Origin: Escherichia phage SP27
Reading direction: 5' to 3' (one strand)
Sequence record: LC494302.1
Length of the DNA stretch: 64,000 nucleotides
Part shown: positions 1 to 64,000 of the stretch, piece by piece
Layout of the letters: each line of letters opens with the position of its first letter
How positions within the stretch are numbered: the first letter of the stretch is position 1
Translations under genes and position numbers: made by a program
Notes under the pieces: model-generated
The model's input: the letters and a program-made list of their open reading frames with translations, nothing else
The model's database searches: none
What the model was told of the DNA's origin: nothing

Positions 1-94
1 CAGGTACAATATTTCCGTACTTAACCATTCTTGTAAAAGGTAACATAAATCCCTCCTTATTCATTATATCATATTTACCCCATAAAGAAAACCC

Positions 95-123
95 TTGACA
101 TCCTTTCAGTACTGGTGTACTAT
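95..123 (+). promoter_or_regulatory. sigma70-like promoter upstream of family A array
   Basis: TTGACA 95-100, 17 bp spacer, TACTAT 118-123; AAGGAG RBS before ATG 149. Confidence 0.45.
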
Positions 124-148
124 AGAAGGAATATAAGGAGAACTACAC

Positions 149-376
149 ATGACAAATACTCTTAAGTACTACCTCAATACTCTAAATGAACTAGAGTACG
201 GGGAATTTCTCGCGGATAGTTCGTGGCTAATTGAGCTAAAAAATTATAATAGTCCAGGATGCACCCTTATGATGAACAATGCAATTGATACCCTCATTGT
301 GAGTATTTTACACAGCAACATCTGCGGGGATAGCAATAAACAATTATCAAAAATCTTAGTACTGCTATCTATATGA
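149..376 (+). CDS. hypothetical small protein, paralog family A (divergent first member)
   Basis: ORF with RBS; N-term KYYLNTL and NNAIDTL core resemble later copies. Confidence 0.55.
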   Translation: MTNTLKYYLNTLNELEYGEFLADSSWLIELKNYNSPGCTLMMNNAIDTLIVSILHSNICGDSNKQLSKILVLLSI

Positions 377-576
377 ATATCGAACAGTACTACATCGATG
401 CACTACCAACAAAAGGTCTACGTGAAAGCCTACTGCATACACAAACTAATTTCAAACACCTCAAACGTAGCCCTAAACTCCTGAACTCGTACAGGAATAA
501 TAACATAAGAAATGCTTTACAAGGGGTAGAATGTATGCAATACTATTACATCCTTACCCTATTAATTGAGTACTAA
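373..576 (+). CDS. hypothetical small protein, paralog family A
   Basis: ATGA overlap with upstream gene; C-term LTLLIEY tail. Confidence 0.6.
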   Translation: MNIEQYYIDALPTKGLRESLLHTQTNFKHLKRSPKLLNSYRNNNIRNALQGVECMQYYYILTLLIEY

Positions 577-577
577 T

Positions 578-787
578 ATGAATACTGAACATAAAGAATT
601 CTACACCAAATACCTTAGCAACGAAGAACAATTGTTTCTAAGGAGTGTATCACCTGTAAGTACCAATACTCAATTCGGTAGAGATTGCTTTAATAATTGT
701 ATACGTAGTACTCTAGAAGCAATCGAATGCAATAACAAAAATATTATGTACTCAGGTTTAATAGGACTAATATATTTCTATGAATAA
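578..787 (+). CDS. hypothetical small protein, paralog family A
   Basis: start moved to ATG 578 (MNTEHKEFY) by paralog alignment; FNNCIRSTLEA core. Confidence 0.6.
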   Translation: MNTEHKEFYTKYLSNEEQLFLRSVSPVSTNTQFGRDCFNNCIRSTLEAIECNNKNIMYSGLIGLIYFYE

Positions 788-974
788 TCATAAAGATTTC
801 TATTGTAGTAAACTACCCAAACAAGAACAGCTATCATTCTCTTTAGCACCACCTATGAGAAAGGATAATCTGTATTATAATTACGATTTCAGGATGGTGA
901 CACGTTATGCAATAGAACATCAGTTCCCTGAAACTAAGTACCGCTCTATCCTGAACCTCATCTTTAAGTTCTAA
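780..974 (+). CDS. hypothetical small protein, paralog family A
   Basis: MNNHKDFY N-terminus; overlaps neighbour. Confidence 0.6.
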   Translation: MNNHKDFYCSKLPKQEQLSFSLAPPMRKDNLYYNYDFRMVTRYAIEHQFPETKYRSILNLIFKF

Positions 975-1026
975 AAGGTACACCAGGGACCGAGTACTTT
1001 AATATAGTAAGGCTAATTACATTATA

Positions 1027-1212
1027 ATGAATCATATAAGCTACTACTACCAACAACTATCCGACAGAGACAAGTACAGTCACAACTCCCATGTGTGGTA
1101 CTACAAACGCGGCAGTATAAGAGACAAACAACATTACTTCTGTATTTCTATTAAAGAAGCACTGACAACTAAGTACACGTACCGAGCAGTACTTAAACTT
1201 ATTGAAATGTAA
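1027..1212 (+). CDS. hypothetical small protein, paralog family A (VLKLI subgroup)
   Basis: C-term YTYRAVLKLIEM shared with next 4 genes. Confidence 0.6.
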   Translation: MNHISYYYQQLSDRDKYSHNSHVWYYKRGSIRDKQHYFCISIKEALTTKYTYRAVLKLIEM

Positions 1213-1222
1213 AGAGAATACT

Positions 1223-1405
1223 ATGAACATTGAATTGTACTTAAGTAAATTACAGCCTGGCGATAGATTCATCTACAATAAGTTCGAATTCAACTACAAG
1301 AACGGGAGCAACAAATATCGTCGAGGATACCTATATACAAGCACAAGAGATGCACAAAACGAAAAGTACACATACAGAGAAGTACTTAAACTAATCTCTA
1401 TTTGA
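1223..1405 (+). CDS. hypothetical small protein, paralog family A (VLKLI subgroup)
   Basis: track ORF uses TTG at 1202; ATG 1223 (MNIELY) preferred; C-term YTYREVLKLISI. Confidence 0.55.
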   Translation: MNIELYLSKLQPGDRFIYNKFEFNYKNGSNKYRRGYLYTSTRDAQNEKYTYREVLKLISI

Positions 1406-1413
1406 GGTAATAT

Positions 1414-1599
1414 ATGAATACATTTGAGTACTATACCAATAAACTATCTATGCCTGAAAGATCTCATCTCTATGTGTGGAGAAATGCGTATAAAAGCGGC
1501 AATAAACTTATACAAAGAAATTCCCTTACAGTGTGTACAAATTTAATTAAAGCAGAGTACCGCACATATATTGAAGTACTCAAACTGATAGCAATATAA
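1414..1599 (+). CDS. hypothetical small protein, paralog family A (VLKLI subgroup)
   Basis: MNTFEYY N-term; C-term IEVLKLIAI. Confidence 0.6.
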   Translation: MNTFEYYTNKLSMPERSHLYVWRNAYKSGNKLIQRNSLTVCTNLIKAEYRTYIEVLKLIAI

Positions 1600-1607
1600 G
1601 GTACTCT

Positions 1608-1787
1608 ATGCAAGAATTCTATATCTATAACCTCCAGCACAAAGATAGATACAACTATAATAAATTCCAAAGGTACTACACAGTCGGGAACAAAAGAGAT
1701 AAAAAACGTTATCTACTCTCGTGTACAGTAGAAGCACAAAACGAAAAGTACACGTACAGAGAAGTACTTAAACTAATCTCAATCTAA
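1608..1787 (+). CDS. hypothetical small protein, paralog family A (59 aa, below ORF-track cutoff)
   Basis: read by hand: MQEFYIYNLQ...EKYTYREVLKLISI; fills gap between neighbours. Confidence 0.55.
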   Translation: MQEFYIYNLQHKDRYNYNKFQRYYTVGNKRDKKRYLLSCTVEAQNEKYTYREVLKLISI

Positions 1788-1794
1788 GGTAGAC

Positions 1795-1983
1795 ATGAAC
1801 ACTTTTGAGTACTACTTCAATAAACTAAACCACATAGAACAAAGTATGCACAACTCATTTATTCAGCACCATCAATCATCTGCACATGGAATTAAAAATA
1901 TATCGATTGAGATTATCACTACCCGTGTACAGTCATCTGAACGTTATATGTATATTGATGTACTGAAACTCATCTCTATGTAA
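1795..1983 (+). CDS. hypothetical small protein, paralog family A (VLKLI subgroup)
   Basis: MNTFEYYFNKL; C-term YMYIDVLKLISM. Confidence 0.6.
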   Translation: MNTFEYYFNKLNHIEQSMHNSFIQHHQSSAHGIKNISIEIITTRVQSSERYMYIDVLKLISM

Positions 1984-1991
1984 GGAATAAT

Positions 1992-2171
1992 ATGCAAGAA
2001 TACTATATAGAACACATAAGCATTAAAGACCGTTTCATGTACGACACCTTCGTGAAGTACTACAACCTGGCAACTAACAGTACTAAAAATATTAATCTCA
2101 ATAGCTGCATTCATCACGCACTAACAAAAGATAATCCCTTCAGGGAAATCCTCGCACTAGCATCTGTATAA
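1992..2171 (+). CDS. hypothetical small protein, paralog family A (59 aa, below ORF-track cutoff)
   Basis: read by hand: MQEYYIEHIS...NSCIHHALTK...; fills gap. Confidence 0.5.
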   Translation: MQEYYIEHISIKDRFMYDTFVKYYNLATNSTKNINLNSCIHHALTKDNPFREILALASV

Positions 2172-2181
2172 AGGAAACCAA

Positions 2182-2841
2182 ATGAAACTTAATGCACACA
2201 GCAAACAATACCTTAAGCACTTTAAGTACCTCAACAGTATTCAAGCAGAATCTATTACATCTGCATATACGTATCACCCAAATGTACTAAAGAAACGAAA
2301 TAAAAAGAAAAAATCCAGAAATGTTCTCGTATCTAAGAACCTCAAATCGTACTTGAAGAAAAATAATATAGCTCTTGCTTTTATTAATATCTATAATACT
2401 GATTTAAAAGTATTGAGTACTAATACCAGCACAAAAGCACTAAAGAATGCATCTATCTATATACACATGGATAATATCCCGTGCACTATAATTCTATCTT
2501 TCGGGAATGTATACTTCTTCGGGAATTGTAATAGCACCCATGATATCAGTACTGCACAATTCCAAATCGGCGATATGTACTGCATGGGTTCAGAAAAAAT
2601 ACACGATAACATGCACTTCTTCCAAAAGCAACGTACTAACGAAACTGATACAGTACTGCAATTCCTCAAAGAATTACAAGGCAAAGAATTATCAGAAGAA
2701 GATCTATTCATGTACAGTACTGTAATCGATAATCCAGAACTCTATAAAAACGCGTACAATCTAACAAAACATGTACAGGAACTTATCAGTACTGATAAGA
2801 AATTTCATCACCTCATTACGTATATTTCAAACTATGTATAA
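2182..2841 (+). CDS. hypothetical protein, family C-like member embedded in family A array
   Basis: 219 aa; contains EEDLFMYSTVID resembling the family C motif. Confidence 0.55.
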   Translation: MKLNAHSKQYLKHFKYLNSIQAESITSAYTYHPNVLKKRNKKKKSRNVLVSKNLKSYLKKNNIALAFINIYNTDLKVLSTNTSTKALKNASIYIHMDNIPCTIILSFGNVYFFGNCNSTHDISTAQFQIGDMYCMGSEKIHDNMHFFQKQRTNETDTVLQFLKELQGKELSEEDLFMYSTVIDNPELYKNAYNLTKHVQELISTDKKFHHLITYISNYV

Positions 2842-3016
2842 AGAATACTACAAAGATAAAATCCCAATGCATCTACAACACCATATACCAAACGTTGCAT
2901 TGGGTATCAAAGATCACGCAAAGATAATGTTCCAACAATGTACTAAGTACACGCTCATATACGATGATAATCCATATATGCTGTACTACGTAGTAATGCT
3001 AACATTCAGGTACTAA
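2834..3016 (+). CDS. hypothetical small protein, paralog family A
   Basis: start placed at ATG 2834 (MYKEYY); C-term VVMLTFRY. Confidence 0.55.
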   Translation: MYKEYYKDKIPMHLQHHIPNVALGIKDHAKIMFQQCTKYTLIYDDNPYMLYYVVMLTFRY

Positions 3017-3017
3017 T

Positions 3018-3197
3018 ATGAATACTTATAAAGAATTCTACCTCTCGTACCTTAATTCCGATATAGTAACATCCAATACATTCAGTACTAAAATTATCTA
3101 TAATGAATTAATGAAAGAATGTATTAAAGGTGCTATTAACCCTAAAGATACGTATGACTTGTACTATGCAGTACTAACCCTTGTTTTCACGAAATAA
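3018..3197 (+). CDS. hypothetical small protein, paralog family A (59 aa, below ORF-track cutoff)
   Basis: read by hand: MNTYKEFYLSYL...; fills gap. Confidence 0.5.
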   Translation: MNTYKEFYLSYLNSDIVTSNTFSTKIIYNELMKECIKGAINPKDTYDLYYAVLTLVFTK

Positions 3198-3205
3198 CAC
3201 ATAAT

Positions 3206-3397
3206 ATGAATAACCACAAAGAATACTACATAGAGAAACTCCCAATGTATCTCCAACACCTTGTACCAACAGAACCATTGGGTATAGAAAAAAACTACGA
3301 AAAAGACTACTTCATTCAGTGCACTAAATCCTCGATATATATTGAAGACTATAATCGAGTACTGTATCACATCCTTTTACTAATATATAGGTACTAA
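3206..3397 (+). CDS. hypothetical small protein, paralog family A
   Basis: MNNHKEYYIEKLP; C-term ILLLIYRY. Confidence 0.6.
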   Translation: MNNHKEYYIEKLPMYLQHLVPTEPLGIEKNYEKDYFIQCTKSSIYIEDYNRVLYHILLLIYRY

Positions 3398-3398
3398 T

Positions 3399-3581
3399 AT
3401 GCACAAAGAATACTACACACAATTTCTCCCCAGCATTTTTGAACACTACGCCAGATACAAAGTCCCTATGGATAACGATTTGGCAGTACTGGGATTCAAT
3501 AACTGCATAGAACGAAGTATAGAAAATAGTAGTAGTTATGACCAGCTATATAACACTATCCTACTTATATTCAGGTACTAA
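3399..3581 (+). CDS. hypothetical small protein, paralog family A
   Basis: MHKEYYTQFLP; FNNCIERSIEN; ILLIFRY. Confidence 0.6.
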   Translation: MHKEYYTQFLPSIFEHYARYKVPMDNDLAVLGFNNCIERSIENSSSYDQLYNTILLIFRY

Positions 3582-3582
3582 C

Positions 3583-3771
3583 ATGCATAAAGAATACTAC
3601 ACAAAATATTTCCCAATGTACCTCAGAACTAATCTATTAGATAAACCTCGCGGTATCAATGCACAAAATGATAAAGTGTATTTTACTATGTGCACTAAAG
3701 CATGTATACTAGATTTTGACAGCTACCATCGAGTACTGTATCATACCCTGTACCTAGCTTTCGTATTCTAA
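3583..3771 (+). CDS. hypothetical small protein, paralog family A
   Basis: start at ATG 3583 (MHKEYYTKYFP), 1 nt after upstream stop as at other junctions. Confidence 0.6.
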   Translation: MHKEYYTKYFPMYLRTNLLDKPRGINAQNDKVYFTMCTKACILDFDSYHRVLYHTLYLAFVF

Positions 3772-3780
3772 GAGAACAAT

Positions 3781-3966
3781 ATGCATAAAGAATTCTACTT
3801 AAGCCATCTGGATCTAAACTCCCAAATGCTTATACCACTAATCCCAATAGATATCAAGGATAAGAAAAATACCGAACAATTCATTTACCATACACAGTGT
3901 GCGATCACCCCAAATTACATTCCATATGAATTGTACTACATTATCGCCCTAATATATAGGTACTAA
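3781..3966 (+). CDS. hypothetical small protein, paralog family A
   Basis: MHKEFYLSHL; C-term IIALIYRY. Confidence 0.6.
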   Translation: MHKEFYLSHLDLNSQMLIPLIPIDIKDKKNTEQFIYHTQCAITPNYIPYELYYIIALIYRY

Positions 3967-3967
3967 T

Positions 3968-4153
3968 ATGCATAGAGAATACTACACACAATTTGTTAAA
4001 GGGAACTACAAACATGCCGTACCCAGAACCCCTTTAAATTCTCATGACCCAAGTACTATATTCTTGTTTAATGACGCAATACGTACAGTACTCAATACTA
4101 AAGATGAAGATGTGCAGTACGTATTCTTACTATTACTTATATACAGACACTAA
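3968..4153 (+). CDS. hypothetical small protein, paralog family A
   Basis: MHREYYTQF; FNDAIRTVLN; LLLLIYRH. Confidence 0.6.
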   Translation: MHREYYTQFVKGNYKHAVPRTPLNSHDPSTIFLFNDAIRTVLNTKDEDVQYVFLLLLIYRH

Positions 4154-4158
4154 CTAAT

Positions 4159-4341
4159 ATGAATAAAGAACATAAAGAATTCTATATACGAAAACTAACA
4201 TTCGTCCCCGTAAGAATATATAAAGAATGCGACCCAAGATTATACCTATGGCACTTCAATGAGTGCATAAAAGATTCTATATACCATAAGAACTATAAAG
4301 AACAATTGTGCTCAGTACTAACACTAGTACTATCATATTAA
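4159..4341 (+). CDS. hypothetical small protein, paralog family A
   Basis: MNKEHKEFYIRKL; FNECIKDSIYH. Confidence 0.6.
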   Translation: MNKEHKEFYIRKLTFVPVRIYKECDPRLYLWHFNECIKDSIYHKNYKEQLCSVLTLVLSY

Positions 4342-4356
4342 TTAATAGAGAATACT

Positions 4357-4548
4357 ATGTATAAAAACTTCTATATAAGTAAACTAAAAGAAAATGAACA
4401 AGTATGGATTAGATCTATAATTCCACTGGCATTTAATAGATATGCATTTAACAGATGTACCGAGATTGCTATAGACCCTTATAATATTAAAGAGAATGTA
4501 CAGTATAATCAGTACTACTATATCTTAATGCTTATATATAGAAAGTAA
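4357..4548 (+). CDS. hypothetical small protein, paralog family A
   Basis: MYKNFYISKL; FNRCTEIAID; ILMLIYRK. Confidence 0.6.
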   Translation: MYKNFYISKLKENEQVWIRSIIPLAFNRYAFNRCTEIAIDPYNIKENVQYNQYYYILMLIYRK

Positions 4549-5185
4549 TTAAACACATAGAGACAGGGGAAGCTCCTAGTGAACAACCTTTATGTACAGG
4601 CGAATTGTTAAAATTCAGCCTGGACAAATGCGATCACTAGGATTCTCCCCAGGCTAAACCCCGTAATCATAGGTAGTCATAAGTAATCATATATAAACAT
4701 TTATATGAGCACCGTAGAATCACAGAATGATTATATATGATTCAGTACTGATTAGTATAGACAAGAATGCTCAAGAATGCACGGGAAGGATTCAGAATGA
4801 TTCAGTACTGATATGCCACTAAGTAGGCAGAGGAAGTCTGCCGTACTTTGTAGTTTCCAAGCTCCTTTTCCATTTTGCAAATTACATCAAATGTAATCAA
4901 AAGTAATCACGCAATGATTAGTACTGAATTATTACTTTCACCTTAATTTCAATTACCCCTTTACCCTTCGGGGTAAAATTCAATTACCCCTTGAGGCTCC
5001 AGCAAAAAGTTGGTTAGTACTCCATCCTAAATCTGGATCGTAAAAAATTTGGAGTACCTATGAAATAAAAGTTGGATCTTCGAAAGTTGAAATTTACGTT
5101 GGGACATATAGGATTTGTGGGATATAATGAGTTTTGTAGCGATACAGATTATACGATTTCAGTACTGAATAATGAAAGAAAGCTA

Positions 5186-5213
5186 TTGACATTATGATTC
5201 AGTACTGTATAAT
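5186..5213 (+). promoter_or_regulatory. orphan sigma70-like promoter with no downstream ORF
   Basis: TTGACA 5186-5191, 16 bp spacer containing AGTACTG, TATAAT 5208-5213. Confidence 0.5.
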
Positions 5214-5549
5214 GTTCTACATAGGGTGATGAGTTGCTGCGAACAATTCATTTACTCTACCTCCTGTCGTGAGACAGTACAGAAAAGATAGTTCCTCCTG
5301 TGGTGGTACATCTTTTTGAACCTCATATGAAAATCGTAATAACAGTACTGATATTAACAGAATGGTGTCAGTACTGATTTTAATCTAAAGCATTATGCCA
5401 CCAGCACAAGTTGGTGGATTCCCTCTAACAGTATTCAGTACTACATGATAGTCTTCATCCTCCTAGGGTAACATAGTGAGGGCTATGATGGCAGTACTGA
5501 ATACTCCCTTTCAAAAGATAGATCTATGGTATAGTACTGACGGATTTTG

Positions 5550-5745
5550 GGTGTAGTTACCCTGGATGGATTTTGGACGTAGATATGTCTAGCCCTCCAG
5601 AAGTCTGGAAGTAAAGATGGCTATCCATCTAGACGGCTAAACGGATAGATTTCTGGATGGCTGGATGGCTAGACGTTTGGACGGCTAAACGGCTAGATGG
5701 TTACACGTCTGGAAGTATAGACGGCTAAATCAAAATTTTATTTTG
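5550..5745. repeat. cluster of short direct repeats (iteron-like)
   Basis: GACGGCTAAA x3, TCTGGAAGTA x2, several GGATGG/CCATCC and CTAGACG motifs within about 200 bp, locally GC-richer. Confidence 0.5.
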
Positions 5746-5950
5746 TTTTTTCCAATAGTTCCCCTACCGCGTGGGGATAGTTTCCCCGCAGTATCTGGAG
5801 TTAGATTTTTCTGAATCTGGAATCATTATCTTATAAACTGGGGGCAATGTCAACGGCCTGGACGGATATTTTTAAAAATTTTTTCAGTACTGAATTTTGG
5901 GCGTAACTATGCACCCGGTGGGCTTGAGTCTTTCTCGACTTGATGGAACT

Positions 5951-5978
5951 ATTATACAGTACTGAAAAAATAAAGCAA
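5951..5978 (-). promoter_or_regulatory. minus-strand sigma70-like promoter
   Basis: reverse complement reads TTGCTT-16-TATAAT; transcribes leftward through a GCACCCGGTGGG element. Confidence 0.4.
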
Positions 5979-6166
5979 TACCCTGGAAGCAAAAAAGTTT
6001 TAATTAATTTGCTTGCTATCCTGGGCCGGACTATGGTACTATATTTCAGTACTGAGAAAGTGCGTTTACCTGCTAGGGTGCGGGAGTGTATCCTTTTTTT
6101 ATATCTTGAATTTTGGGCGTAATTCCGCACCCTCTGGGGTTTCCGCTTTCTCGCGTCTATGTAGTA

Positions 6167-6194
6167 ATTATACGCTTTTTCAGGATCAAGTCAA
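6167..6194 (-). promoter_or_regulatory. minus-strand sigma70-like promoter
   Basis: reverse complement reads TTGACT-16-GCGTATAAT. Confidence 0.45.
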
Positions 6195-6349
6195 TACCTA
6201 AAAACAAAATAATTGAAAATAATTTAACGCGTTTAAACGGCCCGTAACGCCCTGGAATGATTAGAATGGTGCAAATGTATAGCTTAGGTGTATTAATGCG
6301 TTAGAATGCGTCTGAGGCCGTTTTATGGGGTGTAGTAGTGATTTGGTTG

Positions 6350-6440
6350 ATTCAGTACTGAATAATAGTACTCCTATATAGAAAGATAGTTCCCCTGGAT
6401 GGTTGCAGTACTGAATAATAGTACTCCTATATAGAAAGAA
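6350..6440. repeat. direct repeat of about 34 bp, two copies
   Basis: CAGTACTGAATAATAGTACTCCTATATAGAAAGA occurs twice about 55 bp apart. Confidence 0.7.
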
Positions 6441-6470
6441 AACTATTTTAAAAGTATTTGTAGAAAGTAC

Positions 6471-6530
6471 TTGCACCGTACTGATAAAAGCGTATAATGT
6501 TTTACATCGAGAGCGGGAACACTTCCCGCT
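6471..6530 (+). promoter_or_regulatory. class I early promoter plus 5' stem-loop cassette
   Basis: TTGCAC 6471-6476, TATAAT 6493-6498, GTTTTACATC; hairpin AGCGGGAAcacTTCCCGCT 6512-6530. Confidence 0.65.
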
Positions 6531-6553
6531 ACACATTAAGAGAGATTAAAACG

Positions 6554-6916
6554 ATGGCGACTCAAATCAATAAAATCATGCTTAACCTGGTAAACTTCCG
6601 CGATGAGATGAAAGGTCTTCCGGCTGAAACTGTAAAAATTCACATTGCAGCTTATCGGGAACTTATTGCAATGTTGCCGCTTAAGCGTGAACAATACGCC
6701 GCTACTTTGATGCTGGATTCAATGATCCATATAATGATCTCAAATGATTTAACGATGGTTTATCAGTACATGGGCGAAAATTTCGCGGTGTGTAGTAAGC
6801 CAGTACCAGGGATGGCAACAACTGAGGAATTGCACGGCTTAAACTTAAAACAAGATGCATGGGATAATATGCCTCGTTTCCTGGTATGGGCTGACAGTGG
6901 CAAAATTTACAAATAA
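6554..6916 (+). CDS. hypothetical protein
   Basis: start at ATG 6554 (MATQINK) downstream of cassette; 120 aa. Confidence 0.6.
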   Translation: MATQINKIMLNLVNFRDEMKGLPAETVKIHIAAYRELIAMLPLKREQYAATLMLDSMIHIMISNDLTMVYQYMGENFAVCSKPVPGMATTEELHGLNLKQDAWDNMPRFLVWADSGKIYK

Positions 6917-6930
6917 GTTTAATAAAGTAC

Positions 6931-6989
6931 TTGCAAACTATGTTTAATGGCGTATAATGTTTTACATCAGGTGGGGAATAGTTCCCCAC
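6931..6989 (+). promoter_or_regulatory. class I early promoter plus 5' stem-loop cassette
   Basis: AAAGTACTTGCAA -35, GCGTATAAT -10 at 6953-6958; hairpin GTGGGGAAtagTTCCCCAC 6971-6989. Confidence 0.7.
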
Positions 6990-7008
6990 TATATAAGAGG
7001 ATTAAAAA

Positions 7009-7248
7009 ATGGCTAAATCAAAAATGTTCTTAGGTCACAAAAACAAAACTCATTGGAATGTAAGCCTGTGGATTAATAACGATGAGGGATTGTATCGGTT
7101 GGCCCTGGACTTTATTGCCGCCAATACTAATCGCAATGATGCGGCCCGTCATATGATGTTATTTTTAGAACAGACTGGACAAGATAAAACACCGGACGGA
7201 TTCAAATATAGCACTACTGCGATCCGTGCGGCGATGGTTGGAATGTAA
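7009..7248 (+). CDS. hypothetical protein, paralog of 9050..9289
   Basis: shares HKNKTHWNVSLWINN and TPDGFKYSTTAIRAAMVGM with the 9050 gene. Confidence 0.65.
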   Translation: MAKSKMFLGHKNKTHWNVSLWINNDEGLYRLALDFIAANTNRNDAARHMMLFLEQTGQDKTPDGFKYSTTAIRAAMVGM

Positions 7249-7334
7249 TAGAATTTATTTAAAGTACTATCATTTTTTTGCGATAGTACTTTATAATAGT
7301 GTTTTATTCATACACCAACGATAAGGGCAACAGC

Positions 7335-7601
7335 ATGAATATTAAGTATTTTGCGACGCGTGAACAAGCTCGGATCGCCGCACGCCAGGACGGGGCAACG
7401 TTTAAAGATATGGGAGCGGGATCGGCAAGTGGTGAACGTTGGGCCATTGTAAAGCGTAGTACGGCCAGATCTTTACAGTACTGGTTAGCGGCCTTAAAAA
7501 GTCCCGATAGTGTATCGCGTCGAGTGGTAGAAATAAAGCTCGACCGAAAGGGCAACCGCGTGACCGTGTACCGTACTAAAAAGATTGCAGTACTTGAATA
7601 A
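7335..7601 (+). CDS. hypothetical protein, paralog of 20376..20771
   Basis: shares FATREQARIAAR..GETFKDMG and DRKGNRVTVY; start at ATG 7335. Confidence 0.6.
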   Translation: MNIKYFATREQARIAARQDGATFKDMGAGSASGERWAIVKRSTARSLQYWLAALKSPDSVSRRVVEIKLDRKGNRVTVYRTKKIAVLE

Positions 7602-7608
7602 AAAGTAC

Positions 7609-7667
7609 TTGCAAACTATGTTTAATGGCGTATAATGTTTTACATCGAGAGCGGGAACACTTCCCGC
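7609..7667 (+). promoter_or_regulatory. class I early promoter plus 5' stem-loop cassette
   Basis: TTGCAA 7609-7614, TATAAT 7631-7636; hairpin GCGGGAAcacTTCCCGC 7651-7667. Confidence 0.7.
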
Positions 7668-7688
7668 CTATAACCTGGAGTAATAAAA

Positions 7689-7919
7689 ATGACTAATATG
7701 TATATGACTGAAGTTAAAACCGTAAAAGATACTACCACGAATAAAACTACTTACTTACAGCGGATCTGTGGTGTATGGCAACGTATCAGCAAATCAAAGT
7801 ACTTTAAATTAACATCATATGCAAATCGTTCGGATTCATTCAGTACTGAAATAAAAGGTAATAAAGTACACCAATACGGCACTTATTATTATTATAGCCT
7901 GGACGCGATTGCAGTATAA
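7689..7919 (+). CDS. hypothetical protein
   Basis: GGAG RBS; 76 aa. Confidence 0.55.
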   Translation: MTNMYMTEVKTVKDTTTNKTTYLQRICGVWQRISKSKYFKLTSYANRSDSFSTEIKGNKVHQYGTYYYYSLDAIAV

Positions 7920-7957
7920 GCAGTTTACAAATCTTTACAATTGCCGGTATTGACTTA

Positions 7958-7988
7958 TTTTGTCAGTACTGGCATAATGTATTCATTG
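7958..7988 (+). promoter_or_regulatory. class II promoter (TTGACT ... AGTACTGGCATAAT)
   Basis: ATTGACTtattttgtcAGTACTGGCATAAT; no ORF downstream; faces a minus-strand promoter. Confidence 0.45.
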
Positions 7989-8093
7989 GCAGATAAGCCG
8001 TAGCCCATAGGGTGCGGGAGTGTATCTATAGAAAAAGTAGTTTAGTATAGTTACAATTGTGCACCCGGTGGGTTAGCTGTTGTCATGGGGTAT

Positions 8094-8122
8094 ATTATGC
8101 CAGTACTTGATAATGCTGTCAA
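8094..8122 (-). promoter_or_regulatory. minus-strand class II promoter, convergent with the 7958 promoter
   Basis: reverse complement reads ATTGACAgcattatcaAGTACTGGCATAAT. Confidence 0.45.
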
Positions 8123-8168
8123 TACTTTTTTTTTAATATTCAGTACTGAAAACTATTTTTAAAAAGTA

Positions 8169-8196
8169 CTTGCAAACTATGTTTAAAGGCGTATAA
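8169..8196 (+). promoter_or_regulatory. class I early promoter
   Basis: AAAAGTACTTGCAAactatgtttaaaGGCGTATAATGTTTTACATC. Confidence 0.65.
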
Positions 8197-8205
8197 TGTT
8201 TTACA

Positions 8206-8277
8206 TCAGGACGGGGAACGAAATAAGTAACTTCCCGTTAAGTAGCCCAGGAGTAAGGCACACGAAAAACTCCCCTG
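8206..8277 (+). other. conserved structured RNA-like element, copy 1
   Basis: CAGG-ACGGGGAA...TTCCCGT...CTCCCCTG nested complementarity; near-identical copy at 19183-19251. Confidence 0.4.
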
Positions 8278-8287
8278 ATAAAATAGT

Positions 8288-8315
8288 TTGACAATTGTTT
8301 TTAAAAGCGTATAAT
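8288..8315 (+). promoter_or_regulatory. sigma70-like promoter
   Basis: TTGACA 8288-8293, 16 bp spacer, TATAAT 8310-8315. Confidence 0.6.
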
Positions 8316-8347
8316 ACTTACATCAACTACTGAATGAGGGTTACAAA

Positions 8348-8959
8348 ATGAAAACTATCACTACTACTACTTATGTTATGGCTTTTTCTGAATTGAACGC
8401 AGAACAACAAACGTCAGCTATCGAACTGGTTCGGGAACGTGAAAAAAACTTAAACGATGATTATTTTTCTGAAAGTGAAATTGAATACTATAAAGAAACA
8501 GTACTACCGGAATATGGCATTAATGACGCTGAAATACAATTCAGTGGCTTTTGGTCCCAGGGTGACGGTGCATCAATCAGTACTGACCACGTTGACGCAG
8601 TGAAGTTTTTACGCAAGGTAAGAGCATTAACTAAGTATCGCTCAATCCGTCACTTGCTGAATGAAGATGATTTGGCGATGAGTGTAAAGCGTTCGCACTC
8701 CCACTACTCGCATGAGAATACTGTAAGCGGGTACATTGAATCGGCTTACACTGATTTAACCGCAAAACAAGAAACGTTAGTTAATGAGCTTGAGGAACTA
8801 CTCACTGAAACTATTCGTGAATTATCCCGCAAGTTGTACCGTGATTTAGAGAATGCATATGAGGATCAATTCACTACTGAAAACATTACGGCACTGATTG
8901 AGGGTAACGAATATCAATTCAATGTTATTGATGGAGTAGTAGAATCAATCGAATATTAA
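8348..8959 (+). CDS. hypothetical acidic protein
   Basis: 203 aa; GAGGG RBS; no family recognised. Confidence 0.6.
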   Translation: MKTITTTTYVMAFSELNAEQQTSAIELVREREKNLNDDYFSESEIEYYKETVLPEYGINDAEIQFSGFWSQGDGASISTDHVDAVKFLRKVRALTKYRSIRHLLNEDDLAMSVKRSHSHYSHENTVSGYIESAYTDLTAKQETLVNELEELLTETIRELSRKLYRDLENAYEDQFTTENITALIEGNEYQFNVIDGVVESIEY

Positions 8960-8971
8960 TTTAAAAAGTAC

Positions 8972-9031
8972 TTGCAAACTAAGTTTAAAAGCGTATAATA
9001 CTTTATATCGAGGCGGGGAGTGGTTCCCCGC
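8972..9031 (+). promoter_or_regulatory. class I early promoter plus 5' stem-loop cassette
   Basis: TTGCAA 8972-8977, TATAAT 8994-8999; hairpin GCGGGGAgtggTTCCCCGC 9013-9031. Confidence 0.65.
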
Positions 9032-9049
9032 TCAAACGAGGATTTAAAA

Positions 9050-9289
9050 ATGGCTAGTACTAAAACTTACAACGGACACAAAAACAAAACTCATTGGAAT
9101 GTAAGCCTTTGGATTAATAACGGTGAGTCATTGTATCGGCTTGCTCAAAGTTGCATCGCACAAAGTAGAACTAAAGATATTGCTGCGGAATGTATGTACC
9201 GCAGATTAAAAGCCAACGGTACTACTACAACGCCGGACGGCTTTAAGTATAGCACTACTGCGATCCGTGCTGCAATGGTTGGAATGTAA
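9050..9289 (+). CDS. hypothetical protein, paralog of 7009..7248
   Basis: start at ATG 9050 (MASTKTYNGHKNKTHWNVSLWINN); conserved C-term. Confidence 0.65.
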   Translation: MASTKTYNGHKNKTHWNVSLWINNGESLYRLAQSCIAQSRTKDIAAECMYRRLKANGTTTTPDGFKYSTTAIRAAMVGM

Positions 9290-9328
9290 TATTCAGTACT
9301 GAGATAATGGCGGGAACTATTACCCGCC
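9279..9328 (+). promoter_or_regulatory. promoter plus stem-loop
   Basis: TTGGAA 9279-9284, AGTACTGAGATAAT -10; hairpin GGCGGGaactattaCCCGCC 9309-9328. Confidence 0.4.
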
Positions 9329-9346
9329 TTTACTGAGGGTTATCTA

Positions 9347-9634
9347 ATGAGTAAAGTAATAAAGTACAATGTGTTAAGCAAATCATTGTCTATCAGTGAA
9401 TGCACCGATGGTTTTTGGATGTACGATGAAACGCGTGGCATGAATTTAGCTATGCGTGCAAAAACTGCTGAGGCGGCGTATATTCAAGCACTGGAATACT
9501 ACCAGGAACGTTTGAAGGAAGTAGAAGAAGATTATAAAAGCCTCAAAGCGAAAGTAGATCATTTCGTCGGTCAATTCGTGGAAGACAACGACGAGGACGG
9601 GCACTACTGCGACCGTTGCGGATCTTACAGTTAA
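9347..9634 (+). CDS. hypothetical protein
   Basis: 95 aa; C-terminal CDRCGSYS. Confidence 0.55.
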   Translation: MSKVIKYNVLSKSLSISECTDGFWMYDETRGMNLAMRAKTAEAAYIQALEYYQERLKEVEEDYKSLKAKVDHFVGQFVEDNDEDGHYCDRCGSYS

Positions 9635-9651
9635 GTACTAAGGATTATATA

Positions 9652-9864
9652 ATGAGTGATTTAATTGAACGTATCAAAGAGCTTGAAGAAAAAGAATTGC
9701 AGTTGATCGGGTTACGGAATAAAGTATTCCATGATTTAGGTGGCTTTATTAATGCCTGGGATAGTGGCGATCCTGATGCGTTACCTGCTAACCGCCAGGC
9801 GATGATCAATGATGTGCGTGGTGTCTTTGATTATGTTTTAAAAGTACTAGACACTAAGCAATAA
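9652..9864 (+). CDS. hypothetical protein
   Basis: start at ATG 9652 (MSDLIERIKELEEKE). Confidence 0.55.
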   Translation: MSDLIERIKELEEKELQLIGLRNKVFHDLGGFINAWDSGDPDALPANRQAMINDVRGVFDYVLKVLDTKQ

Positions 9865-9925
9865 AGGCGTATAATACTTTATATTGGTACTGACAAACAT
9901 TATAAGCGATGCAGGAGCTTTAATC

Positions 9926-10111
9926 ATGACAACATTATCTGAGGTTATCCGCGATCAAGCTGCAAAGGCTGGAATGACTGTTATCAATGTAGGGATCAAG
10001 ATTGAGATCTCCCCTAACGAGTTGCAAGGGATTCCCGATCCTACTAGCTGGGATCGTGCTGGGCGAATGATGAGTAATGCTTCATTACTGGACGGTACAA
10101 AATTTAATTAA
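9926..10111 (+). CDS. hypothetical protein
   Basis: start at ATG 9926 after AGGAG RBS (MTTLSEVIRDQ). Confidence 0.5.
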   Translation: MTTLSEVIRDQAAKAGMTVINVGIKIEISPNELQGIPDPTSWDRAGRMMSNASLLDGTKFN

Positions 10112-10118
10112 AAAGTAC

Positions 10119-10178
10119 TTGCAATTAGTTTTCAGTACTGTATAATGGTTTACATCAAAGGGAGAAATGGTTCTCCCT
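10119..10178 (+). promoter_or_regulatory. class I early promoter plus 5' stem-loop cassette
   Basis: TTGCAA 10119-10124, TATAAT 10141-10146; hairpin AGGGAGAAatggTTCTCCCT 10159-10178. Confidence 0.65.
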
Positions 10179-10196
10179 GGTAATGAGGAAAATACA

Positions 10197-10418
10197 ATGG
10201 CTAATATCACTACTCTTTCCCAACTGGAAGCACTGGTTAAATCTATGCGGGAACATGCCGACAAAATCGGCGTACAAGATCCAGCCGTTTGCTTCTGCGA
10301 CGAATTGAATGATGATACACTGGTAATAGCAGAAGTCCAGGACGTTTCTAACTATTCCTCGCGTTACACTGGCGGCGTAGCAAATAAAGGTGACTTCTGT
10401 TTATACCTTACAAAATAA
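10197..10418 (+). CDS. hypothetical protein
   Basis: start at ATG 10197 (MANITTLSQ) after GAGGA RBS. Confidence 0.55.
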   Translation: MANITTLSQLEALVKSMREHADKIGVQDPAVCFCDELNDDTLVIAEVQDVSNYSSRYTGGVANKGDFCLYLTK

Positions 10419-10453
10419 CAACGCGGGGAGATAATAACTCCCCGTTACTTTTT
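10419..10453 (+). terminator. intrinsic terminator
   Basis: AACGCGGGGAGataataaCTCCCCGTT stem followed by T-run. Confidence 0.5.
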
Positions 10454-10524
10454 CAGTACTGAATCATTTAATAGACGGATCTCGGCACCCGGTGGGTTAG
10501 TGACTGTTTCGTCTTGATGTAGTA

Positions 10525-10553
10525 ATTATGCCAGTACTGGATGCACTTGTCAA
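10525..10553 (-). promoter_or_regulatory. minus-strand class II promoter
   Basis: reverse complement reads TTGACAagtgcatccAGTACTGGCATAAT; transcribes leftward through GCACCCGGTGGG element. Confidence 0.45.
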
Positions 10554-10586
10554 CAACTATTTTTCAAATACTTTTTATTAAAATAC

Positions 10587-10640
10587 TTGCAATTAGTTTT
10601 TAAACGCGTATAATGTTTTGCATAGGGGGAGCGGTTCCCC
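10587..10640 (+). promoter_or_regulatory. class I early promoter plus 5' stem-loop cassette
   Basis: TTGCAA 10587-10592, TATAAT 10609-10614; hairpin GGGGGAgcggTTCCCC. Confidence 0.6.
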
Positions 10641-10661
10641 TGGTAACTAAGGAATAATAAA

Positions 10662-10898
10662 ATGCTTGAACAAATCAAATCAACGTCTGCGAATGTAACG
10701 GGAACGGTTGTACACTTTACTAGTGATGAATCGCGGGGCGTTCCCTATTGTGCTGTACATGTAAACACTGATGGCAACTACTGGTTTACGGTTTACGGAT
10801 CATATTCATTTGGACGGCCAGGGCATCAAAAAATTCTGGATAAAGTACAACCAACGGGTAAAAATATCACTGCCGAAATGTTTTATAAAAAATCATAA
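10662..10898 (+). CDS. hypothetical protein
   Basis: 78 aa downstream of cassette. Confidence 0.55.
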   Translation: MLEQIKSTSANVTGTVVHFTSDESRGVPYCAVHVNTDGNYWFTVYGSYSFGRPGHQKILDKVQPTGKNITAEMFYKKS

Positions 10899-10903
10899 AG
10901 TAC

Positions 10904-10962
10904 TTGCAATTAGTTTTTAGTACTGTATAATATTTTACATCGCAAGGGGAAACGGTTTCCCC
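10904..10962 (+). promoter_or_regulatory. class I early promoter plus 5' stem-loop cassette
   Basis: TTGCAA 10904-10909, TATAAT 10926-10931; hairpin GGGGAAacggTTTCCCC 10946-10962. Confidence 0.65.
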
Positions 10963-10982
10963 TGGTAACTAAGGATAATCAA

Positions 10983-11282
10983 ATGAAAATTGCAATCATC
11001 GCCCTGGCTTTATCTGTTTCCTCTTTCGCTGTTAATGCGTCGTTAGATGTAAGTAGTGAAAAATTCATTCAGTGCACTGTTGCAATGACCGATGAAAGAA
11101 CTGGCGAGATTGTATTAAAGGATTTAGAGATCCAGCCGGAAGCATTTAAAAACGGCCCGTTCCATGAAGAAGACGAAAACGGTAGCACGACAATTTATTA
11201 TGATGCCAGTTCCAAGCGTGGATCGGTCACTGTAATGGATACTGAGAAAGTAACACACACAGGCGTTATTAATTGCCGTTGA
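10983..11282 (+). CDS. small secreted or periplasmic protein (predicted signal peptide)
   Basis: N-terminus MKIAIIALALSVSSFAVNAS is signal-peptide-like (basic start, hydrophobic core, A-x-A-like site). Confidence 0.55.
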   Translation: MKIAIIALALSVSSFAVNASLDVSSEKFIQCTVAMTDERTGEIVLKDLEIQPEAFKNGPFHEEDENGSTTIYYDASSKRGSVTVMDTEKVTHTGVINCR

Positions 11283-11303
11283 TAGATACTACGGGGTAAC
11301 ATC

Positions 11304-11534
11304 ATGACTAAGCGAATTGTTTTACTTAACGAAAGCAGTACTACACAACTACTTAACGCCGTGCATTATGATATTGAAACGAGCGTTAATCTTATCAGTA
11401 CTGTAGTACTGTTGGACACTGGAAAGGTCGCCAATGATAAAGCGATTGCAGGTATATTAACGGATCTTGAGCCTGGTAGCAGTGCACCCATAACGTTAAA
11501 TGGTAAAGTGTTTAATATTTTACTCACTGATTAA
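11304..11534 (+). CDS. hypothetical protein
   Basis: 76 aa; followed by terminator. Confidence 0.55.
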   Translation: MTKRIVLLNESSTTQLLNAVHYDIETSVNLISTVVLLDTGKVANDKAIAGILTDLEPGSSAPITLNGKVFNILLTD

Positions 11535-11540
11535 GTACAT

Positions 11541-11568
11541 AGCCCACCAGGTGGGCTTTTTTGTTTTT
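11541..11568 (+). terminator. intrinsic terminator
   Basis: AGCCCACCaGGTGGGCT hairpin followed by TTTTTTGTTTTT. Confidence 0.75.
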
Positions 11569-11767
11569 ATAGTATCGTAGTACTGAGATACTTTGAAAAT
11601 AGTTTTAAGAAAGTAGTTGACATTACCACAGAAAAGCGTAGAATGTATTACATCAAGACGGGGAGCACTAAGTAGACCGCCAGTAAGTCGAACGAAAAAC
11701 TGGACACGTCGAGAAAACTTTGATACACTAATAAACGTAAACTAAACTTTAATTGAGGATTTATAAA

Positions 11768-12250
11768 ATGGCTAATGTAAAATCATTCATCAAAGCACTG
11801 GTAGCAAATGAAACTAACGTCGCGGCTGAGATCCTGGCTGAACTGGATAACGATACCATGAAAGCGGTACGCAATAATTTTAACATCGCGTACAGTACTG
11901 CGAAAGAACTACAAGCAAATAAAGCGGCAGAAATTGAAGCGGCAAAGGCGGCCCGTGAAGCAGAACTACAAGCAACAATCGAAAGTATCCAGGCGGCGGT
12001 GTCTGGATTGGATCTGGAAGTGGTTGTGGAAATGGCACATAAAGCCCTGGCGGTTAAGTATGGTGAAGATAAGCCAGAATCTAAACCTAAAAAATGGATT
12101 CAAGAACGTGTTACTGTAGTACTTGATAACGGGGAAGAACATATGATTCCTGTACGCGGTAACTGCATTGCGGTAGTACTGGACGCTATCAAAGAAAGCG
12201 GTATGACTCGCGAGGAATGGATCGAAGCTCATCGCAAAGTTGAAGCATAA
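11768..12250 (+). CDS. hypothetical protein
   Basis: start at ATG 11768 (MANVKSF) after GAGGA RBS; Ala/Glu-rich central helix. Confidence 0.55.
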   Translation: MANVKSFIKALVANETNVAAEILAELDNDTMKAVRNNFNIAYSTAKELQANKAAEIEAAKAAREAELQATIESIQAAVSGLDLEVVVEMAHKALAVKYGEDKPESKPKKWIQERVTVVLDNGEEHMIPVRGNCIAVVLDAIKESGMTREEWIEAHRKVEA

Positions 12251-12271
12251 CAATTAAAGTACTGAATCACT

Positions 12272-12300
12272 AGCCCACCTTAAACAGTGGGCTTTTTTGT
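12272..12300 (+). terminator. intrinsic terminator
   Basis: AGCCCACcttaaacaGTGGGCT followed by TTTTTTGT. Confidence 0.7.
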
Positions 12301-12453
12301 GTCTGTAGTATTCCAGTCCACCAGCACCGCCTAGAATCGATTCTAACGCATTAAACTGATTATCTGATGCATTGCCCTAGCTGGTGGCGTGAAGGTCGTT
12401 AGAATGCGATTGAGAGCGTTTAAAGTATTTTGCAAAAAGTAATAAAAAGTACT

Positions 12454-12512
12454 TGCACGATTAAGAGATTAGCGTATAATGTTTTACATCGAGAGGGGGA
12501 AACGGTTCTCCT
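12454..12512 (+). promoter_or_regulatory. class I early promoter plus 5' stem-loop cassette
   Basis: TTGCAC 12454-12459, GCGTATAAT 12475-12480; hairpin GGGGGAAacggTTCTCC. Confidence 0.6.
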
Positions 12513-12535
12513 TCCAAATCAAAGGAATCAAAACA

Positions 12536-12763
12536 ATGGCTATTATCATTACTCGCGTATCTGGTACTACTGGCAACGAACAAGTAGTTGCAGTCATTAC
12601 CAACAAGGAAGGTGCGGAATTGCAAAATGCAATGAATACCTGGGCCGTTAATGAGTTCGGTCAGTGGGCAAGTGTAGCATACATTGAAACCTATCAAGTG
12701 CCGTCGATTAGTTTAACTGATTTGGGCGTTGAGCGTATCCTTTGCCTGGATGAATTAAATTAA
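12536..12763 (+). CDS. hypothetical protein
   Basis: start at ATG 12536 (MAIIITRVSG). Confidence 0.55.
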   Translation: MAIIITRVSGTTGNEQVVAVITNKEGAELQNAMNTWAVNEFGQWASVAYIETYQVPSISLTDLGVERILCLDELN

Positions 12764-12772
12764 AAAAGTACT

Positions 12773-12832
12773 TGCAAAGTAAATCGAATAAAGTATAATA
12801 CATTACATCAAGGGGAGAAATGGTTCTCCCCA
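12773..12832 (+). promoter_or_regulatory. class I early promoter plus 5' stem-loop cassette
   Basis: TTGCAA 12773-12778, TATAAT 12794-12799; hairpin GGGGAGAAatggTTCTCCCC 12813-12832. Confidence 0.65.
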
Positions 12833-12848
12833 CTACAAGGAAACTAAA

Positions 12849-12992
12849 ATGAAAACTTGTCAATGTGGTCAGAAATCTATTACGGGTTTAAAGCGGGGCG
12901 TTGCTCTTTGCCAGTACCATTATAATTTACAAGTATGGGGTAAAGAATGGGCCGACCAGGTGGAAGCAGCAAAGAAAGCAAAAAGTAAGTAA
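12849..12992 (+). CDS. hypothetical small Cys-containing protein (47 aa, below ORF-track cutoff)
   Basis: read by hand: MKTCQCGQKSITGLKRGVALCQYHYN...; own cassette and RBS. Confidence 0.45.
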   Translation: MKTCQCGQKSITGLKRGVALCQYHYNLQVWGKEWADQVEAAKKAKSK

Positions 12993-13011
12993 AAATATTA
13001 TCACAGTACTA

Positions 13012-13040
13012 TTGACATAGTTTGATAGTACTGGCATAAT
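13012..13040 (+). promoter_or_regulatory. class II promoter
   Basis: CAGTACTATTGACAtagtttgatAGTACTGGCATAAT; no 5' hairpin. Confidence 0.6.
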
Positions 13041-13073
13041 AGATTTTATCAAGACAACTAAGAGGAAATTAAA

Positions 13074-13418
13074 ATGGCTAACATCAATACTATAGCAGCA
13101 CAAAATATCAACCTGTCTTCTGTTGAAGTTGTACACATTGCCGCCCGGCGTTGGTTCCAGGCGTCTTATGGTAATACTTATTTCTCTTTAACGGTAGATG
13201 TTGAAATCAATGGCGAATTTATTGAAGTAGTAAACGTGCCGTTCCAATATGGCTACGGGGATCATTTTGACACTGTAGCAATGGAAGAATTTAGCAAGGT
13301 TATTAATATGGAAGGTAAAGAGTTTTTACGCGGTTCTTATCTTTCCCGTTTTTGCCGTGATAATAATATCACTGTTTATAGTTCGGTAACTGATGTTAAA
13401 CGCAAAAAAGATCTTTAA
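13074..13418 (+). CDS. hypothetical protein, paralog of 19957..20280
   Basis: shares GNTY, YGYG and C-terminal DVKRKKD with the 19957 gene. Confidence 0.6.
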   Translation: MANINTIAAQNINLSSVEVVHIAARRWFQASYGNTYFSLTVDVEINGEFIEVVNVPFQYGYGDHFDTVAMEEFSKVINMEGKEFLRGSYLSRFCRDNNITVYSSVTDVKRKKDL

Positions 13419-13498
13419 TTAGCTTTACTTTATGCAGATACTTTGATATAGTGTCTGCATAGGGGAAAGAAATTAAATTAACTTAAGAGGATAGTATA

Positions 13499-13768
13499 AT
13501 GAAAAATATCAGTACTTTAATCGATGCAGGTACACATGTTCGGCGGTCTATGGTTGCAACCAGTACTACAAAACAAGTAGCGAGCGGTTATCTTGTATTT
13601 GTGCACGATGGAAAACTCCTGGAACGTTCAATCAATTTTGATGTTAAAAACAATTGCCGTTTTATTATCTTTAAGCGTGAGCAATATAAAATTGATTTAC
13701 CAGCAAAGCCCATTAGTGGGGCGTACAACGTGCAATCAATGTTTGAACGTCAACCATACACCTATTAA
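13499..13768 (+). CDS. hypothetical protein
   Basis: 89 aa. Confidence 0.5.
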   Translation: MKNISTLIDAGTHVRRSMVATSTTKQVASGYLVFVHDGKLLERSINFDVKNNCRFIIFKREQYKIDLPAKPISGAYNVQSMFERQPYTY

Positions 13769-13819
13769 TCAAAACATCGTTAGCGGTCGATTCAGGCCGC
13801 TTATATTGGGGATTATACC

Positions 13820-14092
13820 ATGAACGTTAATCAAGTACTGAATGAGATCGAAAGCATCATTAAACCGATGAAGCGTACTGATGCTATGTTAACACCGGAA
13901 GAATGCCGCCTTTATGAGCGTTACAGCGTCGAACAAGTCCAGGCAATGGCTATGGCTACCCCAGCCGTTAAACCGCCTGAGAATGCGTTACAGGACGTTA
14001 CAGGGGATTATATCATCAATCCAGTACTAGGGAAGATGGCTGCAATCACCGAAGATCAACAAGACTACTTAAGCCAGTACTTAAAAGGTTAA
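13820..14092 (+). CDS. hypothetical protein
   Basis: 90 aa. Confidence 0.5.
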   Translation: MNVNQVLNEIESIIKPMKRTDAMLTPEECRLYERYSVEQVQAMAMATPAVKPPENALQDVTGDYIINPVLGKMAAITEDQQDYLSQYLKG

Positions 14093-14097
14093 TTAAT

Positions 14098-14307
14098 ATG
14101 CTTACTGTACAGGATAAGATCGACATCTTAAAGGTTAATATGTATGTGATTGATGCAGTACCTGGTAAAGTATTTGCATACGATGATAGTACTGTAAGCG
14201 ATTTCTACTATAGCCAGGCCGTGGGGGATCTTTCTGTACAGTCGGTTATTGAAAACGTAGTTAATGCAGCGTATGAGCATTTACTTTCAAATAGTACTTG
14301 CAATTAG
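14098..14307 (+). CDS. hypothetical protein
   Basis: 69 aa immediately after previous gene. Confidence 0.5.
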   Translation: MLTVQDKIDILKVNMYVIDAVPGKVFAYDDSTVSDFYYSQAVGDLSVQSVIENVVNAAYEHLLSNSTCN

Positions 14308-14357
14308 TTTTTAAACGCGTATAATGTTTTACATGAAGGGGAGAAATGATTCTCCCC
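14298..14357 (+). promoter_or_regulatory. class I early promoter plus 5' stem-loop cassette
   Basis: TTGCAA 14298-14303, TATAAT 14320-14325; hairpin GGGGAGAAatgaTTCTCCCC 14338-14357. Confidence 0.65.
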
Positions 14358-14376
14358 ACTAATTAAGGAATATGAA

Positions 14377-14523
14377 ATGAAAGCATCAAAAAAGAGTACT
14401 AACAAGAAAGCACGTTCAACCTTAGATGGGGTATTCCCTTTACGTTTCGTTGATGAAGTGGTTTCCTACCCGCCTGGCCTTACTCCTGAGATGGTAGAAA
14501 GTTTGCGTAAATCTAAAAAATAG
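14377..14523 (+). CDS. hypothetical small basic protein (48 aa, below ORF-track cutoff)
   Basis: read by hand: MKASKKSTNKKARSTLDG...; AAGGA RBS. Confidence 0.4.
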   Translation: MKASKKSTNKKARSTLDGVFPLRFVDEVVSYPPGLTPEMVESLRKSKK

Positions 14524-14526
14524 TAC

Positions 14527-14586
14527 TTGCAATTAGTTTTTAGTACTGTATAATGTTTTACATAGAGGGGGGAAATGGTTCTCCCC
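14527..14586 (+). promoter_or_regulatory. class I early promoter plus 5' stem-loop cassette
   Basis: TTGCAA 14527-14532, TATAAT 14549-14554; hairpin GGGGGGAAatggTTCTCCCC. Confidence 0.65.
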
Positions 14587-14604
14587 AATAACAGGAGAAA
14601 CAAA

Positions 14605-14757
14605 ATGAAACAATACAACGCTCGGTTTGATGTTACTATCGGCAACGGTAAAGGTCAATTCTCTTTCAGTACTCGACGCAGTTATACAGAAAACTTCCTG
14701 CGTAATTGTGCACTGACCGCCGCACAAATTAAACATTACTTTCAGGCTAAAAAATGA
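14605..14757 (+). CDS. hypothetical small protein (50 aa)
   Basis: start at ATG 14605 (MKQYNARFDV) after AGGAGA RBS. Confidence 0.45.
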   Translation: MKQYNARFDVTIGNGKGQFSFSTRRSYTENFLRNCALTAAQIKHYFQAKK

Positions 14758-14843
14758 GATCATTAGCTTATTACAGTTCGGCCCTGGTCGGTGCATTGAT
14801 CGCGGCGTTGTTAGTAACCTATCTATTCTTTATGGTGATTTAA
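14754..14843 (+). CDS. possible small hydrophobic peptide (29 aa)
   Basis: read by hand: MRSLAYYSSALVGALIAALLVTYLFFMVI; ATGA overlap. Confidence 0.3.
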   Translation: MRSLAYYSSALVGALIAALLVTYLFFMVI

Positions 14844-14981
14844 ATGAATCCTAACGGTATAATTTACAGTACTCCTAAAACGAAAGCAGACAAGGTAAAC
14901 GCTAAAAAAGCGAAAGTAAAGGAGTACATCAAGCAAGGCATGACGCGAAAGGCGGCGATTCTAAAAGCTAAAAATAAATGA
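14844..14981 (+). CDS. possible small Lys-rich protein (45 aa)
   Basis: read by hand: MNPNGIIYSTPKTKADKVNAKKAKVKEY... Confidence 0.3.
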   Translation: MNPNGIIYSTPKTKADKVNAKKAKVKEYIKQGMTRKAAILKAKNK

Positions 14982-14987
14982 AAAAAG

Positions 14988-15009
14988 TGGTTGACTTCGG
15001 TCAGCCATT
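14988..15009 (+). terminator. intrinsic terminator (first part of repeated intergenic module)
   Basis: GGTTGAC-TTCG-GTCAGCC hairpin with tetraloop, then TTTTGC. Confidence 0.5.
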
Positions 15010-15112
15010 TTGCTATTATATATTCATTGAGAGATAGCTCACTAGCCCACAGGGTGCAGGAGTGTATCTATTGTATAATGTTTGAGTACTTAAAACTATT
15101 TTTAAAAAAGTA

Positions 15113-15172
15113 CTTGCAAACTATCTCAATAAGCGTATAATGTTTTACATCGCAAGGGGAAACGGTTTCCCC
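15113..15172 (+). promoter_or_regulatory. class I early promoter plus 5' stem-loop cassette
   Basis: TTGCAA 15113-15118, TATAAT 15135-15140; hairpin GGGGAAacggTTTCCCC 15156-15172. Confidence 0.65.
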
Positions 15173-15192
15173 TAGTAATAAGGAAACAAATC

Positions 15193-15534
15193 ATGACTAT
15201 CTCAATTGCTCAATCTAACTTTGAAAACGAAATCATCGCCCAGGCACTGCGTTTAAATGATGGTCGGGCCGAAATCAATTACGGTTTCAATTCAGGCGGT
15301 TGTGAAAAATATCAGTACTTTATAACTGCTGATGGCTGTGTCCTGGGCATCAATACAGTTATTGTAAACATCCAAAAAATTAATTTCAATGATCCAGACG
15401 ATAGCCAGTTTTACATCACTGGCGTAGACGTGAACTATGAGGATGACTCACTAACTGATGATCACACTGGCGAGCGGTTAGAAAGTGCATACGGTGAAGA
15501 TGATTATCAGTCCGGTCCAGAAGATTTCGAATAA
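15193..15534 (+). CDS. hypothetical acidic protein
   Basis: 113 aa. Confidence 0.55.
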   Translation: MTISIAQSNFENEIIAQALRLNDGRAEINYGFNSGGCEKYQYFITADGCVLGINTVIVNIQKINFNDPDDSQFYITGVDVNYEDDSLTDDHTGERLESAYGEDDYQSGPEDFE

Positions 15535-15547
15535 TATAAAAAAATAG

Positions 15548-15606
15548 TTTGACAATAGATTATAGTACTGTATAATGTTTTACATGAAGGGGAGAATAGT
15601 TCTCCC
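15548..15606 (+). promoter_or_regulatory. promoter plus 5' stem-loop cassette (TTGACA variant)
   Basis: TTGACA 15548-15553, TAGTACTGTATAAT -10; hairpin GGGGAGAAtagTTCTCCCC. Confidence 0.65.
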
Positions 15607-15627
15607 CACTAACAGAGAGAAAACAAA

Positions 15628-15840
15628 ATGGCTAATATCCGGTCGAAATTAAAAAATGCAAAACAAGTTTTATTTTCAGATCATGAATACTTTAATAAAG
15701 ATATTACAGGAGTTACAAGTATCAAGGAAGTAAAAGAAAAAACCGGCGTTTTGTGTGATGTGCGATTAGTTGGAACATTTGGGAATAACGTGCTATATCG
15801 CTGCGGTGATTACAATTTTACACTGACTATCATTAACTAA
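15628..15840 (+). CDS. hypothetical protein
   Basis: 70 aa. Confidence 0.55.
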   Translation: MANIRSKLKNAKQVLFSDHEYFNKDITGVTSIKEVKEKTGVLCDVRLVGTFGNNVLYRCGDYNFTLTIIN

Positions 15841-15868
15841 AAATATTATCACAGTACTATCAAAGCTA

Positions 15869-15897
15869 TTGACAATGATTGATAGTACTGGCATAAT
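15869..15897 (+). promoter_or_regulatory. class II promoter
   Basis: CAGTACTATcaaagctATTGACAatgattgatAGTACTGGCATAAT. Confidence 0.6.
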
Positions 15898-15932
15898 AAC
15901 TTTTATCAACTACACTACTAAGGAATTAAAAA

Positions 15933-16112
15933 ATGGCTATCATCGCAAAAACTGAAATCGTTGGTCTGGATTCTATCATCATGACGTTTGAAGATCAAAA
16001 AGGTATGTATGTAGTTTCCTATGGTGATTATGTTCGGGAGTATGAAACGGTAGACGAAGCCTTTGAAAGTTATATTCGCCAGGTGAATAAAGCATACGAC
16101 GACTACCGCTAA
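15933..16112 (+). CDS. hypothetical small protein (59 aa, below ORF-track cutoff)
   Basis: read by hand: MAIIAKTEIVGLDSIIMTFEDQKG...; AAGGA RBS. Confidence 0.45.
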   Translation: MAIIAKTEIVGLDSIIMTFEDQKGMYVVSYGDYVREYETVDEAFESYIRQVNKAYDDYR

Positions 16113-16139
16113 AATATATTACCAGTACTATTAAATCTA

Positions 16140-16168
16140 TTGACAATGTTTGATAGTACTGTATAATA
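16140..16168 (+). promoter_or_regulatory. class II promoter
   Basis: CAGTACTATtaaatctATTGACAatgtttgatAGTACTGTATAAT. Confidence 0.6.
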
Positions 16169-16211
16169 AGTTTTATAAACAGTAGTTAACTTAACCTAAG
16201 AGAGAAATAAA

Positions 16212-16355
16212 ATGATCGCACTGGATTCATTCATCGACGCAGTACTGGCAAAAACTGGCGAGGATCTGACCGCAGAACAATACGCGATGATCGAACAATG
16301 TCAACAGGACGGTAAATCGGTGAAAGATACTGTTAAGATTATCCGCAAGATGTAA
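16212..16355 (+). CDS. hypothetical small protein (47 aa, below ORF-track cutoff)
   Basis: read by hand: MIALDSFIDAVLAKTGEDLTAEQYAMIEQCQQDG...; followed by terminator. Confidence 0.45.
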   Translation: MIALDSFIDAVLAKTGEDLTAEQYAMIEQCQQDGKSVKDTVKIIRKM

Positions 16356-16361
16356 GATTAT

Positions 16362-16390
16362 AGCCCACTGGTTAACGCTGGTGGGCTTTA
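16362..16390 (+). terminator. intrinsic terminator
   Basis: AGCCCACtggttaacgctgGTGGGCT hairpin, weak T-run. Confidence 0.5.
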
Positions 16391-16460
16391 ATTCATCACC
16401 CTATACAATGCCAGTACTCAACCGTTTATCTCGTTAGAATGCGTTACAGGACGTTTAACA

Positions 16461-16658
16461 ATGATTAGCATGAAATCAGTACAAAAACAAATAGAAACAT
16501 TATCAAAAATTAAACGTAAACAGTACTCCTTAGAATATACAATCAATGGTAACTATCATCTAATGAAAGAGAATAATTTTATAGTCATTGATGAATCATT
16601 GCAAATCATTAGTATAGTACTGAAAGCATTAATCAATGACAGAAAAAAATTAAAATAA
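16461..16658 (+). CDS. hypothetical protein
   Basis: 65 aa. Confidence 0.45.
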   Translation: MISMKSVQKQIETLSKIKRKQYSLEYTINGNYHLMKENNFIVIDESLQIISIVLKALINDRKKLK

Positions 16659-16662
16659 TCTA

Positions 16663-16691
16663 TTGACAATATCATCCAGTACTGGCATAAT
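16663..16691 (+). promoter_or_regulatory. class II promoter
   Basis: ATTGACAatatcatccAGTACTGGCATAAT; followed by about 300 nt leader with TGATCA repeats. Confidence 0.55.
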
Positions 16692-16989
16692 ACTTACACC
16701 AAGACGAGAACGTCACTAACCCATAGGGTGCACAAATGTAACTGTATAATATTGATCAAAAAATGATCTGATCAATACTTGATCAATTTGCGTAAAGTAG
16801 TATAATTCTATGCAGTTGGTTAGACGAAAGGTTATGATTAGTAGTGCAAGTGTATAAAAATTTTCATGGTGTATCGTTCCGCACATATGGGGATGAATAT
16901 GTGGTATCATGTGGATTGGAAAAAGTAAGAACAAGTAATATTATTGTCGCATTACAGTACTATAGTATTTTTATAATGAGGTTAAAATA

Positions 16990-17247
16990 ATGGCTGTAGG
17001 ATTCGCGAAAGATGGGGCCGAACAAGACGAGATTAACGCAGTGATTCAGGCTGCCGTTAACCACGCTAGAAAGCAAATTAACGCACAAATAGAATCACTG
17101 ATACATTGCCTCGACTGCGGCGATATAATCCCTGAGAAACGACGCCAGGCCGTTAAGGGATGTAAGTACTGCATAACTTGCCAGGAGGATCATGATAGTA
17201 CTTTTAAACGTCCCCCGCGTAATTGTTGGCATAGATCTATGAGATAA
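16990..17247 (+). CDS. TraR/DksA-family C4 zinc-finger protein
   Basis: INAQ...CLDCGDIIPEKRRQAVKGCKYCITCQ matches the TraR core INAH...CEACGNPIPEARRKIFPGVTLCVECQ as I recall it. Confidence 0.75.
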   Translation: MAVGFAKDGAEQDEINAVIQAAVNHARKQINAQIESLIHCLDCGDIIPEKRRQAVKGCKYCITCQEDHDSTFKRPPRNCWHRSMR

Positions 17248-17253
17248 AAAGTA

Positions 17254-17281
17254 TTGACAGTACTGAAAGATAGTTTATAAT
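17254..17281 (+). promoter_or_regulatory. sigma70-like promoter
   Basis: TTGACAgtactgaaagatagttTATAAT. Confidence 0.55.
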
Positions 17282-17310
17282 ATTTTATATCTTAACTGAG
17301 GATTGAAATC

Positions 17311-17667
17311 ATGGGAATACAACATATCACGCGTACTACTGACAATGGCGAGATCACTGGCTATCAAGTACAGGGCAAAGTAGCACAATTGCAGTACTGG
17401 TTTGTTAAACGTGGAATCATTGCACCGGATCTTGATTATGACCGTGTAGCGTTTATTGATTCTCTTTATGTTGATCCTGATAGTCGGGGCAATGGTGAAG
17501 GTAACGAATTAATGAATGCCTTTATTGATGCCGCCGATGATTCAGATTGTATCATCTTAGAATGCGATACGGGAGAAGATAACGCCTTTAATCTTAAAGA
17601 ATGGTACGAAGGTTTCGGATTCGAGGTATTGATAGATAGTGAATATCCTATCATGATTTTATCATAG
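17311..17667 (+). CDS. GNAT-family acetyltransferase-like protein
   Basis: LYVDPDSRGNGEGNELMNAF resembles the acetyl-CoA-binding R/Q-x-x-G-x-G/A motif of GNAT enzymes; 118 aa. Confidence 0.45.
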   Translation: MGIQHITRTTDNGEITGYQVQGKVAQLQYWFVKRGIIAPDLDYDRVAFIDSLYVDPDSRGNGEGNELMNAFIDAADDSDCIILECDTGEDNAFNLKEWYEGFGFEVLIDSEYPIMILS

Positions 17668-17669
17668 TA

Positions 17670-17727
17670 CTTGCATTTAGTTTTCAGTACTGTTATAGTA
17701 CTTACATCAAGGGGAAACATCTTCCCC
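17670..17727 (+). promoter_or_regulatory. class I early promoter plus 5' stem-loop cassette
   Basis: TTGCAT 17670-17675, TATAGT -10; hairpin GGGGAAacatcTTCCCC 17711-17727. Confidence 0.55.
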
Positions 17728-17745
17728 TACTAAGAGGAAATGAAA

Positions 17746-17934
17746 ATGGAAAACTTATCAAGTATTTTAGTACAAGATGATTTCGGTAATCCTGGAAGTG
17801 CTATCATTGTTCGGGGCAATAAAGCAACGTTTGTTATTGCTGGTGGACCCGTACAGCGTAGCATTAAAAATAATGCTGTTACCATTAATAATGTACGCTA
17901 TCGCTTAGATAAAGAATTAATTCATAAACTGTAA
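17746..17934 (+). CDS. hypothetical protein
   Basis: start at second ATG (MENLSS), 7 nt after GAGGA. Confidence 0.5.
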   Translation: MENLSSILVQDDFGNPGSAIIVRGNKATFVIAGGPVQRSIKNNAVTINNVRYRLDKELIHKL

Positions 17935-17961
17935 TATTAATTTAATAGAGGATAACAATAA

Positions 17962-18285
17962 ATGTACATTCATACTACTATCACAAAGGAAGTCCGTTGC
18001 CAGTTCGAAAGTATTCCGGGCGTATGTTTCATCACTGGTACGTTTTCCCCTGGTGATCGTGATAATCCAGTACTGTTACAATTACGCCATCCATCATGGG
18101 ATAAAGCATTTGATCTACCGTTGAATGAATTCGCAACTACTGCTGAAAAGTACATTAAAAATATTCGCGAGAATGATCGACTATTCATTAATGCTTTTAG
18201 TGATTCCGCGTTAAGCGAGATCCACGGCGTATTGGTTGCAATCATGGAATCAATGCAGAAAACTAAATTCAAACAAGGTGAATAA
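17962..18285 (+). CDS. hypothetical protein
   Basis: 107 aa; GAGGATAA RBS region. Confidence 0.55.
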   Translation: MYIHTTITKEVRCQFESIPGVCFITGTFSPGDRDNPVLLQLRHPSWDKAFDLPLNEFATTAEKYIKNIRENDRLFINAFSDSALSEIHGVLVAIMESMQKTKFKQGE

Positions 18286-18291
18286 AAACTA

Positions 18292-18351
18292 TTGACAATA
18301 GATTATAGTACTGTATAATAAGTTACATGAAGGGGAGAAATGATTCTCCCC
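18292..18351 (+). promoter_or_regulatory. promoter plus 5' stem-loop cassette (TTGACA variant)
   Basis: TTGACA 18292-18297, TATAAT 18314-18319; hairpin GGGGAGAAatgaTTCTCCCC 18332-18351. Confidence 0.65.
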
Positions 18352-18368
18352 ACTGAGAGGAAAGAAAA

Positions 18369-18581
18369 ATGCAAGGTCAACTAATCGTTCGTAAATGGTC
18401 TGATACTAACGAAAAACCGTGGGATGTACAATACATCGGACCGGATGGGGTATCACGTTATCAGCCTGGCGTAACGCATAGTACTGAGCAATATGCCGCC
18501 GCTCACCGCGAACGCCTGTTAGAATCCATGAAACAGGGATTCTGTGAAAAATTCATTCAAGATCATTGGCTGAAAGATTAA
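18369..18581 (+). CDS. hypothetical protein
   Basis: 70 aa. Confidence 0.55.
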   Translation: MQGQLIVRKWSDTNEKPWDVQYIGPDGVSRYQPGVTHSTEQYAAAHRERLLESMKQGFCEKFIQDHWLKD

Positions 18582-18598
18582 TAGAAGGAGTACAGCTT

Positions 18599-18691
18599 AT
18601 GCAAATGAATCCGATGATTATTGTTTTAGCTGTACTTATGATCATTCATGCAATTGTAGAAGTATTAACGCAATCAGGAGTAATAAAATGA
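18599..18691 (+). CDS. possible small membrane peptide (30 aa)
   Basis: read by hand: MQMNPMIIVLAVLMIIHAIVEVLTQSGVIK; AAGGAG RBS 8 nt upstream. Confidence 0.4.
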   Translation: MQMNPMIIVLAVLMIIHAIVEVLTQSGVIK

Positions 18692-18861
18692 TTCAAGTAG
18701 AATTATCAGTACTGAAAGATCTGTTTTATCGGTTAGGTACTACTGGAGAGTATCCTAAAAGTGATACCGCAAAACTTTTTGTATCACTCGATTTATGGCA
18801 ACGCGAACAATTAGTAATGTCCTGGCGTAAAGGTAAAGCAGATAGCGAGGTGAAAGCATGA
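18688..18861 (+). CDS. hypothetical small protein (57 aa)
   Basis: ATGA overlap with previous; read by hand. Confidence 0.4.
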   Translation: MIQVELSVLKDLFYRLGTTGEYPKSDTAKLFVSLDLWQREQLVMSWRKGKADSEVKA

Positions 18862-19007
18862 AAGAATTCTTATTCGAAGTAGTGTTTCAAGGTGTCGGTA
18901 GTAATCAATTGATTCGCTCAAGTGGTTACAATGTTAACCAGGCATGGAATAACATTAAACAAATGTACCCGAACGCTATCACATATCGCAACCCAAAAGA
19001 AGTTTAA
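18858..19007 (+). CDS. hypothetical small protein (49 aa)
   Basis: ATGA overlap with previous; read by hand. Confidence 0.4.
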   Translation: MKEFLFEVVFQGVGSNQLIRSSGYNVNQAWNNIKQMYPNAITYRNPKEV

Positions 19008-19021
19008 AAATAATTGAAAAA

Positions 19022-19043
19022 GGGATTGACTCCGGTCAGTCCC
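19022..19043 (+). terminator. intrinsic terminator (first part of repeated intergenic module)
   Basis: GGGATTGAC-TCCG-GTCAGTCCC hairpin preceded by A-run, followed by TTTGC. Confidence 0.55.
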
Positions 19044-19145
19044 TTTGCTATTATATACGCATAGAAACAAATCAGCCCACCGGGTGCATAAATGTATCTA
19101 TTGTTTGCTGGTGGCTAGTACTGAAAACTATTTTTAAAAAAGTAC

Positions 19146-19173
19146 TTGCATTGTACTTAGAATCAAGTATAAT
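19146..19173 (+). promoter_or_regulatory. class I early promoter
   Basis: AAAAAGTACTTGCATtgtacttagaatcaaGTATAATGTTTTACATC. Confidence 0.65.
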
Positions 19174-19182
19174 GTTTTACAT

Positions 19183-19251
19183 CAGGACGGGGAACGAAAC
19201 AAGTAACCCCGTTAAGTAGTCCAGGAGTAAGACATACGAAAAACTCCCCTG
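19183..19251 (+). other. conserved structured RNA-like element, copy 2
   Basis: near-identical to 8206-8277 with a few substitutions; same flanking promoter arrangement. Confidence 0.4.
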
Positions 19252-19261
19252 ATAAAATAGT

Positions 19262-19289
19262 TTGACAATAGAAAGTAAACGAGTATAAT
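19262..19289 (+). promoter_or_regulatory. sigma70-like promoter
   Basis: TTGACA 19262-19267, 16 bp spacer, TATAAT 19284-19289. Confidence 0.6.
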
Positions 19290-19322
19290 ACTTACATCAA
19301 CCACTGATAAGGAAACATAAAA

Positions 19323-19598
19323 ATGCGGATTCTACTGACAGCTAACGAAATCGAACAAGTACTGACTACTAACCTGGAAGACTGGAAACGTGAAGCAGAT
19401 ATCCAGGCGGTTCAATGGTTAAATGATAAGTTAACGCCGGATGACTTAAGCAAGATTGTAGATCCTCAATTCTACGAAGATATCCACGACACCGCGTTAA
19501 GCGTCGAGGATGTACTAGATAAGCACTTTATTGATACTGATTTGCAGGTTTACGGTCGTAAAAACTTTATCACTATTCACGACATTTACAATAATTAA
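19323..19598 (+). CDS. hypothetical acidic protein
   Basis: 91 aa. Confidence 0.55.
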   Translation: MRILLTANEIEQVLTTNLEDWKREADIQAVQWLNDKLTPDDLSKIVDPQFYEDIHDTALSVEDVLDKHFIDTDLQVYGRKNFITIHDIYNN

Positions 19599-19601
19599 GT
19601 A

Positions 19602-19664
19602 TTGACAAAGTATCTTAGTACTGTATAATAGTTTACATCGAGTGAGGGGAAACGGTTCCCCTCC
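19602..19664 (+). promoter_or_regulatory. promoter plus 5' stem-loop cassette
   Basis: TTGACA 19602-19607, TATAAT 19624-19629; hairpin GAGGGGAAacggTTCCCCTC. Confidence 0.65.
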
Positions 19665-19686
19665 TAACAAAGAGAGAGAAATAAAA

Positions 19687-19869
19687 ATGGCTAAGTGCAC
19701 TATCTGCAAGAAAGAAATAGTATTAGTTCCAAGTGCCCGTGAACGTGCCGCTCGGTTCGGTGGCAAAGCGTCAGACTATACAAAAATGTTTACTGCCCAT
19801 ACAGCTTGCCAGGTAGCAAAACGTTCACAAGAAAGCGTAGAATTAATGCGTAAACTTTCCAAAAAATAA
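19687..19869 (+). CDS. hypothetical small protein with CxxC...HxxC
   Basis: start at ATG 19687 (MAKCTICKK); possible zinc-binding residues. Confidence 0.5.
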   Translation: MAKCTICKKEIVLVPSARERAARFGGKASDYTKMFTAHTACQVAKRSQESVELMRKLSKK

Positions 19870-19871
19870 GT

Positions 19872-19933
19872 ATTGACAAAGTATCTTAGTACTGTATAAT
19901 AGTTTACATCAAGTGAGGGGAATGGTTCCCCTC
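19872..19933 (+). promoter_or_regulatory. promoter plus 5' stem-loop cassette (near-duplicate of the 19602 cassette)
   Basis: identical GTATTGACAAAGTATCTTAGTACTGTATAATAGTTTACATC; hairpin GAGGGGAAtggTTCCCCTC. Confidence 0.65.
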
Positions 19934-19956
19934 CTAACTAAAAGAGAGAAATAAAA

Positions 19957-20280
19957 ATGGCTATGATCCTTGCCCAGAAAGTAGAATTGAAAATTGTAAC
20001 CTCCTTTGACATTAACGTTAATCGGTGGACTGATTCACACGGCAATACTTACCACTCTTGCTACGTGTCTGCGTTAATTGGCGACCGCTGGGAAGACCTG
20101 GGACACGAAACCTTTACATACGGTTACGGTACACAAGGCGAATACACGGGCTTGGAGATCATTAAAGAAACCGTTATAGGTTTCAACCCGAAAGAAAAAG
20201 TTATTCACCGCATCGAGGAAGAGATCAACAAAGAAATAACAGTTCGCTACCACGATGTAAAACGTAAGAAAGACATGTAA
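19957..20280 (+). CDS. hypothetical protein, paralog of 13074..13418
   Basis: shares GNTY, YGYG and DVKRKKD. Confidence 0.6.
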   Translation: MAMILAQKVELKIVTSFDINVNRWTDSHGNTYHSCYVSALIGDRWEDLGHETFTYGYGTQGEYTGLEIIKETVIGFNPKEKVIHRIEEEINKEITVRYHDVKRKKDM

Positions 20281-20302
20281 TAGAATCCATTTAAAGTACT
20301 AT

Positions 20303-20331
20303 TTGACATTGCCCAGATAGTACTTTATAAT
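20303..20331 (+). promoter_or_regulatory. sigma70-like promoter
   Basis: TTGACAttgcccagatagtacttTATAAT. Confidence 0.5.
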
Positions 20332-20375
20332 AGACTCTAACTTGTAGTACTAACTCAACTAATAGGATGTATACC

Positions 20376-20771
20376 ATGATTACTAAATTCTACGCTACCC
20401 GTGAAGCTGCCCGTATTGTTGCACGCGAGGAAGGCGAAACATTTAAAGACATGGGCAAAGATGCACCGAAAGGTCAACGCTGGGCCGTACAGTTCAAAGA
20501 GATCTCTGATATTGTGAATTCACCGGAGCCAGTACTAACAGCAGCAGAACTAAAACGAGCGGATTTACTGGCGTCAATACTTGATGCACAAGATGAGTTT
20601 ATCGCTGATTCTGATATCAAAGTACAGACAAACCACACCGCTTGGACTCACGCGGATCACCTGGCAAACCTTAAGCGTCCAAGTGAACTGATTCGCAACC
20701 AGAAAGAGATCCGACACGACCGTAAGGGTAATCGTGTAACAGTATACAGTAAACGCCGCCAGGTTATCTAA
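20376..20771 (+). CDS. hypothetical protein, paralog of 7335..7601
   Basis: start at ATG 20376 (MITKFYATREAARIVAR); C-term HDRKGNRVTVY. Confidence 0.6.
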   Translation: MITKFYATREAARIVAREEGETFKDMGKDAPKGQRWAVQFKEISDIVNSPEPVLTAAELKRADLLASILDAQDEFIADSDIKVQTNHTAWTHADHLANLKRPSELIRNQKEIRHDRKGNRVTVYSKRRQVI

Positions 20772-20803
20772 TAACTTGCAGTACTAACAACACGGCGGGA
20801 TCA

Positions 20804-20829
20804 GTTCCCGCCTTTTTTATAGGACAAAC
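20804..20829 (+). terminator. intrinsic terminator
   Basis: GGCGGGAtcagTTCCCGCC followed by TTTTTT. Confidence 0.7.
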
Positions 20830-20832
20830 AAA

Positions 20833-21087
20833 ATGATTAAGGTTCAACTATATAAAGATAACATCTTACGGGTACACTATAAAGCACCTCAGAGAATCAT
20901 CACAAAGGCCGTACAGCTTGCAAATGAGTTTATTAATGGTAACCTATTACCTAGGAAGTTAAGCAACGGGAAACTGCGTGTAATCGACGTGGACACTAAC
21001 AACAGGATAGTAATCGAGAACACAGGAAAGATAAACCTTTATGAGCATCAACAATACAATAAGAAAATAAAACTAATATCACGTTGA
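20833..21087 (+). CDS. hypothetical protein
   Basis: 84 aa. Confidence 0.5.
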   Translation: MIKVQLYKDNILRVHYKAPQRIITKAVQLANEFINGNLLPRKLSNGKLRVIDVDTNNRIVIENTGKINLYEHQQYNKKIKLISR

Positions 21088-21140
21088 CAGTACTCAAATG
21101 TTTTAGTACTATATGTACATACCAACACGGGGGAAACAAA

Positions 21141-21383
21141 ATGATTACTTTAGAAAAACGTATCAAAGAAACTACATCGCTGGTGGAACTGTTAACAGTA
21201 CTCAAATGTAAAACAACACCATTCAGCACGCCGGACTTTATTAATATGGTTGATGTTAATGGTCGCTATCGTATCACGGTCGAACAAGGAGCGGCGAAAG
21301 TATTCAGTACTAAAAACACGAAGGAAGTGATCCACGCCGTTAATGTTAAAAAAGTAGTTGCCATTGATAGTAAAGTACTGTAA
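21141..21383 (+). CDS. hypothetical protein
   Basis: start at ATG 21141 (MITLEKRIKE). Confidence 0.5.
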   Translation: MITLEKRIKETTSLVELLTVLKCKTTPFSTPDFINMVDVNGRYRITVEQGAAKVFSTKNTKEVIHAVNVKKVVAIDSKVL

Positions 21384-21414
21384 GATAGTTACATTAACTC
21401 AAGGAGAACATGCA

Positions 21415-21999
21415 ATGCGTAATTATACTAAATTCATCCGTACACTGTCAGAAATGGAAACCAACAAAGAGATCCTTTCAGCTTGTCGGTTAGCTGGCCT
21501 GGAGATCATCGGTGCTGGTTCTTCCCGTATAGTTTTCGCTTTAAATGATCGGTTAGTGATTAAGGTCGCGAATTGTGATGCGGGTGTAGAACAAAATGAA
21601 ACTGAATGTAAGGTATGGAATTTTTTAGACTATGACCGCCCTCAGTTGAAACAGTACTTTGCAAAGGTGCATATGCATTTATGCGATCCTGATAATATGT
21701 TTATCGTTATGGATCGGTTGAGTACTGCAAGTAAAGGCAGTGTGAAGCACGTAAACGCGTGCAATGAATTAAAGTACAATATTAAACGTAATGCAATCGA
21801 CCGCCAGCACCGCTTTGCTGATGCACTACAACACGTTGATGATACATTATCAACACTAACGATAAGAGATATCAGAAAACAGAATATCGGCCAGGATCGT
21901 AATGGACTTATTAAAGTACTTGATTACGGTTTAACCAGCAATATCTGGAATCAGTACTATAAAAAGCGTGATGTGGCAGCAAGTAAGGTAACACGATAA
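21415..21999 (+). CDS. protein-kinase-like protein (putative small Ser/Thr kinase)
   Basis: IGAGSSRIVF (Gly loop), VIKV (beta3 Lys), RDIRKQNIG (catalytic-loop-like) and KVLDYG (DFG-like) in canonical order; start at ATG 21415 after AAGGAG. Confidence 0.5.
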   Translation: MRNYTKFIRTLSEMETNKEILSACRLAGLEIIGAGSSRIVFALNDRLVIKVANCDAGVEQNETECKVWNFLDYDRPQLKQYFAKVHMHLCDPDNMFIVMDRLSTASKGSVKHVNACNELKYNIKRNAIDRQHRFADALQHVDDTLSTLTIRDIRKQNIGQDRNGLIKVLDYGLTSNIWNQYYKKRDVAASKVTR

Positions 22000-22013
22000 A
22001 AAAGATTAAAAAA

Positions 22014-22035
22014 GGGATTGACTCCGGTCAGTCCC
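22014..22035 (+). terminator. intrinsic terminator (first part of repeated intergenic module)
   Basis: GGGATTGAC-TCCG-GTCAGTCCC hairpin, identical to copies at 19022 and 24270. Confidence 0.55.
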
Positions 22036-22140
22036 TTTGCTATTATATATCCATTGAGAGATAACTCACTGACCCATAGGGTGCGGAAGTGTATCTATTA
22101 TATAAGTATTCAGTACTGAAAACTATTTTTAAAAAAGTAC

Positions 22141-22202
22141 TTGCATTGTACTTAGAATCAAGTATAATGTTTTATATCGAGAGGGGAAATGGTTCTCCCT
22201 GG
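22141..22202 (+). promoter_or_regulatory. class I early promoter plus 5' stem-loop cassette
   Basis: TTGCAT 22141-22146, TATAAT 22163-22168; hairpin AGGGGAAatggTTCTCCCT. Confidence 0.6.
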
Positions 22203-22219
22203 CAATAAGGAATAAAATC

Positions 22220-22441
22220 ATGACTACAATGACTTGCATTTACGCTTCCAATCTACTGAATGATGCGGCCTTTAATGTTGATTCAGAATATCAATGTTAT
22301 CGGGATGAAAATAAAAAAGTTTTTGTAGTTGATAATAATGGTTTCCATATTGAATTACAATCCGGCTTCACTGGTGTTGATGGTAAATCAGTATGGGGCG
22401 TACAGGATGATAAAGGCACATATCATTTTAAACGTAATTAA
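22220..22441 (+). CDS. hypothetical protein
   Basis: 73 aa. Confidence 0.55.
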   Translation: MTTMTCIYASNLLNDAAFNVDSEYQCYRDENKKVFVVDNNGFHIELQSGFTGVDGKSVWGVQDDKGTYHFKRN

Positions 22442-22444
22442 GTA

Positions 22445-22503
22445 TTGACAAAGTATACCAGTACTGTATAATAGTTTACATCAAGGGGAGAATAGTTCTC
22501 CCC
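22445..22503 (+). promoter_or_regulatory. promoter plus 5' stem-loop cassette
   Basis: TTGACA 22445-22450, TATAAT 22467-22472; hairpin GGGGAGAAtagTTCTCCCC 22485-22503. Confidence 0.65.
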
Positions 22504-22525
22504 GATACTAAAAGGAAACAAAATT

Positions 22526-22798
22526 ATGTCCAGCTACTCCGCTACTATGATCATTAAAGATATGAACGGTAATCCTACTTCTGCTGGTGGATCATTTGGA
22601 AACATTAATTTAGATGGTCGGTTATCCATGCAATCAGCAATCGATGCAGCGAAAGAAGTTTTTAAGAATGAATGTACTGTTAGTAAGCTGGATTATATGG
22701 GATTTGCTATCGAAAAAACTAATCGTTTTGTGGACTACAAAAAACCACTGATGATTGATACTAACCTGAAAGCAAACGAAGTGGAGTACTTATTATGA
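22526..22798 (+). CDS. hypothetical protein
   Basis: 90 aa. Confidence 0.55.
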   Translation: MSSYSATMIIKDMNGNPTSAGGSFGNINLDGRLSMQSAIDAAKEVFKNECTVSKLDYMGFAIEKTNRFVDYKKPLMIDTNLKANEVEYLL

Positions 22799-22986
22799 CA
22801 GTTGAAGAAGTTAAAAAAGTACTGGCAGTACTACGCTATCATAATCATTGTAAGGTGAAGAATGATCCTGATTATCTTGATTCATCCCTGGAAGAGGATA
22901 CACTACAAGCAATAAGCCATATGCAAACATTAGCAAAGCGTATGACCGAAAAGAATAGACCGGACTATATCGGAAATAAAATTTAA
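22795..22986 (+). CDS. hypothetical protein
   Basis: ATGA overlap with previous gene. Confidence 0.5.
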   Translation: MTVEEVKKVLAVLRYHNHCKVKNDPDYLDSSLEEDTLQAISHMQTLAKRMTEKNRPDYIGNKI

Positions 22987-22993
22987 AAAGTAC

Positions 22994-23054
22994 TTGCATT
23001 GTAGTTAGATTAACGTATAATGTTTTACATAGAGCGGGGGAATAGTTCTCCCGC
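22994..23054 (+). promoter_or_regulatory. class I early promoter plus 5' stem-loop cassette
   Basis: TTGCAT 22994-22999, TATAAT 23016-23021; hairpin GCGGGGGAAtagTTCTCCCGC. Confidence 0.65.
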
Positions 23055-23072
23055 CAGTCCAGGAGATACACC

Positions 23073-23336
23073 ATGAACACTATCGAAATCACTATCAATG
23101 CACACGTATACGACAACGTAATCATGCAAACTACTATGACCGCTAATGATACCAGTACTTTGCGGAATACTGTTATTAGTGCCGTATGTGCCGCTATCGG
23201 TGATGTCGCCCTGGAAAATGCAGAACATATCAACAACGGTTTCACTATGTGCAAGCGTGATAACGCAAAACATATCATCGTAGAAGGTTACGGCGGTGTA
23301 GAATTTAATGTTTATATGAAAAAAGTACTTGCATAA
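23073..23336 (+). CDS. hypothetical protein
   Basis: 87 aa. Confidence 0.55.
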   Translation: MNTIEITINAHVYDNVIMQTTMTANDTSTLRNTVISAVCAAIGDVALENAEHINNGFTMCKRDNAKHIIVEGYGGVEFNVYMKKVLA

Positions 23337-23385
23337 TAACTAAAACAAAGTATAATGTTTTGCATAGGGGGAGATATCCTCCCCC
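23329..23385 (+). promoter_or_regulatory. class I early promoter plus 5' stem-loop cassette
   Basis: TTGCAT 23329-23334, TATAAT 23351-23356; hairpin GGGGGAGatatcCTCCCCC. Confidence 0.6.
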
Positions 23386-23403
23386 ACTAAAAGGAGTAAT
23401 AAA

Positions 23404-23628
23404 ATGGCTAACTTTGATGAACTGATGCGGGAAGTAGCTAACCTGGCAGAAGAGAAGAAATCATTCGATTCTATCTATAACACCGCTCATCGTGATTCAG
23501 TACTGGCATGTACTCAGGATCAAAAAGATGAACTAATCGCCACCTATCATGAAGCATGGAAGTACTACCGACAATGGGAGAAAGAAGAAAGAGAGTCTAC
23601 CATTGACGGCCTCAACAATCTAATCTAA
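23404..23628 (+). CDS. hypothetical protein
   Basis: 74 aa. Confidence 0.55.
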   Translation: MANFDELMREVANLAEEKKSFDSIYNTAHRDSVLACTQDQKDELIATYHEAWKYYRQWEKEERESTIDGLNNLI

Positions 23629-23647
23629 AAGTTTTATTTCAGTACTA

Positions 23648-23676
23648 TTGACATAGCTTGATAGTACTGATGTAAT
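23648..23676 (+). promoter_or_regulatory. class II promoter
   Basis: CAGTACTATTGACAtagcttgatAGTACTGATGTAAT. Confidence 0.5.
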
Positions 23677-23704
23677 AACTTTACTAACTACAAGGGGAAA
23701 CATA

Positions 23705-23962
23705 ATGGAACAGTTCACACAATATCGGGTAAATCCTCAAGCTATGGCCTACGTAGAAGACCATAAAACATTACCAGTACTAACACCAATTAAAGGCCAT
23801 ATCTATCGTGCAATGTCATGGAATACCGCCCAGGATGGATATACTACCGCTGGCGTGGGTATGTATTGCGGGAATGGTGAATGGTTTGATCCAAATAATC
23901 CGGTAGCCATTGACAGTACTGAAAAAATGAAATGGGCCGACTACATCGAAGATATTTCATAA
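23705..23962 (+). CDS. hypothetical protein
   Basis: 85 aa. Confidence 0.55.
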   Translation: MEQFTQYRVNPQAMAYVEDHKTLPVLTPIKGHIYRAMSWNTAQDGYTTAGVGMYCGNGEWFDPNNPVAIDSTEKMKWADYIEDIS

Positions 23963-23968
23963 AACTAT

Positions 23969-24029
23969 TTGACAGTACTAACCAGTAATGTATAATGTTT
24001 TACATAGAGCGGGGGAATAGTTCTCCCGC
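23969..24029 (+). promoter_or_regulatory. promoter plus 5' stem-loop cassette
   Basis: TTGACA 23969-23974, TATAAT 23991-23996; hairpin GCGGGGGAAtagTTCTCCCGC, identical to the one at 23034. Confidence 0.65.
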
Positions 24030-24051
24030 CAATAGTTTGGAGTAAAACATT

Positions 24052-24252
24052 ATGTCTATCGCTATCGCCCTGGTTGAAGTACTGAAAGAAGCTAAAGCCA
24101 ACCAGATCGACGTAAAGATCCAGGAACTACAAAACGGCGTAATCGGCTGTACTTGTACCGCTGGTGGAGCGGCAGACTATCGAGAACACGAATCACTCGA
24201 ATCACTGGTTCGGTATCTTACCATGATCGTTGATGATTGGAGAATCATCTAA
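24052..24252 (+). CDS. hypothetical protein
   Basis: 66 aa. Confidence 0.55.
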   Translation: MSIAIALVEVLKEAKANQIDVKIQELQNGVIGCTCTAGGAADYREHESLESLVRYLTMIVDDWRII

Positions 24253-24269
24253 CAAAAAAGAATAAAAAA

Positions 24270-24291
24270 GGGATTGACTCCGGTCAGTCCC
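24270..24291 (+). terminator. intrinsic terminator (first part of repeated intergenic module)
   Basis: GGGATTGAC-TCCG-GTCAGTCCC hairpin. Confidence 0.55.
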
Positions 24292-24414
24292 TTTGCTATT
24301 ATATACGCATAGACAAAAACTAGCCCACAGGGTGCATAGGTGTATCTAAAATATATGGTTAATAACGGTGAGTAACTATCTGCTGGTGGAGTGAAAACTA
24401 TTAATAAAAAAGTA

Positions 24415-24443
24415 TTGACAAAGTATATCAGTACTGCGATAAT
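24415..24443 (+). promoter_or_regulatory. class II-like promoter
   Basis: TTGACAaagtatatcAGTACTGCGATAAT; downstream variant hairpin GGGCGGCaatggtgcgacGGCCC. Confidence 0.5.
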
Positions 24444-24496
24444 GTATCTCGTAGGGCGGCAATGGTGCGACGGCCCACAAAGTTAGGAGATTCAAA

Positions 24497-24829
24497 ATGA
24501 GTACTTCAATCGCTATCGTTAAAGCTTTCATCCGTACCAATGTTTCATCTGTATTCATCGACGGTATGGATCGGGAAGTAGAATACTCAATCATTATCGC
24601 ACAGACTGCAAACGGTGCTCGGTATATCCTCAATGATAGTGAAGCAAATCACTACTACTTCACTAAAGCTACTGGCTTTAAACGCATCGATGCCGATGTA
24701 GTATACGCTAAGATGAATAAGCTGGTAGACAAGATTAACGCTAAAGGCACTATTGATTTACAGTACTGGACCGAAACCGATCCAGAATATGGATCTCACC
24801 GCTACCTGAATCCAGGTATTAAAATGTAA
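24497..24829 (+). CDS. hypothetical protein
   Basis: 110 aa; AGGAGA RBS. Confidence 0.55.
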   Translation: MSTSIAIVKAFIRTNVSSVFIDGMDREVEYSIIIAQTANGARYILNDSEANHYYFTKATGFKRIDADVVYAKMNKLVDKINAKGTIDLQYWTETDPEYGSHRYLNPGIKM

Positions 24830-24836
24830 AAAGTAC

Positions 24837-24898
24837 TTGCATAGTACTTAGATTCATGTATAATGTTTTACATAGAGAGGGGGAAATGGTTCTCCCTC
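24837..24898 (+). promoter_or_regulatory. class I early promoter plus 5' stem-loop cassette
   Basis: TTGCAT 24837-24842, TATAAT 24859-24864; hairpin GAGGGGGAAatggTTCTCCCTC. Confidence 0.65.
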
Positions 24899-24918
24899 CT
24901 AAATTAAGGAGTTTTATC

Positions 24919-25320
24919 ATGACCTTCTCAATCACTTCCTTCGCTGACGTTTTAGTACTGGCTCGGACTTTTGGTAAAGATGCACTGGAGTACGCTGTAA
25001 GTAATGGCACTATCCAACCGGAACAGTGCCGCATCATTGGAAACTGCAAACGTTGGGCGGTATCCAATACTATTGCACTGGAAAACTTCCACGATGGCAA
25101 CAATGAATATTCTGTTGATGTAGTATTCGAAGCCGTTGATCTCGGCGGTATCTATAATACTAACCTGAATGATGTGCGTATCGTTCGCACGGGGTTCGGT
25201 GCTTATGATGTATCTATCCGTGAAGCTATGAACACCGGATACATTAGCAAGGACTTACTTGCTCACATCATGCAGCTGTGTACGGAACGTAACGAAGCAC
25301 GTACTATCTTAGGGCTGTAA
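24919..25320 (+). CDS. hypothetical protein
   Basis: start at ATG 24919 (MTFSITSF) after AAGGAG. Confidence 0.55.
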   Translation: MTFSITSFADVLVLARTFGKDALEYAVSNGTIQPEQCRIIGNCKRWAVSNTIALENFHDGNNEYSVDVVFEAVDLGGIYNTNLNDVRIVRTGFGAYDVSIREAMNTGYISKDLLAHIMQLCTERNEARTILGL

Positions 25321-25344
25321 GCAATACACATCACCAAACATCAT

Positions 25345-25365
25345 AGGCCGCTCTCTAGCGGCCTT
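25345..25365 (+). terminator. possible terminator hairpin
   Basis: AGGCCGCtctctaGCGGCCT; no clear T-run. Confidence 0.35.
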
Positions 25366-25388
25366 AACTATATCAGGAGTACATACAC

Positions 25389-25598
25389 ATGATCTATACA
25401 GTATACAGCGTCCTAGGCACTATTGCAGGCGTACATGATAACGTCGATAGTGCTATGCGTACAGTACTGCAACAGGTTCCACTAAAGCCTAAGACCATTA
25501 AGCAGATGACAGCACGACTAACCAGGGCGACCGATGGCGTGGAAGTATGGCAGGACTACGGGGATACACAGATAATCGTTAGCGTAACGAAGGATTAA
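25389..25598 (+). CDS. hypothetical protein
   Basis: 69 aa; AGGAG RBS. Confidence 0.55.
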   Translation: MIYTVYSVLGTIAGVHDNVDSAMRTVLQQVPLKPKTIKQMTARLTRATDGVEVWQDYGDTQIIVSVTKD

Positions 25599-25626
25599 TG
25601 CGTAAAGGGATCTAGTACTGATTCAG

Positions 25627-25692
25627 AAAAAAGTCAAGGCGTTTTTAAAATTATGCGTTAAAAAAATGCATAGGTAATCCCTTGACTTTTTT
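25627..25692. terminator. long imperfect hairpin, possible bidirectional terminator
   Basis: AAAAAAGTCAAGG ... CCTTGACTTTTTT arms enclosing about 40 nt, at the boundary before family B array. Confidence 0.45.
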
Positions 25693-25789
25693 GAAATAAA
25701 AGGGATTGGACTATGGCAAAATGCGTAGGGGGCTAAAGGGCGGGTAACCTTAGCGACTTCGATAAAGGGGTATTACGAATAAAATGTTA

Positions 25790-25818
25790 TTGATTTTTTA
25801 TACGAATCGTATATTATA
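25790..25818 (+). promoter_or_regulatory. putative promoter for family B array
   Basis: TTGATT then about 17 bp then TATATTAT; GGAG RBS before ATG 25848. Confidence 0.4.
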
Positions 25819-25847
25819 GGATTGATATTATTTTTAATGGAGTCCCT

Positions 25848-26045
25848 ATGCGTATTTTAACTAAAGAACAGCACCACGAAAGACTTATCAATAACATGGC
25901 TATGATAATGTATAAGTCCCATGACCGTGGTATTGCCTATAAGCGTGAATTAATTATGGCACTATTCATTGGAACTAACTTTCAGGAAAGGTATGTCAAC
26001 GATTGGATTTGGTATTTAATTGAAGATATAACGAGTAAACTATGA
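25848..26045 (+). CDS. hypothetical small protein, paralog family B
   Basis: motif FIGTNFQERYVNDWIWYLIEDI. Confidence 0.6.
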   Translation: MRILTKEQHHERLINNMAMIMYKSHDRGIAYKRELIMALFIGTNFQERYVNDWIWYLIEDITSKL

Positions 26046-26242
26046 AAATGCGTATTTTAAATAAAGAAGAATATCAATCACTGTTACGTAAAAACTTCAC
26101 AAAGATTTATAATACAGACACACACGTAGAACGAATGGAGTTATACCTTTTGATTACTTTGGGAACTAACTATCAGGAAAGATGGGTGATTCAATATATG
26201 GATACATTGAAAAATAAAATATTGTCCACGAGGAAACAATGA
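26042..26242 (+). CDS. hypothetical small protein, paralog family B
   Basis: motif LGTNYQERWV; ATGA overlap. Confidence 0.6.
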   Translation: MKMRILNKEEYQSLLRKNFTKIYNTDTHVERMELYLLITLGTNYQERWVIQYMDTLKNKILSTRKQ

Positions 26243-26448
26243 AAACTATAACACGAACCCAATCATACGGTCTTATCTTGAAATACATGGACTTAATGGT
26301 GGATATCAGCAAAGACCTTCCTAAAACTGAAATTGAAGTTGCAAGAGCAGAGATCCGCATGTTGGCTGTACTGAACACAAACCATCAGGAAGATTATGTT
26401 GAAGAATGGATTCGATTTTTAATTCAAGATATAAAGAGTAAATTATGA
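26239..26448 (+). CDS. hypothetical small protein, paralog family B
   Basis: motif LNTNHQEDYVEEWIRFLIQDI. Confidence 0.6.
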   Translation: MKTITRTQSYGLILKYMDLMVDISKDLPKTEIEVARAEIRMLAVLNTNHQEDYVEEWIRFLIQDIKSKL

Positions 26449-26657
26449 TTTTTTTAACACCAGAAGAATATAAGAAACGTTTCAATTCCGCACAGGGTGA
26501 AATCTTACTTATATACCTTTCAAATGCAGACCTTAACTTATCAAGGGTATTAGAAAAAGATTTACTTATGGGTGCATTCCTTGATACAGACTTTCAGGTG
26601 TATTATGTAGGGGAATACTTAATTGCACTCCAGAATTACATTAAGAGTAAACTATGA
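26445..26657 (+). CDS. hypothetical small protein, paralog family B
   Basis: motif LDTDFQVYYVGEYLIALQNYIKSKL. Confidence 0.6.
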   Translation: MIFLTPEEYKKRFNSAQGEILLIYLSNADLNLSRVLEKDLLMGAFLDTDFQVYYVGEYLIALQNYIKSKL

Positions 26658-26866
26658 ATAGCATTAACTCAAATCTATATACCGAACGCGTCGCGGCCAG
26701 ACAACTTGAAATTCTCATAGTATATGAAGAGACTGATGATTTAAACTTAGCATTAGTATTGGAAAATGATATACTATTGGGTGCATTCCTCGGCACAGAC
26801 TATCAGGAGCACTTCTTGAATGAGTATATAATTGCACTCCAGAAATACATTAAGAGCAAACTATGA
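26654..26866 (+). CDS. hypothetical small protein, paralog family B
   Basis: motif LGTDYQEHFLNEYIIALQKYIKSKL. Confidence 0.6.
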   Translation: MNSINSNLYTERVAARQLEILIVYEETDDLNLALVLENDILLGAFLGTDYQEHFLNEYIIALQKYIKSKL

Positions 26867-27081
26867 AACATTTAAGTAATTACGAGAAGAATAAAATTAT
26901 CGTTGCTGCAATAAACAAATATTTTACACTTCCTCACACAGAAGGTTTATGTGTAAGGGAACACAGGATAAACACCACCGATATACGCATGATGGCTGTA
27001 CTGGGGACGAACTTTCAGGAAGAGTATGTTGTTGCACACATAGTTGCCCTCACTGATCTAATAAGGGACAAATGTAAATGA
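26863..27081 (+). CDS. hypothetical small protein, paralog family B
   Basis: motif LGTNFQEEYV. Confidence 0.6.
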   Translation: MKHLSNYEKNKIIVAAINKYFTLPHTEGLCVREHRINTTDIRMMAVLGTNFQEEYVVAHIVALTDLIRDKCK

Positions 27082-27335
27082 AACACTTAACTGATGATGA
27101 ATTTGAAACTATAATTCGTAAACTAACCCCCATCACAAGGATAGTCTACGGTGACCCCAGCCTTACATGGAACCAAATGCGAGCTAAAGTTAATGAGCTA
27201 TGGTTGCTGTACTTTATGGGGACTCAATATCAAGATAAGTTTTGCACAGAATATATCGAACAATTAACGAATGTTATACAGGATAAACTAGATGATTATT
27301 TGCTCACAAAACATGAAGACTTTATCAGGAGTTGA
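27078..27335 (+). CDS. hypothetical small protein, paralog family B
   Basis: motif MGTQYQDKF. Confidence 0.6.
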   Translation: MKHLTDDEFETIIRKLTPITRIVYGDPSLTWNQMRAKVNELWLLYFMGTQYQDKFCTEYIEQLTNVIQDKLDDYLLTKHEDFIRS

Positions 27336-27564
27336 GTATCAAACTGCCCTATTCTCTTTAATCCATGCCCTTAGAAAAAACAATGCCTTATATGGTGCAC
27401 CTGAAGTGGATGTTATCAACGGTGAACTTTATCTTATGAAATTCATTGGAACAAACTATCAAGATCTGTTCATTCAACGATACTTATCAGCATTAAGAAA
27501 CCAAATCCAATATAAAACCATCAAGGCCAAAAAAGAATGGAATAAACAATGCGACACAGACTAA
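27313..27564 (+). CDS. hypothetical small protein, paralog family B
   Basis: motif IGTNYQDLF; start uncertain (track 27292, ATG 27313 also possible). Confidence 0.5.
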   Translation: MKTLSGVEYQTALFSLIHALRKNNALYGAPEVDVINGELYLMKFIGTNYQDLFIQRYLSALRNQIQYKTIKAKKEWNKQCDTD

Positions 27565-27797
27565 ATCACAAAATGTATTGTAAACTATTGCAGACATTGG
27601 CACAGAAACACTATGACACGGTATCTGGAATATTACCCTATGATATCATGCGTTTACTTCACTGTGAGGCCGAGATGCTTGTACTGATGACAGGCACTGA
27701 TAAAAACGCAATTGCCAAATCAATAGATATGTTCATCGAAGCACACTGCCAACACATGAGAACCGAAATCTGGAGGAAAGAGAATGATAATCCTTAA
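27549..27797 (+). CDS. hypothetical small protein, paralog family B (divergent)
   Basis: degenerate motif MTGTDKNAIAKSIDMFIEAH. Confidence 0.5.
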   Translation: MRHRLNHKMYCKLLQTLAQKHYDTVSGILPYDIMRLLHCEAEMLVLMTGTDKNAIAKSIDMFIEAHCQHMRTEIWRKENDNP

Positions 27798-27999
27798 TGA
27801 GTATCAGTATCATTGGAGGTTACAAACTATCAAATCAAAAGTGTATAGTATTGTGTTAAACAAATCTATTGCACAAGAGGACAAATGTGTTATAATAGCT
27901 GAAATGAAGTTGGGTGTATTCGTAGGGACAAACTATCAAAACATCTACACTGACGTATTGTTAAGTGCCTTACGTAACAAGGTGGTATCCAAAATATGA
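27784..27999 (+). CDS. hypothetical small protein, paralog family B
   Basis: motif VGTNYQNIY. Confidence 0.6.
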   Translation: MIILNEYQYHWRLQTIKSKVYSIVLNKSIAQEDKCVIIAEMKLGVFVGTNYQNIYTDVLLSALRNKVVSKI

Positions 28000-28214
28000 G
28001 AAATTTACAAGGCTTTGAATACATCAGACTCCTGAAAACATGTGGAAGCAGAAGGAGAATGATATCAAGCGATAAGAGCATCCAAGCTAACCTTAAGCAC
28101 GCACTAGTAACTGAACTCTATGTAGGTGCACTCTTAGGCACAAACTATCAACAAATGTATGTAGATCTATGGATTGACGCTCTACAGAAAGAGGTTAAAA
28201 GTAAATGCAAATGA
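27996..28214 (+). CDS. hypothetical small protein, paralog family B
   Basis: motif LGTNYQQMYV. Confidence 0.6.
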   Translation: MRNLQGFEYIRLLKTCGSRRRMISSDKSIQANLKHALVTELYVGALLGTNYQQMYVDLWIDALQKEVKSKCK

Positions 28215-28423
28215 TTAATTTAAGTAAAGACGAATTTTATGTTATACTGGCGAAAACTTATCCAGCACGTAAGGCCGTTTATGATAGTCACATTATTGAA
28301 CCCTCAAAGAAGTTGATTTTAGTAAATGAGATAAAGATGCTTTCAGTCTTAGGAACAAACTATCAAGAGAATGCTGTACTGATGTTAATTGATGCCCTCC
28401 AGAGAGAGGTTAAACGTAAATGA
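28205..28423 (+). CDS. hypothetical small protein, paralog family B
   Basis: motif LGTNYQENAV. Confidence 0.6.
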   Translation: MQMINLSKDEFYVILAKTYPARKAVYDSHIIEPSKKLILVNEIKMLSVLGTNYQENAVLMLIDALQREVKRK

Positions 28424-28650
28424 AAATGATTAATTTAACTTACCATGAATATCAAAAACGTTTAAATGCATCCAGAGATATAAGGATTCAAATATTCAAT
28501 AACAAAAAATTGAAACCTGATACCAGAAGAATCAAAATCATAGAAGCCGTGTTGTGTAACTTCCTAGGGACTAACTATCAGGAAGGTAAGGTAGAAAACT
28601 ATCTTATAGAACTCATGAATAGTATTGAAAATAAATGTAAGGGTAATTAA
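28420..28650 (+). CDS. hypothetical small protein, paralog family B
   Basis: motif LGTNYQEGKV; C-terminal ...SIENKCKGN. Confidence 0.6.
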   Translation: MKMINLTYHEYQKRLNASRDIRIQIFNNKKLKPDTRRIKIIEAVLCNFLGTNYQEGKVENYLIELMNSIENKCKGN

Positions 28651-28651
28651 C

Positions 28652-28891
28652 ATGAAAATGATTAAATTATCTCAAGCAAAATATAAAGAACGCCTGGTAA
28701 AAATTGCACCTGGACTTAATGAAATCCATCACGGAGAAGTCATTAAACACGGAAATAAGATGATTATGAAACTTGAGTTAAAGGTGGGTGCATTCATAGG
28801 AACAAACTATCAGGAGTATTATGTAGATGAATACATAATCGCACTTAAGAGATACATTGGAAGAAAACTATATCTACAAACTAAAGAATAG
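28652..28891 (+). CDS. hypothetical small protein, paralog family B
   Basis: start at ATG 28652 (MKMIKLSQ); motif IGTNYQEYYV. Confidence 0.6.
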   Translation: MKMIKLSQAKYKERLVKIAPGLNEIHHGEVIKHGNKMIMKLELKVGAFIGTNYQEYYVDEYIIALKRYIGRKLYLQTKE

Positions 28892-28920
28892 TATTGAAAA
28901 TAAATGTAAGGGTAATTAAC

Positions 28921-29184
28921 ATGCAAATGATCAATTTAAGTAAAGATGAATATACCGAGCGTATGACAAAAATTACGCACAAACGTAATACAATCTATCA
29001 CAACCCAGAAATTCAACACAGTAAGAAAATGATTATGATGCGTGAGTTAAAGATGGGTGTATTCTTAGGAACAAACTATCAAGATACAGAAGTAAATCGC
29101 TTAATCGCGGAGTTACTACTGGAAATCAGAGGTAAGCTGTACTTTCATCAAATGACCCAACCACTGAGGTGTACTGATCGATGA
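28921..29184 (+). CDS. hypothetical small protein, paralog family B (recent duplicate)
   Basis: start at ATG 28921 (MQMINLSKDEY); preceded by a 38-nt exact copy of the 28420 gene end. Confidence 0.6.
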   Translation: MQMINLSKDEYTERMTKITHKRNTIYHNPEIQHSKKMIMMRELKMGVFLGTNYQDTEVNRLIAELLLEIRGKLYFHQMTQPLRCTDR

Positions 29185-29432
29185 ATGCGATGAATATTGT
29201 GAATAACATCAGATTAGCAGAAAGATTTGATAGAATTGGGGAAGCACTGAGAAGATACGATAAAGAATATGGTCATTTGAGCTTTTCTATAGAAAAGAGA
29301 TATGAACTTGAAGCAGAGTTTAAAATGCAGAGTCTCTTAGGCACACAGTATCAAAACCAATATATTCAAACTTGGATTGATTGTTTAATCCAGACAATTT
29401 ACGTAAGAAACATTAAATGCAAAATGAAATGA
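29181..29432 (+). CDS. hypothetical small protein, paralog family B
   Basis: motif LGTQYQNQYI. Confidence 0.6.
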   Translation: MNAMNIVNNIRLAERFDRIGEALRRYDKEYGHLSFSIEKRYELEAEFKMQSLLGTQYQNQYIQTWIDCLIQTIYVRNIKCKMK

Positions 29433-29671
29433 TATACTTAACACATGATGAGTTAACAGAAAGACTAGATAAATCCAAAAGACTTACAAATAAACTTCCT
29501 CACAACACAAATCAAACCCCAGCAGAAAGGAGTGCAGAAGTTTTATTCCAAAGATTACCATACCTTCTTGGAACTGATAGGCAAGAGTATCACATTGAAC
29601 GTATAATTAAATATCTCAAAATTACTATTAAGGAAAAAGTAAATGCAAATGAAATACTTAACAGACGATGA
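29417..29671 (+). CDS. hypothetical small protein, paralog family B
   Basis: motif LGTDRQEYHIERIIKYLKITIKEK; close paralog of next gene. Confidence 0.6.
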   Translation: MQNEMIYLTHDELTERLDKSKRLTNKLPHNTNQTPAERSAEVLFQRLPYLLGTDRQEYHIERIIKYLKITIKEKVNANEILNRR

Positions 29672-29894
29672 GTTAAAAGAACGACTAATTAAATCCAGAA
29701 AACTTACAAATCAACTTCCAAACGACACAAACAAGTCACATGCCGAAAGGAGTGCAGAAGTTTTATACATTCAACTCATGTACTTTCTTGGCACTGACAG
29801 ACAAGAGTATTACATTGAAAGTATGCTTCGATATCTTAAATTCTCTATAAAGGAAAAGATACATGCTCAAGAATTTAAAAATCCTAACAGTTAA
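29643..29894 (+). CDS. hypothetical small protein, paralog family B
   Basis: motif LGTDRQEYYIESMLRYLKFSIKEK. Confidence 0.6.
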   Translation: MQMKYLTDDELKERLIKSRKLTNQLPNDTNKSHAERSAEVLYIQLMYFLGTDRQEYYIESMLRYLKFSIKEKIHAQEFKNPNS

Positions 29895-30105
29895 TGAATA
29901 TCATACGATTGTAATGAAAACTAATAGTGCAATTTCTAAAAAATCAAACCCCAAGTACATACTGGAACACACATTTGAAGAACGTCAATTAGCTTTAGTT
30001 GAAGCAAAACTTCTTGCACTCCTAGGGACTAACTATCAAGAAGAATACATCAGAAAACTAATATACCTTTTAACTAAACATATAAGAAAAAGAAAAAATG
30101 CATGA
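29863..30105 (+). CDS. hypothetical small protein, paralog family B
   Basis: motif LGTNYQEEYI. Confidence 0.6.
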   Translation: MLKNLKILTVNEYHTIVMKTNSAISKKSNPKYILEHTFEERQLALVEAKLLALLGTNYQEEYIRKLIYLLTKHIRKRKNA

Positions 30106-30332
30106 AACACTTGACAGATGATGAACATGGGCTTATAGTAATGGATGTAATCAACATCGAATACAAAAAGTTGATACGCTACCGTTGTTATGAAGATAAG
30201 CAACTCGTTCTAGCAGAACAGAAGTTGTTTCGACTCTTAAACACAAACTTCCAAGCACAATACGAAGAATCGTATATGTACCTTTTGGCGAGGAAAGCAA
30301 AAAGAGATTATGAAAATTTTAAGCAAAGGTGA
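30102..30332 (+). CDS. hypothetical small protein, paralog family B
   Basis: motif LNTNFQAQY. Confidence 0.55.
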   Translation: MKHLTDDEHGLIVMDVINIEYKKLIRYRCYEDKQLVLAEQKLFRLLNTNFQAQYEESYMYLLARKAKRDYENFKQR

Positions 30333-30525
30333 TTCAGTAATATTACTTATAGAGAGTTCAAGTAAATTCTTAAACATAACACTGTCTGATATAGATGAAG
30401 ATGACAAAGAAGTACTGAGAGCAGATTTAAGAGTACTGTTACATATCGGAACAAACCTACAAGAAGAATATGTAGAATGCTACATCAATGAACTTAAAGA
30501 ATCAGTACTGAGAAAATGCAAATGA
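30310..30525 (+). CDS. hypothetical small protein, paralog family B
   Basis: motif IGTNLQEEYV. Confidence 0.6.
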   Translation: MKILSKGDSVILLIESSSKFLNITLSDIDEDDKEVLRADLRVLLHIGTNLQEEYVECYINELKESVLRKCK

Positions 30526-30743
30526 AAATCATTACCGATGCAGAATACCTAACAATCATAAATGGACTGTTTTTGAAGCTCTTCGTCATTAACACATCAG
30601 ATATACCAGATATGGATAAAATTATTAAGAGAAATGAAGTCTATGTTCTAGCTACCCTTGGAACGAACTATCAAGAACACGACATTAAAGATTATATTAA
30701 TACACTTAAACGAGCGATTGAACTAAAATGCCAAAACCACTAG
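30516..30743 (+). CDS. hypothetical small protein, paralog family B
   Basis: motif LGTNYQEHDI. Confidence 0.6.
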   Translation: MQMKIITDAEYLTIINGLFLKLFVINTSDIPDMDKIIKRNEVYVLATLGTNYQEHDIKDYINTLKRAIELKCQNH

Positions 30744-30943
30744 GAACAGCAGAATACATTGAACTAATGGCATTACACTTCTCATCCTTTCAGAAACTTA
30801 GGCGAGAATCAAAGAATGATTTAGAATATACCATCAGAGGTTCCGATTTAAGAATGCTTCTCACCCTAGACACAGATTCCCAAGAGCGATTTGTCAATGA
30901 GCATATTAGAGCACTTTTAATGGAAATTCAAAGTAAACTATGA
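30728..30943 (+). CDS. hypothetical small protein, paralog family B
   Basis: motif LDTDSQERFV. Confidence 0.55.
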   Translation: MPKPLGTAEYIELMALHFSSFQKLRRESKNDLEYTIRGSDLRMLLTLDTDSQERFVNEHIRALLMEIQSKL

Positions 30944-31155
30944 AGATAATATCAAACCAAGAGTACTTGGCACTATTCAGGAAGAATAATCACAAATATA
31001 TGGCACTTGATTCAAGAACTGATATAAGTGAACTTGAAAAAAATCTTTTGCGTTCAGAGATGATAGTACTGACACTCTTAGGAACACAGCATCAAGAGAG
31101 AACTGTTAATTCACACATAGGTATTCTTATACAGATTGTACTGGAAAAGATATGA
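30940..31155 (+). CDS. hypothetical small protein, paralog family B
   Basis: motif LGTQHQERTV. Confidence 0.6.
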   Translation: MKIISNQEYLALFRKNNHKYMALDSRTDISELEKNLLRSEMIVLTLLGTQHQERTVNSHIGILIQIVLEKI

Positions 31156-31373
31156 GAATCATAACACAACAAGATATTCTTAAGTTCACAAGGGTTCATG
31201 CATCTGAATTTGATGCTATATTATCAAAAAGTTACAACAACCCTTATACAGAAGATGTACATTACAGTGAATTATGGATGTATATACTTTTAGGTACAAA
31301 TAAACAAGAGCAAGCAGTACAGAAGTATTTGACAGCTTTACGTGATGCTACTGCTAATGGAGTATGTGTTTAA
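31152..31373 (+). CDS. hypothetical small protein, paralog family B
   Basis: motif LGTNKQEQAV. Confidence 0.6.
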   Translation: MRIITQQDILKFTRVHASEFDAILSKSYNNPYTEDVHYSELWMYILLGTNKQEQAVQKYLTALRDATANGVCV

Positions 31374-31374
31374 T

Positions 31375-31617
31375 ATGAAAGTACTGACAGAACTAGAAAT
31401 GTATCATAGATTTAATAAGTACTATCATTTACTTAAGCCTATACAGAGGATTAAATGTCCATTTGAAGAGAAACAGGTTTTAATCTATGAGCACAAGTTC
31501 TTTGTATCATTAGGTACAGATCAACAAGAGTACTATTTGACGTTGTACTTGATTACATTAATAGATTTAATTCACTATAAAACAAAACAAGCTAATAAAG
31601 AGAAATATGAAAACTAA
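31375..31617 (+). CDS. hypothetical small protein, paralog family B
   Basis: start at ATG 31375 (MKVLTELEMY); motif LGTDQQEYYL. Confidence 0.55.
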   Translation: MKVLTELEMYHRFNKYYHLLKPIQRIKCPFEEKQVLIYEHKFFVSLGTDQQEYYLTLYLITLIDLIHYKTKQANKEKYEN

Positions 31618-31951
31618 TATACAACTCAAGGTATATAAATCATTTGAACATACATATATCAAAAGTAGTCTATGTAGAGATGTAATGGATTACAAGGGTA
31701 AGCCATTCACAATTACCTATGATTCTTATGTTAGTGATTTATATATATCATTTGTTAATTACGAAAATAAAATATACAAGCACGTTGATATTAAAGATTT
31801 AAGTACTTTATCTGAAGAGGAATACTTTCAGGAATCATTAGTATGGGATTTAGAGTTTCCTATGCCATTAGTACATAAGATGATAGTACTAATGAAAGAA
31901 TCTAAACAGGAGCCTAATGGTGATTATGAAGAACACACAGTTGAGTATTAA
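31607..31951 (+). CDS. hypothetical protein, paralog family C
   Basis: motif EEEYFQESLVWD. Confidence 0.6.
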   Translation: MKTNIQLKVYKSFEHTYIKSSLCRDVMDYKGKPFTITYDSYVSDLYISFVNYENKIYKHVDIKDLSTLSEEEYFQESLVWDLEFPMPLVHKMIVLMKESKQEPNGDYEEHTVEY

Positions 31952-32321
31952 AAGTACTGATAATATTAAGAGTTATACAAGCTCAAGTACTGTGACAATC
32001 GAAGTGAATTCTCTTAATGCTGGTAATACAGTAGATAAGTTCTTTATTGCTCAAGGGTACAGGAAAGATATTCATCAATATTGTTCAGTATATGGGGAGT
32101 ACAATAGTACTGAAGATATAATTTATTGGTCAACACATCAAGATTATCTAACTAAAATTGGCGTTCCAGATGTTAGTACTTTATCTGAAGAAGAATACTT
32201 TCAGTACAGCTTAGTACATGATTTACATATACCTTTAGGGTTAATCAAGGGTATGCAGGAAGAGGTTCATAAGCTTAAATCCATGAGTAAAGGTACTTTC
32301 ATTAGAACAGTGCAATACTAG
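31917..32321 (+). CDS. hypothetical protein, paralog family C
   Basis: motif EEEYFQYSLVHD; start uncertain (overlaps previous gene). Confidence 0.5.
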   Translation: MVIMKNTQLSIKSTDNIKSYTSSSTVTIEVNSLNAGNTVDKFFIAQGYRKDIHQYCSVYGEYNSTEDIIYWSTHQDYLTKIGVPDVSTLSEEEYFQYSLVHDLHIPLGLIKGMQEEVHKLKSMSKGTFIRTVQY

Positions 32322-32322
32322 C

Positions 32323-32351
32323 TTGACAGTACTTTTCTTTAGTGCTATAGT
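32323..32351 (+). promoter_or_regulatory. internal sigma70-like promoter
   Basis: TTGACAgtacttttctttagtgcTATAGT. Confidence 0.55.
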
Positions 32352-32380
32352 ACCTGTACGTTAATCATAGGGTAGAAATT

Positions 32381-32626
32381 ATGTTAAATTTTTTAAATTT
32401 TCTTATCGTCTTGTGTATTGTTCTTGGGATTGCACCATTTGTATTGTATTTCATGGATTCAGATGAAATGCAGAAGATGAATTGCACAAGGACAGGACAG
32501 AGTAGAGTAGAGACGATTCTTATGCCTGTTACGGTTATTGTTAACAACATGCCCATTACGAACATGGTCCCTACCCTAACGACAACGTACCAGTACTCTT
32601 GTACAGACGGAGAGAGGTGGAGATGA
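32381..32626 (+). CDS. small membrane protein (predicted N-terminal transmembrane helix)
   Basis: N-term MLNFLNFLIVLCIVLGIAPFVLYFM is hydrophobic; downstream of internal promoter. Confidence 0.45.
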   Translation: MLNFLNFLIVLCIVLGIAPFVLYFMDSDEMQKMNCTRTGQSRVETILMPVTVIVNNMPITNMVPTLTTTYQYSCTDGERWR

Positions 32627-32943
32627 AATTTAATATAGCAAAAACATCGAGTATATGTATTTTTGGTTATGCAGAAGAGTTAGGTGATATTGACATTCTT
32701 TTGTACAAAAAGGATGGTGTTATGCATTTCAAGTACCAGGATGAAGAGGCAGACAATTATCTTTTACCTAATTTAGTACAAATGCAGGAAGAGGAATTAT
32801 TCCAGTACAGCTTAATATACGACATTGTTATTTGCACGATGCCAGTACTAATTAGTATTCAAAAAGTGATGCTCGATATGTATGATAAGCTAATACAAGG
32901 TACATCAGGGAGAATCATTGAAATCGATATACAAGACAATTAA
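32623..32943 (+). CDS. hypothetical protein, paralog family C
   Basis: start at ATG 32623 (MKFNIAK) after GGTGGAG; motif EEELFQYSLIYD. Confidence 0.55.
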   Translation: MKFNIAKTSSICIFGYAEELGDIDILLYKKDGVMHFKYQDEEADNYLLPNLVQMQEEELFQYSLIYDIVICTMPVLISIQKVMLDMYDKLIQGTSGRIIEIDIQDN

Positions 32944-33136
32944 TCAAGAATGGAAGACCCAAAAGTACAGGGAATTCAACAGGAATTTTACAAAAGATGC
33001 ATTGAATTTAAAAACAACAGAGTTTGATATGTTTATTTTTCTTGGAACACGTTCACAAGAACAATTTGTTCATTATTATATAAATTCGTTGCGAACGGAG
33101 ATAGTATGCAAAACACAGGGTATTATAAAAAGGTAA
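32918..33136 (+). CDS. hypothetical small protein, paralog family B
   Basis: motif LGTRSQEQFVHYYINSLRTEI. Confidence 0.55.
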   Translation: MKSIYKTINQEWKTQKYREFNRNFTKDALNLKTTEFDMFIFLGTRSQEQFVHYYINSLRTEIVCKTQGIIKR

Positions 33137-33372
33137 ACCAATATTTGTACGCTACAAAGTACAGGGATTTTTGTTTAAAGGGTGGTGATGAAGATTTTTC
33201 TTTGCGATTATCAGAATTTAATCTGTTATTTTATCTTGGTACAAAAGAACAAGAAGAAATGGCACAGAAATTTATCAAGCACCTTTTACAAAAAATTAAT
33301 ATGCAAATTTTGATGCTTAAGTTACAGAATGAGATAAATGAATATGAATCCAGAAATAGTTCAGGATCTTAA
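33106..33372 (+). CDS. hypothetical small protein, paralog family B
   Basis: motif LGTKEQEEMAQKFIKHLLQKI. Confidence 0.55.
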   Translation: MQNTGYYKKVNQYLYATKYRDFCLKGGDEDFSLRLSEFNLLFYLGTKEQEEMAQKFIKHLLQKINMQILMLKLQNEINEYESRNSSGS

Positions 33373-33730
33373 AAAAGTAATATTTCTTTTGAATACCAGA
33401 AGTGAATTGTATACAGAGTTAAAAGAGATTAATGCATTTTATCAGAATTTTGTAATCCAAGAGATCAGTGATTTAATTACAGATGCATTATTTGAATTCT
33501 CGGAGAAATACAAAGGTTCAGAGTTCAGTGTTAAGAATGTTATTCGTCCAAGTGCAAGGAAAATTATATTATCACATTTTACATTTGACAATAAAGATTT
33601 ATTCAGTCATAATCCAAGTACAGCTTTATATTTTATTCCTGATTCAGACAAAAATCATCCTATTCATTACGGATGGATTTTGTCATATATAGTACAAGGA
33701 AAGGAGTATCCTATTAAATGGAAAGATTAG
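33338..33730 (+). CDS. hypothetical protein
   Basis: 130 aa; no family motif recognised. Confidence 0.5.
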   Translation: MNMNPEIVQDLKKVIFLLNTRSELYTELKEINAFYQNFVIQEISDLITDALFEFSEKYKGSEFSVKNVIRPSARKIILSHFTFDNKDLFSHNPSTALYFIPDSDKNHPIHYGWILSYIVQGKEYPIKWKD

Positions 33731-33878
33731 GGCGATTAGATTATTACACAATTAATACAAATTATTTGTTGCGTAATATAAAATCCGATTACAAAATATG
33801 GATAAAGAACAGAGATAGCATGTGTTATGAATTTTATTTAGATTATGCTATCAAACGATTTTTAAGAGAAGAACATTA

Positions 33879-34082
33879 ATGCAAAAGATTAATACGATAA
33901 CATTAAATGCATTACAGGATTCATTATTAGATAGTATTAAGATGTATTACAATATACATTTGAAGGGTGGTATTGATAATTACGATTATTATTTGAGTTT
34001 AATTACATTTGAGCACCTTTCAGTACAGGACAGGATTTTACATCCTACAAATCCTAGGTATCCATCGATAGGTAAATTATGA
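33879..34082 (+). CDS. hypothetical protein
   Basis: 67 aa; no family motif recognised. Confidence 0.4.
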   Translation: MQKINTITLNALQDSLLDSIKMYYNIHLKGGIDNYDYYLSLITFEHLSVQDRILHPTNPRYPSIGKL

Positions 34083-34627
34083 ATGAGATAAAGTTATTAG
34101 CACACAAGATAAGTACAATAATGCTTATCCTCAATAACAACCATCCTATATCGCATATAGATGGAATCCTGAGTCAGAGGACAGGTGGTAGTTTATATTT
34201 GTCCATAAACGCGGATATCGCAAGGAAATACATTGATATTGATGTTGAAATCGAATATGATACAACGGGGATTGTTGATGTAGGTGCATTAATCAGTTCA
34301 AATCCAGTATCAGCATCCCCATTGACCAAAGATGTTAGTACAGGATTCGAAGGATATTTGTGGTACAATACCAATGATGATTATTTTATATATCAGCATT
34401 CCAATACAAATTATGATGAAGACAAATTTCAGTTCATAGACCCTTATGATGAAGCTGAAGTATTTCAAAAATCATTAATCACAAAACCGCATGAGATGAT
34501 GTATCTAATGTTATTCAGTACAATGCATTTGAATCCATTAATTAAAGGTTTAAAATTTTATATTCAATTAAATTTAGTCCATGTAGTTTATGATTTATTA
34601 ATGCAAGGATATAGTTATGAAGTATAA
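34079..34627 (+). CDS. hypothetical protein, paralog family C
   Basis: motif EAEVFQKSLITK. Confidence 0.55.
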   Translation: MNEIKLLAHKISTIMLILNNNHPISHIDGILSQRTGGSLYLSINADIARKYIDIDVEIEYDTTGIVDVGALISSNPVSASPLTKDVSTGFEGYLWYNTNDDYFIYQHSNTNYDEDKFQFIDPYDEAEVFQKSLITKPHEMMYLMLFSTMHLNPLIKGLKFYIQLNLVHVVYDLLMQGYSYEV

Positions 34628-34928
34628 AATGATGTATACCCCAGATATGATTTATGTTGAATTAGAAGATGATGACGATGGGTGGAATTTGATTTATTCA
34701 AGAAGTTCAGGTTGGTACATGGCACATTTAAATGATTCGATAGTTACAGATTATTTTGTAGATTTCAATACATTATCCGATGAAGAATTGTTCCAACAGC
34801 AATTAGTGATTGACACGGGTGGTTATGATGTCTTATTATTAAAAAAGATACAGAAAGCTGTTATTGATTTTAAGCCCATGATATGGCAAAGGAAATATTA
34901 TGACCTCGAAGTACCATACCAGCAATGA
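34617..34928 (+). CDS. hypothetical protein, paralog family C
   Basis: motif DEELFQQQLVID. Confidence 0.55.
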   Translation: MKYKMMYTPDMIYVELEDDDDGWNLIYSRSSGWYMAHLNDSIVTDYFVDFNTLSDEELFQQQLVIDTGGYDVLLLKKIQKAVIDFKPMIWQRKYYDLEVPYQQ

Positions 34929-35466
34929 AATTCAGTACACCTACGCTAATGCAATCCTTATGGGACAAAAGTTAGCTTGTATTGTTGCAGCCTTATATAA
35001 TGCCCAGAAATATCACAAGCGTCATTTCCACAAATGTATTGGTATTATTCCATCGAAGTACAATACATATATTGCGTGCACGAGTCATTTTGATAAACGA
35101 TTCAATACACCAGATATACCAAATGCCCGTAGTGTTATTGGTCTTTTGGATTTCGCACCTGGTGCTGTTATTGGAAAGAATGATTTAGAGTACGCATGGT
35201 ATAATAAAAATGCCCCGTTAGTAATGGTAACATATGATAAAGAAACGAACAACGCAATAGAGTACAATACATATAAATCAGAGGAAGAATTTTTTCAAGG
35301 TTCAATGCTTGTACCAGTGCGTTTGTTATTTTATAATGTCATAATGAGTACAGTACACAATAGTCCATTACACAAGAATCACAAAATTAATTTCAATTTT
35401 TGTGCTTATGCGATTGATGGTGTGTATGAGTGTTTAATGGAGGTATTGAGTTATGAAGCTGAATAA
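34900..35466 (+). CDS. hypothetical protein, paralog family C
   Basis: motif EEEFFQGSMLVP. Confidence 0.55.
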   Translation: MTSKYHTSNEIQYTYANAILMGQKLACIVAALYNAQKYHKRHFHKCIGIIPSKYNTYIACTSHFDKRFNTPDIPNARSVIGLLDFAPGAVIGKNDLEYAWYNKNAPLVMVTYDKETNNAIEYNTYKSEEEFFQGSMLVPVRLLFYNVIMSTVHNSPLHKNHKINFNFCAYAIDGVYECLMEVLSYEAE

Positions 35467-35794
35467 TACATTTGATATTAATAAGTTAAGAGAATGGTTT
35501 TATAGTATTGAAATTGAAGCCATCCCGTATCATAGATATGAACAATATAATTTAACCAGTATTGATATCAGTGAGTTGTACGCGTATTATCAAAGTGCAT
35601 TAGAGATGCATAAGTTATTTTTGAGTACAGATTTTGTTCTAAATTACAATTTTGAGGAATTTAAAAATTATAATTTAGTACAGAAATATGTAGTAGCAAA
35701 GTACATGTACCTTCAAGGAATTACAAGTATAGTGGAATTCAATACAGTCCTTGCTTTAGTTGAGGTAATTTTATGCAGTACATGTATGATTTAG
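35453..35794 (+). CDS. hypothetical protein, possibly degenerate family C
   Basis: degenerate motif SELYAYYQSALEMH. Confidence 0.45.
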   Translation: MKLNNTFDINKLREWFYSIEIEAIPYHRYEQYNLTSIDISELYAYYQSALEMHKLFLSTDFVLNYNFEEFKNYNLVQKYVVAKYMYLQGITSIVEFNTVLALVEVILCSTCMI

Positions 35795-36279
35795 AGTTCA
35801 GCTTAGATGCTGCATTTAAATATGTTCACAAGATAGAAACAATATACAGTACATTATGTGCAATAAAATCAGTAACAGAAGAGCTTGATGTTGGTGAAAA
35901 ATATCAGGTATGGAATAATACATTTTTAAATAAAGAACGTTGCTCTACGGGGTTTAATATTTTAACATTTAATCCCAGCAATTGTTACCCAGAGAAGCAT
36001 GAACGTTATCCGAATGACGACATGTGGTTTGAGTACAAAGAAGATTGTGATATGTCGTTCATTGAAGTTCCTGATGATTTTAATGCACAAGATTTAACAG
36101 ACGAGTGGTGGTTCCAGCAGAATTTAGTCCACGATGATATTGATTTATTTTTTTATGTAGTATTTAAAATGCTTTATCACAACAATATAGTACAAGATAG
36201 TGTATTTTTTTCATGTCTATATATTGATGATTTGTACAATGAAATTCAAATCAACATGCCCAGAACGCCTGTATCGTAA
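35773..36279 (+). CDS. hypothetical protein, paralog family C
   Basis: motif DEWWFQQNLVHD. Confidence 0.55.
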   Translation: MQYMYDLEFSLDAAFKYVHKIETIYSTLCAIKSVTEELDVGEKYQVWNNTFLNKERCSTGFNILTFNPSNCYPEKHERYPNDDMWFEYKEDCDMSFIEVPDDFNAQDLTDEWWFQQNLVHDDIDLFFYVVFKMLYHNNIVQDSVFFSCLYIDDLYNEIQINMPRTPVS

Positions 36280-36304
36280 GATATGGGCTTTTTTCGTTTT
36301 GGTA

Positions 36305-36333
36305 TTGACATAGAAGACCAAAGCTGTTATCAT
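36305..36333 (+). promoter_or_regulatory. internal sigma70-like promoter
   Basis: TTGACAtagaagaccaaagctgtTATCAT. Confidence 0.45.
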
Positions 36334-36874
36334 GTGTATTCATTTTAAAGGAGAATATATAGTGAGTTTCATAATCCCAAGTACATACGAAGATGCATCA
36401 AGTGCAGTTCATAAGATTCATTATATTTTTAATTTAATTATTAGATCTGCAAAAATTAAAATGTATGCACCTCTTGTGACAAATAATCGAAATGAAGAAA
36501 TTTTTATTAGCACAGACAAAATTATTTTTCCATATTTCAATGAAGATAGATTGTGGTTCATACATTTAGCTGCATTACAAAAATATAAGATGTCAATTCG
36601 TAATAATTTGGTTATACCGTTATATCATCCCGATATTGGAGAGGATGAGTATTTTCAGTACAGCACAGTACACCGCCATGAAGATATCTTTGCTGCTATG
36701 CTTATTGCTAAATTGAACACCGTTGATTTGGAGCAGTACAAATACAATAATAAATCATGTAAGATCATAATCCCTGCATTCATAGCTCTTTATGATTATG
36801 TGGTGCATAACAAAAAAGATGATACATATGCTTTCAATGAAGAGTATTTGGATTTTTTTAAGGATAACATATGA
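36332..36874 (+). CDS. hypothetical protein, paralog family C
   Basis: motif EDEYFQYSTVHR. Confidence 0.55.
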   Translation: MCIHFKGEYIVSFIIPSTYEDASSAVHKIHYIFNLIIRSAKIKMYAPLVTNNRNEEIFISTDKIIFPYFNEDRLWFIHLAALQKYKMSIRNNLVIPLYHPDIGEDEYFQYSTVHRHEDIFAAMLIAKLNTVDLEQYKYNNKSCKIIIPAFIALYDYVVHNKKDDTYAFNEEYLDFFKDNI

Positions 36875-37410
36875 GCAGTACAACAGTATCAAAAGTACAG
36901 AAAGCAATGTCATTCAATGAAATTGGTACATTTAAAGATAAGATCATTGATTGCCTTGAATACATGATTTGTAGTAATATCGAAAGTATCGAGATATTTA
37001 ACAAGACAAATCGCTCTTACCATATGATGTACATTGCAAACAATAATGGTATCATTCCATTTATTTCGGATAGTACAATATGGTACGCATGTGATACGAA
37101 AAAAACCACAATAGGTTTACATTTATTTGAGACACATTATGATCTAATTATTCCTGAGCATTGTATGCAAGAAGAAGAATATTTTCAAATGCAATGTATA
37201 CATTCACCATTAGTGTTGTTTAGTTTATATATTATACCTTATATCACCAAATGTGTTCATGAGAATAAAGCTCCGTGGAATCATGAATTTGTATCGTTGA
37301 AGTTATTGTATAATGTATTAGTAGAATATTATGATTACAGGCACAATGGTACAATCAGTGATGTATGGGATTTTGAATCGCTAAGGGTGAAAACATACAC
37401 AGGTGAATGA
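36871..37410 (+). CDS. hypothetical protein, paralog family C
   Basis: motif EEEYFQMQCIHS. Confidence 0.55.
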   Translation: MSSTTVSKVQKAMSFNEIGTFKDKIIDCLEYMICSNIESIEIFNKTNRSYHMMYIANNNGIIPFISDSTIWYACDTKKTTIGLHLFETHYDLIIPEHCMQEEEYFQMQCIHSPLVLFSLYIIPYITKCVHENKAPWNHEFVSLKLLYNVLVEYYDYRHNGTISDVWDFESLRVKTYTGE

Positions 37411-38026
37411 TATGACCAGAATTAAAATGTATGATTTGATGCAGTACAGTAAAATTGCCATTCCAGTGCTTAATAAAGTGCTGGATGCATTCATTGCCAA
37501 ATACCCTGAGAATTCAGTGTTATGTATTCCATTTAGTGTTCCAGATAAAGATGATATATTCCAAGTGAATGTCAGTACACGTGGTATTACATTACAGCAG
37601 AAATACATGGATACGGAATATTATGGAATAAAGTTGGATTCAGTACAGGGTTCAAAATCAGCCTATGATTTTTTTGTTCCTAATAATATAGAGTCATGGG
37701 AAACAAACATTTCAAAGAAAGATGAAAATGATGTTCCTATTAGTGGTGTGTTCAACAATAAAGTTTTTTATTATTACGAAACCGACAAATTCCCTGAAGA
37801 GTTATATTACAATTCAGAAATGAATGAAGATGTAGATGCATTCATGTTTCAATTATCTTTAGTACATGATATCATTGATGTTAAAGAGTTAAGAGCAGAA
37901 ATCAATTTAGCTAAAGAGTTATCGGACATGCTGCCACCGTTTAGTATGCTTTTTTGTGAAGGTGGTTATTTTTCAAAAGAAGTGTTTGAACATTTCGTAG
38001 ATGTTGTAAAAGGGTTGGATATATAG
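37403..38026 (+). CDS. hypothetical protein, paralog family C
   Basis: motif DAFMFQLSLVHD. Confidence 0.55.
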   Translation: MNDMTRIKMYDLMQYSKIAIPVLNKVLDAFIAKYPENSVLCIPFSVPDKDDIFQVNVSTRGITLQQKYMDTEYYGIKLDSVQGSKSAYDFFVPNNIESWETNISKKDENDVPISGVFNNKVFYYYETDKFPEELYYNSEMNEDVDAFMFQLSLVHDIIDVKELRAEINLAKELSDMLPPFSMLFCEGGYFSKEVFEHFVDVVKGLDI

Positions 38027-38027
38027 T

Positions 38028-38222
38028 ATGCTTACAGTTGATGTTAAACAAAAATACCGTAAGTTTGATTGGTTCACCGACAGTTTCCAGCTTGAATTAT
38101 TACATTTGAATATCTGTGAAACATTATGTGCAGAAACACAAGATGAATTTGATGATAGAGTGATGAACATAGTAATGCTTTCTTGCTTTAAACATTTTGG
38201 TTATTTTTTCGGACAGAATTGA
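38028..38222 (+). CDS. hypothetical small protein
   Basis: 64 aa; weak motif DSFQLELLHL. Confidence 0.4.
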   Translation: MLTVDVKQKYRKFDWFTDSFQLELLHLNICETLCAETQDEFDDRVMNIVMLSCFKHFGYFFGQN

Positions 38223-38230
38223 GGTAAAAA

Positions 38231-38749
38231 ATGCATCAACACAAGCATCATTCATATGATTTTGCAATTAACATTATGAAGTTCATTCGAGCGTTGGAGG
38301 ATGGGAAGCTTAGTCATAAGTACAGAAAAGAGGGTAACAATTGGTTCAGAAATGATGATGATGAGTTCAGAAGTCATAAGATTGTTTACAGCAATAATTA
38401 CAGTGCCAATTACCTACAAGATGTAGTGATGTGTTTTGAATACGTGTTGCAGTTCAGGGGTTCAATCCAGGATGAGTTGATGGAGCACATGTACATCAGA
38501 TACCTTCCAATGCTCAAAGATGAAAATGTATTATTAAATTCAATATACCAACGAGTTCGTGAAATTGAGTGCAGGGATATATTAGATACAGAAGAATCGT
38601 ATTTCCAGCAATCCCTGATTTATGCACCTGATTTATTACAGGTACATAATTTGTTTAATACATTACGTCAAAACATCAGTACAGACATATTTTTGTCATT
38701 ATCGGATTATGATACATTTGTCAAAGATTTAGAGGAAATAGGTTTATGA
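38231..38749 (+). CDS. hypothetical protein, paralog family C
   Basis: motif EESYFQQSLIYA. Confidence 0.55.
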   Translation: MHQHKHHSYDFAINIMKFIRALEDGKLSHKYRKEGNNWFRNDDDEFRSHKIVYSNNYSANYLQDVVMCFEYVLQFRGSIQDELMEHMYIRYLPMLKDENVLLNSIYQRVREIECRDILDTEESYFQQSLIYAPDLLQVHNLFNTLRQNISTDIFLSLSDYDTFVKDLEEIGL

Positions 38750-39090
38750 GTATATTTTCGGTTTATATAGTAAACGTCAGTAAAGATGGTAGTTTAATTG
38801 AATTTGATGTAGTTGATAACAATGATAATTCATATGGTATTAAGGTACAGGACAATGATGTACAGTTCAGTACAAGGACAAATTTTGAGAATCCAGTCCA
38901 AGTTCCGAATTTCATAGAAGATGAAGCTGCACGATTCCAATACGAAACGGCATATGACAATGTACATATGCATATTATTATGCAAACGAGTTTAGTTCAA
39001 TTAGTTCCTTTGTTCAGACAAAATATATATGTACATGAAGTGTCGATTAATGGCATTCAAAGTTCCGTTTTGTTCGGTACAAATATGTAA
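38746..39090 (+). CDS. hypothetical protein, paralog family C
   Basis: motif EAARFQYETAYD. Confidence 0.5.
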   Translation: MSIFSVYIVNVSKDGSLIEFDVVDNNDNSYGIKVQDNDVQFSTRTNFENPVQVPNFIEDEAARFQYETAYDNVHMHIIMQTSLVQLVPLFRQNIYVHEVSINGIQSSVLFGTNM

Positions 39091-39100
39091 GGAAAGTACA

Positions 39101-39652
39101 ATGAGTTCAATGAGTTTATTAGATACATTAGAAAAAGACAGAAGTGCAATTAAGCGTTTAAAAGAGCAAGTACAAAAGATTGTATACAACGTTGATAAGT
39201 TTGAAGTCCCAGGAAGATTTGGTGATATTTCCCATACGGAGATCAAATCCCTTAAGTCAGATTTGTTGATTAAAAATAAAAATGGGTTGATTTTAGTTTT
39301 GAGTTCAGATATGATGGGGGCAACACATAGTTATAATGCAGTATCGGTGCGTTCAGAGTGTGAAGGTATATATCTATCACAGGGTTTCAATAGCGAGACA
39401 CAGGTTTGTTTTTGTGATGCAGTACATGACCCTATGAAGTTCACGAGAAGTGAAGCCCAAGCGTTATTAGAGCTATCAGACGAGAGTTTGTTTCAGTACA
39501 GTACAATGTATGACAATGATAAGCTTCGTTGTATGTACGCTGTAAAGCATTATACACATGAGTTCTCTGGATTTGCATACCTTTTAGTTAGAACCAATAC
39601 CAGATATATTGATATGTTAGAAGATTACATCGATAAAGTTGTTAATGTATGA
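39101..39652 (+). CDS. hypothetical protein, paralog family C
   Basis: start at ATG 39101 (MSSMSLLD) after AAGGAAAG; motif DESLFQYSTMYD. Confidence 0.55.
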   Translation: MSSMSLLDTLEKDRSAIKRLKEQVQKIVYNVDKFEVPGRFGDISHTEIKSLKSDLLIKNKNGLILVLSSDMMGATHSYNAVSVRSECEGIYLSQGFNSETQVCFCDAVHDPMKFTRSEAQALLELSDESLFQYSTMYDNDKLRCMYAVKHYTHEFSGFAYLLVRTNTRYIDMLEDYIDKVVNV

Positions 39653-39834
39653 TGTATGATTATGTGATGGGATAATGCTGATGAAAGAGTTATTTGAAGA
39701 TCAGTTCAATGCATATGTGGATAATATTCTTTATTCCAGTCGTGCCAGTCAACGAGGAAATCGTGCTTACAACATAGATTACCTATTAACGGTGCTGAGT
39801 TCACAGTACACCTACGCTGTACAGAGGACATATT

Positions 39835-40038
39835 ATGAATAATTTTAGAGATGTTGCTAAGGAGAAGTTCAAGTGCAGTTTAGATTACGGTTTAAATGAT
39901 TTTCTTACATGCACAATGTACAGGAATGATGATTATGAGCAATCCGTAATTTCGTTGCACAGATATTTCGAAATAATTTACGCAAGATATCTTAGAAGGT
40001 TAGATGGGATAGGGGATTGGAATTATGATTACGTTTGA
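39835..40038 (+). CDS. hypothetical small protein
   Basis: AGAGGA RBS; 67 aa. Confidence 0.45.
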   Translation: MNNFRDVAKEKFKCSLDYGLNDFLTCTMYRNDDYEQSVISLHRYFEIIYARYLRRLDGIGDWNYDYV

Positions 40039-40234
40039 AGAGCCGGAAGTGTTAAGTTCGCATAGTATTAAGGGTTTTGAATACATGATGGATTTGATTT
40101 TGAAGGATACATATTTGGTTCAGAGTGTAGATAATACGGTACACCGAGTATTGAATTTATACGAGATGACGAGTCGAAGGCTTTGTGCTATGAAAAGGAT
40201 TGAAGAAATCAAGCTTTCTAGGCTGAATAAATAG
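40025..40234 (+). CDS. hypothetical small protein
   Basis: 69 aa; overlaps previous. Confidence 0.4.
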   Translation: MITFEEPEVLSSHSIKGFEYMMDLILKDTYLVQSVDNTVHRVLNLYEMTSRRLCAMKRIEEIKLSRLNK

Positions 40235-40433
40235 AGACGTTTCATTTTTACAGGCCGCTGGGGGGGGTCAAAAAAATTTCCGCTGAAAAACATGCTAAGG
40301 TATATGTTTAATATAAAGTTTTATATTGTGTTTTTCAGAGTACAGTTCATGTTTCCTGAAACAAAAAATACCCCGCCCCCGCAACGTGCTCCTTATATTG
40401 GAGTTTACCTTATTAATTATAGTAGAGATTAAG

Positions 40434-40811
40434 ATGGAAATAAAATATAATGAATTTTGTGCAAGGACATGGATGTACACTGGTGAGTTAGTTACGCACT
40501 CTAACTTATACAAGGGTGATTTAAACTACGCTAGGGACAAGATTTTAAAGTACTGGAATGCTGACTTTTATTTGATGGATTTTAGTACTGGGTTTCATGG
40601 GATATCTATCGAGATGCCGGACTATACAGTACTTGATGATGCTGCACTGTTCCAGGAGGCATTAGTATTTGATAAGAAGTACATCTGTACATTAGAAGAG
40701 ATGATTGAATTACAGCGTAGAATTAAATGTATTCACAGGGAATGTATAGATATCTGGTGCAGTACTGGTGAGGCCGATTTCTGGAAATTTTTTAATCTAG
40801 GAGAAGAGTGA
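40434..40811 (+). CDS. hypothetical protein, paralog family C
   Basis: start at ATG 40434 (MEIKYNEF); motif DAALFQEALVFDKKY. Confidence 0.55.
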   Translation: MEIKYNEFCARTWMYTGELVTHSNLYKGDLNYARDKILKYWNADFYLMDFSTGFHGISIEMPDYTVLDDAALFQEALVFDKKYICTLEEMIELQRRIKCIHRECIDIWCSTGEADFWKFFNLGEE

Positions 40812-41167
40812 TGGAATTTGATTTTTTAATATCAGTACATACTTTCAAGCACAGTTATCAGTACTTTTGTAATTTAAACAAAGGTGATTTAATGCACAGT
40901 GCGAATGAGTATATTCATTACACTCAGGGTAAATTTACATTCATTGATTACAGTTCATTACAGTATCCACACCAAGATATGCCGGACTATACATTAATGG
41001 ATACCGCAGAACTATTCCAAGAATCATTAGTATTTGATAAGAAGTACTTGTGTACATTTGAAGAAGTTATTGCAATACAAAATGAAATGAAAGAGTATGC
41101 TGCTTTGCATAAACCCAATTCAAGTATTAATCAAGAATACAAATTCAATTTAGGAATTCAAGAATGA
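40808..41167 (+). CDS. hypothetical protein, paralog family C
   Basis: motif TAELFQESLVFDKKY. Confidence 0.6.
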   Translation: MMEFDFLISVHTFKHSYQYFCNLNKGDLMHSANEYIHYTQGKFTFIDYSSLQYPHQDMPDYTLMDTAELFQESLVFDKKYLCTFEEVIAIQNEMKEYAALHKPNSSINQEYKFNLGIQE

Positions 41168-41523
41168 CATATGATTATTCTATGTACTATTATAAGTTAC
41201 CTAAAGGATGGGACTTGTGCTGTAATCTTATTAAGGGCGACTCGGAACATGAGTTGAGTTTATATATGCATTACAAAGATTCTTGTTTTAAATTTATTCA
41301 TGTATCACATGACGACTATGACTATGAATCTGAGAGTCTTATAGATTATACAGTACTGGACGATGGCGAACTATTTCAGGCTGCATTAGTGTTTGATAAG
41401 AATAAGTACTCCTGTACATTTGAAGAAATGGTTTCTTTGCAAAATGAAATGAAGAGATTTGAAAAAGAAAACGTATTTAATCCATCCCCATCAAGAACGA
41501 ATAATTATTATTTCAATATATGA
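41164..41523 (+). CDS. hypothetical protein, paralog family C
   Basis: motif DGELFQAALVFDKNKY. Confidence 0.6.
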   Translation: MTYDYSMYYYKLPKGWDLCCNLIKGDSEHELSLYMHYKDSCFKFIHVSHDDYDYESESLIDYTVLDDGELFQAALVFDKNKYSCTFEEMVSLQNEMKRFEKENVFNPSPSRTNNYYFNI

Positions 41524-41532
41524 GATTATAAA

Positions 41533-42024
41533 ATGACATTACAGAGTTCATTGGAAAAAGCAAAGAAGATTCATGAGTACATGAATATGGCAAAAGAAGG
41601 TTCAGTTTACGGTGTTTTCAAAGACACAAGTACTCAATATTATGTACCGGATAACCTCCTTTATAATGACTGCTCAGATACAGAAACGTGCGTACTGGAT
41701 ACAGAAACGTGTGTACTGGATACCGACCCTAATGATTATGAATGCTACATTAATATGCATAATGAGTACATGGTCTATATTAATGATACAGATACCATCA
41801 ACAGTACTGACAGCGATTCCAATGACATTATAATTCCGAGTGAAGTACTGGAAGGTCCGTGGGATAGTGAAGAGTATTACTTCCAACAAAGTACTGTATA
41901 TGATAATGAAGTACTTGATGTTATTATAATTATGTGGTACTTTAAAAGTATTGGTTCTGGGAACTTCTATTTCGATTACAAATACGTAAAGAAAACTGTA
42001 GATAACGGTATTAACAGGGGTTGA
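41533..42024 (+). CDS. hypothetical protein, paralog family C (EEYYFQ subgroup)
   Basis: VLEGPWDSEEYYFQQSTVYDNEVLDVIIIMWYFKSIGSGNFYFDYKYV. Confidence 0.65.
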   Translation: MTLQSSLEKAKKIHEYMNMAKEGSVYGVFKDTSTQYYVPDNLLYNDCSDTETCVLDTETCVLDTDPNDYECYINMHNEYMVYINDTDTINSTDSDSNDIIIPSEVLEGPWDSEEYYFQQSTVYDNEVLDVIIIMWYFKSIGSGNFYFDYKYVKKTVDNGINRG

Positions 42025-42025
42025 A

Positions 42026-42496
42026 ATGAGTTTAGAAAGAGCATTAGAGATTGCGAAGTTAATTGATTTATGCAGCAAAGAAATTGTAGCAAATTGTCTT
42101 AATGGATATCTATTCAAGGAAGGTAAATCTTATTGTCGAATGAGATACGATGACAGTAGTGAGTACATTCACATGTATGAAGAAAACTTAGATTCTTCTG
42201 AAACAACACTCAATGGGTGTGATGTTAATTTGGAAGATAATTACATGTACTTCTGTCGTGATGCTGATATTTTAATACAAGATTCTGACATTATATCTGG
42301 TGCAGCAGAGAAACATCTTCCGTATTCAGTACTGGATAATGACTGGGGAAGTGAAGAGTTCTACTTCCAGCAGAATACTATCTACGAGGAATATGTGCTT
42401 GACAAGCTTGTCATTCTGTGGTACTTTAATAATACCGATTGTCCTAGCTTCTATCTGGACTTGGATCTACTACGAGTTATTAAAGAGGATATATGA
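42026..42496 (+). CDS. hypothetical protein, paralog family C (EEYYFQ subgroup)
   Basis: VLDNDWGSEEFYFQQNTIYEEYVLDKLVILWYF. Confidence 0.65.
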   Translation: MSLERALEIAKLIDLCSKEIVANCLNGYLFKEGKSYCRMRYDDSSEYIHMYEENLDSSETTLNGCDVNLEDNYMYFCRDADILIQDSDIISGAAEKHLPYSVLDNDWGSEEFYFQQNTIYEEYVLDKLVILWYFNNTDCPSFYLDLDLLRVIKEDI

Positions 42497-42936
42497 GTTT
42501 AGCAAGTGCACTTAAACTGGCACACAAAATACATCACTTCCACGATAACATAAAAAGTGGTTTCTATGGTGATAAAGTAAGTGCATTTGGTAATGAGTAT
42601 TATCTATCAGGTATAAAGACATACTCTGATGATATTTTACTTATGGGCCATGATAAAGACAATACTATACAGTACTCTTCATGTAGTCAATATACTAGTT
42701 TTTTTGTATATATTCCAGGTACTAAGATTACGTTTGACACATCAAATACACCTGTTGACTTCGGGGTACTTGATGGCCCGTGGGGTACTGAAGAGTATTA
42801 CTTCCAACAGAGTCTTATTTTTAACCAAGAAATGCTTGATTCCTTGGTTGTTTTGTGGTACTTTAAGGAATTGAAGTTTGAACCATTTTTTCTTGACTGG
42901 GGAGCATGTGAATATTTAAGTACAGGGGATTTGTAA
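42493..42936 (+). CDS. hypothetical protein, paralog family C (EEYYFQ subgroup)
   Basis: VLDGPWGTEEYYFQQSLIFNQEMLDSLVVLWYF. Confidence 0.65.
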   Translation: MSLASALKLAHKIHHFHDNIKSGFYGDKVSAFGNEYYLSGIKTYSDDILLMGHDKDNTIQYSSCSQYTSFFVYIPGTKITFDTSNTPVDFGVLDGPWGTEEYYFQQSLIFNQEMLDSLVVLWYFKELKFEPFFLDWGACEYLSTGDL

Positions 42937-43427
42937 TGTCGTTACAAAGTGCATTGAAAGAAGCAAAGAAGATTCATGAGTACATGATTATGGTACAGGA
43001 AGGTTCAGTACCTGGGGTGTATAAAACATCTGATACTGAATTTTTTGTAAAAGACCGTGACGATTATGACGAGTCCGAGATATGTGCAGAAACATTAGTA
43101 CTGCACACTGATACTGGTGACAGTGATAACTGTGAATATCATATGTACAATCAGTACATTAGTTATTGCCGTAATGAAGATATTACCATCTACAACACAG
43201 ATAGTGATGCTGATGACACTATCATTCCTTATTCAGTACTGGAAGGACCGTGGGATAGTGAAGAATATTACTTCCAGAATAGTACGTTGTACAATGAAGA
43301 AGAACTGGATGTTATTGTGATTATGTGGTACTTTAAAAGTATTGGTTCTGATAGTTTCTATTTCGATTATGAATACGTAGAGAATACTGTAGGGGAAGAT
43401 AATGTCATTACAAAGTGCACTGGATAA
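42936..43427 (+). CDS. hypothetical protein, paralog family C (EEYYFQ subgroup)
   Basis: VLEGPWDSEEYYFQNSTLYNEEELDVIVIMWYFKSIGSDSFYFDYEYV. Confidence 0.65.
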   Translation: MSLQSALKEAKKIHEYMIMVQEGSVPGVYKTSDTEFFVKDRDDYDESEICAETLVLHTDTGDSDNCEYHMYNQYISYCRNEDITIYNTDSDADDTIIPYSVLEGPWDSEEYYFQNSTLYNEEELDVIVIMWYFKSIGSDSFYFDYEYVENTVGEDNVITKCTG

Positions 43428-43845
43428 AGCAAAAGAACTACAGGTATATATTGAAGATATCAAGGCTGGGAAGTTCGAAGAAGTATACAAAGCCGAGAAT
43501 GGTAACTACTACAAGGATAGTGATTTTACCACAACTACAGTTATTCTTGGGCTGAATTCCAAAAGTCCCGCAGATTTTTCACAATACAATCCAGATGCAG
43601 AATTTATCAGTTATGCTTATGGTGGTGAAATCCGTTTTTATAATCGCAGCAGACCTTTAAAATTGAACTTTGAAGTACTGAAAGGTCCGTGGGATAGTGA
43701 AGAGTATTACTTTCAGAATAGTACTTTGTATGATGATGAAGTACTAGATACTTTAGTTATTATGTGGTACTTTAAAAGTATTGATAGTACAAGATTTTAT
43801 TTGGATTATGAATATGTACGTGAAGCATATAAGGGCAAACGATGA
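43402..43845 (+). CDS. hypothetical protein, paralog family C (EEYYFQ subgroup)
   Basis: VLKGPWDSEEYYFQNSTLYDDEVLDTLVIMWYFKSIDSTRFYLDYEYV. Confidence 0.65.
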   Translation: MSLQSALDKAKELQVYIEDIKAGKFEEVYKAENGNYYKDSDFTTTTVILGLNSKSPADFSQYNPDAEFISYAYGGEIRFYNRSRPLKLNFEVLKGPWDSEEYYFQNSTLYDDEVLDTLVIMWYFKSIDSTRFYLDYEYVREAYKGKR

Positions 43846-44156
43846 AATTCTTATACAGTATTCAGTACATTCCTGGTACAATTAGTTTAATGTATTTCTT
43901 CGATCATGATAATTTCCAGCACCTTGCCGTTAGAAGATGTAATGAATCTTTAATGATTGAATATCTTCACGATTGTGATTATATTCCTGACTTCCTTGAA
44001 TGTGATTACAGAGATGATCATGAAACATTTCTTTTTCAGGAATCACTTGTATGGGATAAGAGAATTAATTTTTATGCTTTACTTGAGATACAAAAACAAG
44101 TGAAGTACTACTGGGATTACTTAATTACCCAAGAATATATAGAGATTGAAATATAA
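43842..44156 (+). CDS. hypothetical protein, paralog family C
   Basis: motif HETFLFQESLVWD. Confidence 0.55.
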   Translation: MKFLYSIQYIPGTISLMYFFDHDNFQHLAVRRCNESLMIEYLHDCDYIPDFLECDYRDDHETFLFQESLVWDKRINFYALLEIQKQVKYYWDYLITQEYIEIEI

Positions 44157-44629
44157 TGTACGAAAGTGATCTTAAGCACGCTGAGGAATTAGTTAATATA
44201 GTAAAGTTCTTTCAAAATAATGTAAAGTACTTAGACGACAAAGGGGCATATATTAGTACTATAAGTGTTGGTACAGATATTCTAGGATTAGGTAATGAAT
44301 ATAAGTACGAGTCCCATGATTATGATTTGGAATTCAAGTACTTCGAATGGAATCCTGGAACTTTCTATTCAATCGATGAAAGTGGGAAATATTTTGAATT
44401 CACCGAAGAAGACGTACTATTCTTAAATTCAGAAGATGCTTACTTCCAGTACAGTACTATATACCCAAATAGTGCATTAAGAGCTTTAGTAGTTTTTAAT
44501 GCATTTCTGAAAGAGAACTTTAATAATTCTATATTCATTGATTTAAATTATGTATATGAACTAAATCAGGTGATATATATGGAGTCCAGAAAAAATGAGT
44601 TACGAAAGTGCAATCAAGAAAGCAAATGA
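44156..44629 (+). CDS. hypothetical protein, paralog family C
   Basis: motif EDAYFQYSTIYP. Confidence 0.55.
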   Translation: MYESDLKHAEELVNIVKFFQNNVKYLDDKGAYISTISVGTDILGLGNEYKYESHDYDLEFKYFEWNPGTFYSIDESGKYFEFTEEDVLFLNSEDAYFQYSTIYPNSALRALVVFNAFLKENFNNSIFIDLNYVYELNQVIYMESRKNELRKCNQESK

Positions 44630-45041
44630 TATTCTAAAAGTTGTTAAGTTCTTCAAAGAAAATCCTGAATACGTAGATGATGAACGAAGAGAAGTTTCTA
44701 ATGGCACGAAGATTACAATTGATTCTTTATTTGACACTAGCAACAACAACTGTAGTACTATTGAATTAGCATACGATTATATTTCATTGAACAGAAAATA
44801 TGATGAAGTTACGATAGAGCGTCATGAGAATGAAGAATCTTTTAAAATTTCTGATATTTTATCTCTGAGTACAGAAGAAGGGTACTTCCAGGGAAGTACT
44901 GTTTATAATGAAGGAACACTAGACAATCTATGTACATTTAGTGTACTATATCAGAAGTCAGTACTGGATATATTTTATCTAGACACTGAAAAACTTGATA
45001 GGTTAGTTGATTTCGTTACTATAGAAGAGGCATCCGTTTGA
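44595..45041 (+). CDS. hypothetical protein, paralog family C
   Basis: motif EEGYFQGSTVYN. Confidence 0.55.
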   Translation: MSYESAIKKANDILKVVKFFKENPEYVDDERREVSNGTKITIDSLFDTSNNNCSTIELAYDYISLNRKYDEVTIERHENEESFKISDILSLSTEEGYFQGSTVYNEGTLDNLCTFSVLYQKSVLDIFYLDTEKLDRLVDFVTIEEASV

Positions 45042-45574
45042 GAAAAATTAACATTAATGATTATGATGCATTACAAGATTTATCAAAAAAGATTCGCACT
45101 ATCGTACCAGTACTGAAGAAATGCAGTACTGGATTAATCGATCCTAGTACTGTTGTTAATGAGAAGTACAATTTTCATTATGTATTACAGGGTACTGGGG
45201 CATTCCAGAAGTGTGAGGTGCGTGAGAAACACGTAATTGATACATCATTGTTTTCTATTGGTGCACCTATGTCGAATAATACTATTTTCCTGGATGACGC
45301 AGGAAATATTCAACAATTAACATTTAAGAAAAGGAAAAAGAACAATAACATTGGTGTGTACGCGATGAAGTGGGGTCAACCTGATTTGAAGCGTGAAATT
45401 CACATCCCTAAGTACAATTACAATTCATTTGAAGAACAGTGCTTTCAACTATCGTGTACTGACCCTGACTATGCTATCATTCAGTTCTATATGGAATTGC
45501 AGATAGCATTTAACAGTAATTTGTATATTAACTTATTGGCGATTAACATTGATGAAGTATTCAAAAACATTTAA
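45038..45574 (+). CDS. hypothetical protein, paralog family C
   Basis: motif EEQCFQLSCTDP. Confidence 0.5.
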   Translation: MRKININDYDALQDLSKKIRTIVPVLKKCSTGLIDPSTVVNEKYNFHYVLQGTGAFQKCEVREKHVIDTSLFSIGAPMSNNTIFLDDAGNIQQLTFKKRKKNNNIGVYAMKWGQPDLKREIHIPKYNYNSFEEQCFQLSCTDPDYAIIQFYMELQIAFNSNLYINLLAINIDEVFKNI

Positions 45575-45770
45575 TCGAATTGAATACATGAGAACTGTGA
45601 GTGCAGTGTGGGACATATGGTTCACTACTAAACCAAAAATGGATTACCATGACTTTAAGCTCTTGTTCTTCGTTGGCTCTAACAAACAGGATGTTGCAAT
45701 GAAGGGTTATATTCAGCACTTACAGGAACTAATCCAGAAGAGAATATATGAAAATAATAGACCAAAATGA
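45549..45770 (+). CDS. hypothetical small protein, family B-like, embedded in family C array
   Basis: FFVGSNKQDVAMKGYIQHLQELIQKRI resembles family B core. Confidence 0.5.
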   Translation: MMKYSKTFNRIEYMRTVSAVWDIWFTTKPKMDYHDFKLLFFVGSNKQDVAMKGYIQHLQELIQKRIYENNRPK

Positions 45771-45939
45771 CATTGCTAAACTATTCAATATATATTCTAC
45801 TAGAATGATGCAAACAGACTCATATAGTACTGAATTCAAAGAGTTGAAAGTACTGATGTACTTAGGAACCCAATACCAAGAACAAGTTATTTTAGAATAT
45901 ATTAATTCGTTGAAGAAGGATATCCGTTATGTACGATGA
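45748..45939 (+). CDS. hypothetical small protein, family B-like, embedded in family C array
   Basis: motif LGTQYQEQVILEYINSLKKDI. Confidence 0.55.
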   Translation: MKIIDQNDIAKLFNIYSTRMMQTDSYSTEFKELKVLMYLGTQYQEQVILEYINSLKKDIRYVR

Positions 45940-46489
45940 TTTAGATCTTGCGTTTGAACGTATGGTAATTTTAATGCAATGCAATGAAATGCATGAAACA
46001 ATCCGTCGCACCAAAGGGATTGAATATACAAGTAAACTATTCTCATACGAAAGTCGTCGAGGGATGGATCATTTTTACTGCACTGATTGTTCAAAGTTTT
46101 CAGTACTGAAATATTATCATCCTACTGTTTCCAATAATAGTTTAATATCCACATATGACGGTGATCTGTTTAGTGTAATGTATGACACATTACATCCATC
46201 AATTTCAATCTATAAAGATTGCGATAGTAGTTTATCGTATATAATTGAAGATTACTTATCTCCTAATACTGAAGAGAATATTTTTCAGAACAGTGTGTTG
46301 CATGATGAATTAAGTATAAAATGCATCTATATGTTCAATAAGTTAAAAGAGTACGCCGATAATAATTACTTCATTGATGATTTAGCGGTATTGTCTGTTT
46401 CCGTTTTTAATACAAATGATATTGATATGAAATACTATAATGAGATTTGTAAAGTACATAATATGTATAAGGAACTATTATGCCAATAA
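45929..46489 (+). CDS. hypothetical protein, paralog family C
   Basis: motif EENIFQNSVLHD. Confidence 0.55.
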   Translation: MYDDLDLAFERMVILMQCNEMHETIRRTKGIEYTSKLFSYESRRGMDHFYCTDCSKFSVLKYYHPTVSNNSLISTYDGDLFSVMYDTLHPSISIYKDCDSSLSYIIEDYLSPNTEENIFQNSVLHDELSIKCIYMFNKLKEYADNNYFIDDLAVLSVSVFNTNDIDMKYYNEICKVHNMYKELLCQ

Positions 46490-47082
46490 ATGCAAATAAA
46501 TGTTGTAGTGCAGATGTGCATTTGTTTTTTAAGAAATTAGTAAATGATATTATCTATATGCAAGAAATCATTTATCACAAAAGAATGGACTTAGAAAAAG
46601 CATTAGTTCAGTTCTCTTTTATGCTGGATGGGATTATTACTCTAGATGGTGATGGATTGCGTATAGCATTTGACGGTAATTCAAATAGGGTTTTCTATTG
46701 GATGAATAATAAATTATGTTCCTCAATTTGCCGCACTTTTTATAACCCTATTTCGGACTTATATCAATTGGTGTATTCTAAAGGTGCAGTAGAAGCATCA
46801 TATGGTGATAGTTATGCCCTAGGAAAGAGTATTCCATATATGCAATCATTTGATATTGAATTAGTCAGTACTGATGAAGATGCAATGTTCACAAATGATT
46901 TAACGATGGAACGTGAATCTGCAATGAGATATATTACAAATTCTATGCATACATTCTTTCAACGAGTAGAATTTGATAATGTATATATAGCAAATGTAAA
47001 TATTTTTACTGACCTGTGTCAGTACTTGAGAAGTGTTTGTGATTTTGATGAAAGCTATTGTAAGCTTTATACTGAGGTATAA
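46480..47082 (+). CDS. hypothetical protein, possibly degenerate family C
   Basis: degenerate motif DEDAMFTNDLTME; 200 aa. Confidence 0.45.
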   Translation: MPINANKCCSADVHLFFKKLVNDIIYMQEIIYHKRMDLEKALVQFSFMLDGIITLDGDGLRIAFDGNSNRVFYWMNNKLCSSICRTFYNPISDLYQLVYSKGAVEASYGDSYALGKSIPYMQSFDIELVSTDEDAMFTNDLTMERESAMRYITNSMHTFFQRVEFDNVYIANVNIFTDLCQYLRSVCDFDESYCKLYTEV

Positions 47083-47087
47083 AACAA

Positions 47088-47450
47088 ATGAACACATTAA
47101 GTATTACATACTATACAACTAAAAAATTAGTTACTTGTTTAATATCATTGAAGACAAACCATGATGATATGTTTGATATGGCTGCATATGAATTAGAATT
47201 ATCAGAAGATGGCTTCAAGAGCTATGAAGTATATAGCTATGTTCGTGAAGATGTAATTGACACTACACTAATGCAAGAGGATGAGTTATTCCAAGAAAGT
47301 TTAGTATGGGATAATAAGTACGATTGTAACTTTGATTTCTTATGTTTAATCCAGAAAGAAATGAAAAGAATCTTTGATAATTATCCAGTGAAGAGATTGA
47401 GTACTGGACCGGAGCAGTACAGGAGAATTTTATTCCGTTATGAAGACTGA
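47088..47450 (+). CDS. hypothetical protein, paralog family C
   Basis: motif EDELFQESLVWDNKY. Confidence 0.6.
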   Translation: MNTLSITYYTTKKLVTCLISLKTNHDDMFDMAAYELELSEDGFKSYEVYSYVREDVIDTTLMQEDELFQESLVWDNKYDCNFDFLCLIQKEMKRIFDNYPVKRLSTGPEQYRRILFRYED

Positions 47451-47775
47451 ATTAGTGAAAGTAATGTACGCTACTCATATTAAACTACTACTTGTGAAAT
47501 TTGATTATAATAAAAAACATAATGATTTCTATACTTTAATTCGTGATGAAAATACATTCTCCTTGCGATGCAACAATATACCGTTGAAGATAAATGATTT
47601 TACTTCACTTGACGAGGGTGAATTATTTCAAGAATCATTAGTTTTTAATAGTAATATAAAAATTGATATAGAAGTTATTAAAAAATACCAGATTTTATTG
47701 AACAAAATTATGAATTGTTATCCATGTGAAATAGGTGGTCATATGCAGTTCAAATCAAAAATGTATGAATTATGA
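47440..47775 (+). CDS. hypothetical protein, paralog family C
   Basis: motif EGELFQESLVFN. Confidence 0.6.
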   Translation: MKTELVKVMYATHIKLLLVKFDYNKKHNDFYTLIRDENTFSLRCNNIPLKINDFTSLDEGELFQESLVFNSNIKIDIEVIKKYQILLNKIMNCYPCEIGGHMQFKSKMYEL

Positions 47776-47782
47776 GGTTTAT

Positions 47783-48319
47783 ATGTTAGATGAAAAAATG
47801 AACAATGGAACACAATATAATCATCTTAAGTTAGATACATTCGAATCAGCTATCAGTACTGCACAAGATATAATTGATATTATCAAGTTCATTAAAGAAA
47901 ATAAGTTCAAATGTTTGAAAATACTAAATCGTTCAATGTACCGTGATAACAATATTCATGTATCAGTACGTAGACCGAAAGATAAAGAAAGTGGGAGAGA
48001 TTTCTATAACAACAGTGAGCAGTTCGAATGTGAATATGATCCAGAATTCAGAGGCGGTTTCATGTGTTACAGTATAAAGGATACCTCACACATTGAGATA
48101 CGTTCATCGAAAGGTGGCATACGTACATTAGAGTTCATTGATATAGTTTTAAATCAGGAATACTACTTTCAACTATCATTATTGTTTCCTGCATACGATT
48201 TAGGAGTTCTATTCATGTATAAGTACTTTTATGAGCACTGGAATGAAGACTTCTATCTGGACTTAGAAGATTACCAATTAGTTTGGAAAGAAATGGTAGA
48301 ACTTCGCAATCCCTCTTGA
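47783..48319 (+). CDS. hypothetical protein, paralog family C
   Basis: start at ATG 47783 (MLDEKMNNG); motif QEYYFQLSLLFP. Confidence 0.5.
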   Translation: MLDEKMNNGTQYNHLKLDTFESAISTAQDIIDIIKFIKENKFKCLKILNRSMYRDNNIHVSVRRPKDKESGRDFYNNSEQFECEYDPEFRGGFMCYSIKDTSHIEIRSSKGGIRTLEFIDIVLNQEYYFQLSLLFPAYDLGVLFMYKYFYEHWNEDFYLDLEDYQLVWKEMVELRNPS

Positions 48320-48368
48320 CACCCACCGATTCTTTGTGATATAATCCCTTTATATTAATTGTAAAGGG
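48316..48368 (+). promoter_or_regulatory. internal promoter plus stem-loop
   Basis: TTGACA 48316-48321, 18 bp spacer, TATAAT 48340-48345; hairpin CCCTTTAtattaattgTAAAGGG. Confidence 0.55.
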
Positions 48369-48378
48369 TTATAACACA

Positions 48379-48855
48379 ATGTCCAAAGACCTATCATTTA
48401 GCAATGCACAAAAAATAGCAAAAGACATTATCAGGGTTTATAAATTCCTTGCGAATGTTACTGAAGATTTTTCCGTGGGGGAACATAAAGTTATTAAACG
48501 AAATGGATACCTTTCATTTATGGATGGGTTACTCTATAGTTCAGATGAATCAACTTGTAGCATTAGAGTACTTGATGAAGTACCAAGTGGTGATTTTATT
48601 TCATACCATTTTCCAAGTTCAGATAATTTCAAATACTACAATCATCTTCTTATAAATGAAGCATTTAATACGATTGTAATTAACACTGAAGAAGAGTTCT
48701 TCCAGTACAGTACTGTGTATCCAGAGAGGATTGTTTTCAGTTCAGTGATTTTAACAGCCCTTAAAAATGAACTAAATTCCGATAGTGATCATTTCTACTT
48801 GGACCTGAACAATGTCGATTGTATTATTGAGTACCTGGAGAAAAATGGTTTATGA
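48379..48855 (+). CDS. hypothetical protein, paralog family C
   Basis: motif EEEFFQYSTVYP. Confidence 0.6.
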   Translation: MSKDLSFSNAQKIAKDIIRVYKFLANVTEDFSVGEHKVIKRNGYLSFMDGLLYSSDESTCSIRVLDEVPSGDFISYHFPSSDNFKYYNHLLINEAFNTIVINTEEEFFQYSTVYPERIVFSSVILTALKNELNSDSDHFYLDLNNVDCIIEYLEKNGL

Positions 48856-49337
48856 TTACTACAGAATATGATTACTATGGTGTTTTAGAATTTACAGAAA
48901 ATATCTATCGCATTGCAAAGGAGTTCAGAAGTCCTAAGCCTTTTGGTGGAATGCCTTTTGGTGGTATGTTTCAATACGATGAGTTCAGTTCATCTAAAGG
49001 AAGACTAGCATTTACTAATGGTAGAGGTAATCAAATCTACGCGGAGTACTTTGATGATAATGACTTTCATTACAAAGCCGAATACATTTCATATTGCCCT
49101 GGGTCTGATTTGAAGATTAATATTGATACATTTAGAGAAGCAGTATTTGTTCCGTATAATGATTTAGTCTTCATGTCAGAGGAAATGTACTTTCAGGGTT
49201 CTTGTATTCATGATGTAAAAGTACTTAATGCTATGTTATTTTATGGTGCACTACTTAATCATTACAAATACAATCAACGATTCTTTTTAGATTTAGCAGT
49301 CTACTATAAATGCGTGGATTATTTGAATGCAAAATAA
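48852..49337 (+). CDS. hypothetical protein, paralog family C
   Basis: motif EEMYFQGSCIHD. Confidence 0.6.
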   Translation: MITTEYDYYGVLEFTENIYRIAKEFRSPKPFGGMPFGGMFQYDEFSSSKGRLAFTNGRGNQIYAEYFDDNDFHYKAEYISYCPGSDLKINIDTFREAVFVPYNDLVFMSEEMYFQGSCIHDVKVLNAMLFYGALLNHYKYNQRFFLDLAVYYKCVDYLNAK

Positions 49338-49689
49338 GAAAACAATTCAGTACATGACGGATGGCAATGAATGCTTTGCTTCAAGATATGAATTCAACAA
49401 GAACCATTTCGTAACCTATATCCCTGAATATAATCAGTTTTATCTACAGATTTACCAAAATGATTCATATATGAATGAGATATATTCTGAAATAAAAATC
49501 CCGGATTATAGTACTTTATCAGAAGAGGAATTGTTTCAGCAGAGCACTATCAGTACTGAAGATGTGTATGAAATAATGGAATACCAGAAGGTACTTAAAT
49601 ATTTCCATGAAGTTCAGGATATACAAATGGATAGTGTTAAAGCGTGGAATTATAACACATACGAGGTAAATTATGTTCGAAATGATTAA
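49327..49689 (+). CDS. hypothetical protein, paralog family C
   Basis: motif EEELFQQSTIST. Confidence 0.55.
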   Translation: MQNKKTIQYMTDGNECFASRYEFNKNHFVTYIPEYNQFYLQIYQNDSYMNEIYSEIKIPDYSTLSEEELFQQSTISTEDVYEIMEYQKVLKYFHEVQDIQMDSVKAWNYNTYEVNYVRND

Positions 49690-50086
49690 AATTATGCAAC
49701 GATGTATTGTAGACCAACACGGGATATATGGATATCGTTTAAGTGCTCCTATTGACAAAAATAAAACAACCTATGTAAGCTATAATGCTGTACAAGGATT
49801 TGATATATTCATTGATGCCAACAATAAAATCAAACAAGCTAAGGATGTGTCTATAATGACCCCTGATGAGTTATTTCAGTACAGCTTAGTCTTTCCTACA
49901 TGTATCGATTTACAACGTCTAGGAGCGATACAGAAGGTTTTACGCGAACATAAAGTACAACCCAATAAAGTCACACACATTCCAGAAACAATCTTCAAAA
50001 CCATAGAAGTAGAAACTCCTGATTATATGTTAAGTGATGATGAGTACTACGAGAAACACTTCCCTGGTAAAGTTTGGAGAGACTAA
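49673..50086 (+). CDS. hypothetical protein, paralog family C
   Basis: motif PDELFQYSLVFP. Confidence 0.55.
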   Translation: MFEMIKIMQRCIVDQHGIYGYRLSAPIDKNKTTYVSYNAVQGFDIFIDANNKIKQAKDVSIMTPDELFQYSLVFPTCIDLQRLGAIQKVLREHKVQPNKVTHIPETIFKTIEVETPDYMLSDDEYYEKHFPGKVWRD

Positions 50087-50568
50087 TGAACCGAAAGTAC
50101 AGAGAAACTATGAAGTTCGCTAAGGAGTGTTTAGAGACATTTGATTTCATTTTCGATAACAAAGACTCACTGGGTCATCACTTCGTAATTACAAAGAAAG
50201 AAGATAAGAGATACAAGTGTGAAAGATTAGGATACAGTATTGAGTTCTCCTTAATGATTGATGGAATGATAAACTCCTTATATGAATGTGGTAAGACTGA
50301 TTACCTTTCATTTAGATCATGGAGTGAAGGTATCATGTTCTTGAGAACAAATGGAGTTTTATATCCGTTTCTTGATGATTTATCAGAAGAAAGTTACTTT
50401 CAAAATAGTTTAATTTACACAGAAAAAGAACTCAAGATGCTATTCATTATGTCGTACTTTAAAAAGTACTGCAATTTTAAATCATTATCTTTTGAGATCT
50501 CTGCAATGAAAGTATTCATTAAAAATGTAAAAGAATTAAAGAGGATTTACGATGTACATAGAAAATGA
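50074..50568 (+). CDS. hypothetical protein, paralog family C
   Basis: motif EESYFQNSLIYT. Confidence 0.55.
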   Translation: MERLMNRKYRETMKFAKECLETFDFIFDNKDSLGHHFVITKKEDKRYKCERLGYSIEFSLMIDGMINSLYECGKTDYLSFRSWSEGIMFLRTNGVLYPFLDDLSEESYFQNSLIYTEKELKMLFIMSYFKKYCNFKSLSFEISAMKVFIKNVKELKRIYDVHRK

Positions 50569-51094
50569 TAATGTAAAATGCATTGCCGACATTTGTATAA
50601 AATTAATGAAAATTTTCATTAACCCAAAATACAAGACTCGTTCTTTACGTCATAATATTGATGAGCATTGTACCATTAATATACTAGGTAGTATTCTTGA
50701 TGTAAAATATGATGGTAAAATGTTATTCGGTATAAGAGAAGAGAAGATAGATGATGCATTCTTTTCTTCTAAAGATAAATTTGAACCTTCTGATTATAAA
50801 GTGATTATTCGTGATGATAGCATCTATATTAGTAGTGATTATTCAAATTACTTCGATAAAATATACACTGAAAACGTTGACTACCATTATGAAATGATTG
50901 ATTTACCAGTAACAGACATTGATATGGAGAGAATCAAATTTTCATTATCAGATAATGAGTACTTAGGTATACAAACATATTATTCACTACAAGGAAAGAT
51001 TCCACCTGCTATGTATATAAGGATTGAGATTGGTAATGTATTCAATGATAAGGTTATATCAATTGCTGATAAAATATTGAGGGTTGAATTATGA
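50552..51094 (+). CDS. hypothetical protein, possibly degenerate family C
   Basis: weak motif ERIKFSLSDN; 180 aa. Confidence 0.45.
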   Translation: MYIENDNVKCIADICIKLMKIFINPKYKTRSLRHNIDEHCTINILGSILDVKYDGKMLFGIREEKIDDAFFSSKDKFEPSDYKVIIRDDSIYISSDYSNYFDKIYTENVDYHYEMIDLPVTDIDMERIKFSLSDNEYLGIQTYYSLQGKIPPAMYIRIEIGNVFNDKVISIADKILRVEL

Positions 51095-51654
51095 ATATCA
51101 ATGATTACCAATTTCATAGGCTTGAATTTCGTCATTGTGTTGCATTTGCAAAAACATTGATGTGCATCATTGACACTCTTTCATCCAAACAATTTCGTAA
51201 GGATAATGATTTATTTCTGAAAAAAGGTCGTGTAACATCATCCGATATCAGTGTTGAACTATTTGTTGATATCAGTGTTGATACCGGAGACAGTACAAGG
51301 GTTGGTTGTATAGGTCATATTGGTACACATTGCTTCACATGGAATCCAAATACAAGTCAAGTACGAATTGATTATAGAAATTCACGTTGGGTTGATCTTA
51401 GTACTGAATCCGATTTAGAATCAGCTATGTTCCAGCTAAGTTTAATTCACAATCCTAATGAACTTCTTTACATTATTACTTTCAGTTATCTGTTACAAAA
51501 CTACGATAATCCATCAGGGTTTTTCATAGAATCGGATATAGAAGAAATTATGGAAGAGTTTCCTAGTTTAAAGGATATTCTGGTAGAAAAAGATTTCTAT
51601 GAAGACTTCAGAGATTTATACGACATGCACTTGGAGTTATTTAAGAATGGATAA
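51091..51654 (+). CDS. hypothetical protein, paralog family C
   Basis: motif ESAMFQLSLIHN. Confidence 0.55.
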   Translation: MNINDYQFHRLEFRHCVAFAKTLMCIIDTLSSKQFRKDNDLFLKKGRVTSSDISVELFVDISVDTGDSTRVGCIGHIGTHCFTWNPNTSQVRIDYRNSRWVDLSTESDLESAMFQLSLIHNPNELLYIITFSYLLQNYDNPSGFFIESDIEEIMEEFPSLKDILVEKDFYEDFRDLYDMHLELFKNG

Positions 51655-52165
51655 AGATGATATTCTAATTAGACTAATTAAGAGTTTAATAAAGTTCTCA
51701 AATAATGATGTCGATACATACAAAGTAGGGGATATTGAATTCAAATCATTTGGTATGTACGGTGAGGACAAAACATATTATGCGTCAATGAAATTTCAAG
51801 ATTTTCACGAGATGTTAATATCGTTATCATATGAAGATGTTGATCCAAGATGGAGTTCCAGTATTTCACTATCGAGAATGGTAATTCGTAGTAAGCATCG
51901 TTACATTTCGTCAAAGAATACTCCTAACTTGATTAATATTGTGTTGAATGAAAATACCAATCCTATATCTAAACTTGATATCGTACCGTTAACCGATGAA
52001 GTACTTTTTCAATTGAGTACCATTTGTGATGAAGATGTGATATCATGTATGAAAATTTATGAGACGGTTGGGAGTGATATTCACATGAACTATTACCTAA
52101 CGATAGATGGAACATACCTCAGAGATGAAGCTCTAGCGTACATTGACAGTGTTTTACCAAAATAA
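51647..52165 (+). CDS. hypothetical protein, paralog family C
   Basis: start at ATG 51647 (MDKDDILIRL), uncertain; motif DEVLFQLSTICD. Confidence 0.5.
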   Translation: MDKDDILIRLIKSLIKFSNNDVDTYKVGDIEFKSFGMYGEDKTYYASMKFQDFHEMLISLSYEDVDPRWSSSISLSRMVIRSKHRYISSKNTPNLINIVLNENTNPISKLDIVPLTDEVLFQLSTICDEDVISCMKIYETVGSDIHMNYYLTIDGTYLRDEALAYIDSVLPK

Positions 52166-52190
52166 AGACCCTTATGGGTCTTTTTGTGTT
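52164..52190 (+). terminator. intrinsic terminator
   Basis: AAGACCCttatGGGTCTT followed by TTTTGTGTTT. Confidence 0.7.
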
Positions 52191-52196
52191 TATGTC

Positions 52197-52225
52197 TTTA
52201 CAGTAGCATTCAGATGTGTTATAAT
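52197..52225 (+). promoter_or_regulatory. possible promoter
   Basis: weak -35 TTTACA/TTACAG, -10 TATAAT 52220-52225. Confidence 0.3.
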
Positions 52226-52252
52226 CACTTTTAATAGAGGATAGGAGAAGAT

Positions 52253-52819
52253 ATGAGTACTGAATTAATTAAAGAAGTTACCTTACTTCTGAAGCATTGT
52301 TTTAAGTTCATTCCTGATACTGGTTCACGCCAGTACATTAAAGTTAATGAGAAATATAACATCAATATCCTTGTATCTGAAACTGCGAGCAGTTATGCTA
52401 ACATTGAGTTGGATTCTGAAGAAAAATATACAGTATTACAAATCATAGCAGATGTACAACGTAAACAAGATTACCGTTCTTCATTTTACAACGATTATCT
52501 GTGTGTTTGCTCAAACTTCAGTGAGAATAAAATTGTGTATAAGAATTTATACACACATGAAGTGATTGATACATATAATTATAAAATTTCATCTGATGAA
52601 TACAATGTGCTAATGTTCAACGCAAACCTTTTGTATGATGCCAGTACTGTACGCTGTTTAGAGTTAGCATATAAAATTCCAAAGATCATGGAAAGAAAAG
52701 ATTTGATTCACTTTAAAACTATTTTAAAATACAGTACAAAAGAATTAGAGGATTTAGTACAGGCTCTTAAGAATTTCATTAATGAACATGTACCTGTTAA
52801 ATTCGAGGATGCACAATGA
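52253..52819 (+). CDS. hypothetical protein, possibly degenerate family C
   Basis: weak motif DEYNVLMFNANLLYD; 188 aa. Confidence 0.45.
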   Translation: MSTELIKEVTLLLKHCFKFIPDTGSRQYIKVNEKYNINILVSETASSYANIELDSEEKYTVLQIIADVQRKQDYRSSFYNDYLCVCSNFSENKIVYKNLYTHEVIDTYNYKISSDEYNVLMFNANLLYDASTVRCLELAYKIPKIMERKDLIHFKTILKYSTKELEDLVQALKNFINEHVPVKFEDAQ

Positions 52820-53400
52820 ACCATATCAGAACTAAAATTTTGAGACTCATGCATGACATTGCAGAACTTTCAGAGATTCATGACATTACAGAAATTGTTG
52901 AATTTGATGATTATCGACTGAAAATTGAAAACAAATCCAAACATCGTTTTGGATCAGTTCAGTTGGATGTATATAAAACTTATGAATTTTCTAAAAAAAT
53001 TAAAAGTTCATGGGATACGATTACTATGTACATTCGCACATCCAGAAATCGTGAACGTATTGGTTCTATTTCTTCTAATATGGTATTTGCGAATGCATTA
53101 CATGAAAAAATGAATAAAATTGTAGAATCTGATTTCAGTGAAGATGATGGTTTTATTGGGTTGGATGTTCCACCAGAATTAGACCAAAGTGAAGATATTC
53201 GAGATGCATTCATTTTCCAGAAATCATTGTTGGACAATTACAAAGAATTCGAGTACTTAATGCTTTGTTACGATACTGCAAAAGTTCTTGATTGTGGTGA
53301 ACTAGTTATGTACAATGATTTTATCAATTACAAGACTGATGTTCTGAATACACTACTTCAAAATATAGAATCGGTTAAGGAAAAATATGAACGCTTATAG
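52816..53400 (+). CDS. hypothetical protein, paralog family C
   Basis: motif DAFIFQKSLLDN. Confidence 0.55.
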   Translation: MNHIRTKILRLMHDIAELSEIHDITEIVEFDDYRLKIENKSKHRFGSVQLDVYKTYEFSKKIKSSWDTITMYIRTSRNRERIGSISSNMVFANALHEKMNKIVESDFSEDDGFIGLDVPPELDQSEDIRDAFIFQKSLLDNYKEFEYLMLCYDTAKVLDCGELVMYNDFINYKTDVLNTLLQNIESVKEKYERL

Positions 53401-53965
53401 TTATATGACAGAACGCCATCAGTTATTATATGATATCAGTACAAAAATGTTATCAATTGTTAGTAGTGCAAAAGAAATTGAAAAACAATACCTCATCCGT
53501 GATGTAGCAATTTCATCTAAATGTTGGTCCAATGAATATTACGATCACGGTATTCTTACTATTTCTGGGGCTAGAAATATTTGTATTGTAAAAAATAAAA
53601 ATAAAAGTAATGAAGAGTGTGAGATTATAACCGATATACAAATTAAGGATGATGGAAGTTTTTCACACCACCCATTCCATATTAGTACTATTGGTGTTTT
53701 ATATAATATTAAAGTACTATTCGGTGATGAAGAGTATGTGTTAAAATCTATCAATCCAGAATCAAGTACAGTTGAAGAAGAACTGTTCCAGATGAGCACT
53801 GTTATACCTGAAGAGGTTCTTAGTACTGTTATTTTTTGTAGTTTAATTTATCATGAATACAAAAAGTACCAGTTCGATTTCCACATGTTAGGAACATACA
53901 TCTTCAATAATTTGAATGTAGATCGTTTAACAGCATTAAATGCAGCAATGGATAAGGTGCTATAA
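53387..53965 (+). CDS. hypothetical protein, paralog family C
   Basis: motif EEELFQMSTVIP. Confidence 0.55.
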   Translation: MNAYSYMTERHQLLYDISTKMLSIVSSAKEIEKQYLIRDVAISSKCWSNEYYDHGILTISGARNICIVKNKNKSNEECEIITDIQIKDDGSFSHHPFHISTIGVLYNIKVLFGDEEYVLKSINPESSTVEEELFQMSTVIPEEVLSTVIFCSLIYHEYKKYQFDFHMLGTYIFNNLNVDRLTALNAAMDKVL

Positions 53966-54393
53966 TGACAAGAGATGATTGTTTGTACATATGGGATATA
54001 ATTGAAACTACACTTTCAAATCCAGAAAATTATAAAACAAAAAAAAGACAACGACACAAAATATGGATAGATTTGTTCGTTGAGGGCATACACGCAGTGA
54101 CTATTTGGGATTCACCGAGGGCATCATCATCTACTCTGTTGGACAATGAATGCATTGATTGCATTAATTCCACTTTTCATCTCTACGGTACTACAATTTT
54201 TGGTACATTTCTGGATATTGAAAGTAAAGATGATATTGATTCACTTGCGTTACAATACCAAGTACTATATAATACTAAATTAATTTACGATTTAGTACTA
54301 GCTTCTTATGTGTATAAATTAATGATGAAATATAATCATATTTCTGTTTCAGTTTATACTAAGGATATTCTTTCATTAAGAGACAAAACATGA
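53965..54393 (+). CDS. hypothetical protein, possibly degenerate family C
   Basis: weak motif DSLALQYQVLYN. Confidence 0.45.
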   Translation: MTRDDCLYIWDIIETTLSNPENYKTKKRQRHKIWIDLFVEGIHAVTIWDSPRASSSTLLDNECIDCINSTFHLYGTTIFGTFLDIESKDDIDSLALQYQVLYNTKLIYDLVLASYVYKLMMKYNHISVSVYTKDILSLRDKT

Positions 54394-54899
54394 GTTTATT
54401 AAATGCACGCGAATTGGTTGAGATGTATGAGATTTTGTCTTCATATAAAAATTCTCCAAAAGATGTAATTCTAAACAAAAAGTTCCATGTCAGTGTTGAA
54501 CATATAACAAATATAGATATGATTTCTTTGGTGGAAAGTAATAAGTCAGGTCTGGAGCGTGATATCATGCGTTTGATTTATATTCCTAAACCATCATATA
54601 CTAATGATAGTACTATTAGCAATGAGACATTCATGTATAGTCCTGGTACGGATTCTACTATAGTATCGCTGTCCAATAAATCAATGGATACTTTCCAATT
54701 CATCTATACCAGTACTGATAACATTGAAGAAATTGAATTTCAAAACAATACATTAAGTCCATGTAGTAGTGTTATAACCTTTATGTCATATCTATGGTCA
54801 ACTAAAACAAGTGCTGTTGTATATAGTTCAAATTATACACAAGATAGTATTGTTGAATCATATAAAGTTCTAAAGGAATACTATGAAAATAACAAATGA
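54390..54899 (+). CDS. hypothetical protein, possibly degenerate family C
   Basis: weak motif MDTFQFIYTSTD. Confidence 0.45.
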   Translation: MSLLNARELVEMYEILSSYKNSPKDVILNKKFHVSVEHITNIDMISLVESNKSGLERDIMRLIYIPKPSYTNDSTISNETFMYSPGTDSTIVSLSNKSMDTFQFIYTSTDNIEEIEFQNNTLSPCSSVITFMSYLWSTKTSAVVYSSNYTQDSIVESYKVLKEYYENNK

Positions 54900-55464
54900 T
54901 TTTATTAAAAGTGTAGTACACCCTATGCTTAGTATTATGAAAAAAATACAGAATCTACCGGAAGATAACGATTACAAGTTTAATCGTTTTGATTCAGATG
55001 TGTTTTGTATTGAAATTGAAATTAATAACAATCGTAATTTACATTTAAAATTCAAAGAATCTTCGAGTCCGTACTACAACTTTGATATGAATTTTAAAAT
55101 AGATACTGACATTGAAGAAAACGTAATATCAAATCATACTAGCAAAAATGGTTTTATGCATAGAACTACTATGTACAATAATAAAAATAGTATTATATCT
55201 AAATGGAATCAACAATTCACTAAAATTTGTGAAATTGAATATAATGATTTTGGTAAAGAACATTACTTTCAGTTAAGTACAATTCATGAACTTCCACCAT
55301 ATGATTATGTTAAAACATGGTTTGATATTCATAATATAATTGATGATGCAATCAAACTTCCATTTGGTGTGTCAATATCATATACTGCTCCTAAAACATT
55401 TGTTTTTACTGAAGATATGATTATGAAAAAGATATGGGCAATCATCCCACTTATGATGGATTAA
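54883..55464 (+). CDS. hypothetical protein, paralog family C
   Basis: motif KEHYFQLSTIHE. Confidence 0.55.
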   Translation: MKITNDFIKSVVHPMLSIMKKIQNLPEDNDYKFNRFDSDVFCIEIEINNNRNLHLKFKESSSPYYNFDMNFKIDTDIEENVISNHTSKNGFMHRTTMYNNKNSIISKWNQQFTKICEIEYNDFGKEHYFQLSTIHELPPYDYVKTWFDIHNIIDDAIKLPFGVSISYTAPKTFVFTEDMIMKKIWAIIPLMMD

Positions 55465-55470
55465 ATTTGT

Positions 55471-55496
55471 ACCAGGGGTTGACTCTGGTTTTTTTG
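55471..55496 (+). terminator. possible intrinsic terminator
   Basis: ACCAGgggttgactCTGGT short stem followed by TTTTTTTGT. Confidence 0.4.
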
Positions 55497-55525
55497 TATG
55501 ATACATTGTTCTCAAGGAGAATTTT

Positions 55526-56077
55526 ATGAACTACAATCATGATCTTTTTACATTATGTGCATCCAAATGTGTTGAAGGATGGGCAGATAAAATCAATATC
55601 ATAATTCATCGATATCTCGTCTTTAGTTCCCGTGCACGAAGTGAGGGGGCTATGGATTTCAAATATACACTATCTATTGATGGTGTAACTATCCATGCAG
55701 ACGAAGAACGTCTGAACATTAATTTGTATGATTCCTGTGTATTTGCTATTCACCAAAAGATGGGGAAAGGATGGGGTTGTAATAACATTAACTCCAAAGC
55801 TATCTTTTGGGTTGGTCACCATCAGACAGTACTTGATCCTTCAATCAAATCTAATCTTTTATCCGATAATATGGTTTATGATTTATTGTACTCCGAAGAA
55901 CAACATTTTCAGTTAAGTACATTGCATGTTCTGGCACAGTACGAGGATTGTTACAAAACATTAGAACTATGCCATTCCCTTGAACTTAAAGATAAATTAA
56001 TACAAGTTTACCCTTCATTCTTTCATGAAGAAGTCCAAAGTACACTAGATCATATTTTATATGGATACGATAAATGA
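55526..56077 (+). CDS. hypothetical protein, paralog family C
   Basis: motif EEQHFQLSTLHV; AAGGAGA RBS. Confidence 0.55.
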   Translation: MNYNHDLFTLCASKCVEGWADKINIIIHRYLVFSSRARSEGAMDFKYTLSIDGVTIHADEERLNINLYDSCVFAIHQKMGKGWGCNNINSKAIFWVGHHQTVLDPSIKSNLLSDNMVYDLLYSEEQHFQLSTLHVLAQYEDCYKTLELCHSLELKDKLIQVYPSFFHEEVQSTLDHILYGYDK

Positions 56078-56676
56078 GAAAAAGTTATCAAGAAGCTATT
56101 GACTTAATTCGTGAAGTTATCAAGGTGGCTCCTGCTGCTATTGAGTTCAAGAAGTCCATATACAAGAAGTATGGGTCAATGTCGAGTATGTGCTTTCAAA
56201 AGAAACGTAGAGCATTCACTACCCAGTACTGGAATGATTCTATCATCCTGAGCAATGAGACTCAGCGTATTTTAACACTAGAATCTGAACCTAATGAGTA
56301 CGGGGAAGGAAACATTTGTGTACCTGATTATGATGAAATTAACTTCAACTGCGGTGATTTTGAAACAACATTATTACTTCATGAGGGTTATCCAGAAGGT
56401 GATGTATTAGCTGAATACAATCCAAAAACTAAAATTCTCAAAAGAGGAATTCAGTTCACTATTAATAACAAAGATGATGTTGAAGCAGCACTGATGCAAC
56501 TGAGTACAAGTGAACCTATCACTATTAGTGTAGAAGAGTTATGGGGAATTATTTCAGTACTCAATGAGTGCTATAAAGTAAAATCATTGCGTAATCACAC
56601 CCTTATATTGCATACTAATATGGCAAATATAAAATGTAAGCACATTCAAGAAATGGTGGTTCCAGATGGACTTTAA
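56074..56676 (+). CDS. hypothetical protein, paralog family C
   Basis: motif EAALMQLSTSEP. Confidence 0.5.
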   Translation: MRKSYQEAIDLIREVIKVAPAAIEFKKSIYKKYGSMSSMCFQKKRRAFTTQYWNDSIILSNETQRILTLESEPNEYGEGNICVPDYDEINFNCGDFETTLLLHEGYPEGDVLAEYNPKTKILKRGIQFTINNKDDVEAALMQLSTSEPITISVEELWGIISVLNECYKVKSLRNHTLILHTNMANIKCKHIQEMVVPDGL

Positions 56677-57250
56677 AGAAATTGAAAGTAAATTAAAGTA
56701 CTTCAAAGATATCAAACTTCTTTGGGAAAAGTATAAAATTGATTACAATTTCAGTGATGATGAGACAATAAAATACATTGAGATTAATATCAAAATCAAG
56801 TTCAAGAATAATAATTATGGTGAAGTAAGCTTAAATCATGCTGGTATATCACTCAAGGACTATGATGGTTCAACACTCGCATATTTCGACTTCACACCAG
56901 AACCAGGTGAAACACTACTTAGTGAGATAAATTCCTATGACATGGAAGTGTTCGGCGGGAATCCGTTACTGTTCCGACTTTCTGAAGAGTGGAGTGAAGA
57001 ATACTACACTTACAAAGATGGTGTAGTACTTGACATTCATGGAGAAGTTGTGAATGACTTGGAAGAACGTTTGTTCCAAGAATTGTGTGTTTCAAATACT
57101 TCATATGCATACAATCATATCCTTGACATGTTTGATTTATATAGTAAAATAGATGCTGAAATGAATGCACATGGTATTCATTACCTTACAATTAACGACT
57201 ATGCTCAACTCGAAACCGCTGTGAAAGCATTGACTAAAGTACTGAAATAG
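56666..57250 (+). CDS. hypothetical protein, paralog family C
   Basis: motif EERLFQELCVSN. Confidence 0.5.
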   Translation: MDFKEIESKLKYFKDIKLLWEKYKIDYNFSDDETIKYIEINIKIKFKNNNYGEVSLNHAGISLKDYDGSTLAYFDFTPEPGETLLSEINSYDMEVFGGNPLLFRLSEEWSEEYYTYKDGVVLDIHGEVVNDLEERLFQELCVSNTSYAYNHILDMFDLYSKIDAEMNAHGIHYLTINDYAQLETAVKALTKVLK

Positions 57251-57259
57251 GAATGAAAT

Positions 57260-57673
57260 ATGAAACTGTATCATGCGAGTACTGTAAAAATTGATAACTT
57301 TTATATCCCGTATGGTGGCCTTCATATGGGAGGTAAACACAGTGCTTTAGAAGCTGCCTTACGCAAGCTGAGAAGCCCACTAAACGTTGTTGACGCATGT
57401 ACAGTATACTTGCATACCTTAGAAGTTGATGTTGATAACGTGCTTCTGTGTGAAGATTTAGGCAGTGATGATGAGTGGCGTTCACTTATTGAGAATTGCA
57501 CGGCTCAAGGTTATGATGCTGTTCAGTACAAAAATGATTACGAGCCAGACAATGTTCCTAGCTTTATGATTTGGGATACATCTAAAATTCGTATTATTGA
57601 AGTTGATGCGATGCATATGGATGAAGCTGAAATGATCATCGAAGATTTCCTTGATGAATATGAAGGTGTATAA
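57260..57673 (+). CDS. hypothetical acidic protein
   Basis: 137 aa; no family motif recognised. Confidence 0.5.
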   Translation: MKLYHASTVKIDNFYIPYGGLHMGGKHSALEAALRKLRSPLNVVDACTVYLHTLEVDVDNVLLCEDLGSDDEWRSLIENCTAQGYDAVQYKNDYEPDNVPSFMIWDTSKIRIIEVDAMHMDEAEMIIEDFLDEYEGV

Positions 57674-58191
57674 TGATTGAACCTATGACAGTACTAGCAC
57701 GTACTAAATTATTATTGAAGATTGCTGAAATATTCACTGTTCTTATGTACAATAATCAAGACATAACTGACTTAGGTATTAAGCAACCGTGGCAAATTAC
57801 AAAGTTCACGGCGTTCCACCGATTGTCATATAATGGTGAAACTGTTCTTGATTTTAATCCAAAAGCCACGTTCGTGAATTACGCTGCATTATATGGATGT
57901 AATGGTGGATTAACAAATGACTTCACTGAAATAAAAGTACAATCAGAATCATTAGAATTTAATGACTTAATATATCCAGAATTTAAGTTAACAGAAGAAA
58001 CACTATTTCAGTACTCACTAATTATAAAAGATGTATATGATCTTGAGTACTACAAAGAGTTAGTAGATATTTTTAAGAATACTCGACTTTCAAAAGATAT
58101 TGTGATATTCTGGTATGTTGAGTATGTTACAGAGGAATTGCTAGAAGAATTTCTTCTAAATATGACAGCTATAAAGGAGAAGTTATGTTAG
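57673..58191 (+). CDS. hypothetical protein, paralog family C
   Basis: motif EETLFQYSLIIK. Confidence 0.55.
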   Translation: MIEPMTVLARTKLLLKIAEIFTVLMYNNQDITDLGIKQPWQITKFTAFHRLSYNGETVLDFNPKATFVNYAALYGCNGGLTNDFTEIKVQSESLEFNDLIYPEFKLTEETLFQYSLIIKDVYDLEYYKELVDIFKNTRLSKDIVIFWYVEYVTEELLEEFLLNMTAIKEKLC

Positions 58192-58658
58192 ATATTTTAG
58201 GAAACATCGACACTGCAAATTATTTTATTCAAGATGCATTGTTTAATACAGTACAACAAGGTTTAGAAGTTCACCACAATGTTTATCAGGGTGATGGATA
58301 TTTTGTTGATATTATCGAGACACGTAAAAATACATTTAATGTTAACATTACGACGCTTGGAAGACAGAACATTGCACGAATTTTAGTAAGTAAAGATGAA
58401 ATAGTACTGAGATACAGTGCTAAGTTTATGTTGACTTATAAGAAAAAAACTGATATGTTCAGTACTAATTTATTTGATGAGCCATTTGACCTTGAAGATA
58501 TTGAAGCTACTTTCTTTACTCAAAGTACTATGGTAAAATACACTGATGTTCAATTTTCTGCTGATGTAATGTCAGAAACATTACAAATGATCAAGGTATT
58601 ATTTTATGCATTTGAGCAATTTAGAGAAGAAAGAAACAAGGTTAACAACCACAGATGA
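58185..58658 (+). CDS. hypothetical protein, paralog family C
   Basis: motif EATFFTQSTMVK. Confidence 0.5.
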   Translation: MLDILGNIDTANYFIQDALFNTVQQGLEVHHNVYQGDGYFVDIIETRKNTFNVNITTLGRQNIARILVSKDEIVLRYSAKFMLTYKKKTDMFSTNLFDEPFDLEDIEATFFTQSTMVKYTDVQFSADVMSETLQMIKVLFYAFEQFREERNKVNNHR

Positions 58659-59019
58659 ACTAATAGAGGCGATCACTAAGGAGTCAAAATACCATAAAGG
58701 GATTCGTCTATACTTTATAGATACTGGTTCGATGGAAGGTACATACATTTATGGTTCACAATCGTTGTCTTATGATGCAATGCCAAATAAACATGTTAAA
58801 ATCTTTTTAGGTTCAAGTAATAAAACTTTCTTGACAATTAATGATAAAAACGTTATTATGAATTCGTTGGGTCATGATAAGGTGGAAATTGATCTAAACA
58901 CGCTGGAGGATATTGATTTTTTTCAATACGAGTGTTTAGGTGTTGACTTACATGGCATTAGTAGCGATATGATAAAATCATTAATCAAATATTTCGAAGG
59001 TGTTCATAAATGTATCTAA
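58606..59019 (+). CDS. hypothetical protein, paralog family C
   Basis: motif DIDFFQYECLGV; start uncertain. Confidence 0.5.
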   Translation: MHLSNLEKKETRLTTTDELIEAITKESKYHKGIRLYFIDTGSMEGTYIYGSQSLSYDAMPNKHVKIFLGSSNKTFLTINDKNVIMNSLGHDKVEIDLNTLEDIDFFQYECLGVDLHGISSDMIKSLIKYFEGVHKCI

Positions 59020-59507
59020 CTAAATCAATGAAAAATTCATTTGATAAAATTAAGAGTTGTCTTGATGGAGAAAATATTACAAGTGTTACACAAACTGCTG
59101 ACCAAATTCAAAGCAGTTCAAGTGATTGCACTGTTATTTTTGGTTTACATAGTCTGCGTTTATCAATAGTAAATAATATTGACAACACTGCTATTGTAAT
59201 CACACCATGCAATATTCAAAATGAGAATGGTGTATATCTTCATCACATGGGAACAGTATTTCACATTTTCAATTCAAACGAAAACATTGTTAAGGAATAC
59301 AATACTCTTAATATTGATTCAGGTGAATTATTTCAAATGAGTACTTTGTACTCATGTAATTTTACAGATACTTCATGTATTTTGCCATTTTTCTTGGAAA
59401 TTATTAAGAAAATGGAAAATTTAAAACGTGAATACAATAAAGAAATGGTTCCTGAAGCTATATTAAATATTACTAATGCTATAGAGAAGTATAATGCAGT
59501 GACTTAA
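59010..59507 (+). CDS. hypothetical protein, paralog family C
   Basis: motif SGELFQMSTLYS. Confidence 0.55.
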   Translation: MYLTKSMKNSFDKIKSCLDGENITSVTQTADQIQSSSSDCTVIFGLHSLRLSIVNNIDNTAIVITPCNIQNENGVYLHHMGTVFHIFNSNENIVKEYNTLNIDSGELFQMSTLYSCNFTDTSCILPFFLEIIKKMENLKREYNKEMVPEAILNITNAIEKYNAVT

Positions 59508-59549
59508 TAAAAACGCACATGGAGTGCATTAGAAGATCAAGGATAGATC

Positions 59550-60023
59550 ATGGAGATTAAAACTGTTGAAAATGGGAAAATTGATGACATTTTAGAGTTG
59601 GACGCATTCAAAGTTCATGATATAATGTTTAATGTGAAGGACATTATTCAATGTCTATTTTTGTGTAGCAAGACAATGCATGATTTTTTTCACAACCCAA
59701 ATACTAACGTTTTTATACTAACAATCAGTACTGAAAACTCGTTTATCATGGGTATGCCTATGAGTACAAATGAACAATATATTGATTGTGTTATTCGTAA
59801 TAACGATAGTATTACGCCACAATCTGAAGTACGTAAAAAGAAAAACACCTACACAATCAAAGATGATAAAATTATGATGTGCTGTAGTAAAGGGTTTATA
59901 TTAGATAATTTTATCGTAAAAGACAGTTATCACGACTTTAAAGTATCTGAAAATCAATCCAATGTAGTTCTTTATGCGAGTGACATAGAAAGTCTAACAG
60001 TTAAAGATCCTAGTTTGGAGTAA
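59550..60023 (+). CDS. hypothetical protein
   Basis: 157 aa; no family motif recognised. Confidence 0.5.
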   Translation: MEIKTVENGKIDDILELDAFKVHDIMFNVKDIIQCLFLCSKTMHDFFHNPNTNVFILTISTENSFIMGMPMSTNEQYIDCVIRNNDSITPQSEVRKKKNTYTIKDDKIMMCCSKGFILDNFIVKDSYHDFKVSENQSNVVLYASDIESLTVKDPSLE

Positions 60024-60025
60024 TT

Positions 60026-60157
60026 ATGTCGAAGAAAGTTAACAATTTCGTACAGAAACATATGAATGAGTTTAATAAACCTCAGACACATGTGGATCGT
60101 AAAAAAGAAATGAAAAATGGTAAAGTAAAACACAAGTCGAGATTTATTCTCGACTAA
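60026..60157 (+). CDS. possible small Lys-rich protein (43 aa, below ORF-track cutoff)
   Basis: read by hand: MSKKVNNFVQKHMNEFNKPQTHVDRKKEMKNGKVKHKSRFILD; GGAG RBS. Confidence 0.35.
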   Translation: MSKKVNNFVQKHMNEFNKPQTHVDRKKEMKNGKVKHKSRFILD

Positions 60158-60166
60158 TTTTTTGTC
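60135..60166 (+). terminator. possible intrinsic terminator
   Basis: GTCGAGatttattCTCGAC followed by TAATTTTTTG. Confidence 0.45.
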
Positions 60167-60180
60167 TAAATTTATGAGGA

Positions 60181-61035
60181 TTGTATATGTTAGACATTTC
60201 AGATTTTCTTAATTTTAAAAAGTATTCAGTACTTGAACATATCAACGAATTTCTGAATTCTACTACACCATTTGGTATCAGTACATCAGATGCATACGAT
60301 GGATATACAATCTTCCCATACAATGACTTTCAAATTTCCGTCAAAAAAGGTTTTACAAAAGAAGTTGCAATTCGTGATGTAGTAATGTATAGCGATTCTT
60401 CTATTTCTTACTGTCATGATGTGAACAAGTTTGAATCTCTTGCAACACCTAATTGTTCATACTACAAATCACATGACACGATGATGTATAAAGAACAACA
60501 TATCAATGGTGTTTCGTTCTATAAAACTAGCAGTGATAAATCATATACATCTAGAGATGATTTTGGAAAATACACATGTACTATGCACACGGATAATGAA
60601 AAAACAAATTACACTCATTCATTCGAGTCCAAATTCCAAGAGAGTGAAGTTTCAAATATCACTATACAAGAACAGGTTTCAGAAGGCATTGTATATCGTA
60701 GCACTGCATTCTTTCGCATGAAAGATATTGCCACAGGCAGACCAATGATGTACAATATTGACATATACATGAAAGGTGATATATCCGAAGTAGTGATTAG
60801 TACTGGTTATCGTGAAAAATATACAGTTACAATGGAATCACCAGATGCATCATTAGTTCATCTCTTTAACAATTTATATACATTCCAATTCGAACTTAGT
60901 TTCGATCCAAATGAATATCAAATATTTGATATATTAAAAAGTAATATTATTAATAAGTTAGAATATTACTACAAGTTAGGTGGTAAGATGTGCATAGTTA
61001 ATACTATGTTACATAACATAAAAGAAACATTATAA
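60181..61035 (+). CDS. hypothetical protein
   Basis: 284 aa; GAGGA RBS; no family recognised. Confidence 0.6.
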   Translation: MYMLDISDFLNFKKYSVLEHINEFLNSTTPFGISTSDAYDGYTIFPYNDFQISVKKGFTKEVAIRDVVMYSDSSISYCHDVNKFESLATPNCSYYKSHDTMMYKEQHINGVSFYKTSSDKSYTSRDDFGKYTCTMHTDNEKTNYTHSFESKFQESEVSNITIQEQVSEGIVYRSTAFFRMKDIATGRPMMYNIDIYMKGDISEVVISTGYREKYTVTMESPDASLVHLFNNLYTFQFELSFDPNEYQIFDILKSNIINKLEYYYKLGGKMCIVNTMLHNIKETL

Positions 61036-61051
61036 ATCTGGAGGATTTGGT

Positions 61052-61345
61052 ATGGATACTAAATTCAAAATTATTTTTAAAACTAAGCCGTATATTCCAC
61101 ATACAGCAGAACGTTTTATACCACATGGTGCTGAGGAAATTATTCACCAAGATGGTACTAAGTTATACCTTGTTCCTTGTTCTTATGAACGTGCAGTAGA
61201 AATGTTACTAATGAATGCTAGACTATGCAAAAACAAGTACATTAGTTACCTATACAATGAACATATTTTAGATTTCAATGATGAAAATATGTTCATTCTA
61301 GCAATTGAGGATTTTGATAACTGGTACAATATTATTAAAATCTAA
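61052..61345 (+). CDS. hypothetical protein
   Basis: 97 aa; GGAGGA RBS. Confidence 0.6.
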   Translation: MDTKFKIIFKTKPYIPHTAERFIPHGAEEIIHQDGTKLYLVPCSYERAVEMLLMNARLCKNKYISYLYNEHILDFNDENMFILAIEDFDNWYNIIKI

Positions 61346-61353
61346 TGAAAATA

Positions 61354-61400
61354 ATGTGAACATATTAGATTCTTGTGATATAATGTTCACATCTTTTTTT
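61354..61400 (+). terminator. intrinsic terminator whose loop contains an extended -10 promoter element
   Basis: ATGTGAACAT ... ATGTTCACAT 10-bp stem followed by T9; loop holds TGATATAAT. Confidence 0.65.
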
Positions 61401-61417
61401 TGATAACGGAGATATAG

Positions 61418-61804
61418 ATGAATACAAGTTCAATCCTAAAAGCAATTGGTGGTGTTTTACTCATTGAAGTAAAAGGTGAACCAAAGCTATGCTGTTTAGA
61501 AGATATGAAGAATACAAAACACTTCAGTACTGGTCAGATTTTCAATGCCATTCGTATTCTAAATGACAAATCCATTGCTGATTATGGAAAAGTTTGGCCT
61601 GTATATCAAAATGCTGATGGTGATATCAGTACTGATTGGAAAACAATTGAGGCGGTACGACAAAGTTGTGAGAGTGATTGGGACTTCATTGTTGAAGTTT
61701 GTGATCAACTACAAGAAGATGTTCCAGAAATTGTCGAACGAAAAGAAGTCCTAGCACGACTTGAAAAATTCCGTCACGGAACACTACAGTATGACACAAT
61801 CTAA
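61418..61804 (+). CDS. hypothetical protein
   Basis: 128 aa; ACGGAGA RBS. Confidence 0.6.
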   Translation: MNTSSILKAIGGVLLIEVKGEPKLCCLEDMKNTKHFSTGQIFNAIRILNDKSIADYGKVWPVYQNADGDISTDWKTIEAVRQSCESDWDFIVEVCDQLQEDVPEIVERKEVLARLEKFRHGTLQYDTI

Positions 61805-61853
61805 TCTGCTTATTAAAAATATCTAATTAACATTATATAAAAGGAATTTAAAA

Positions 61854-62159
61854 ATGGAAGACAATGGAATGAAATTTGATATGTTTGAAGGTGTACCAGA
61901 GTTCGATTTCAATAAACTTGAAAATGGTGAAGAATCAGAACTAGTAAGTGTTACACTAAAATCAGATACCAAAAAGAAATATTCCCCATCAGTTCGTTCA
62001 CGTTCTCAAGAAGAATATGAAACCTTCATTGAGAGTATTCATTACGAAACGTTCCATCATGCAGATGGTACTCCGTATGAAGTTCGTGTTACAGTACTGA
62101 AGCCTGAAGTAAACCCAATGGAAAATCTACGTCCTGTTTACTGCTGGGCAAGCCACTAA
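61854..62159 (+). CDS. hypothetical protein
   Basis: 101 aa; AAGGAA RBS. Confidence 0.6.
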   Translation: MEDNGMKFDMFEGVPEFDFNKLENGEESELVSVTLKSDTKKKYSPSVRSRSQEEYETFIESIHYETFHHADGTPYEVRVTVLKPEVNPMENLRPVYCWASH

Positions 62160-62169
62160 TAAACCAAAG

Positions 62170-62198
62170 GACGGGATATAATATCTCGTCTTTTTTTT
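62170..62198 (+). terminator. intrinsic terminator
   Basis: GACGGGAtataataTCTCGTC followed by T8. Confidence 0.65.
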
Positions 62199-62210
62199 GT
62201 CTGGAGATAT

Positions 62211-63059
62211 ATGAAACTTTATCTAATCGTTGACTACAGTAAGGGTTATTATGACTACGCAGAAGAATCTGAAGGGTATTGCTCGTCTACTAATGTCAAT
62301 GTACGCACCAGTAGTACACATGAGCATGAATCTATTACAAACCTAAAAGATTTCATCGCATATCGAGCATTTGAAAAGAATTTCTGTCGTAGTAGATATT
62401 CGAAGTTTGAGTACCCGTTAATTGATGTTCCTGATGAATTGATGTTCCAGTTAATGCTCACTGGAGTACAAGATTATGATTACATCGCGTACAATCACAT
62501 TACTAAGAAAATTTATATCGGTACGTCAACACATGACATTTCTATGTATGCATCATGCCCCGATGATCGAATGAATGATAGAAAATCATACTATAGTGGT
62601 TCAGTTGGTTCAAATGATTCATTAAATGAAAATTTATTCTTTGAGTACGAGTTTGATAATCATCGAGGGAAAAAAGACCGAGAAGATTATTGTACTGAAA
62701 TTGATAGTACCAATGGATATGAAGAAGTGAAAGAAGCGATAATGCCATATATCCTTGACAAGTACTACAAAGATTTTCAGTACTGTAGTAATTTTCTAAT
62801 CCGAAATTCTATCATAATCGGTCGTCAAAGTACTGCATTCTCTAAGTACTACAATGATTCCCCTGTTGCTGAAAATGAAAACTGTAATATTCTCTCAATC
62901 CCACGTGAAGATATGGTATTCATGTTCACATCTTTCATTGAAGATGATGAGTTGTATGTAAAAAACAAGCACAGGTTCATGCCAAGTAAGATTGAGGTTA
63001 TGAGAAGCTTAAGTGCAGATATCTTAACTAATTTCACTGAAAAAACAGAATACAACTGA
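62211..63059 (+). CDS. hypothetical protein with family C-like motif
   Basis: 282 aa; contains DELMFQLMLTGV. Confidence 0.55.
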   Translation: MKLYLIVDYSKGYYDYAEESEGYCSSTNVNVRTSSTHEHESITNLKDFIAYRAFEKNFCRSRYSKFEYPLIDVPDELMFQLMLTGVQDYDYIAYNHITKKIYIGTSTHDISMYASCPDDRMNDRKSYYSGSVGSNDSLNENLFFEYEFDNHRGKKDREDYCTEIDSTNGYEEVKEAIMPYILDKYYKDFQYCSNFLIRNSIIIGRQSTAFSKYYNDSPVAENENCNILSIPREDMVFMFTSFIEDDELYVKNKHRFMPSKIEVMRSLSADILTNFTEKTEYN

Positions 63060-63088
63060 GACATACCATAAGTTTATGATATAATGTA

Positions 63089-63122
63089 AGGTGACAGCAG
63101 AATATGTTGTCGCCTTTTTTTT
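63089..63122 (+). terminator. intrinsic terminator
   Basis: GGTGACAGcagaatatgTTGTCGCC followed by T8. Confidence 0.6.
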
Positions 63123-63737
63123 AATCCTGAAAGGTTCCATATGGAAATGATTAAAGCCTAATCCACTCGAAAAGTAGAGGGTAGATGAGTAGTCCTTTCA
63201 GTACGAACAGCAAATGAAACCCGTTAGATGATGGCATAGTTTGAACCACTCACGGCAATGCGGCTGTATAAAGAACTCCAATAGGATAAAGAGAGTTCCT
63301 CGATAGACATATAAGGATCGCACCTTACCAATTATCTAAGGGAGATTTCATGAGAAATTTGCGGTCGGAATTATACAATATAGTTGCGTCCAAATTTTGT
63401 GAAATCAAATACAAGTACTGGTCATATGGTATTTGTATTATGTGTCGGGATGTTTAAGACCGACGACCGTTGCTACAAGAACCGCGATAGAGAGAAACAG
63501 AGCAACCCGCTTTCGTCTCGTAAGAGAATTCGTGATATGAACTATGTGAAGGCCACCAGCGTCAAACTTTTTTGTTCTTTCCCCTGCGGGGGGATGAAAT
63601 ATGCTCAAGCAAACCCCGTCAATATTAATTAAAAGAAAATAGTACTTGTAGAATTAGACATGCGTAGCATGGTAATTCTACTGATGTTGATGAAATCAAC
63701 GTCACGTATATTCATTGATGTTTCCATAGGAATAATG

Positions 63738-64000
63738 ATGGCATTTATTAGAAAAGAAAAAACTGTTACTTATAAAACTTTGAATTTTGATGATTGCATT
63801 AATCAATCACAAGACGAAGATATCTTTACTGGATATGTGGTTATTAAAGAAAAAGGATGCATTTCTTATATAAAGGAATTGCAAAATGGAATTGAAGTGA
63901 CTTCAGTTAAATTACTTCCTACTCAAAAACCAACAATATCAAAAGCCCAGTATGGTAATTATTTTGAAGAAAGATATAGTAATAATTCAATAAGTGTTAA
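63738..64000 (+). CDS. hypothetical protein, 3' end beyond window
   Basis: ATG 63738 (MAFIRKEKTV...) open to the window end. Confidence 0.45.
   Translation, partial: MAFIRKEKTVTYKTLNFDDCINQSQDEDIFTGYVVIKEKGCISYIKELQNGIEVTSVKLLPTQKPTISKAQYGNYFEERYSNNSISV

Follow-up and report, generated by a model that had tools for sequence, protein, structure and literature searches.

What kind of protein is encoded by the open reading frame (ORF) at 21415..21999 of Escherichia phage SP27 (LC494302.1), and when and on which molecules would it act? Within the window, i.e., the whole 64-kb stretch of DNA that was analysed, this ORF had been described by a sequence-only reading as a small protein-kinase-like gene among the early genes, and its product was considered as a possible host-takeover or counter-defence factor. 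In the following, the gene and its family are described, the evidence for a kinase fold and for a conserved catalytic apparatus is set out, and the functions that could be assigned to a kinase of this unusual architecture are weighed.

The gene and its close relatives

The ORF opens with an ATG at 21415 and closes with a TAA ending at 21999 on the plus strand (Table 1). With 194 codons plus stop, the product length of about 194 aa given earlier turned out to be exact, and a mass of 22.4 kDa and a pI of 9.2 are predicted for it. The start at 21415 is also the one annotated in the orthologues of the phages Sharanji (gp063, WNN14351.1), vB_Ec-M-J and 121Q; another ATG at 21410 is out of frame with the kinase-like ORF. 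The window belongs to an Asteriusvirus (PBECO4/121Q-like) jumbo phage of E. coli: the 4-kb stretch around the gene possesses 96-97% identity to Asteriusvirus jumbo phages of E. coli (PBECO4, 121Q, G17, Sharanji, fEgEco12). At the protein level, identity amounts to 90-99.5% across 34 Asteriusvirus records and to 35-42% in the jumbo phages of Klebsiella (RaK2, K64-1, Muenster), Salmonella (Munch), Erwinia and Xanthomonas, whereby dN/dS values of 0.04-0.18 among the orthologues document purifying selection. When a paralogue was sought in the window by tblastn, chance matches only were obtained, one of which (36871-36981) falls into a non-kinase ORF.

Table 1. Kinase-like gene of phage SP27 and features in its surroundings (coordinates of the window)
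Feature	Coordinates	Strand	Basis or remark
Kinase-like gene, CDS with stop codon	21415..21999	+	ORF, PHROG 4301 match, kinase fold, dN/dS
Shine-Dalgarno sequence AAGGAG	21401..21406	+	Read from the sequence; 8 nt 5' of the ATG
Glycine-rich ATP-binding loop IGAGSSRIVF, residues 32-41	21508..21537	+	Sequence, family alignment
Beta3 Lys K50 to helix-C Glu E64	21562..21606	+	Alignment; predicted secondary structure
Catalytic loop RDIRKQNIG, residues 151-159	21865..21891	+	Aligned to HRDxKxxN of kinases
DYG, residues 170-172, counterpart of the Mg-binding DFG	21922..21930	+	D170 and G172 invariant; aligned to DFG
ParE-like toxin-fold gene	20833..21087		Pfam PF24732, E=6e-11; two genes upstream of the kinase gene
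Region equivalent to the direct terminal repeat (DTR), roughly 21 kb; presumed first-entering early DNA	4822..25750	+	Mapped from vB_Ec-M-J; right boundary approximate
Nearest upstream sigma-70-like promoter, TTGACA-17-TACTAT	21084..21112	+	Scan; 10/12 match
Small ORF, 80 aa, without family match	21141..21383	+	ORF list, homology comparison
38-nt element: 12-bp hairpin containing a TTGACT -35 box, then TATTAT	22011..22048	+	Scan, folding

The PHROG 4301 family

The protein was identified as a member of PHROG 4301 (E=2.4e-41, residues 3-188), with no other PHROG assigned, and all of the 72 aligned relatives match this family as well, whose label in the database is "unknown function". RaK2 H6X4G3, Munch gp046, Muenster gp043, PBECO4 L7TKF0 and Sharanji gp063 belong to it, and its members resemble the product of 21415..21999 in length, in motifs and in their place within the terminal repeat. 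A profile search at metagenome scale against 1.84 billion cluster representatives, in which relatives are counted as clusters at 50% identity, yielded 2,085 of them at E<=0.001 and 253 at E<=1e-10. PHROG 4301 is essentially a phage-only family: 214 loci were found in IMG/VR versus one in 185,579 species genomes, by a search that used few peptide patterns (from a 13-sequence sub-alignment) and is hence of limited sensitivity. The single locus from the species genomes resides on a 4.9-kb contig of a metagenome-assembled genome, and many family members reside on contigs of 100-460 kb.

In some members, two to four complete domains are arranged in tandem in one polypeptide. That such arrays are artefacts of gene calling was considered and rejected, as the one example checked is a single uninterrupted frame in the standard code. 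In a family member of 3,248 aa, two copies of the kinase-like domain come after a tape-measure domain; tape-measure proteins are ejected virion proteins, and the fusion counts, as does the essentially viral distribution of the family, in favour of an action on the host at the start of infection.

The label "putative protein kinase" is already found in GenBank for Munch, Muenster, K64-1, ph0011 and the Turkey phages, kinase likeness is recorded in UniProt for PBECO4, and the 2025 Sharanji paper lists the orthologue as "another protein kinase ... function is unknown". No experimental work on any PHROG 4301 member was found in the searched literature. The kinase annotation as such is not new.

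Kinase fold

The best 20 PDB sequence matches of the single protein are all protein kinases, and in these alignments D152, N157 and D170 coincide with the HRD Asp, the catalytic-loop Asn and the DFG Asp, respectively. Family profiles compared with the PDB gave 251 matches at E<=1 (11-sequence profile) and 181 matches at E<=0.1 (72-sequence profile), almost exclusively to kinases and with the catalytic motifs in register. A search against kinase profiles had been proposed by the sequence-only reading as a check, and its outcome was divided: the family profiles match PDB kinases in register, but the single protein scores 16.9 bits against Pfam Pkinase (PF00069; E=0.0044) and hence stays below the threshold of 31.7. 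Pkinase is the only consistent Pfam match within the family (best E=5.7e-6; E<=0.01 for five of the 72 members), and NCBIfam returned no match for the single protein.

Structure prediction with AlphaFold and 11 close homologues resulted in an unusable model (pLDDT 48.7) and was rerun with 72 diverse sequences. The model obtained from this deeper alignment (pLDDT 95.3, pTM 0.91) consists of an N-lobe sheet, helix C, helices D and E and a catalytic-loop hairpin, i.e., a two-lobed PKL fold, for which Foldseek identified APH(2''), MEK1, Lpg2603, IRAK4 and PRPK as neighbours in the PDB. Structure prediction, the other computational check proposed at the outset, did hence give a kinase fold with kinases as structural neighbours. 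The best structural match is APH(2''), a small-molecule kinase, by a small margin over protein kinases, which counts against assuming protein substrates. For the Muenster homologue an independent HHpred record was left by its annotators, reporting 99.9% probability to a plant kinase structure. Beyond the two-lobed fold, the further features of the PKL superfamily were found, namely a Gly loop with beta3 Lys and helix-C Glu, and a catalytic Asp with Asn and DFG-type Asp. Because of the PDB matches, the profile searches, the deep-alignment model and the Muenster record, the kinase-fold assignment is considered secure. A coincidental match of motifs in a protein without a kinase fold could be argued from the sub-threshold Pfam score of the single sequence, the empty NCBIfam result and the poor 11-sequence model; set against a confident deep-alignment model whose neighbours are kinases, profile searches that place all catalytic motifs in register and the HHpred record of the Muenster homologue, such a coincidence is extremely improbable.

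Catalytic motifs and their conservation

The four motifs recognised earlier (IGAGSSRIVF, VIKV, RDIRKQNIG and KVLDYG) are all present where they had been placed, and their canonical order and their spacing match eukaryotic-like protein kinases. Conservation was counted in the 72-sequence alignment of diverse relatives, many of which are about 20-28% identical to the query. Here, R38, K50, G57, Q60, E64, D170 and G172 are invariant (72/72), whilst G35, S36, N61, D152 and G159 are nearly invariant, D152 being present in 71 of the 72 sequences. In the glycine-rich loop the family motif reads G-x-G-S-S-R-x-V, which takes the form G33-x-G35-S-S-R38 in the query. VIKV comprises residues 48-51 (K50 codon, nt 21562-21564), and from K50 to E64 the family signature is K-x-A-x-N-x-x-G-x-x-Q-N-x-x-E, a stretch that is modelled as strand 47-52 followed by helix 55-73. 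The catalytic loop was aligned by PDB sequence and profile searches with the HRDxKxxN of MKK4, MKK7, PknB-like kinases and BTK, whereby D152 is the putative catalytic base and N157 a putative metal ligand. KVLDYG comprises residues 167-172, with the D170 codon at nt 21922-21924. N157 is located at D152+5 and D170 at D152+18, a spacing identical to that of D166, N171 and D184 in PKA (PKA numbering).

The likeness of RDIRKQNIG to the HRD-x-K-x-x-N consensus holds for the Asp and the Asn, which are in register, but not for the Lys. The loop reads I-R-D-I-R-K and is hence without a His in front of the Asp, its lysine (K155) is located at D+3, not at D+2, and neither the His position nor the Lys position is conserved in the family. 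The missing D+2 lysine, which is typical of Ser/Thr kinases, counts against the product being a protein kinase. The same applies to position 157, which is occupied by N in 30, S in 19, H in 13 and Q in 8 of the 72 sequences, meaning that the metal-binding Asn, though present in the query, is swapped for S, H or Q in the majority of family members. The four residues most needed for kinase catalysis, as assigned from the sequence, are kept: the beta3 Lys, the helix-C Glu, the catalytic Asp and the DFG Asp. Together with the confident kinase-fold model, the invariance of K50, E64 and D170 and the near-invariance of D152 bear out the original description as a protein-kinase-like gene.

A truncated C-lobe

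The chain ends 22 residues after DYG, where the model has one short helix (175-182), and the product is therefore without the activation segment, the APE motif and helices F-I (~100 residues). In a protein kinase, this missing half is responsible for binding of the peptide substrate (subdomains VIII-XI) and for anchoring of the hydrophobic spines. As judged from sequence and model, the product is a minimal kinase and not a canonical Hanks-type protein kinase. It thereby joins the minimal kinases, of which OspG and SteC represent the protein-kinase side and Bud32, Rio and the tRNA kinase Ark1 the other. SteC cut back to a comparable degree (residues 202-375) is inactive, which counts against protein kinase activity of the query, and OspG needs a partner for activity (PMC13395416). 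Because the peptide-binding half is gone, the cut SteC inactive and OspG partner-dependent, the word "protein" in protein kinase is the leading guess and not a result.

Comparison with known kinase systems

With Hanks-type kinases (PF00069) the product shares the fold of the N-lobe and the catalytic core as well as motif order and spacing. It differs from them by its missing C-terminal elements (activation segment, APE, helices F-I), by the absence of the HRD His and the D+2 Lys, by its sub-threshold Pfam score and by R38, G57, Q60 and N61, which are conserved residues specific to the PHROG 4301 family.

T7 gp0.7 (T7K, PHROG 2828) was considered as a homologue and rejected, since hhalign of the family profile gave a probability of 3.4% and the PHROG scan returned 4301 only. 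T7K possesses a DPV motif and a C-terminal shut-off/DNA-binding domain (PMC13645617), whereas the query possesses DYG and only 22 residues thereafter. Both are phage kinase-fold enzymes, T7K being expressed early from host-RNA-polymerase promoters and phosphorylating host proteins hyper-promiscuously at Ser, Thr and Tyr, and the query presumably being early as well. Amongst the structural neighbours of viral origin, T7-like kinases are represented by predicted structures (TM 0.53-0.56). By analogy, T7 gp0.7 is a plausible functional counterpart as an anti-defence or takeover factor (PMC13645617). According to the T7-kinase paper (PMC13645617) and the Sharanji paper, Asteriusviruses carry a separate T7K homologue; tblastn with T7 gp0.7 found T7-like phages only among the matches listed, and the Asteriusvirus T7K-like gene was not located. 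Next to this T7-kinase homologue, a further protein kinase would have to serve a different purpose, which counts against the query being one.

With about 196 aa, OspG is of a size comparable to the query. OspG, NleH and SteC resemble the product in size and in their depleted C-lobe, and they are delivered to or made in the target cell and act on its proteins (PMC13395416). They differ from it in that they keep the helix-F region needed for activity (PMC13395416) and act on eukaryotic hosts. A weak profile match to SteC (8jbi_D, E=0.004) is confined to the N-lobe, and no significant full-length sequence similarity to OspG, NleH or SteC was found.

For Bud32/PRPK, Rio and Ark1 a relationship at the level of sequence was not detected, they score structurally no higher than ordinary protein kinases, and for their signature motifs and partners (KEOPS complex, pre-40S ribosome, tRNA) no counterpart was shown for the query. 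APH(2'') measures ~300 aa and possesses a helical antibiotic-binding subdomain after the catalytic core, whereas the query is ~100 residues shorter and without this subdomain; sequence identity is 16-20% and a Pfam APH match was not obtained. With no APH signature and nothing after the catalytic core, the candidate of an aminoglycoside phosphotransferase was rejected. PADLOC gives weak PD-T4-6 matches only (E=9e-4 to 8e-3, over the catalytic core), and the protein is for this reason not regarded as a member of a defence system; an anti-phage defence kinase of the PD-T4-6 type was rejected on the same grounds and in view of the location of the gene in a lytic phage genome.

Terminal repeat, promoters and probable early expression

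The DTR of fEgEco12 was reported to measure 20,993 bp, as confirmed by restriction digests (PMC13070987). DTRs are likewise annotated in vB_Ec-M-J and Muenster, the Muenster homologue of the kinase-like gene being similarly placed in a 20-kb repeat. Base 1 of vB_Ec-M-J maps to window position 4822 and the end of its annotated 21,525-bp DTR to about 25750, and the kinase-like gene is therefore located ~3.8 kb inside the inner end of the repeat. It is part of a series of small genes that all run in the same direction and are preceded by consensus sigma-70 promoters. Perfect TTGACA-N16/17-TATAAT sites number 12 in the window versus 0.13 expected, and all 12 are found on the plus strand between 5186 and 23996, inside the DTR equivalent. 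Within the 17-27 kb part of the window, the kinase-like gene is the only ORF with a homologue in all five diverged relatives compared.

Judging from the sequence, the nearest upstream promoter probably drives the 80-aa ORF and the kinase-like gene as one transcript; weak homologues of this 80-aa ORF are located directly 5' of the kinase gene in Munch and Hallingskeid. That this promoter matches the consensus at only 10 of 12 positions counts against early action of the product. The hairpin of the 38-nt element (-19.5 kcal/mol, z=-4.75) begins 12 nt after the stop codon, and the element, one of three identical copies, is likely a transcript end or attenuator combined with a promoter for the next gene. 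Early transcription by host RNA polymerase is suggested because of the DTR location and the consensus sigma-70 promoters, and the placement "among the early genes" by the sequence-only reading agrees with both, such that early expression of the kinase-like gene is considered probable.

Alternative explanations

An active kinase-fold enzyme may have a non-protein substrate, i.e., RNA, a nucleotide or another small molecule, and in the RNA version of this explanation it would be a 5'-OH or 2'-OH kinase in tRNA repair, counteracting host anticodon nucleases. Every element used by ordinary protein kinases for peptide binding is missing from the product. The minimal kinase folds Bud32 and Rio are mainly ATPases or RNA kinases, which counts against a protein kinase here. 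So does Ark1, a minimal kinase fold identified as an archaeal tRNA 2'-kinase (PMC9095486). Within the family, a protein of 2130 aa (P0111) fuses the kinase-like domain to a 2H phosphoesterase and a CCA-adding enzyme. Genomic contexts were evaluated by reading the neighbourhoods of eight distant members, by counting tRNA genes over 60 loci and by clustering the neighbours over 80 IMG/VR loci. On two large phage contigs the gene is located 3-5 kb from a CCA-adding enzyme, and on one of them it is in addition adjacent to nine tRNA genes and a T4-type RNA ligase 1; these two neighbourhoods are, however, not independent, because they belong to related phages with kinase-like proteins that are 55% identical. 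The six other contexts consist of replication, methylase, structural or small-ORF neighbours, tRNA genes flank 2 of the 60 family loci (about chance level), and the 64-kb window contains zero tRNA genes. Moreover, the family pI ranges from 4.5 to 9.9 and hence gives no general nucleic-acid-binding charge. Clustering rather placed the gene, in ~30 of the 80 loci, between 5'-3' exonuclease/DnaB and dUTPase/RecA on the opposite strand, a recurrent position next to replication genes which looks like clade-specific gene order and not like a functional clue. A role in RNA or tRNA repair was accordingly not upheld by the 60 loci, the other contexts and the neighbour clustering, and the non-protein substrate, its RNA version included, is regarded as rather unlikely.

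Alternatively, the product may be a pseudokinase or ATPase which binds nucleotides and exerts its effect by binding to a host or phage partner, without phosphorylating substrates, or its activity may depend on completion by a partner, as that of OspG depends on E2~ubiquitin. The minimal C-lobe would fit such a protein, as would the variable position 157, the precedent of Bud32 and Rio, which act chiefly as ATPases, and the tandem arrays of two to four domains, which could act as scaffolds. The inactivity of the truncated SteC core and the partner dependence of OspG (PMC13395416) point in the same direction. Pseudokinases usually lose at least one of the catalytic residues, though, and K50, E64, D152 and D170 are kept almost without exception down to sequences of 20-25% identity, the query orthologue keeping N157 as well; this explanation is hence thought quite unlikely. 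As to partners, no specific one emerges from the neighbourhoods of distant members, from neighbour clustering or from gene order in the terminal repeat. The ParE-like gene was considered in this respect, with which the kinase might act by, e.g., phosphorylation control as in type VII toxin-antitoxin pairs. It is located two genes upstream in the window, a ParE-like ORF immediately precedes the kinase gene in a 101-kb contig (L015), and in Muenster the second gene upstream is annotated as a YafQ-like toxin. In the terminal repeat, however, the order of about ten ORFs is conserved generally, the ParE-like gene is 2 kb away in Hallingskeid and could not be found in Munch or XbC2 within 3 kb, and members of the wider family have unrelated surroundings. 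The linkage is accounted for by the general conservation of gene order in the terminal repeat, the ParE-like gene was rejected as a functional partner, and joint action of the two is very improbable.

Proposed function

The preferred reading is that the gene encodes a kinase-fold enzyme acting early on host, and possibly phage, proteins, and the evidence as a whole tips slightly in its favour. Its parts are of different strength. Sequence and model suggest that the product is very probably an active kinase-fold phosphotransferase, whilst the assumption of protein substrates, made by analogy, is evenly poised. Amongst minimal effector kinases, OspG and SteC are genuine protein kinases (PMC13395416) and the T7 kinase disarms defences (PMC13645617); by analogy with such enzymes a role in host takeover or counter-defence, as brought up by the sequence-only reading, is plausible.

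The mechanism suggested for this preferred reading assumes that DNA entry would be followed by immediate transcription of the gene by host RNA polymerase. In the active site, the G-x-G-S-S-R loop and V40 would cover ATP, K50, held by E64, would touch the alpha and beta phosphates, and N157 and D170 would bind Mg2+. D152 would then activate the substrate hydroxyl, which receives the gamma-phosphate. As activation loop, P+1 loop and helices F-I are absent, the substrate must be recognised by another surface, for which either the conserved C-terminal helix ending in Y181-Y182 or a partner protein may serve. The resulting early phosphorylation of host, and possibly phage, proteins would support takeover or blunt the host defences, whereby the enzyme would act alongside the separate T7-kinase-like gene of the same phages.

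A broader and unlikely reading is that PHROG 4301 represents a phage-specific minimal module, made immediately or injected, which acts on a non-protein substrate, carries out other nucleotide-transfer chemistry, as known from further unusual kinase folds, or is activated only by docking to a specific host protein. As one possibility within this broader reading, it would be an RNA/tRNA end or 2'-OH kinase that repairs RNA or shields it from host nucleases. The invariant R38 and the Q60-N61 pair, which are absent from ordinary kinases, may then be part of the special chemistry.

Significance

The T7 kinase was recently found to inactivate many bacterial defence systems simultaneously (PMC13645617). 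PHROG 4301 marks a second, unrelated and much smaller phage kinase family, which is widespread in large phages and almost absent from bacterial genomes, and in Rak2-like jumbo phages its gene resides in the presumed first-entering DNA. The protein is small and easily expressed, and clear catalytic-dead controls are available for it. If host proteins are phosphorylated by it, the family would constitute a compact new takeover or anti-defence tool that is relevant to Asteriusvirus phage therapy candidates; if its substrate is non-protein, the range of reactions known for minimal kinase folds would be widened.

Genome end, repeat boundary and putative early transcription signals

The window spans the point at which the genomes of related phages physically end on the left, with base 1 of vB_Ec-M-J corresponding to window position 4822, and it likewise contains the inner boundary of the ~21-kb direct terminal repeat, at about 25750. 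It follows that the source record is an assembly in permuted or collapsed form. Inside the terminal repeat, intergenic stretches of 60-130 nt were found by BLAST to be repeated many times. Perfect sigma-70 consensus promoters (TTGACA-N16/17-TATAAT) occur 12 times in the window versus 0.13 expected, and all 12 are on the + strand between 5186 and 23996, hence confined to the equivalent of this repeat. Immediately 5' of TATAAT, most of them have in common the spacer end AGTACTG; this points to an early-promoter consensus specific to the phage. A further repeated element of 38 nt (see table) forms, in each of its copies, a 12-bp hairpin of -19.5 kcal/mol, with z=-4.75 in the respective context, the stem of which holds a TTGACT -35 box that is followed by TATTAT. 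The absence of a T-run sets this element apart from classical intrinsic terminators, and it may combine a promoter with a transcript stop or attenuator.

Features located in the terminal-repeat equivalent
Feature	Window coordinates	Strand	Basis or position
38-nt element AAAGGGATTGACTCCGGTCAGTCCCTTTGCTATTATAT, three identical copies	19019-19056, 22011-22048, 24267-24304	+	sequence
ParE_like toxin-domain ORF, 84 aa	20833-21087	+	Pfam PF24732, E=6.4e-11, above threshold
gp065 indel	21084-21383 vs L001 (Sharanji) 2450-2969		between ParE-like gene and ORF just upstream of kinase gene

Neighborhood of the kinase-like gene

The ParE-like ORF is the second gene upstream of the kinase gene. At the sequence level it is conserved more than the kinase gene itself, as it shares 85% identity with the copy in a metagenomic relative of 101 kb and 65% identity with its counterpart in Klebsiella phage Muenster, there annotated as a YafQ-like toxin. 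A toxin-fold protein is encoded here in the presumably first-entering DNA, and an antitoxin is not obvious. Since the window is without the additional 219-nt gene that Sharanji (as gp065), 121Q and vB_Ec-M-J possess, the difference is a small indel within an otherwise collinear region.

Family architectures and placement in other large phages

Within the family, two to four complete kinase-like domains were found in tandem on one polypeptide (P0021, P0022, P0028, P0033), and the one array that was checked is a single open frame. The domain also resides within a tape-measure protein of 3,248 aa, and a protein of 2,130 aa (P0111) joins it to a 2H phosphoesterase plus a CCA-adding enzyme; P0136 and locus L019 (216-1331) likewise belong to the members behind these observations.

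In about 30 of the 80 IMG/VR loci (L023-L102) the family gene stands alone on the opposite strand within the replication module, flanked by 5'-3' exonuclease/DnaB on one side and dUTPase/RecA on the other. This placement, exemplified by loci L008, L014 and L048, is conserved within a clade of large, uncultured phages. On a 324-kb ENA contig (L006), the family gene adjoins a nine-tRNA cluster, one member of which (7-78) carries the amber-reading anticodon CTA and was labelled tRNA-Pyl by ARAGORN. This tRNA is possibly a suppressor tRNA, which, if true, would hint at recoded stop codons in the respective phage.

Follow-up and report, generated by a model that had tools for sequence, protein, structure and literature searches.

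Why does a jumbo phage keep some thirty small and diverged copies of one gene side by side? We addressed this question for an array, here termed family B, in the DNA of Escherichia phage SP27 (LC494302.1), an Asteriusvirus (121Q/PBECO4-like) jumbo coliphage with E. coli as host. The window denotes the whole stretch analysed, 64,000 nucleotides in length. Hua et al. (2017) devoted one sentence to a tandem array of phage 121Q, the genes of which they termed 'very similar' (PMC5646251). This array probably corresponds to family B (121Q genes 319-346), although 121Q also harbors an array of family C, the family located downstream of family B in the window. In the literature we found no published analysis of the fold, position, expression or evolution of the family B array, and the papers on phAPEC6, Sharanji, fEgEco12 and CBB as well as that of Iyer et al. 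do not discuss it.

Results

Family B comprises 30 protein-coding genes

According to the ORF listing, + strand ORFs of 64-96 aa run unbroken through the array. When the ORFs of the 64-kb window were searched with an HMM built from the members, exactly 30 matches were obtained, with E values of 1e-13 to 1e-26, whereas every other ORF had E>1. All 30 genes are located on the + strand, 28 of them at 25848-33372 and two at 45549-45939 inside the family C array. Thus, the array described in the initial annotation and its two distant members were recovered; however, its count of about 30 genes within 25848-33372 has to be corrected to 28 members plus four non-members, which occupy 31607-32943. In line with these results, a loose regular expression for the motif matched the + strand 28 times at 25848-33372 and once more at 45862, with zero matches on the - strand. 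As the HMM is self-trained on the members, PHROG 4148 served as independent check. It matched seven of the seven members tested over essentially their full length (~1-73 of 74), six of them with E values of 1e-16 to 1e-22 and the divergent member at 33106-33372 with 1.6e-3. The features are given below, E denoting the HMM value unless PHROG 4148 is named.

25848..26045 (+), member 1, E 1.9e-19
26048..26242 (+), member 2, E 1.3e-19
26239..26448 (+), member 3, E 2.9e-22
26445..26657 (+), member 4, E 1.2e-20
26654..26866 (+), member 5, E 1.1e-19; PHROG 4148 E 8e-17
26863..27081 (+), member 6, E 7.5e-24
27078..27335 (+), member 7, E 2.1e-25
27313..27564 (+), member 8 (alternative start 27292), E 4.1e-19; PHROG 4148 E 5e-18
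27549..27797 (+), member 9 (aberrant motif TGTDKN and 6-aa insert), E 3.2e-19
27784..27999 (+), member 10, E 7.5e-24
27996..28214 (+), member 11, E 2.2e-25
28211..28423 (+), member 12, E 4.7e-23; PHROG 4148 E 3e-21
28426..28650 (+), member 13, E 1.1e-24
28658..28891 (+), member 14 (recent duplicate pair with member 15; TRF period 269, 77%), E 6.1e-26
28927..29184 (+), member 15, E 1e-25
29190..29432 (+), member 16, E 3.7e-19
29429..29671 (+), member 17 (most similar pair with member 18, 61% aa), E 3.3e-22
29649..29894 (+), member 18, E 2.1e-23
29863..30105 (+), member 19, E 2.5e-21
30102..30332 (+), member 20, E 3.6e-16
30310..30525 (+), member 21, E 2.6e-21
30522..30743 (+), member 22 (modelled with AlphaFold, pLDDT 97), E 3.4e-24
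30728..30943 (+), member 23, E 4.7e-20
30940..31155 (+), member 24, E 7.4e-22
31152..31373 (+), member 25, E 1.1e-21
31375..31617 (+), member 26, E 1.1e-21
31607..32943 (+), interruption by four non-family-B genes, three PHROG 13866 and one with a hydrophobic N-terminus
31607-31951, 31917-32321 and 32599-32943 (+), PHROG 13866 genes of the interruption
32381-32626 (+), ORF of the interruption with hydrophobic N-terminus; own promoter-like site at 32323
32918..33136 (+), member 27 (TTG start), E 1.2e-17
33106..33372 (+), member 28 (most divergent; long C-terminal helix; model pLDDT 86), E 2.8e-13
45555..45770 (+; listed ORF from TTG 45549), member 29, satellite within the family C array, E 6.9e-16
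45748..45939 (+), member 30, satellite, E 5.3e-18; PHROG 4148 E 1.2e-16

Full length is retained by 28/28 window copies. Family B occupies ~7 kb of the window and family C ~25 kb; Rfam and tRNA scans of the window yielded no matches. Family B represents genuine protein-coding genes restricted to one phage lineage.

The PHROG 13866 genes of the interruption are short relatives of the downstream family C, with which they share a nearly invariant F-Q motif. A relationship of family B to family C and PHROG 13866 was rejected (hhalign probability 0.1%).

The paralogs are diverged copies of a single domain

In the initial annotation the proteins had been described as a conserved C-terminal core preceded by variable N-termini. 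This view does not hold, as the homology spans the whole protein (MKxLTxxEY ... LGTNYQE..V..YI..L...I..K). The N-terminus M-K-x-L-T-x-x-E-Y is also conserved, and hence the entire ~70 aa constitute one domain. Conserved columns comprise the core hydrophobics, T5xxE8 and T48xxQ51, and likewise K69. The amino acid identity between paralogs averages 24% and ranges from 10 to 61%, with the maximum for members 17 and 18, which is at variance with the designation 'very similar' by Hua et al. Recent duplications at the DNA level are limited to two, at 28593-29081 (77%) and 29422-29857 (79%); family B is a protein-level family and no DNA repeat. The members have a median pI of 8.7 (range 4.4 to 9.9), their net charge varies between -6 and +8, and many of them contain K/R-rich tails at the C-terminal end. 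Cys ligands are absent from the proteins.

A four-helix fold is predicted without known relatives

The earlier suggestion of a small helical domain is supported by structure prediction. AlphaFold2, employing the 30-paralog alignment, yielded a compact four-helix model for member 22 (pLDDT 97, pTM 0.81) with helices at residues 6-14, 17-24, 30-44 and 51-71. The most divergent member (33106-33372) retains the hairpin of helix 3, GT cap and helix 4 with pLDDT >90 and differs in its N-terminal part. Moreover, BFVD models of other Asteriusvirus members, which were predicted independently, superpose with TM scores of 0.76-0.97, indicating a consistent fold. In the model, helices start exactly at the conserved T-x-x-Q of the motif and at a further T-x-x-E (residues 5-8). 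Both look like helix N-capping boxes, which suggests a structural rather than a catalytic role.

The remote homology search proposed in the initial annotation revealed no informative relative beyond PHROG 4148, the sole family match, which is labelled 'unknown function'. With all 30 members, Pfam did not return a family common to at least two members, NCBIfam matches were at chance level only, and no PADLOC model was matched by more than one member, all PADLOC matches being chance-level. The best hit in a sequence profile search of the PDB had an E value of 3.8, Foldseek against the PDB gave no match with E<1, and in the BFVD structure search family B itself was the sole match. Likewise, profile and structure searches indicated no homology or fold similarity to known anti-defence or host-shutoff proteins.

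Three candidate classes were rejected. A helix-turn-helix DNA-binding protein is not supported by any HTH or winged-HTH fold or HTH profile match, and the ranges of pI and net charge as well as the median pI do not agree with the strongly and uniformly acidic surface of a DNA-mimic anti-restriction protein of the Ocr/ArdA type. A virion or inner-body protein was dismissed as well, as the phAPEC6 orthologs gp462c-489c are absent from the published virion proteome, the list of which (62 proteins, Table 1) jumps from gp347 to gp549 (PMC7247149).

The array adjoins the terminal repeat behind a conserved promoter-like site

The following features define the left border of the array:

4822..25750 (+), single copy of the ~20.9-kb direct terminal repeat (DTR), from the alignment with fEgEco12
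25723..25770 (+), conserved G+C-rich block at the right DTR boundary, GGGTAACC|TTAGCGACTTCGA
25790..25817 (+), predicted array promoter, sigma-70-type, TTGATT-16-TATTAT, conserved in 7/7 aligned genomes

Base 1 of fEgEco12, the termini of which were confirmed through restriction digests (PMC13070987), aligns to window position 4822, and its DTR end at 20,993 corresponds to window position ~25750. Small + strand genes fill the DTR, with sigma-70 promoters close to the consensus (23 intergenic sites, 12 of them perfect TTGACA-16/17-TATAAT). The G+C-rich block at its right boundary occurs only once in the window. Across 7 genomes, among them the divergent Turkey5, the block is largely invariant, and its 3' half shows no variation at all. 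The first array gene follows the right DTR edge at a distance of ~100 bp; in fEgEco12 it starts at 21,091. In Muenster, with a DTR at 1-20,030, the first two genes beyond the DTR are family B members.

The promoter-like site ahead of the array matches the consensus at 9-10 of 12 positions and is weaker than the DTR promoters. For its -35 element, TTGATT in the window, most relatives have TTGACT; positions 25771-25789 form an A/T-rich UP-like tract, and an RBS (GGAG) is present at 25839-25842. A generic promoter scan of 24-35 kb gave no enrichment over shuffles, and the promoter evidence is limited to the conserved site at 25790. Inside the array, no intergenic promoter-like site was found ahead of 32323. 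At 14 of the 27 junctions, neighbouring array genes overlap by 4 nt (ATGA), and no real spacers occur outside the 1.3-kb interruption. The array genes form one translationally coupled polycistronic block. This block appears to open the unique genome region as its first transcription unit, downstream of a conserved promoter of the host (sigma-70) type.

RNA-seq of the related phage PA5oct revealed that its DTR genes are early and dependent on the host RNAP (PMC7318152). For CBB the short-gene region adjoining the repeat is predicted to be early; no Asteriusvirus transcriptomics was found in the literature.

Individual members are conserved and the set turns over

All 35 Asteriusvirus records retain the array, and it also occurs in 7 records of Klebsiella phages. 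Together with the consistent fold, this conservation removes the grounds for refutation named in the initial annotation. Carriers outside Asteriusvirus are Klebsiella Alcyoneusvirus phages and one uncultured phage. When 1.84 billion representatives were searched exhaustively with HMMER, only 104 clusters were obtained, all of small proteins except for one 269-aa fusion. In the UB fusion protein, the 200 aa at the C-terminal end have no homolog in the other loci and no Pfam or PHROG match, and therefore provide no guilt-by-fusion clue. Complete RefSeq E. coli genomes contain no family B match, and in fENko-Kae01 no member was found in the first ~20 kb past the DTR. In these searches, family B did not extend beyond this phage group.

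Related phages contain a separate ortholog for each paralog; the pooled dN/dS against 6 genomes is 0.32-0.38, with values below 1 in 28/28 ortholog groups. Pooled by column, dN/dS stayed below 1 throughout, and hence the positive selection expected of an arms race was not seen. Along helix 4, the columns that evolve fastest (54, 57, 61, 68 and 72) show a helical periodicity. Among 8 genomes, nearly all copies are intact and the copy number varies from 21 to 32 by local gains and losses. In the main clade the gene order is conserved and most paralogs are stably kept, individual members being replaced in a mosaic pattern. Turkey5 is ~79% identical at the nucleotide level in the core and 91-99% in its DTR-end proteins, whereas its family B members reach a best-hit identity of just 28-71% and lack 1:1 orthologs; this divergent lineage carries a different member set. 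Taken together, these comparisons show purifying selection on each paralog, but a turnover of the complete set that is faster than that of the core genome. The family expanded via local tandem duplication and follows a birth-and-death mode of evolution.

Discussion

Several known systems resemble the family B array in part. The SPO1 gp37-60 module and the T5 pre-early genes are host-takeover or pre-early modules in or next to terminal repeats. The array likewise adjoins the terminal repeat at the leading genome end, and shares with the SPO1, T5 and PA5oct modules many small non-structural genes in one direction and host-type promoters in the adjacent repeat. In contrast to these modules of unrelated genes, family B is a single fold repeated ~30 times; it lies just outside the repeat, and its early timing is inferred here. 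The MGF families of ASFV are terminal multigene families of large eukaryotic DNA viruses. Amplification of poxvirus K3L has been described as a 'genomic accordion' (Elde 2012, as cited in PMC13359090). Family B has in common with such families tandem paralogs near a terminus by terminal repeats, a strain-variable copy number and a turnover faster than that of the core. However, recent amplification as in the poxvirus accordion was not found: near-identical copies are missing (maximum 61% aa), which speaks for a family diversified long ago and against an accordion that is still active. Bacillus phage G, likewise a jumbo phage with ~30-35 tandem copies of one small domain, shows a lineage-specific expansion of ~35 zinc-ribbon proteins (Iyer et al. 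2021, PMC7824862); family B is all-helical and devoid of Cys ligands, and the two phage groups are unrelated.

The reading we favour, with a probability somewhat short of even, is that the array encodes early, non-structural binders whose shared scaffold displays many surfaces and which serve host take-over or anti-defence. The proteins would be made early by the host RNA polymerase, alongside the terminal-repeat genes, and each may act as a small cytoplasmic binder. As only the hydrophobic core and the two helix-capping boxes are conserved, one scaffold could present ~30 different surfaces over the whole pI range, each perhaps matched to its own target among host factors and defence proteins. 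The repertoire would then serve host take-over or counter-defence, and its composition would track the hosts met by the phage. A bolder version, possible though clearly less probable, regards the array as the phage equivalent of the terminal multigene families of large eukaryotic DNA viruses: an orphan four-helix scaffold would have acquired ~30 specificities, each neutralising a different defence or host factor early, and the make-up of the array would determine the host range of Asteriusvirus and Alcyoneusvirus jumbo phages. We counted against the binder reading that the array promoter is weaker than those of the DTR, that the searches yielded no resemblance to known anti-defence or host-shutoff proteins and that an arms-race signature is missing; the stable paralogs of the main clade also fit housekeeping roles in the phage cycle.

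Alternatively, the paralogs might be small nucleic-acid-binding or regulatory proteins that act on the phage's own genome or transcripts, as transcription or translation modulators or as DNA-organising proteins. The basic median pI, the K/R-rich tails of many members and the conserved K69 agree with this idea, and for the phage G expansion Iyer et al. suggested a comparable function; we nevertheless regard it as unlikely. No more probable in our estimation is a largely dispensable cargo, in which duplicates without copy-specific function fill an enlarged headful capsid under weak selection, that is, the capsid-size ratchet of Hua et al., who cited the 121Q array as genome expansion through tandem duplication. 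The variable copy number and the rather relaxed constraint (dN/dS ~0.35) are in accord with it. However, filler DNA would decay, whereas ancient paralogs (24% identity) have been retained in two genera and an uncultured lineage, no ortholog group reaches a dN/dS of 1, and nearly all copies are intact. Slightly less probable still is a co-assembly of the paralogs into a hetero-oligomer inside the infected cell, a scaffold, chaperone or compartment, the array then specifying the parts of a single machine. Coupled translation promotes co-expression at fixed ratios, and the common core and the gene order conserved in the main clade likewise fit. Yet a copy number of 21 to 32, the mosaic replacement of members and the entirely different Turkey5 set are difficult to reconcile with one machine, the confidently modelled monomer with its own buried core needs no partner, and the proteins are absent from virions. 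Finally, the notion that the ORFs are not genes but a degenerate DNA repeat translated by chance is effectively refuted and retains hardly any probability: besides the small ORF size nothing speaks for it, whereas one strand, one frame per gene, dN/dS below 1, the confident predicted fold and conservation at the protein rather than the DNA level speak against it.

Jumbo phages spend tens of kilobases on paralog arrays, and family B provides a defined entry point to them: a fold predicted with confidence and unmatched in the structure searches, its 30 naturally occurring surface variants, a constant location next to the terminal-repeat boundary and clear evidence of selection on every copy. If the members are indeed host- or defence-specific binders, the copies would represent a rich source of new anti-defence proteins, and the array would explain part of the large genome size. 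If the array is dispensable, it would instead support the capsid-ratchet view of giant phage genomes.

Composition of the family B array

From position 25848 onwards, the plus strand carries an unbroken succession of small ORFs. A loose regular expression for the [LF]GTN[YF]QE core of the ~70-aa family B proteins yielded 28 matches in 25848-33372 and one at 45862, and none on the minus strand. With a profile built from the members we retrieved exactly 30 ORFs of the window (E-values of 1e-13 to 1e-26), the next ORF scoring E>1. In addition, the independent profile PHROG 4148 was matched along its entire length by all seven members tested, with E-values of 1e-16 to 1e-22 for six of them and 1.6e-3 for the most divergent one. 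These results confirm the tandem array and recover the two additional members at 45549-45939 proposed in the initial annotation. The estimate of about 30 genes in 25848-33372 was correct as to the array itself, but 28 members are located there and genes of other families interrupt them.

Features of family B in the window
25848-33372, plus strand: main array, 28 members (profile search)
45549-45939: further pair of members (profile search)
31607-32943: interruption by four genes of other families, three of PHROG 13866 and one encoding a hydrophobic N-terminus

The three PHROG 13866 genes are related to family C, which lies downstream, but are short. This second, much larger paralog array comprises ~40 genes (140-207 aa) in 34079-60023 with a near-invariant F-Q within an EE..FQ.S motif, and its members are spread over many separate PHROGs with function-unknown labels. 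By hhalign, families B and C are unrelated.

The family B alignment spans the whole protein and not the core alone. The C-terminal core is conserved as initially described (E-x-x-L-x-x-L-G-T-N-Y-Q-E-x-x-V-x-x-Y-I-x-x-L-x-x-x-I-x-x-K), but the N-termini are not simply variable: the proteins start with a conserved M-K-x-L-T-x-x-E-Y, followed by a variable middle part. The mean identity between paralogs is 24% (range 10-61%), and only two tandem duplications are detectable at the DNA level.

Predicted fold

In keeping with the small helical domain surmised earlier, AlphaFold2 run with the 30-paralog alignment predicts four helices (residues 6-14, 17-24, 30-44 and 51-71) with a pLDDT of 97 and a pTM of 0.81, and a one-residue beta bridge from residue 2 to residue 48. 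The model of the most divergent member (33106-33372) retains the helix-3/turn/helix-4 unit with pLDDT >90, with a deviating N-terminus and an extended last helix. Moreover, BFVD models of other Asteriusvirus members, which are independent predictions, superpose with TM-scores of 0.76-0.97. T48, Q51 and L62 are near-invariant; the other conserved columns comprise hydrophobic residues spaced i/i+3/i+4/i+7, the T5-x-x-E8 motif and the polar residues E39, N49, E52 and K69. In the model, helix starts coincide exactly with both T-x-x-(Q/E) motifs, which would make them helix N-capping boxes and thereby determinants of the fold.

No relative of known structure or function was found: the best hit of a sequence profile search against the PDB had an E-value of 3.8, Foldseek of the model against the PDB gave no match with E<1, and no family in Pfam, NCBIfam or PADLOC was matched by more than one member.

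Position at the terminal repeat

Megablast of 25848-33372 returned 35 phage records with 80-96% identity, all of them from jumbo myoviruses of the genus Asteriusvirus that infect E. coli or Salmonella (121Q, PBECO4, phAPEC6, G17, UB, fEgEco12 and others), and the genes beneath the matches are annotated as 'hypothetical protein' without exception. For fEgEco12, the linear ends and a 20,993-bp direct terminal repeat (DTR) were verified by restriction digests (PMC13070987). Window position 4822 aligns with base 1 of fEgEco12 and the end of its DTR maps to ~25750; the window therefore consists of three parts.

Layout of the window and promoter of the array
1-4821: right-end unique region (fEgEco12 mapping)
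4822-25750: DTR, single assembled copy (fEgEco12 mapping)
25751 onwards: left-end unique region (fEgEco12 mapping)
25790-25817: sigma-70-type promoter, TTGATT/TTGACT, 16-17 nt spacer, TATTAT/TAAAAT

The DTR contains 23 near-consensus sigma-70 promoters, including 12 perfect TTGACA-16/17-TATAAT sequences, so that strong host-type promoters are packed unusually densely in it. Each of them is intergenic and has an A/T-rich tract in front of it, and most lie no more than ~60 nt ahead of a start codon. Weak hints of function came from two DTR genes (17311-17667 and 21415-21999): one product is a GNAT acetyltransferase (Pfam E-value 4e-9) and the other is protein-kinase-like (sub-threshold, E-value 4e-3), its probable counterpart in phage Muenster, judged by size and DTR position, being annotated as 'putative protein kinase'. 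Enzymes of this kind are typical of early gene products that modify the host.

The physical genome end is surrounded by 1.3 kb (4550-5830) that are devoid of ORFs and contain hairpins and short direct repeats, e.g., GGCTAAACGG and GGATGGCTAGACG units at 5560-5720; this stretch may be packaging- or terminus-related. The window contains 107 copies of the palindrome TCAGTACTGA (core AGTACTGA), with 2.3 expected from shuffles. The copies cluster in the DTR and in the terminus region without ORFs, being densest in 4550-6500 and continuing through 4822-25750. One copy lies upstream of the array at 25614, and none is present in 25622-30410.

Operon anatomy and expression

The 249-bp spacer upstream of the array (25599-25847) hardly varies among six Asteriusvirus genomes, and its conservation is still recognisable in the divergent phage Turkey5. 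It comprises, in this order, a G+C-rich block found nowhere else in the window and coinciding with the DTR boundary, an A/T-rich tract, the sigma-70-type promoter, a GGAG ribosome binding site and the first ATG. A TTGACT hexamer is embedded in a conserved hairpin at 25676-25707 (AATCCCTT ... AAGGGATT, loop of 16 nt), past the last DTR gene and ahead of the DTR boundary; a similar hairpin with TTGACT is located at 24267-24294.

Fourteen of the 27 junctions between family B genes are 4-nt ATGA overlaps; the others are mostly longer overlaps or gaps of at most 7 nt, with one gap of 35 nt. This arrangement argues that the array up to 31617 is one compact, translationally coupled unit, and the promoter scan revealed no intergenic promoter-like site within the array before 32323. 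RNA sequencing of the related Pseudomonas phage PA5oct assigned the DTR genes to the early class and showed dependence on the host RNA polymerase (PMC7318152), and the short-gene region adjoining the repeat of CBB was predicted to be early. By analogy, the family B array would be expressed early. None of its phAPEC6 orthologs (gp462c-489c) is present among the 62 virion proteins in Table 1 of the phAPEC6 study (PMC7247149).

Distribution

HMMER, run exhaustively against 1.84 billion representatives, returned only 104 family B clusters, 52-96 aa in size with the sole exception of a 269-aa protein of phage UB. As to conservation of the array in related genomes, tblastn detected family B in every one of the 35 Asteriusvirus records, as well as in seven Klebsiella Alcyoneusvirus records. 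In Muenster, ~12 members, including the first two post-DTR genes, are scattered across 17 kb past the DTR. Seventeen members, 12 of them in tandem, are encoded by the uncultured 101-kb contig ERZ14189038, which shares <2% nucleotide similarity with every isolated phage. The equivalent 20 kb of Klebsiella phage fENko-Kae01 contain no family B member; a family-C-like array directly follows its DTR.

The UB protein (AXC36995.1; 8868-9677 of the UB locus) is a fusion of an N-terminal family B domain and a ~200-aa C-terminal region without a homolog in the other loci or a Pfam or PHROG match. Shorter proteins consisting of a B domain and an extension are encoded at 12370-12768 of the compared locus L002 and 10709-11059 of the Muenster locus. 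In the protein database, many members bear the label 'hypothetical protein [Escherichia coli]' and come from contigs of ~345-360 kb; E. coli isolate assemblies therefore contain whole jumbo-phage genomes. Complete RefSeq E. coli genomes gave no match.

Evolution of the array

The main array comprises 21 to 32 members in eight genomes. At ≥65% identity, the window paralogs have their own orthologs in the same order in most of these genomes, and 17 ortholog groups are present in seven of the eight, with local duplications, losses and swaps. Comparison of the window with six genomes gives a pooled dN/dS of 0.32-0.38. Since dN/dS is below 1 in each of the 28 ortholog groups (0.11 to 0.75) and nearly all copies are full-length, the genes are real and individually maintained. 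Column by column, dN/dS exceeds 1 at no position, and the least constrained columns (54, 57, 61, 68 and 72) follow the periodicity of a single face of helix 4. Charge is not conserved (pI 4.4 to 9.9).

Neighbouring paralogs are more similar than distant ones (29.8% vs 24.2% identity; permutation p<2e-4), and neighbours also make up the three most similar pairs, the signature of tandem duplication. Relative to 121Q the array is mosaic: orthologs with 99% identity adjoin positions with a best match of 37-60%. The structural region of the Turkey5/JNE01 lineage is ~79-81% identical in nucleotide sequence to other Asteriusvirus genomes; just past the DTR boundary, the best B-to-B matches are 28-71% without 1:1 orthology. 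The array thus turns over faster than the core genome. At the end of the DTR, Turkey5 proteins share 91-99% identity with those of window 22526-25598 even though its structural core is only ~79% identical in nucleotide sequence, suggesting either a recent terminal-repeat exchange between lineages or unusually strong conservation of the repeat.

Discussion

Taken together, these data show that family B is a multigene family confined to one lineage, that its small four-helix products are not virion proteins, and that its array is the first operon after the terminal repeat. The family was generated by tandem duplication, is kept under purifying selection and turns over faster than the core genome.

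As PHROG 4148, the family was already catalogued but uncharacterised. In 121Q it is probably the array remarked on by Hua et al. (PMC5646251), a remark repeated in the phAPEC6 paper (PMC7247149); Iyer et al. do not discuss it in their broad survey of jumbo phages (PMC7824862). In kind, the array is comparable to the host-takeover modules that phages carry at terminal repeats, to the multigene families, or accordions, at the genome termini of large eukaryotic DNA viruses (reviewed in PMC13359090) and to the ~35-copy zinc-ribbon expansion of phage G. In contrast to these, it has another fold, presents one fold ~30 times, and is old and diversified rather than recently amplified. The present analysis adds a confident fold prediction for which no relative was detected, a position fixed at the boundary of the DTR, the anatomy of the operon and evidence of birth-and-death evolution under selection.

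That the ORFs are not genes at all has, given the dN/dS values and their full-length state, a negligible probability. We regard nucleic-acid-binding or regulatory proteins as unlikely. Weakly selected filler from genome expansion is about equally improbable, and subunits of one hetero-oligomeric assembly slightly more so.

Tentatively, and with somewhat less than an even chance of being right, we favour a host take-over or counter-defence repertoire. The host RNA polymerase would express the family B proteins early, and these would act as binders in the cytoplasm, the conserved core displaying many different surfaces that may address different host or defence targets.

Follow-up and report, generated by a model that had tools for sequence, protein, structure and literature searches.

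A perfect short repeat in a tandem gene array raises a question of age: does it mark a duplication too recent to have diverged, or an old junction whose copies have been made identical again? The window analysed here, a 64,000-nt stretch of the genome of Escherichia phage SP27 (LC494302.1), poses this question at a 38-nt string, GAATAGTATTGAAAATAAATGTAAGGGTAATTAACATG, which occurs in it as two exact plus-strand copies on either side of one small gene. We call this gene B and its neighbors A (upstream) and C (downstream). The initial annotation, made from the window itself, had read the arrangement as the footprint of a very recent tandem duplication. Our analysis supports the duplication but not its recency: we consider it likely that the repeat marks an old duplication scar, that its two copies have been kept identical by ongoing short-patch recombination, and that it mediates the precise loss of a gene unit.

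Judging by its sequence, the window belongs to a jumbo coliphage of the PBECO4/121Q type (genus Asteriusvirus). A 3-kb region around the repeat has matches in 34 phage records, of which BAU.Micro_ELP-22 is the best (99.5%), and between 33 and 35 records are related to the window. A, B, and C belong to a tandem array of small paralogs of about 70 aa (Table 1), two further members of which lie apart from it at 45552-45939. The array proteins are assigned to PHROG 4148, a family of unknown function, with E-values of 1e-20 to 1e-27, and tblastn confines the family to 35 Asteriusvirus-like records. In fEgEco12 and ELP-22, the array is located at about 22-26 kb, just inside the left terminal repeat; in fEgEco12, this left direct terminal repeat measures roughly 21 kb (PMC13070987). 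The genes are tightly packed, with 23 of the 25 junctions overlapping by 4 to 44 nt. The remaining two junctions are those of B: a gap of +1 nt separates it from A, and a spacer of +29 nt, formed by the second copy of the 38-mer, separates it from C. The latter is the sole real intergenic spacer among the array junctions. When diverged paralogs are compared, islands of nucleotide similarity recur at the gene junctions and heads and at the GTNYQ motif.

The two copies of the 38-mer are spaced 269 nt apart, and the match is maximal at this length, since it cannot be extended by even one base on either side. No match to the string, with up to three mismatches allowed, was found in 100 dinucleotide-preserving shuffles. 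It is the longest exact repeat of the gene array, the window having longer repeats outside the array. The initial annotation had noticed that the string occurs twice and had placed it at about 28613 and about 28880; the true positions lie 4 to 6 nt to the right. It had also correctly assigned the first copy to the C terminus of the gene starting at 28420 (A): read in frame from an ATG codon, the end of this gene encodes MNSIENKCKGN* and closes with TAA, and the ATG of B, at 28652, follows after a single base. Its description of the second copy as a non-coding segment beyond the stop of B was accurate for 29 nt (28892-28920) but not for the six bases before them (28886-28891), in which GAA TAG constitutes the last codon and the stop of B itself. 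The last three bases of this copy are the ATG of C. Two TTG-start extensions offered by the ORF finder, at 28625 and 28894, do not match the N termini of the family and were rejected.

Table 1. Features of the array and of the A-B-C region, in window coordinates
Feature	Position	Strand	Description
Tandem array	25848..31617	+	26 small paralogous genes (65-91 aa); PHROG 4148; conserved motif LGTNYQE; nearly all overlap stop/start
Single 26-mer, empty slot for B′	28203..28228	+	AAATGCAAATGATTAATTTAAGTAAA; at the junction of the 27996 and 28205 genes of the window
Gene A	28420..28650	+	76 aa; natural C-terminal tail ...NSIENKCKGN* inside 38-mer copy 1
38-mer copy 1	28617..28654	+	Original context: final base of an ATG codon, last 10 codons of A, TAA, one base, ATG of B; includes SD-like AAGGG
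Gene B	28652..28891	+	79 aa; extra unit; full-length PHROG-4148 member, sister paralog of C; absent from short-type relatives
Breakpoint zone	28859..28885	+	Identity to the tail of A 18/27; 9-10 nt, possible microhomology junction
38-mer copy 2	28886..28923	+	Ectopic copy of the tail of A: GAA TAG (end of B), 29-nt non-coding spacer, ATG of C
10-nt patch	28908..28917	+	All 4 differences between 38/38 and 34/38 long-type phages; TAAGGGTAATTAAC versus TGAGGTTGATGAAC; flanks near-identical for hundreds of nt
Gene C	28921..29184	+	87 aa; sister paralog of B; longer tail ...GKLYFHQMTQPLRCTDR
Hybrid gene	29417..29671	+	GTD(R/K)Q sub-array; body of unit "a", tail (KVNANEILNRR) of unit "c"

Perfect direct repeats that bracket a gene could also result from faulty assembly, or from the insertion of B as a small mobile element that duplicated a 38-nt target site. 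The A-B/B-C repeat structure is, however, present in at least 24 independently assembled genomes, so it is not an assembly artefact, and exact alignment of the two copies in the window gives 38 identities out of 38. A mobile element is equally at odds with what lies between the repeats: B is an ordinary member of the array's own family, the insert amounts to one PHROG-4148 gene without any Pfam domain, no transposase, integrase, or endonuclease is encoded, and terminal inverted repeats are lacking. Moreover, the repeat is the coding tail of the upstream gene. The independent assemblies and the content of the insert already exclude both readings for all practical purposes.

Several features of the locus point to the addition of a gene unit. 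The tail of A (...NSIENKCKGN) aligns with the usual C terminus of the family (...KSKCK); copy 1 is therefore the native context of the 38-mer, and copy 2 is an ectopic one. B and C are reciprocal best paralogs, with 48% amino acid identity over 75 aa, and self-alignment of the region with a period of 269 extends from about 28590/28859 to about 28815/29084 at 76% identity. B takes its last codon and its stop from copy 2 of the 38-mer, and the last ten codons of C are absent from it. In addition, related phages fall into a long type, with A-B-C, and a short type, with A-C, the latter having exactly 269 nt less and a single copy of the junction. The sister relationship of B and C, the ectopic A tail, the truncation of B, and the 269-nt difference between the two types all fit the insertion of a single unit through unequal or illegitimate recombination, and on this point the initial annotation, which had proposed the scar of a unit duplication by unequal recombination, is upheld. 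We propose that, in the distant past, one such event would have added a unit between A and C, the added segment beginning inside the coding tail of A and ending close to the 3′ terminus of a C-like gene. Its product would have been B, a 3′-truncated sister of C, followed by an out-of-context A tail that gave B a stop and left a 29-nt spacer before C. B and C would since have diverged to their present 48% protein identity.

The left breakpoint of this event can be placed at 28862-28886 at best. Within the breakpoint zone, the string GGAAGAAAACTAT is B's own sequence, yet it matches GGTAGAAAACTAT of the A tail in the 269-nt register. That GGAAGAAAACTA belongs to B is indicated by a B-like gene of fEgEco12 (B′, described below), which has GGAAGTAAACTA at this place and then diverges immediately. 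At the protein level, the tail of B (GRKLYLQTKE*) resembles both the tail of A in another frame (GRKLSYRTHE*) and the tail of C (GKLYFHQMT). A microhomology-mediated junction at AGAAAACTA is possible and would be the simplest reading of these alignments. The remnant of the A tail also presents an open +1 frame (EENYIYKLKNSIENKCKGN*), and we considered a programmed frameshift from B into it. This candidate was rejected, as neither a slippery heptamer nor a known +1 site lies at 28859-28870, and an open frame of 20 codons is not significant in AT-rich DNA.

A second variable slot of the array bears on the origin of B. In fEgEco12, WPEC3, EC.P1, and CMSTMSU, the gene B′ is found two slots upstream, between genes resembling those at 27996 and 28205 of the window, and the 26-nt string AAATGCAAATGATTAATTTAAGTAAA flanks it on both sides, in exact copies with a period of 235. 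Ecwhy_1, J, and the window have one copy of this 26-mer and no B′; Ecwhy_1 shares 97.0% ANI with fEgEco12 (PMC13070987). At the end of B′, the remnant of the upstream gene's tail is read in a shifted frame (RNAND*), and the similarity between B′ and B reaches 82% at the nucleotide level and 68-71% at the amino acid level. Hence a B-type cassette resident in a different slot, like B′ in these four phages, could have been moved to the A|C junction by two unequal crossovers. The first of these would have taken place at the AGAAAACTA microhomology, between the tails of B and A, and the second in the near-identical gene heads (ATGCAAATGAT.AATTTAAGTAAA). Indeed, the homology between B and B′ stops exactly at GGAAG(A/T)AAACTA, where the match to the A tail begins, and about 25 of 26 nt are common to the heads of the 28205 gene, of B′, and of C. 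However, such a route needs two events instead of one, and the closest relative of B in the window is still C, both of them having the unusual tail KLY(L/F)xQ. Between the microhomology and the 38-mer, moreover, only 7 of 15 positions match the A tail. We regard the transfer of a pre-existing cassette as rather unlikely, and the particular placement of its two crossovers as no more probable; the addition of a single unit derived from a C-like gene is preferred.

The divergence of the duplicated genes indicates when this addition took place. B and C differ at 52% of their residues, with a dS of about 0.80 (pS 0.49) and a dN of 0.45, and the two 269-nt units have 64% nucleotide identity when the 38-mer is set aside, whereas recently duplicated units should be near-identical over their whole length. 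A neutral 38-nt stretch as old as the B/C split would be expected to be about half diverged. In the 65-nt alignment of the two junctions, all 9 mismatches lie among the first 27 positions (P = 1.5e-4), and a longest-run permutation test gives P = 6e-4 for 38 consecutive matches when identity is 76% overall. Furthermore, B is 96-100% conserved at the amino acid level in 19 GenBank records; the isolates that carry it originate from Korea, Germany, the UK, Belgium, Poland, South Africa, Bangladesh, China, the Philippines, Turkey, and Pakistan. The exact B protein was also recovered in 68 blocks of an assembly collection, including contigs of about 350 kb in bacterial WGS projects. Because B is shared and conserved to this degree across such widespread records, the duplication must predate the radiation of the B-carrying phages. 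A very recent tandem duplication, in which the 38-mer would be identical simply for lack of time to diverge, agrees with the exact repeat of period 269, with the ectopic A tail after B, and with the sister relationship of B and C. The divergence between B and C nevertheless refutes it already, and neither the fixation of B in phages from many countries nor the identity of only 34/38 between the copies in many B-carrying phages can easily be reconciled with it. The remnant after B is, besides, common to every long-type phage. We thus give the recency claimed by the initial annotation very little chance of being correct.

If the duplication is old, the perfect identity of the 38-mer calls for another explanation. 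Our census of junctions covered GenBank phages and phage contigs in WGS assemblies; scanning IMG/VR with the 22-nt core and the remnant string produced no match other than 121Q itself, nothing was found in a metagenome scan, and complete E. coli assemblies gave no match. Among the phages, the A|C junction occurs as three or more very different alleles: allele 1 is the 38-mer of the window, allele 2 reads ...GATTTGTATCGAAAATAAATGTGAGGTTGATGAACATG, allele 3 reads ...AAATGTGATGCTTTGGAGAATAAAAATG, and UE-S1 has another. This variety of alleles argues that the junction sequence is not under strong constraint. In the long-type phages, the copy after B was compared with the copy after A. The two are identical (38/38) in the window, PBECO4, SD-2, SD-15, JP4, E9.1, BF17, ECO103, and two WGS contigs. 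A single difference (37/38) is present in ELP-22, in which the first codons of C have also become B-like. In G17, slurp01, CRJP21, phAPEC6, SHEFM2K, and three WGS contigs, the copy after B matches at 34 of 38 positions, its last 16 nt having the allele-2 form. Since perfect identity is specific to certain lineages, it reflects later recombination or conversion and not the age of the duplication.

The way in which close relatives differ at this site is informative. Over the equivalent of 28062-29115, PBECO4 and G17 are distinguished by two scattered SNPs and by four SNPs at 28908, 28912, 28914, and 28917, all of which belong to the 10-nt patch of Table 1. Likewise, the A genes of G17 and slurp01 differ by 11 SNPs, the last of which (28614) borders the left end of the 38-mer. 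One state of the patch is that of the post-A copy, 269 nt away, and the other is that of the A|C junction of Ecwhy_1-type phages. Both variants are also found upstream of C in phages without B, and local trees are mosaic. The tight clustering of the SNPs, together with the presence of the alternative state at a paralogous or an orthologous site, points to a short patch of recombination or conversion. We therefore envisage junction copies, comprising the A tail, the ribosome-binding site, and the ATG, that would not have diverged in step with the genes, as short patches of them would have been overwritten repeatedly. A patch could have come from the other copy, 269 nt away, by ectopic gene conversion, or from a co-infecting B-less phage, whose one orthologous junction is homologous to both copies. 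Such overwriting would have rendered the copies identical over 38 nt in the PBECO4/SD/window lineage. The order of these events is what we infer from the comparison of present-day genomes, and the transfer of the patch may have run in either direction.

Identity at both places might alternatively be maintained by purifying selection, if the 38-mer were a functional element such as a translation initiation or coupling signal, a promoter, or a regulatory site. In its 3′ part, an SD-like AAGGG precedes the ATG by 8 nt, as does a GAGG in the alternative allele; across the array, junctions and heads are, with the GTNYQ motif, the places where diverged paralogs remain similar in nucleotide sequence. 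Selection over the whole string is nonetheless difficult to reconcile with the great variation of the orthologous A|C junction between phages, or with the 5′ 22 nt of copy 2, which have no coding role beyond GAA TAG. Close genomes differ, in addition, by one patch of four SNPs and not by scattered substitutions. Promoter-like matches are not enriched in the region (30 found versus 31.4 expected from shuffles, including one 9/12 match within the 38-mer), and a promoter and terminator scan revealed nothing above shuffles. RNA folding of the two junctions was no better than that of shuffled sequences (z = +0.7 and +0.9). We consider it improbable that selection explains the repeat as a whole, although selection on its translation-initiation part, the last 16 nt, may contribute to the conservation.

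Besides being a target of recombination, the 38-mer appears to serve as a site of gene loss. Phage UB is classified in the same ICTV species as PBECO4 and slurp01, and B is absent from its entire record. Its junction consists of the A tail, the 38-mer, and the C head, and exactly B and one copy of the repeat (269 nt) are missing. This is the exact product expected from recombination between the two copies, that is, a nested genome without the inter-repeat DNA and with one repeat copy. The 385-nt left flank of UB is 100% identical to that of G17 and 99.7% identical to that of PBECO4, and its C gene is closest to that of G17 (98.8%); in the other short-type phages, the left flank is 89-94% identical and C is 77-97% identical. 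Since B is far older than the split between UB and G17, UB must have lost it, and the copy-number change seen among close relatives is a loss and not a gain. This loss would have proceeded either by intragenomic deletion or by acquisition of a B-less junction. A de Bruijn assembler run with k below 38 could in principle short-circuit the 38-nt repeat and simulate a clean loss; from the sequence of UB, we infer a biological deletion. According to the history proposed here, homogenization would thus have turned the junction into a substrate for the precise removal of B together with one repeat copy.

Turnover of units is not restricted to these two slots. Downstream, the number of units in a GTD(R/K)Q sub-array varies by phage between one and three, and four types of unit are represented. 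The hybrid gene of the window belongs to it, and the units "a" and "c" that make up this hybrid are separate genes in UB. The genes at 29417 and 29643 had been described as near-identical in architecture. They are indeed sister paralogs, but with only 62% amino acid and 76% nucleotide identity and a dS of 0.69.

In kind, the phenomenon is ordinary, combining birth-and-death evolution with direct-repeat deletion and local concerted evolution. As in tandem arrays that evolve by birth and death through unequal or illegitimate recombination, whole units are gained and lost, short direct repeats are found at unit boundaries, hybrid genes occur (the window gene at 29417), and a fragment of a neighboring gene is left at a novel junction. 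The phage array is distinguished by tiny, translationally overlapped units of about 220-270 nt, by repeats of only 26-38 nt, and by a scar that supplies the stop of the new gene. The precise loss of inter-repeat DNA along with one repeat copy, observed as a 269-nt difference in UB and a 235-nt difference at the B′ slot, recalls the classical studies of T4 rII and T7, in which deletions between short direct repeats reportedly arose in the laboratory and were scored by selection. For the phage array, by contrast, the evidence is comparative and comes from natural isolates.

Concerted evolution by ectopic gene conversion is well known in bacteria, for example in duplicated tuf or rRNA genes. The array resembles these cases in that a short tract of identity links paralogous sites within diverged DNA, and in that a clustered patch has its alternative state 269 nt away. 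The tract spans the junction instead of the gene body, however, and is very short, at 10 to 400 nt or less; allelic exchange with co-infecting B-less phages would produce the same pattern as ectopic conversion. The nearest parallel among viruses is offered by the genomic accordions of poxviruses, in which recent amplifications, as of vaccinia K3L, yield near-identical copies under strong experimental selection (PMC6115191, PMC9973261). Both cases may be seen as recombination-driven changes of copy number in a viral gene array, with variants spreading between copies. Yet the phage paralogs are old (dS about 0.8), only their junction is homogenized, and the differences are those between isolates, so that the likeness is best taken as a functional analogy.

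The array represents a naturally replicated example of tiny-gene turnover in jumbo phages, with units added, lost, and hybridized at exact repeats of 26-38 nt. As junctions are homogenized while the genes diverge, a short repeat, however perfect, should not be used to infer recent duplication in arrays like this one. Arrays of this kind are likely to be heterogeneous in lysates, and likely to be mis-assembled or mis-annotated. More speculatively, recombination might have built the array into a "cassette deck" that encodes early host-takeover or anti-defence proteins. Its conserved junction islands of 25-40 nt (tail, SD, and head) would act as de facto recombination sites, at which co-infecting Asteriusviruses would gain, lose, move, and hybridize single units of about 230-270 nt at high frequency. 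We hold this to be doubtful at present; if true, the array would be a phage counterpart of the poxvirus accordion, acting on diverged instead of identical copies. Should it encode host-takeover or anti-defence proteins, its turnover would generate differences in repertoire between therapeutic-candidate phages that are 95-99% identical.

The proteins themselves show little resemblance to characterized families. A Pfam search of the array proteins gave no real match (best 15 bits, versus a cut-off of 27), and a sequence-profile search of an array protein against the PDB reached only E = 0.15. For B, an AlphaFold2 model built on 27 window paralogs predicts, with confidence, a three-helix bundle (pLDDT 96.4), like those of its neighbors. 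A Foldseek search with this model retrieved nothing with E below 4 from the PDB, and Asteriusvirus family members only from BFVD. We found no description of the array in the literature. In several GenBank records, only fragments of the array are annotated.

Variation at the post-B junction, where the second copy of the exact 38-nt repeat lies between genes B and C, extends to ELP-22 (locus L016). This phage is 99.5% identical to the window across 3 kb, and four of its changes are bunched at the junction (L016 about 860-940, corresponding to window 28859-28940). Two of the four turn the first codons of C into those of B (ATGAAAATGATTAA). The ELP-22 changes are a further local patch at this same spot.

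Gene heads are similar elsewhere in the array. The 28205 gene and gene C match at 25 of 26 nt over their first ~26 nt (window 28205-28240 versus 28921-28956), although their proteins are only 46% identical, and the islands of nucleotide similarity recurring across the array are the gene heads, the junctions and the GTNYQ motif. The similarity of heads and junctions may reflect either selection on translation initiation or repeated conversion. A gene head, together with the tail of the upstream gene, also makes up the 26-nt exact repeat that flanks the 235-nt unit B' on both sides in fEgEco12, WPEC3, EC.P1 and CMSTMSU; Ecwhy_1 and the window carry a single copy and lack B'.

Unit number varies among Asteriusviruses in the GTD(R/K)Q sub-family, which comprises one to three tandem units. 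Comparison of window 29417-29894 with relatives' loci L001-L015, L024 and L025 (around 2200-3200) revealed four unit types, combined differently from phage to phage. The 29417 gene of the window is a hybrid of two units, both of which UB has as separate genes.

Annotation of the array is patchy or inconsistent in several GenBank records (PBECO4, UB, CMSTMSU and UE-S1; L003, L004, L005 and L011), in which ~16 family genes occupy about 3.5 kb and just 8-11 CDS are annotated, part of them truncated fragments.

Features within and outside the array (window coordinates unless stated)
Feature	Position	Remark
26-nt repeat, relative's locus L009	1051-1076, 1286-1311	L009 coordinates
26-nt repeat, window	28203-28228	one copy
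Two overlapping ORFs, 114 and 134 aa	31607-32321	directly after array
Two more PHROG-4148 members, 72 and 63 aa	45552-45939	
Exact repeats (examples)	19117/22112; 19017/22007/24265; 6924/7602; 19596/19867; 23015/23990; 6490/7628	

The two PHROG-4148 members outside the main array are found some 14 kb further downstream. The overlapping ORFs that follow it have a common motif, D(L/V)STLSEEEYFQ(E/Y)SLV.DL; since this differs from the array motif, it suggests that a second paralog family begins there. Upstream of the array, window 6300-24300 contains numerous exact repeats of 27-63 nt, which resemble promoter cassettes in multiple copies (AGTACTTGCAA-N17-GTATAATGTTTTACAT or TTGACT...TATTAT), each with a GC-rich hairpin (GGGGA...TCCCC) behind it. 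These repeats are probably early promoters and terminators that belong to one family, inside or adjoining the terminal-repeat region.
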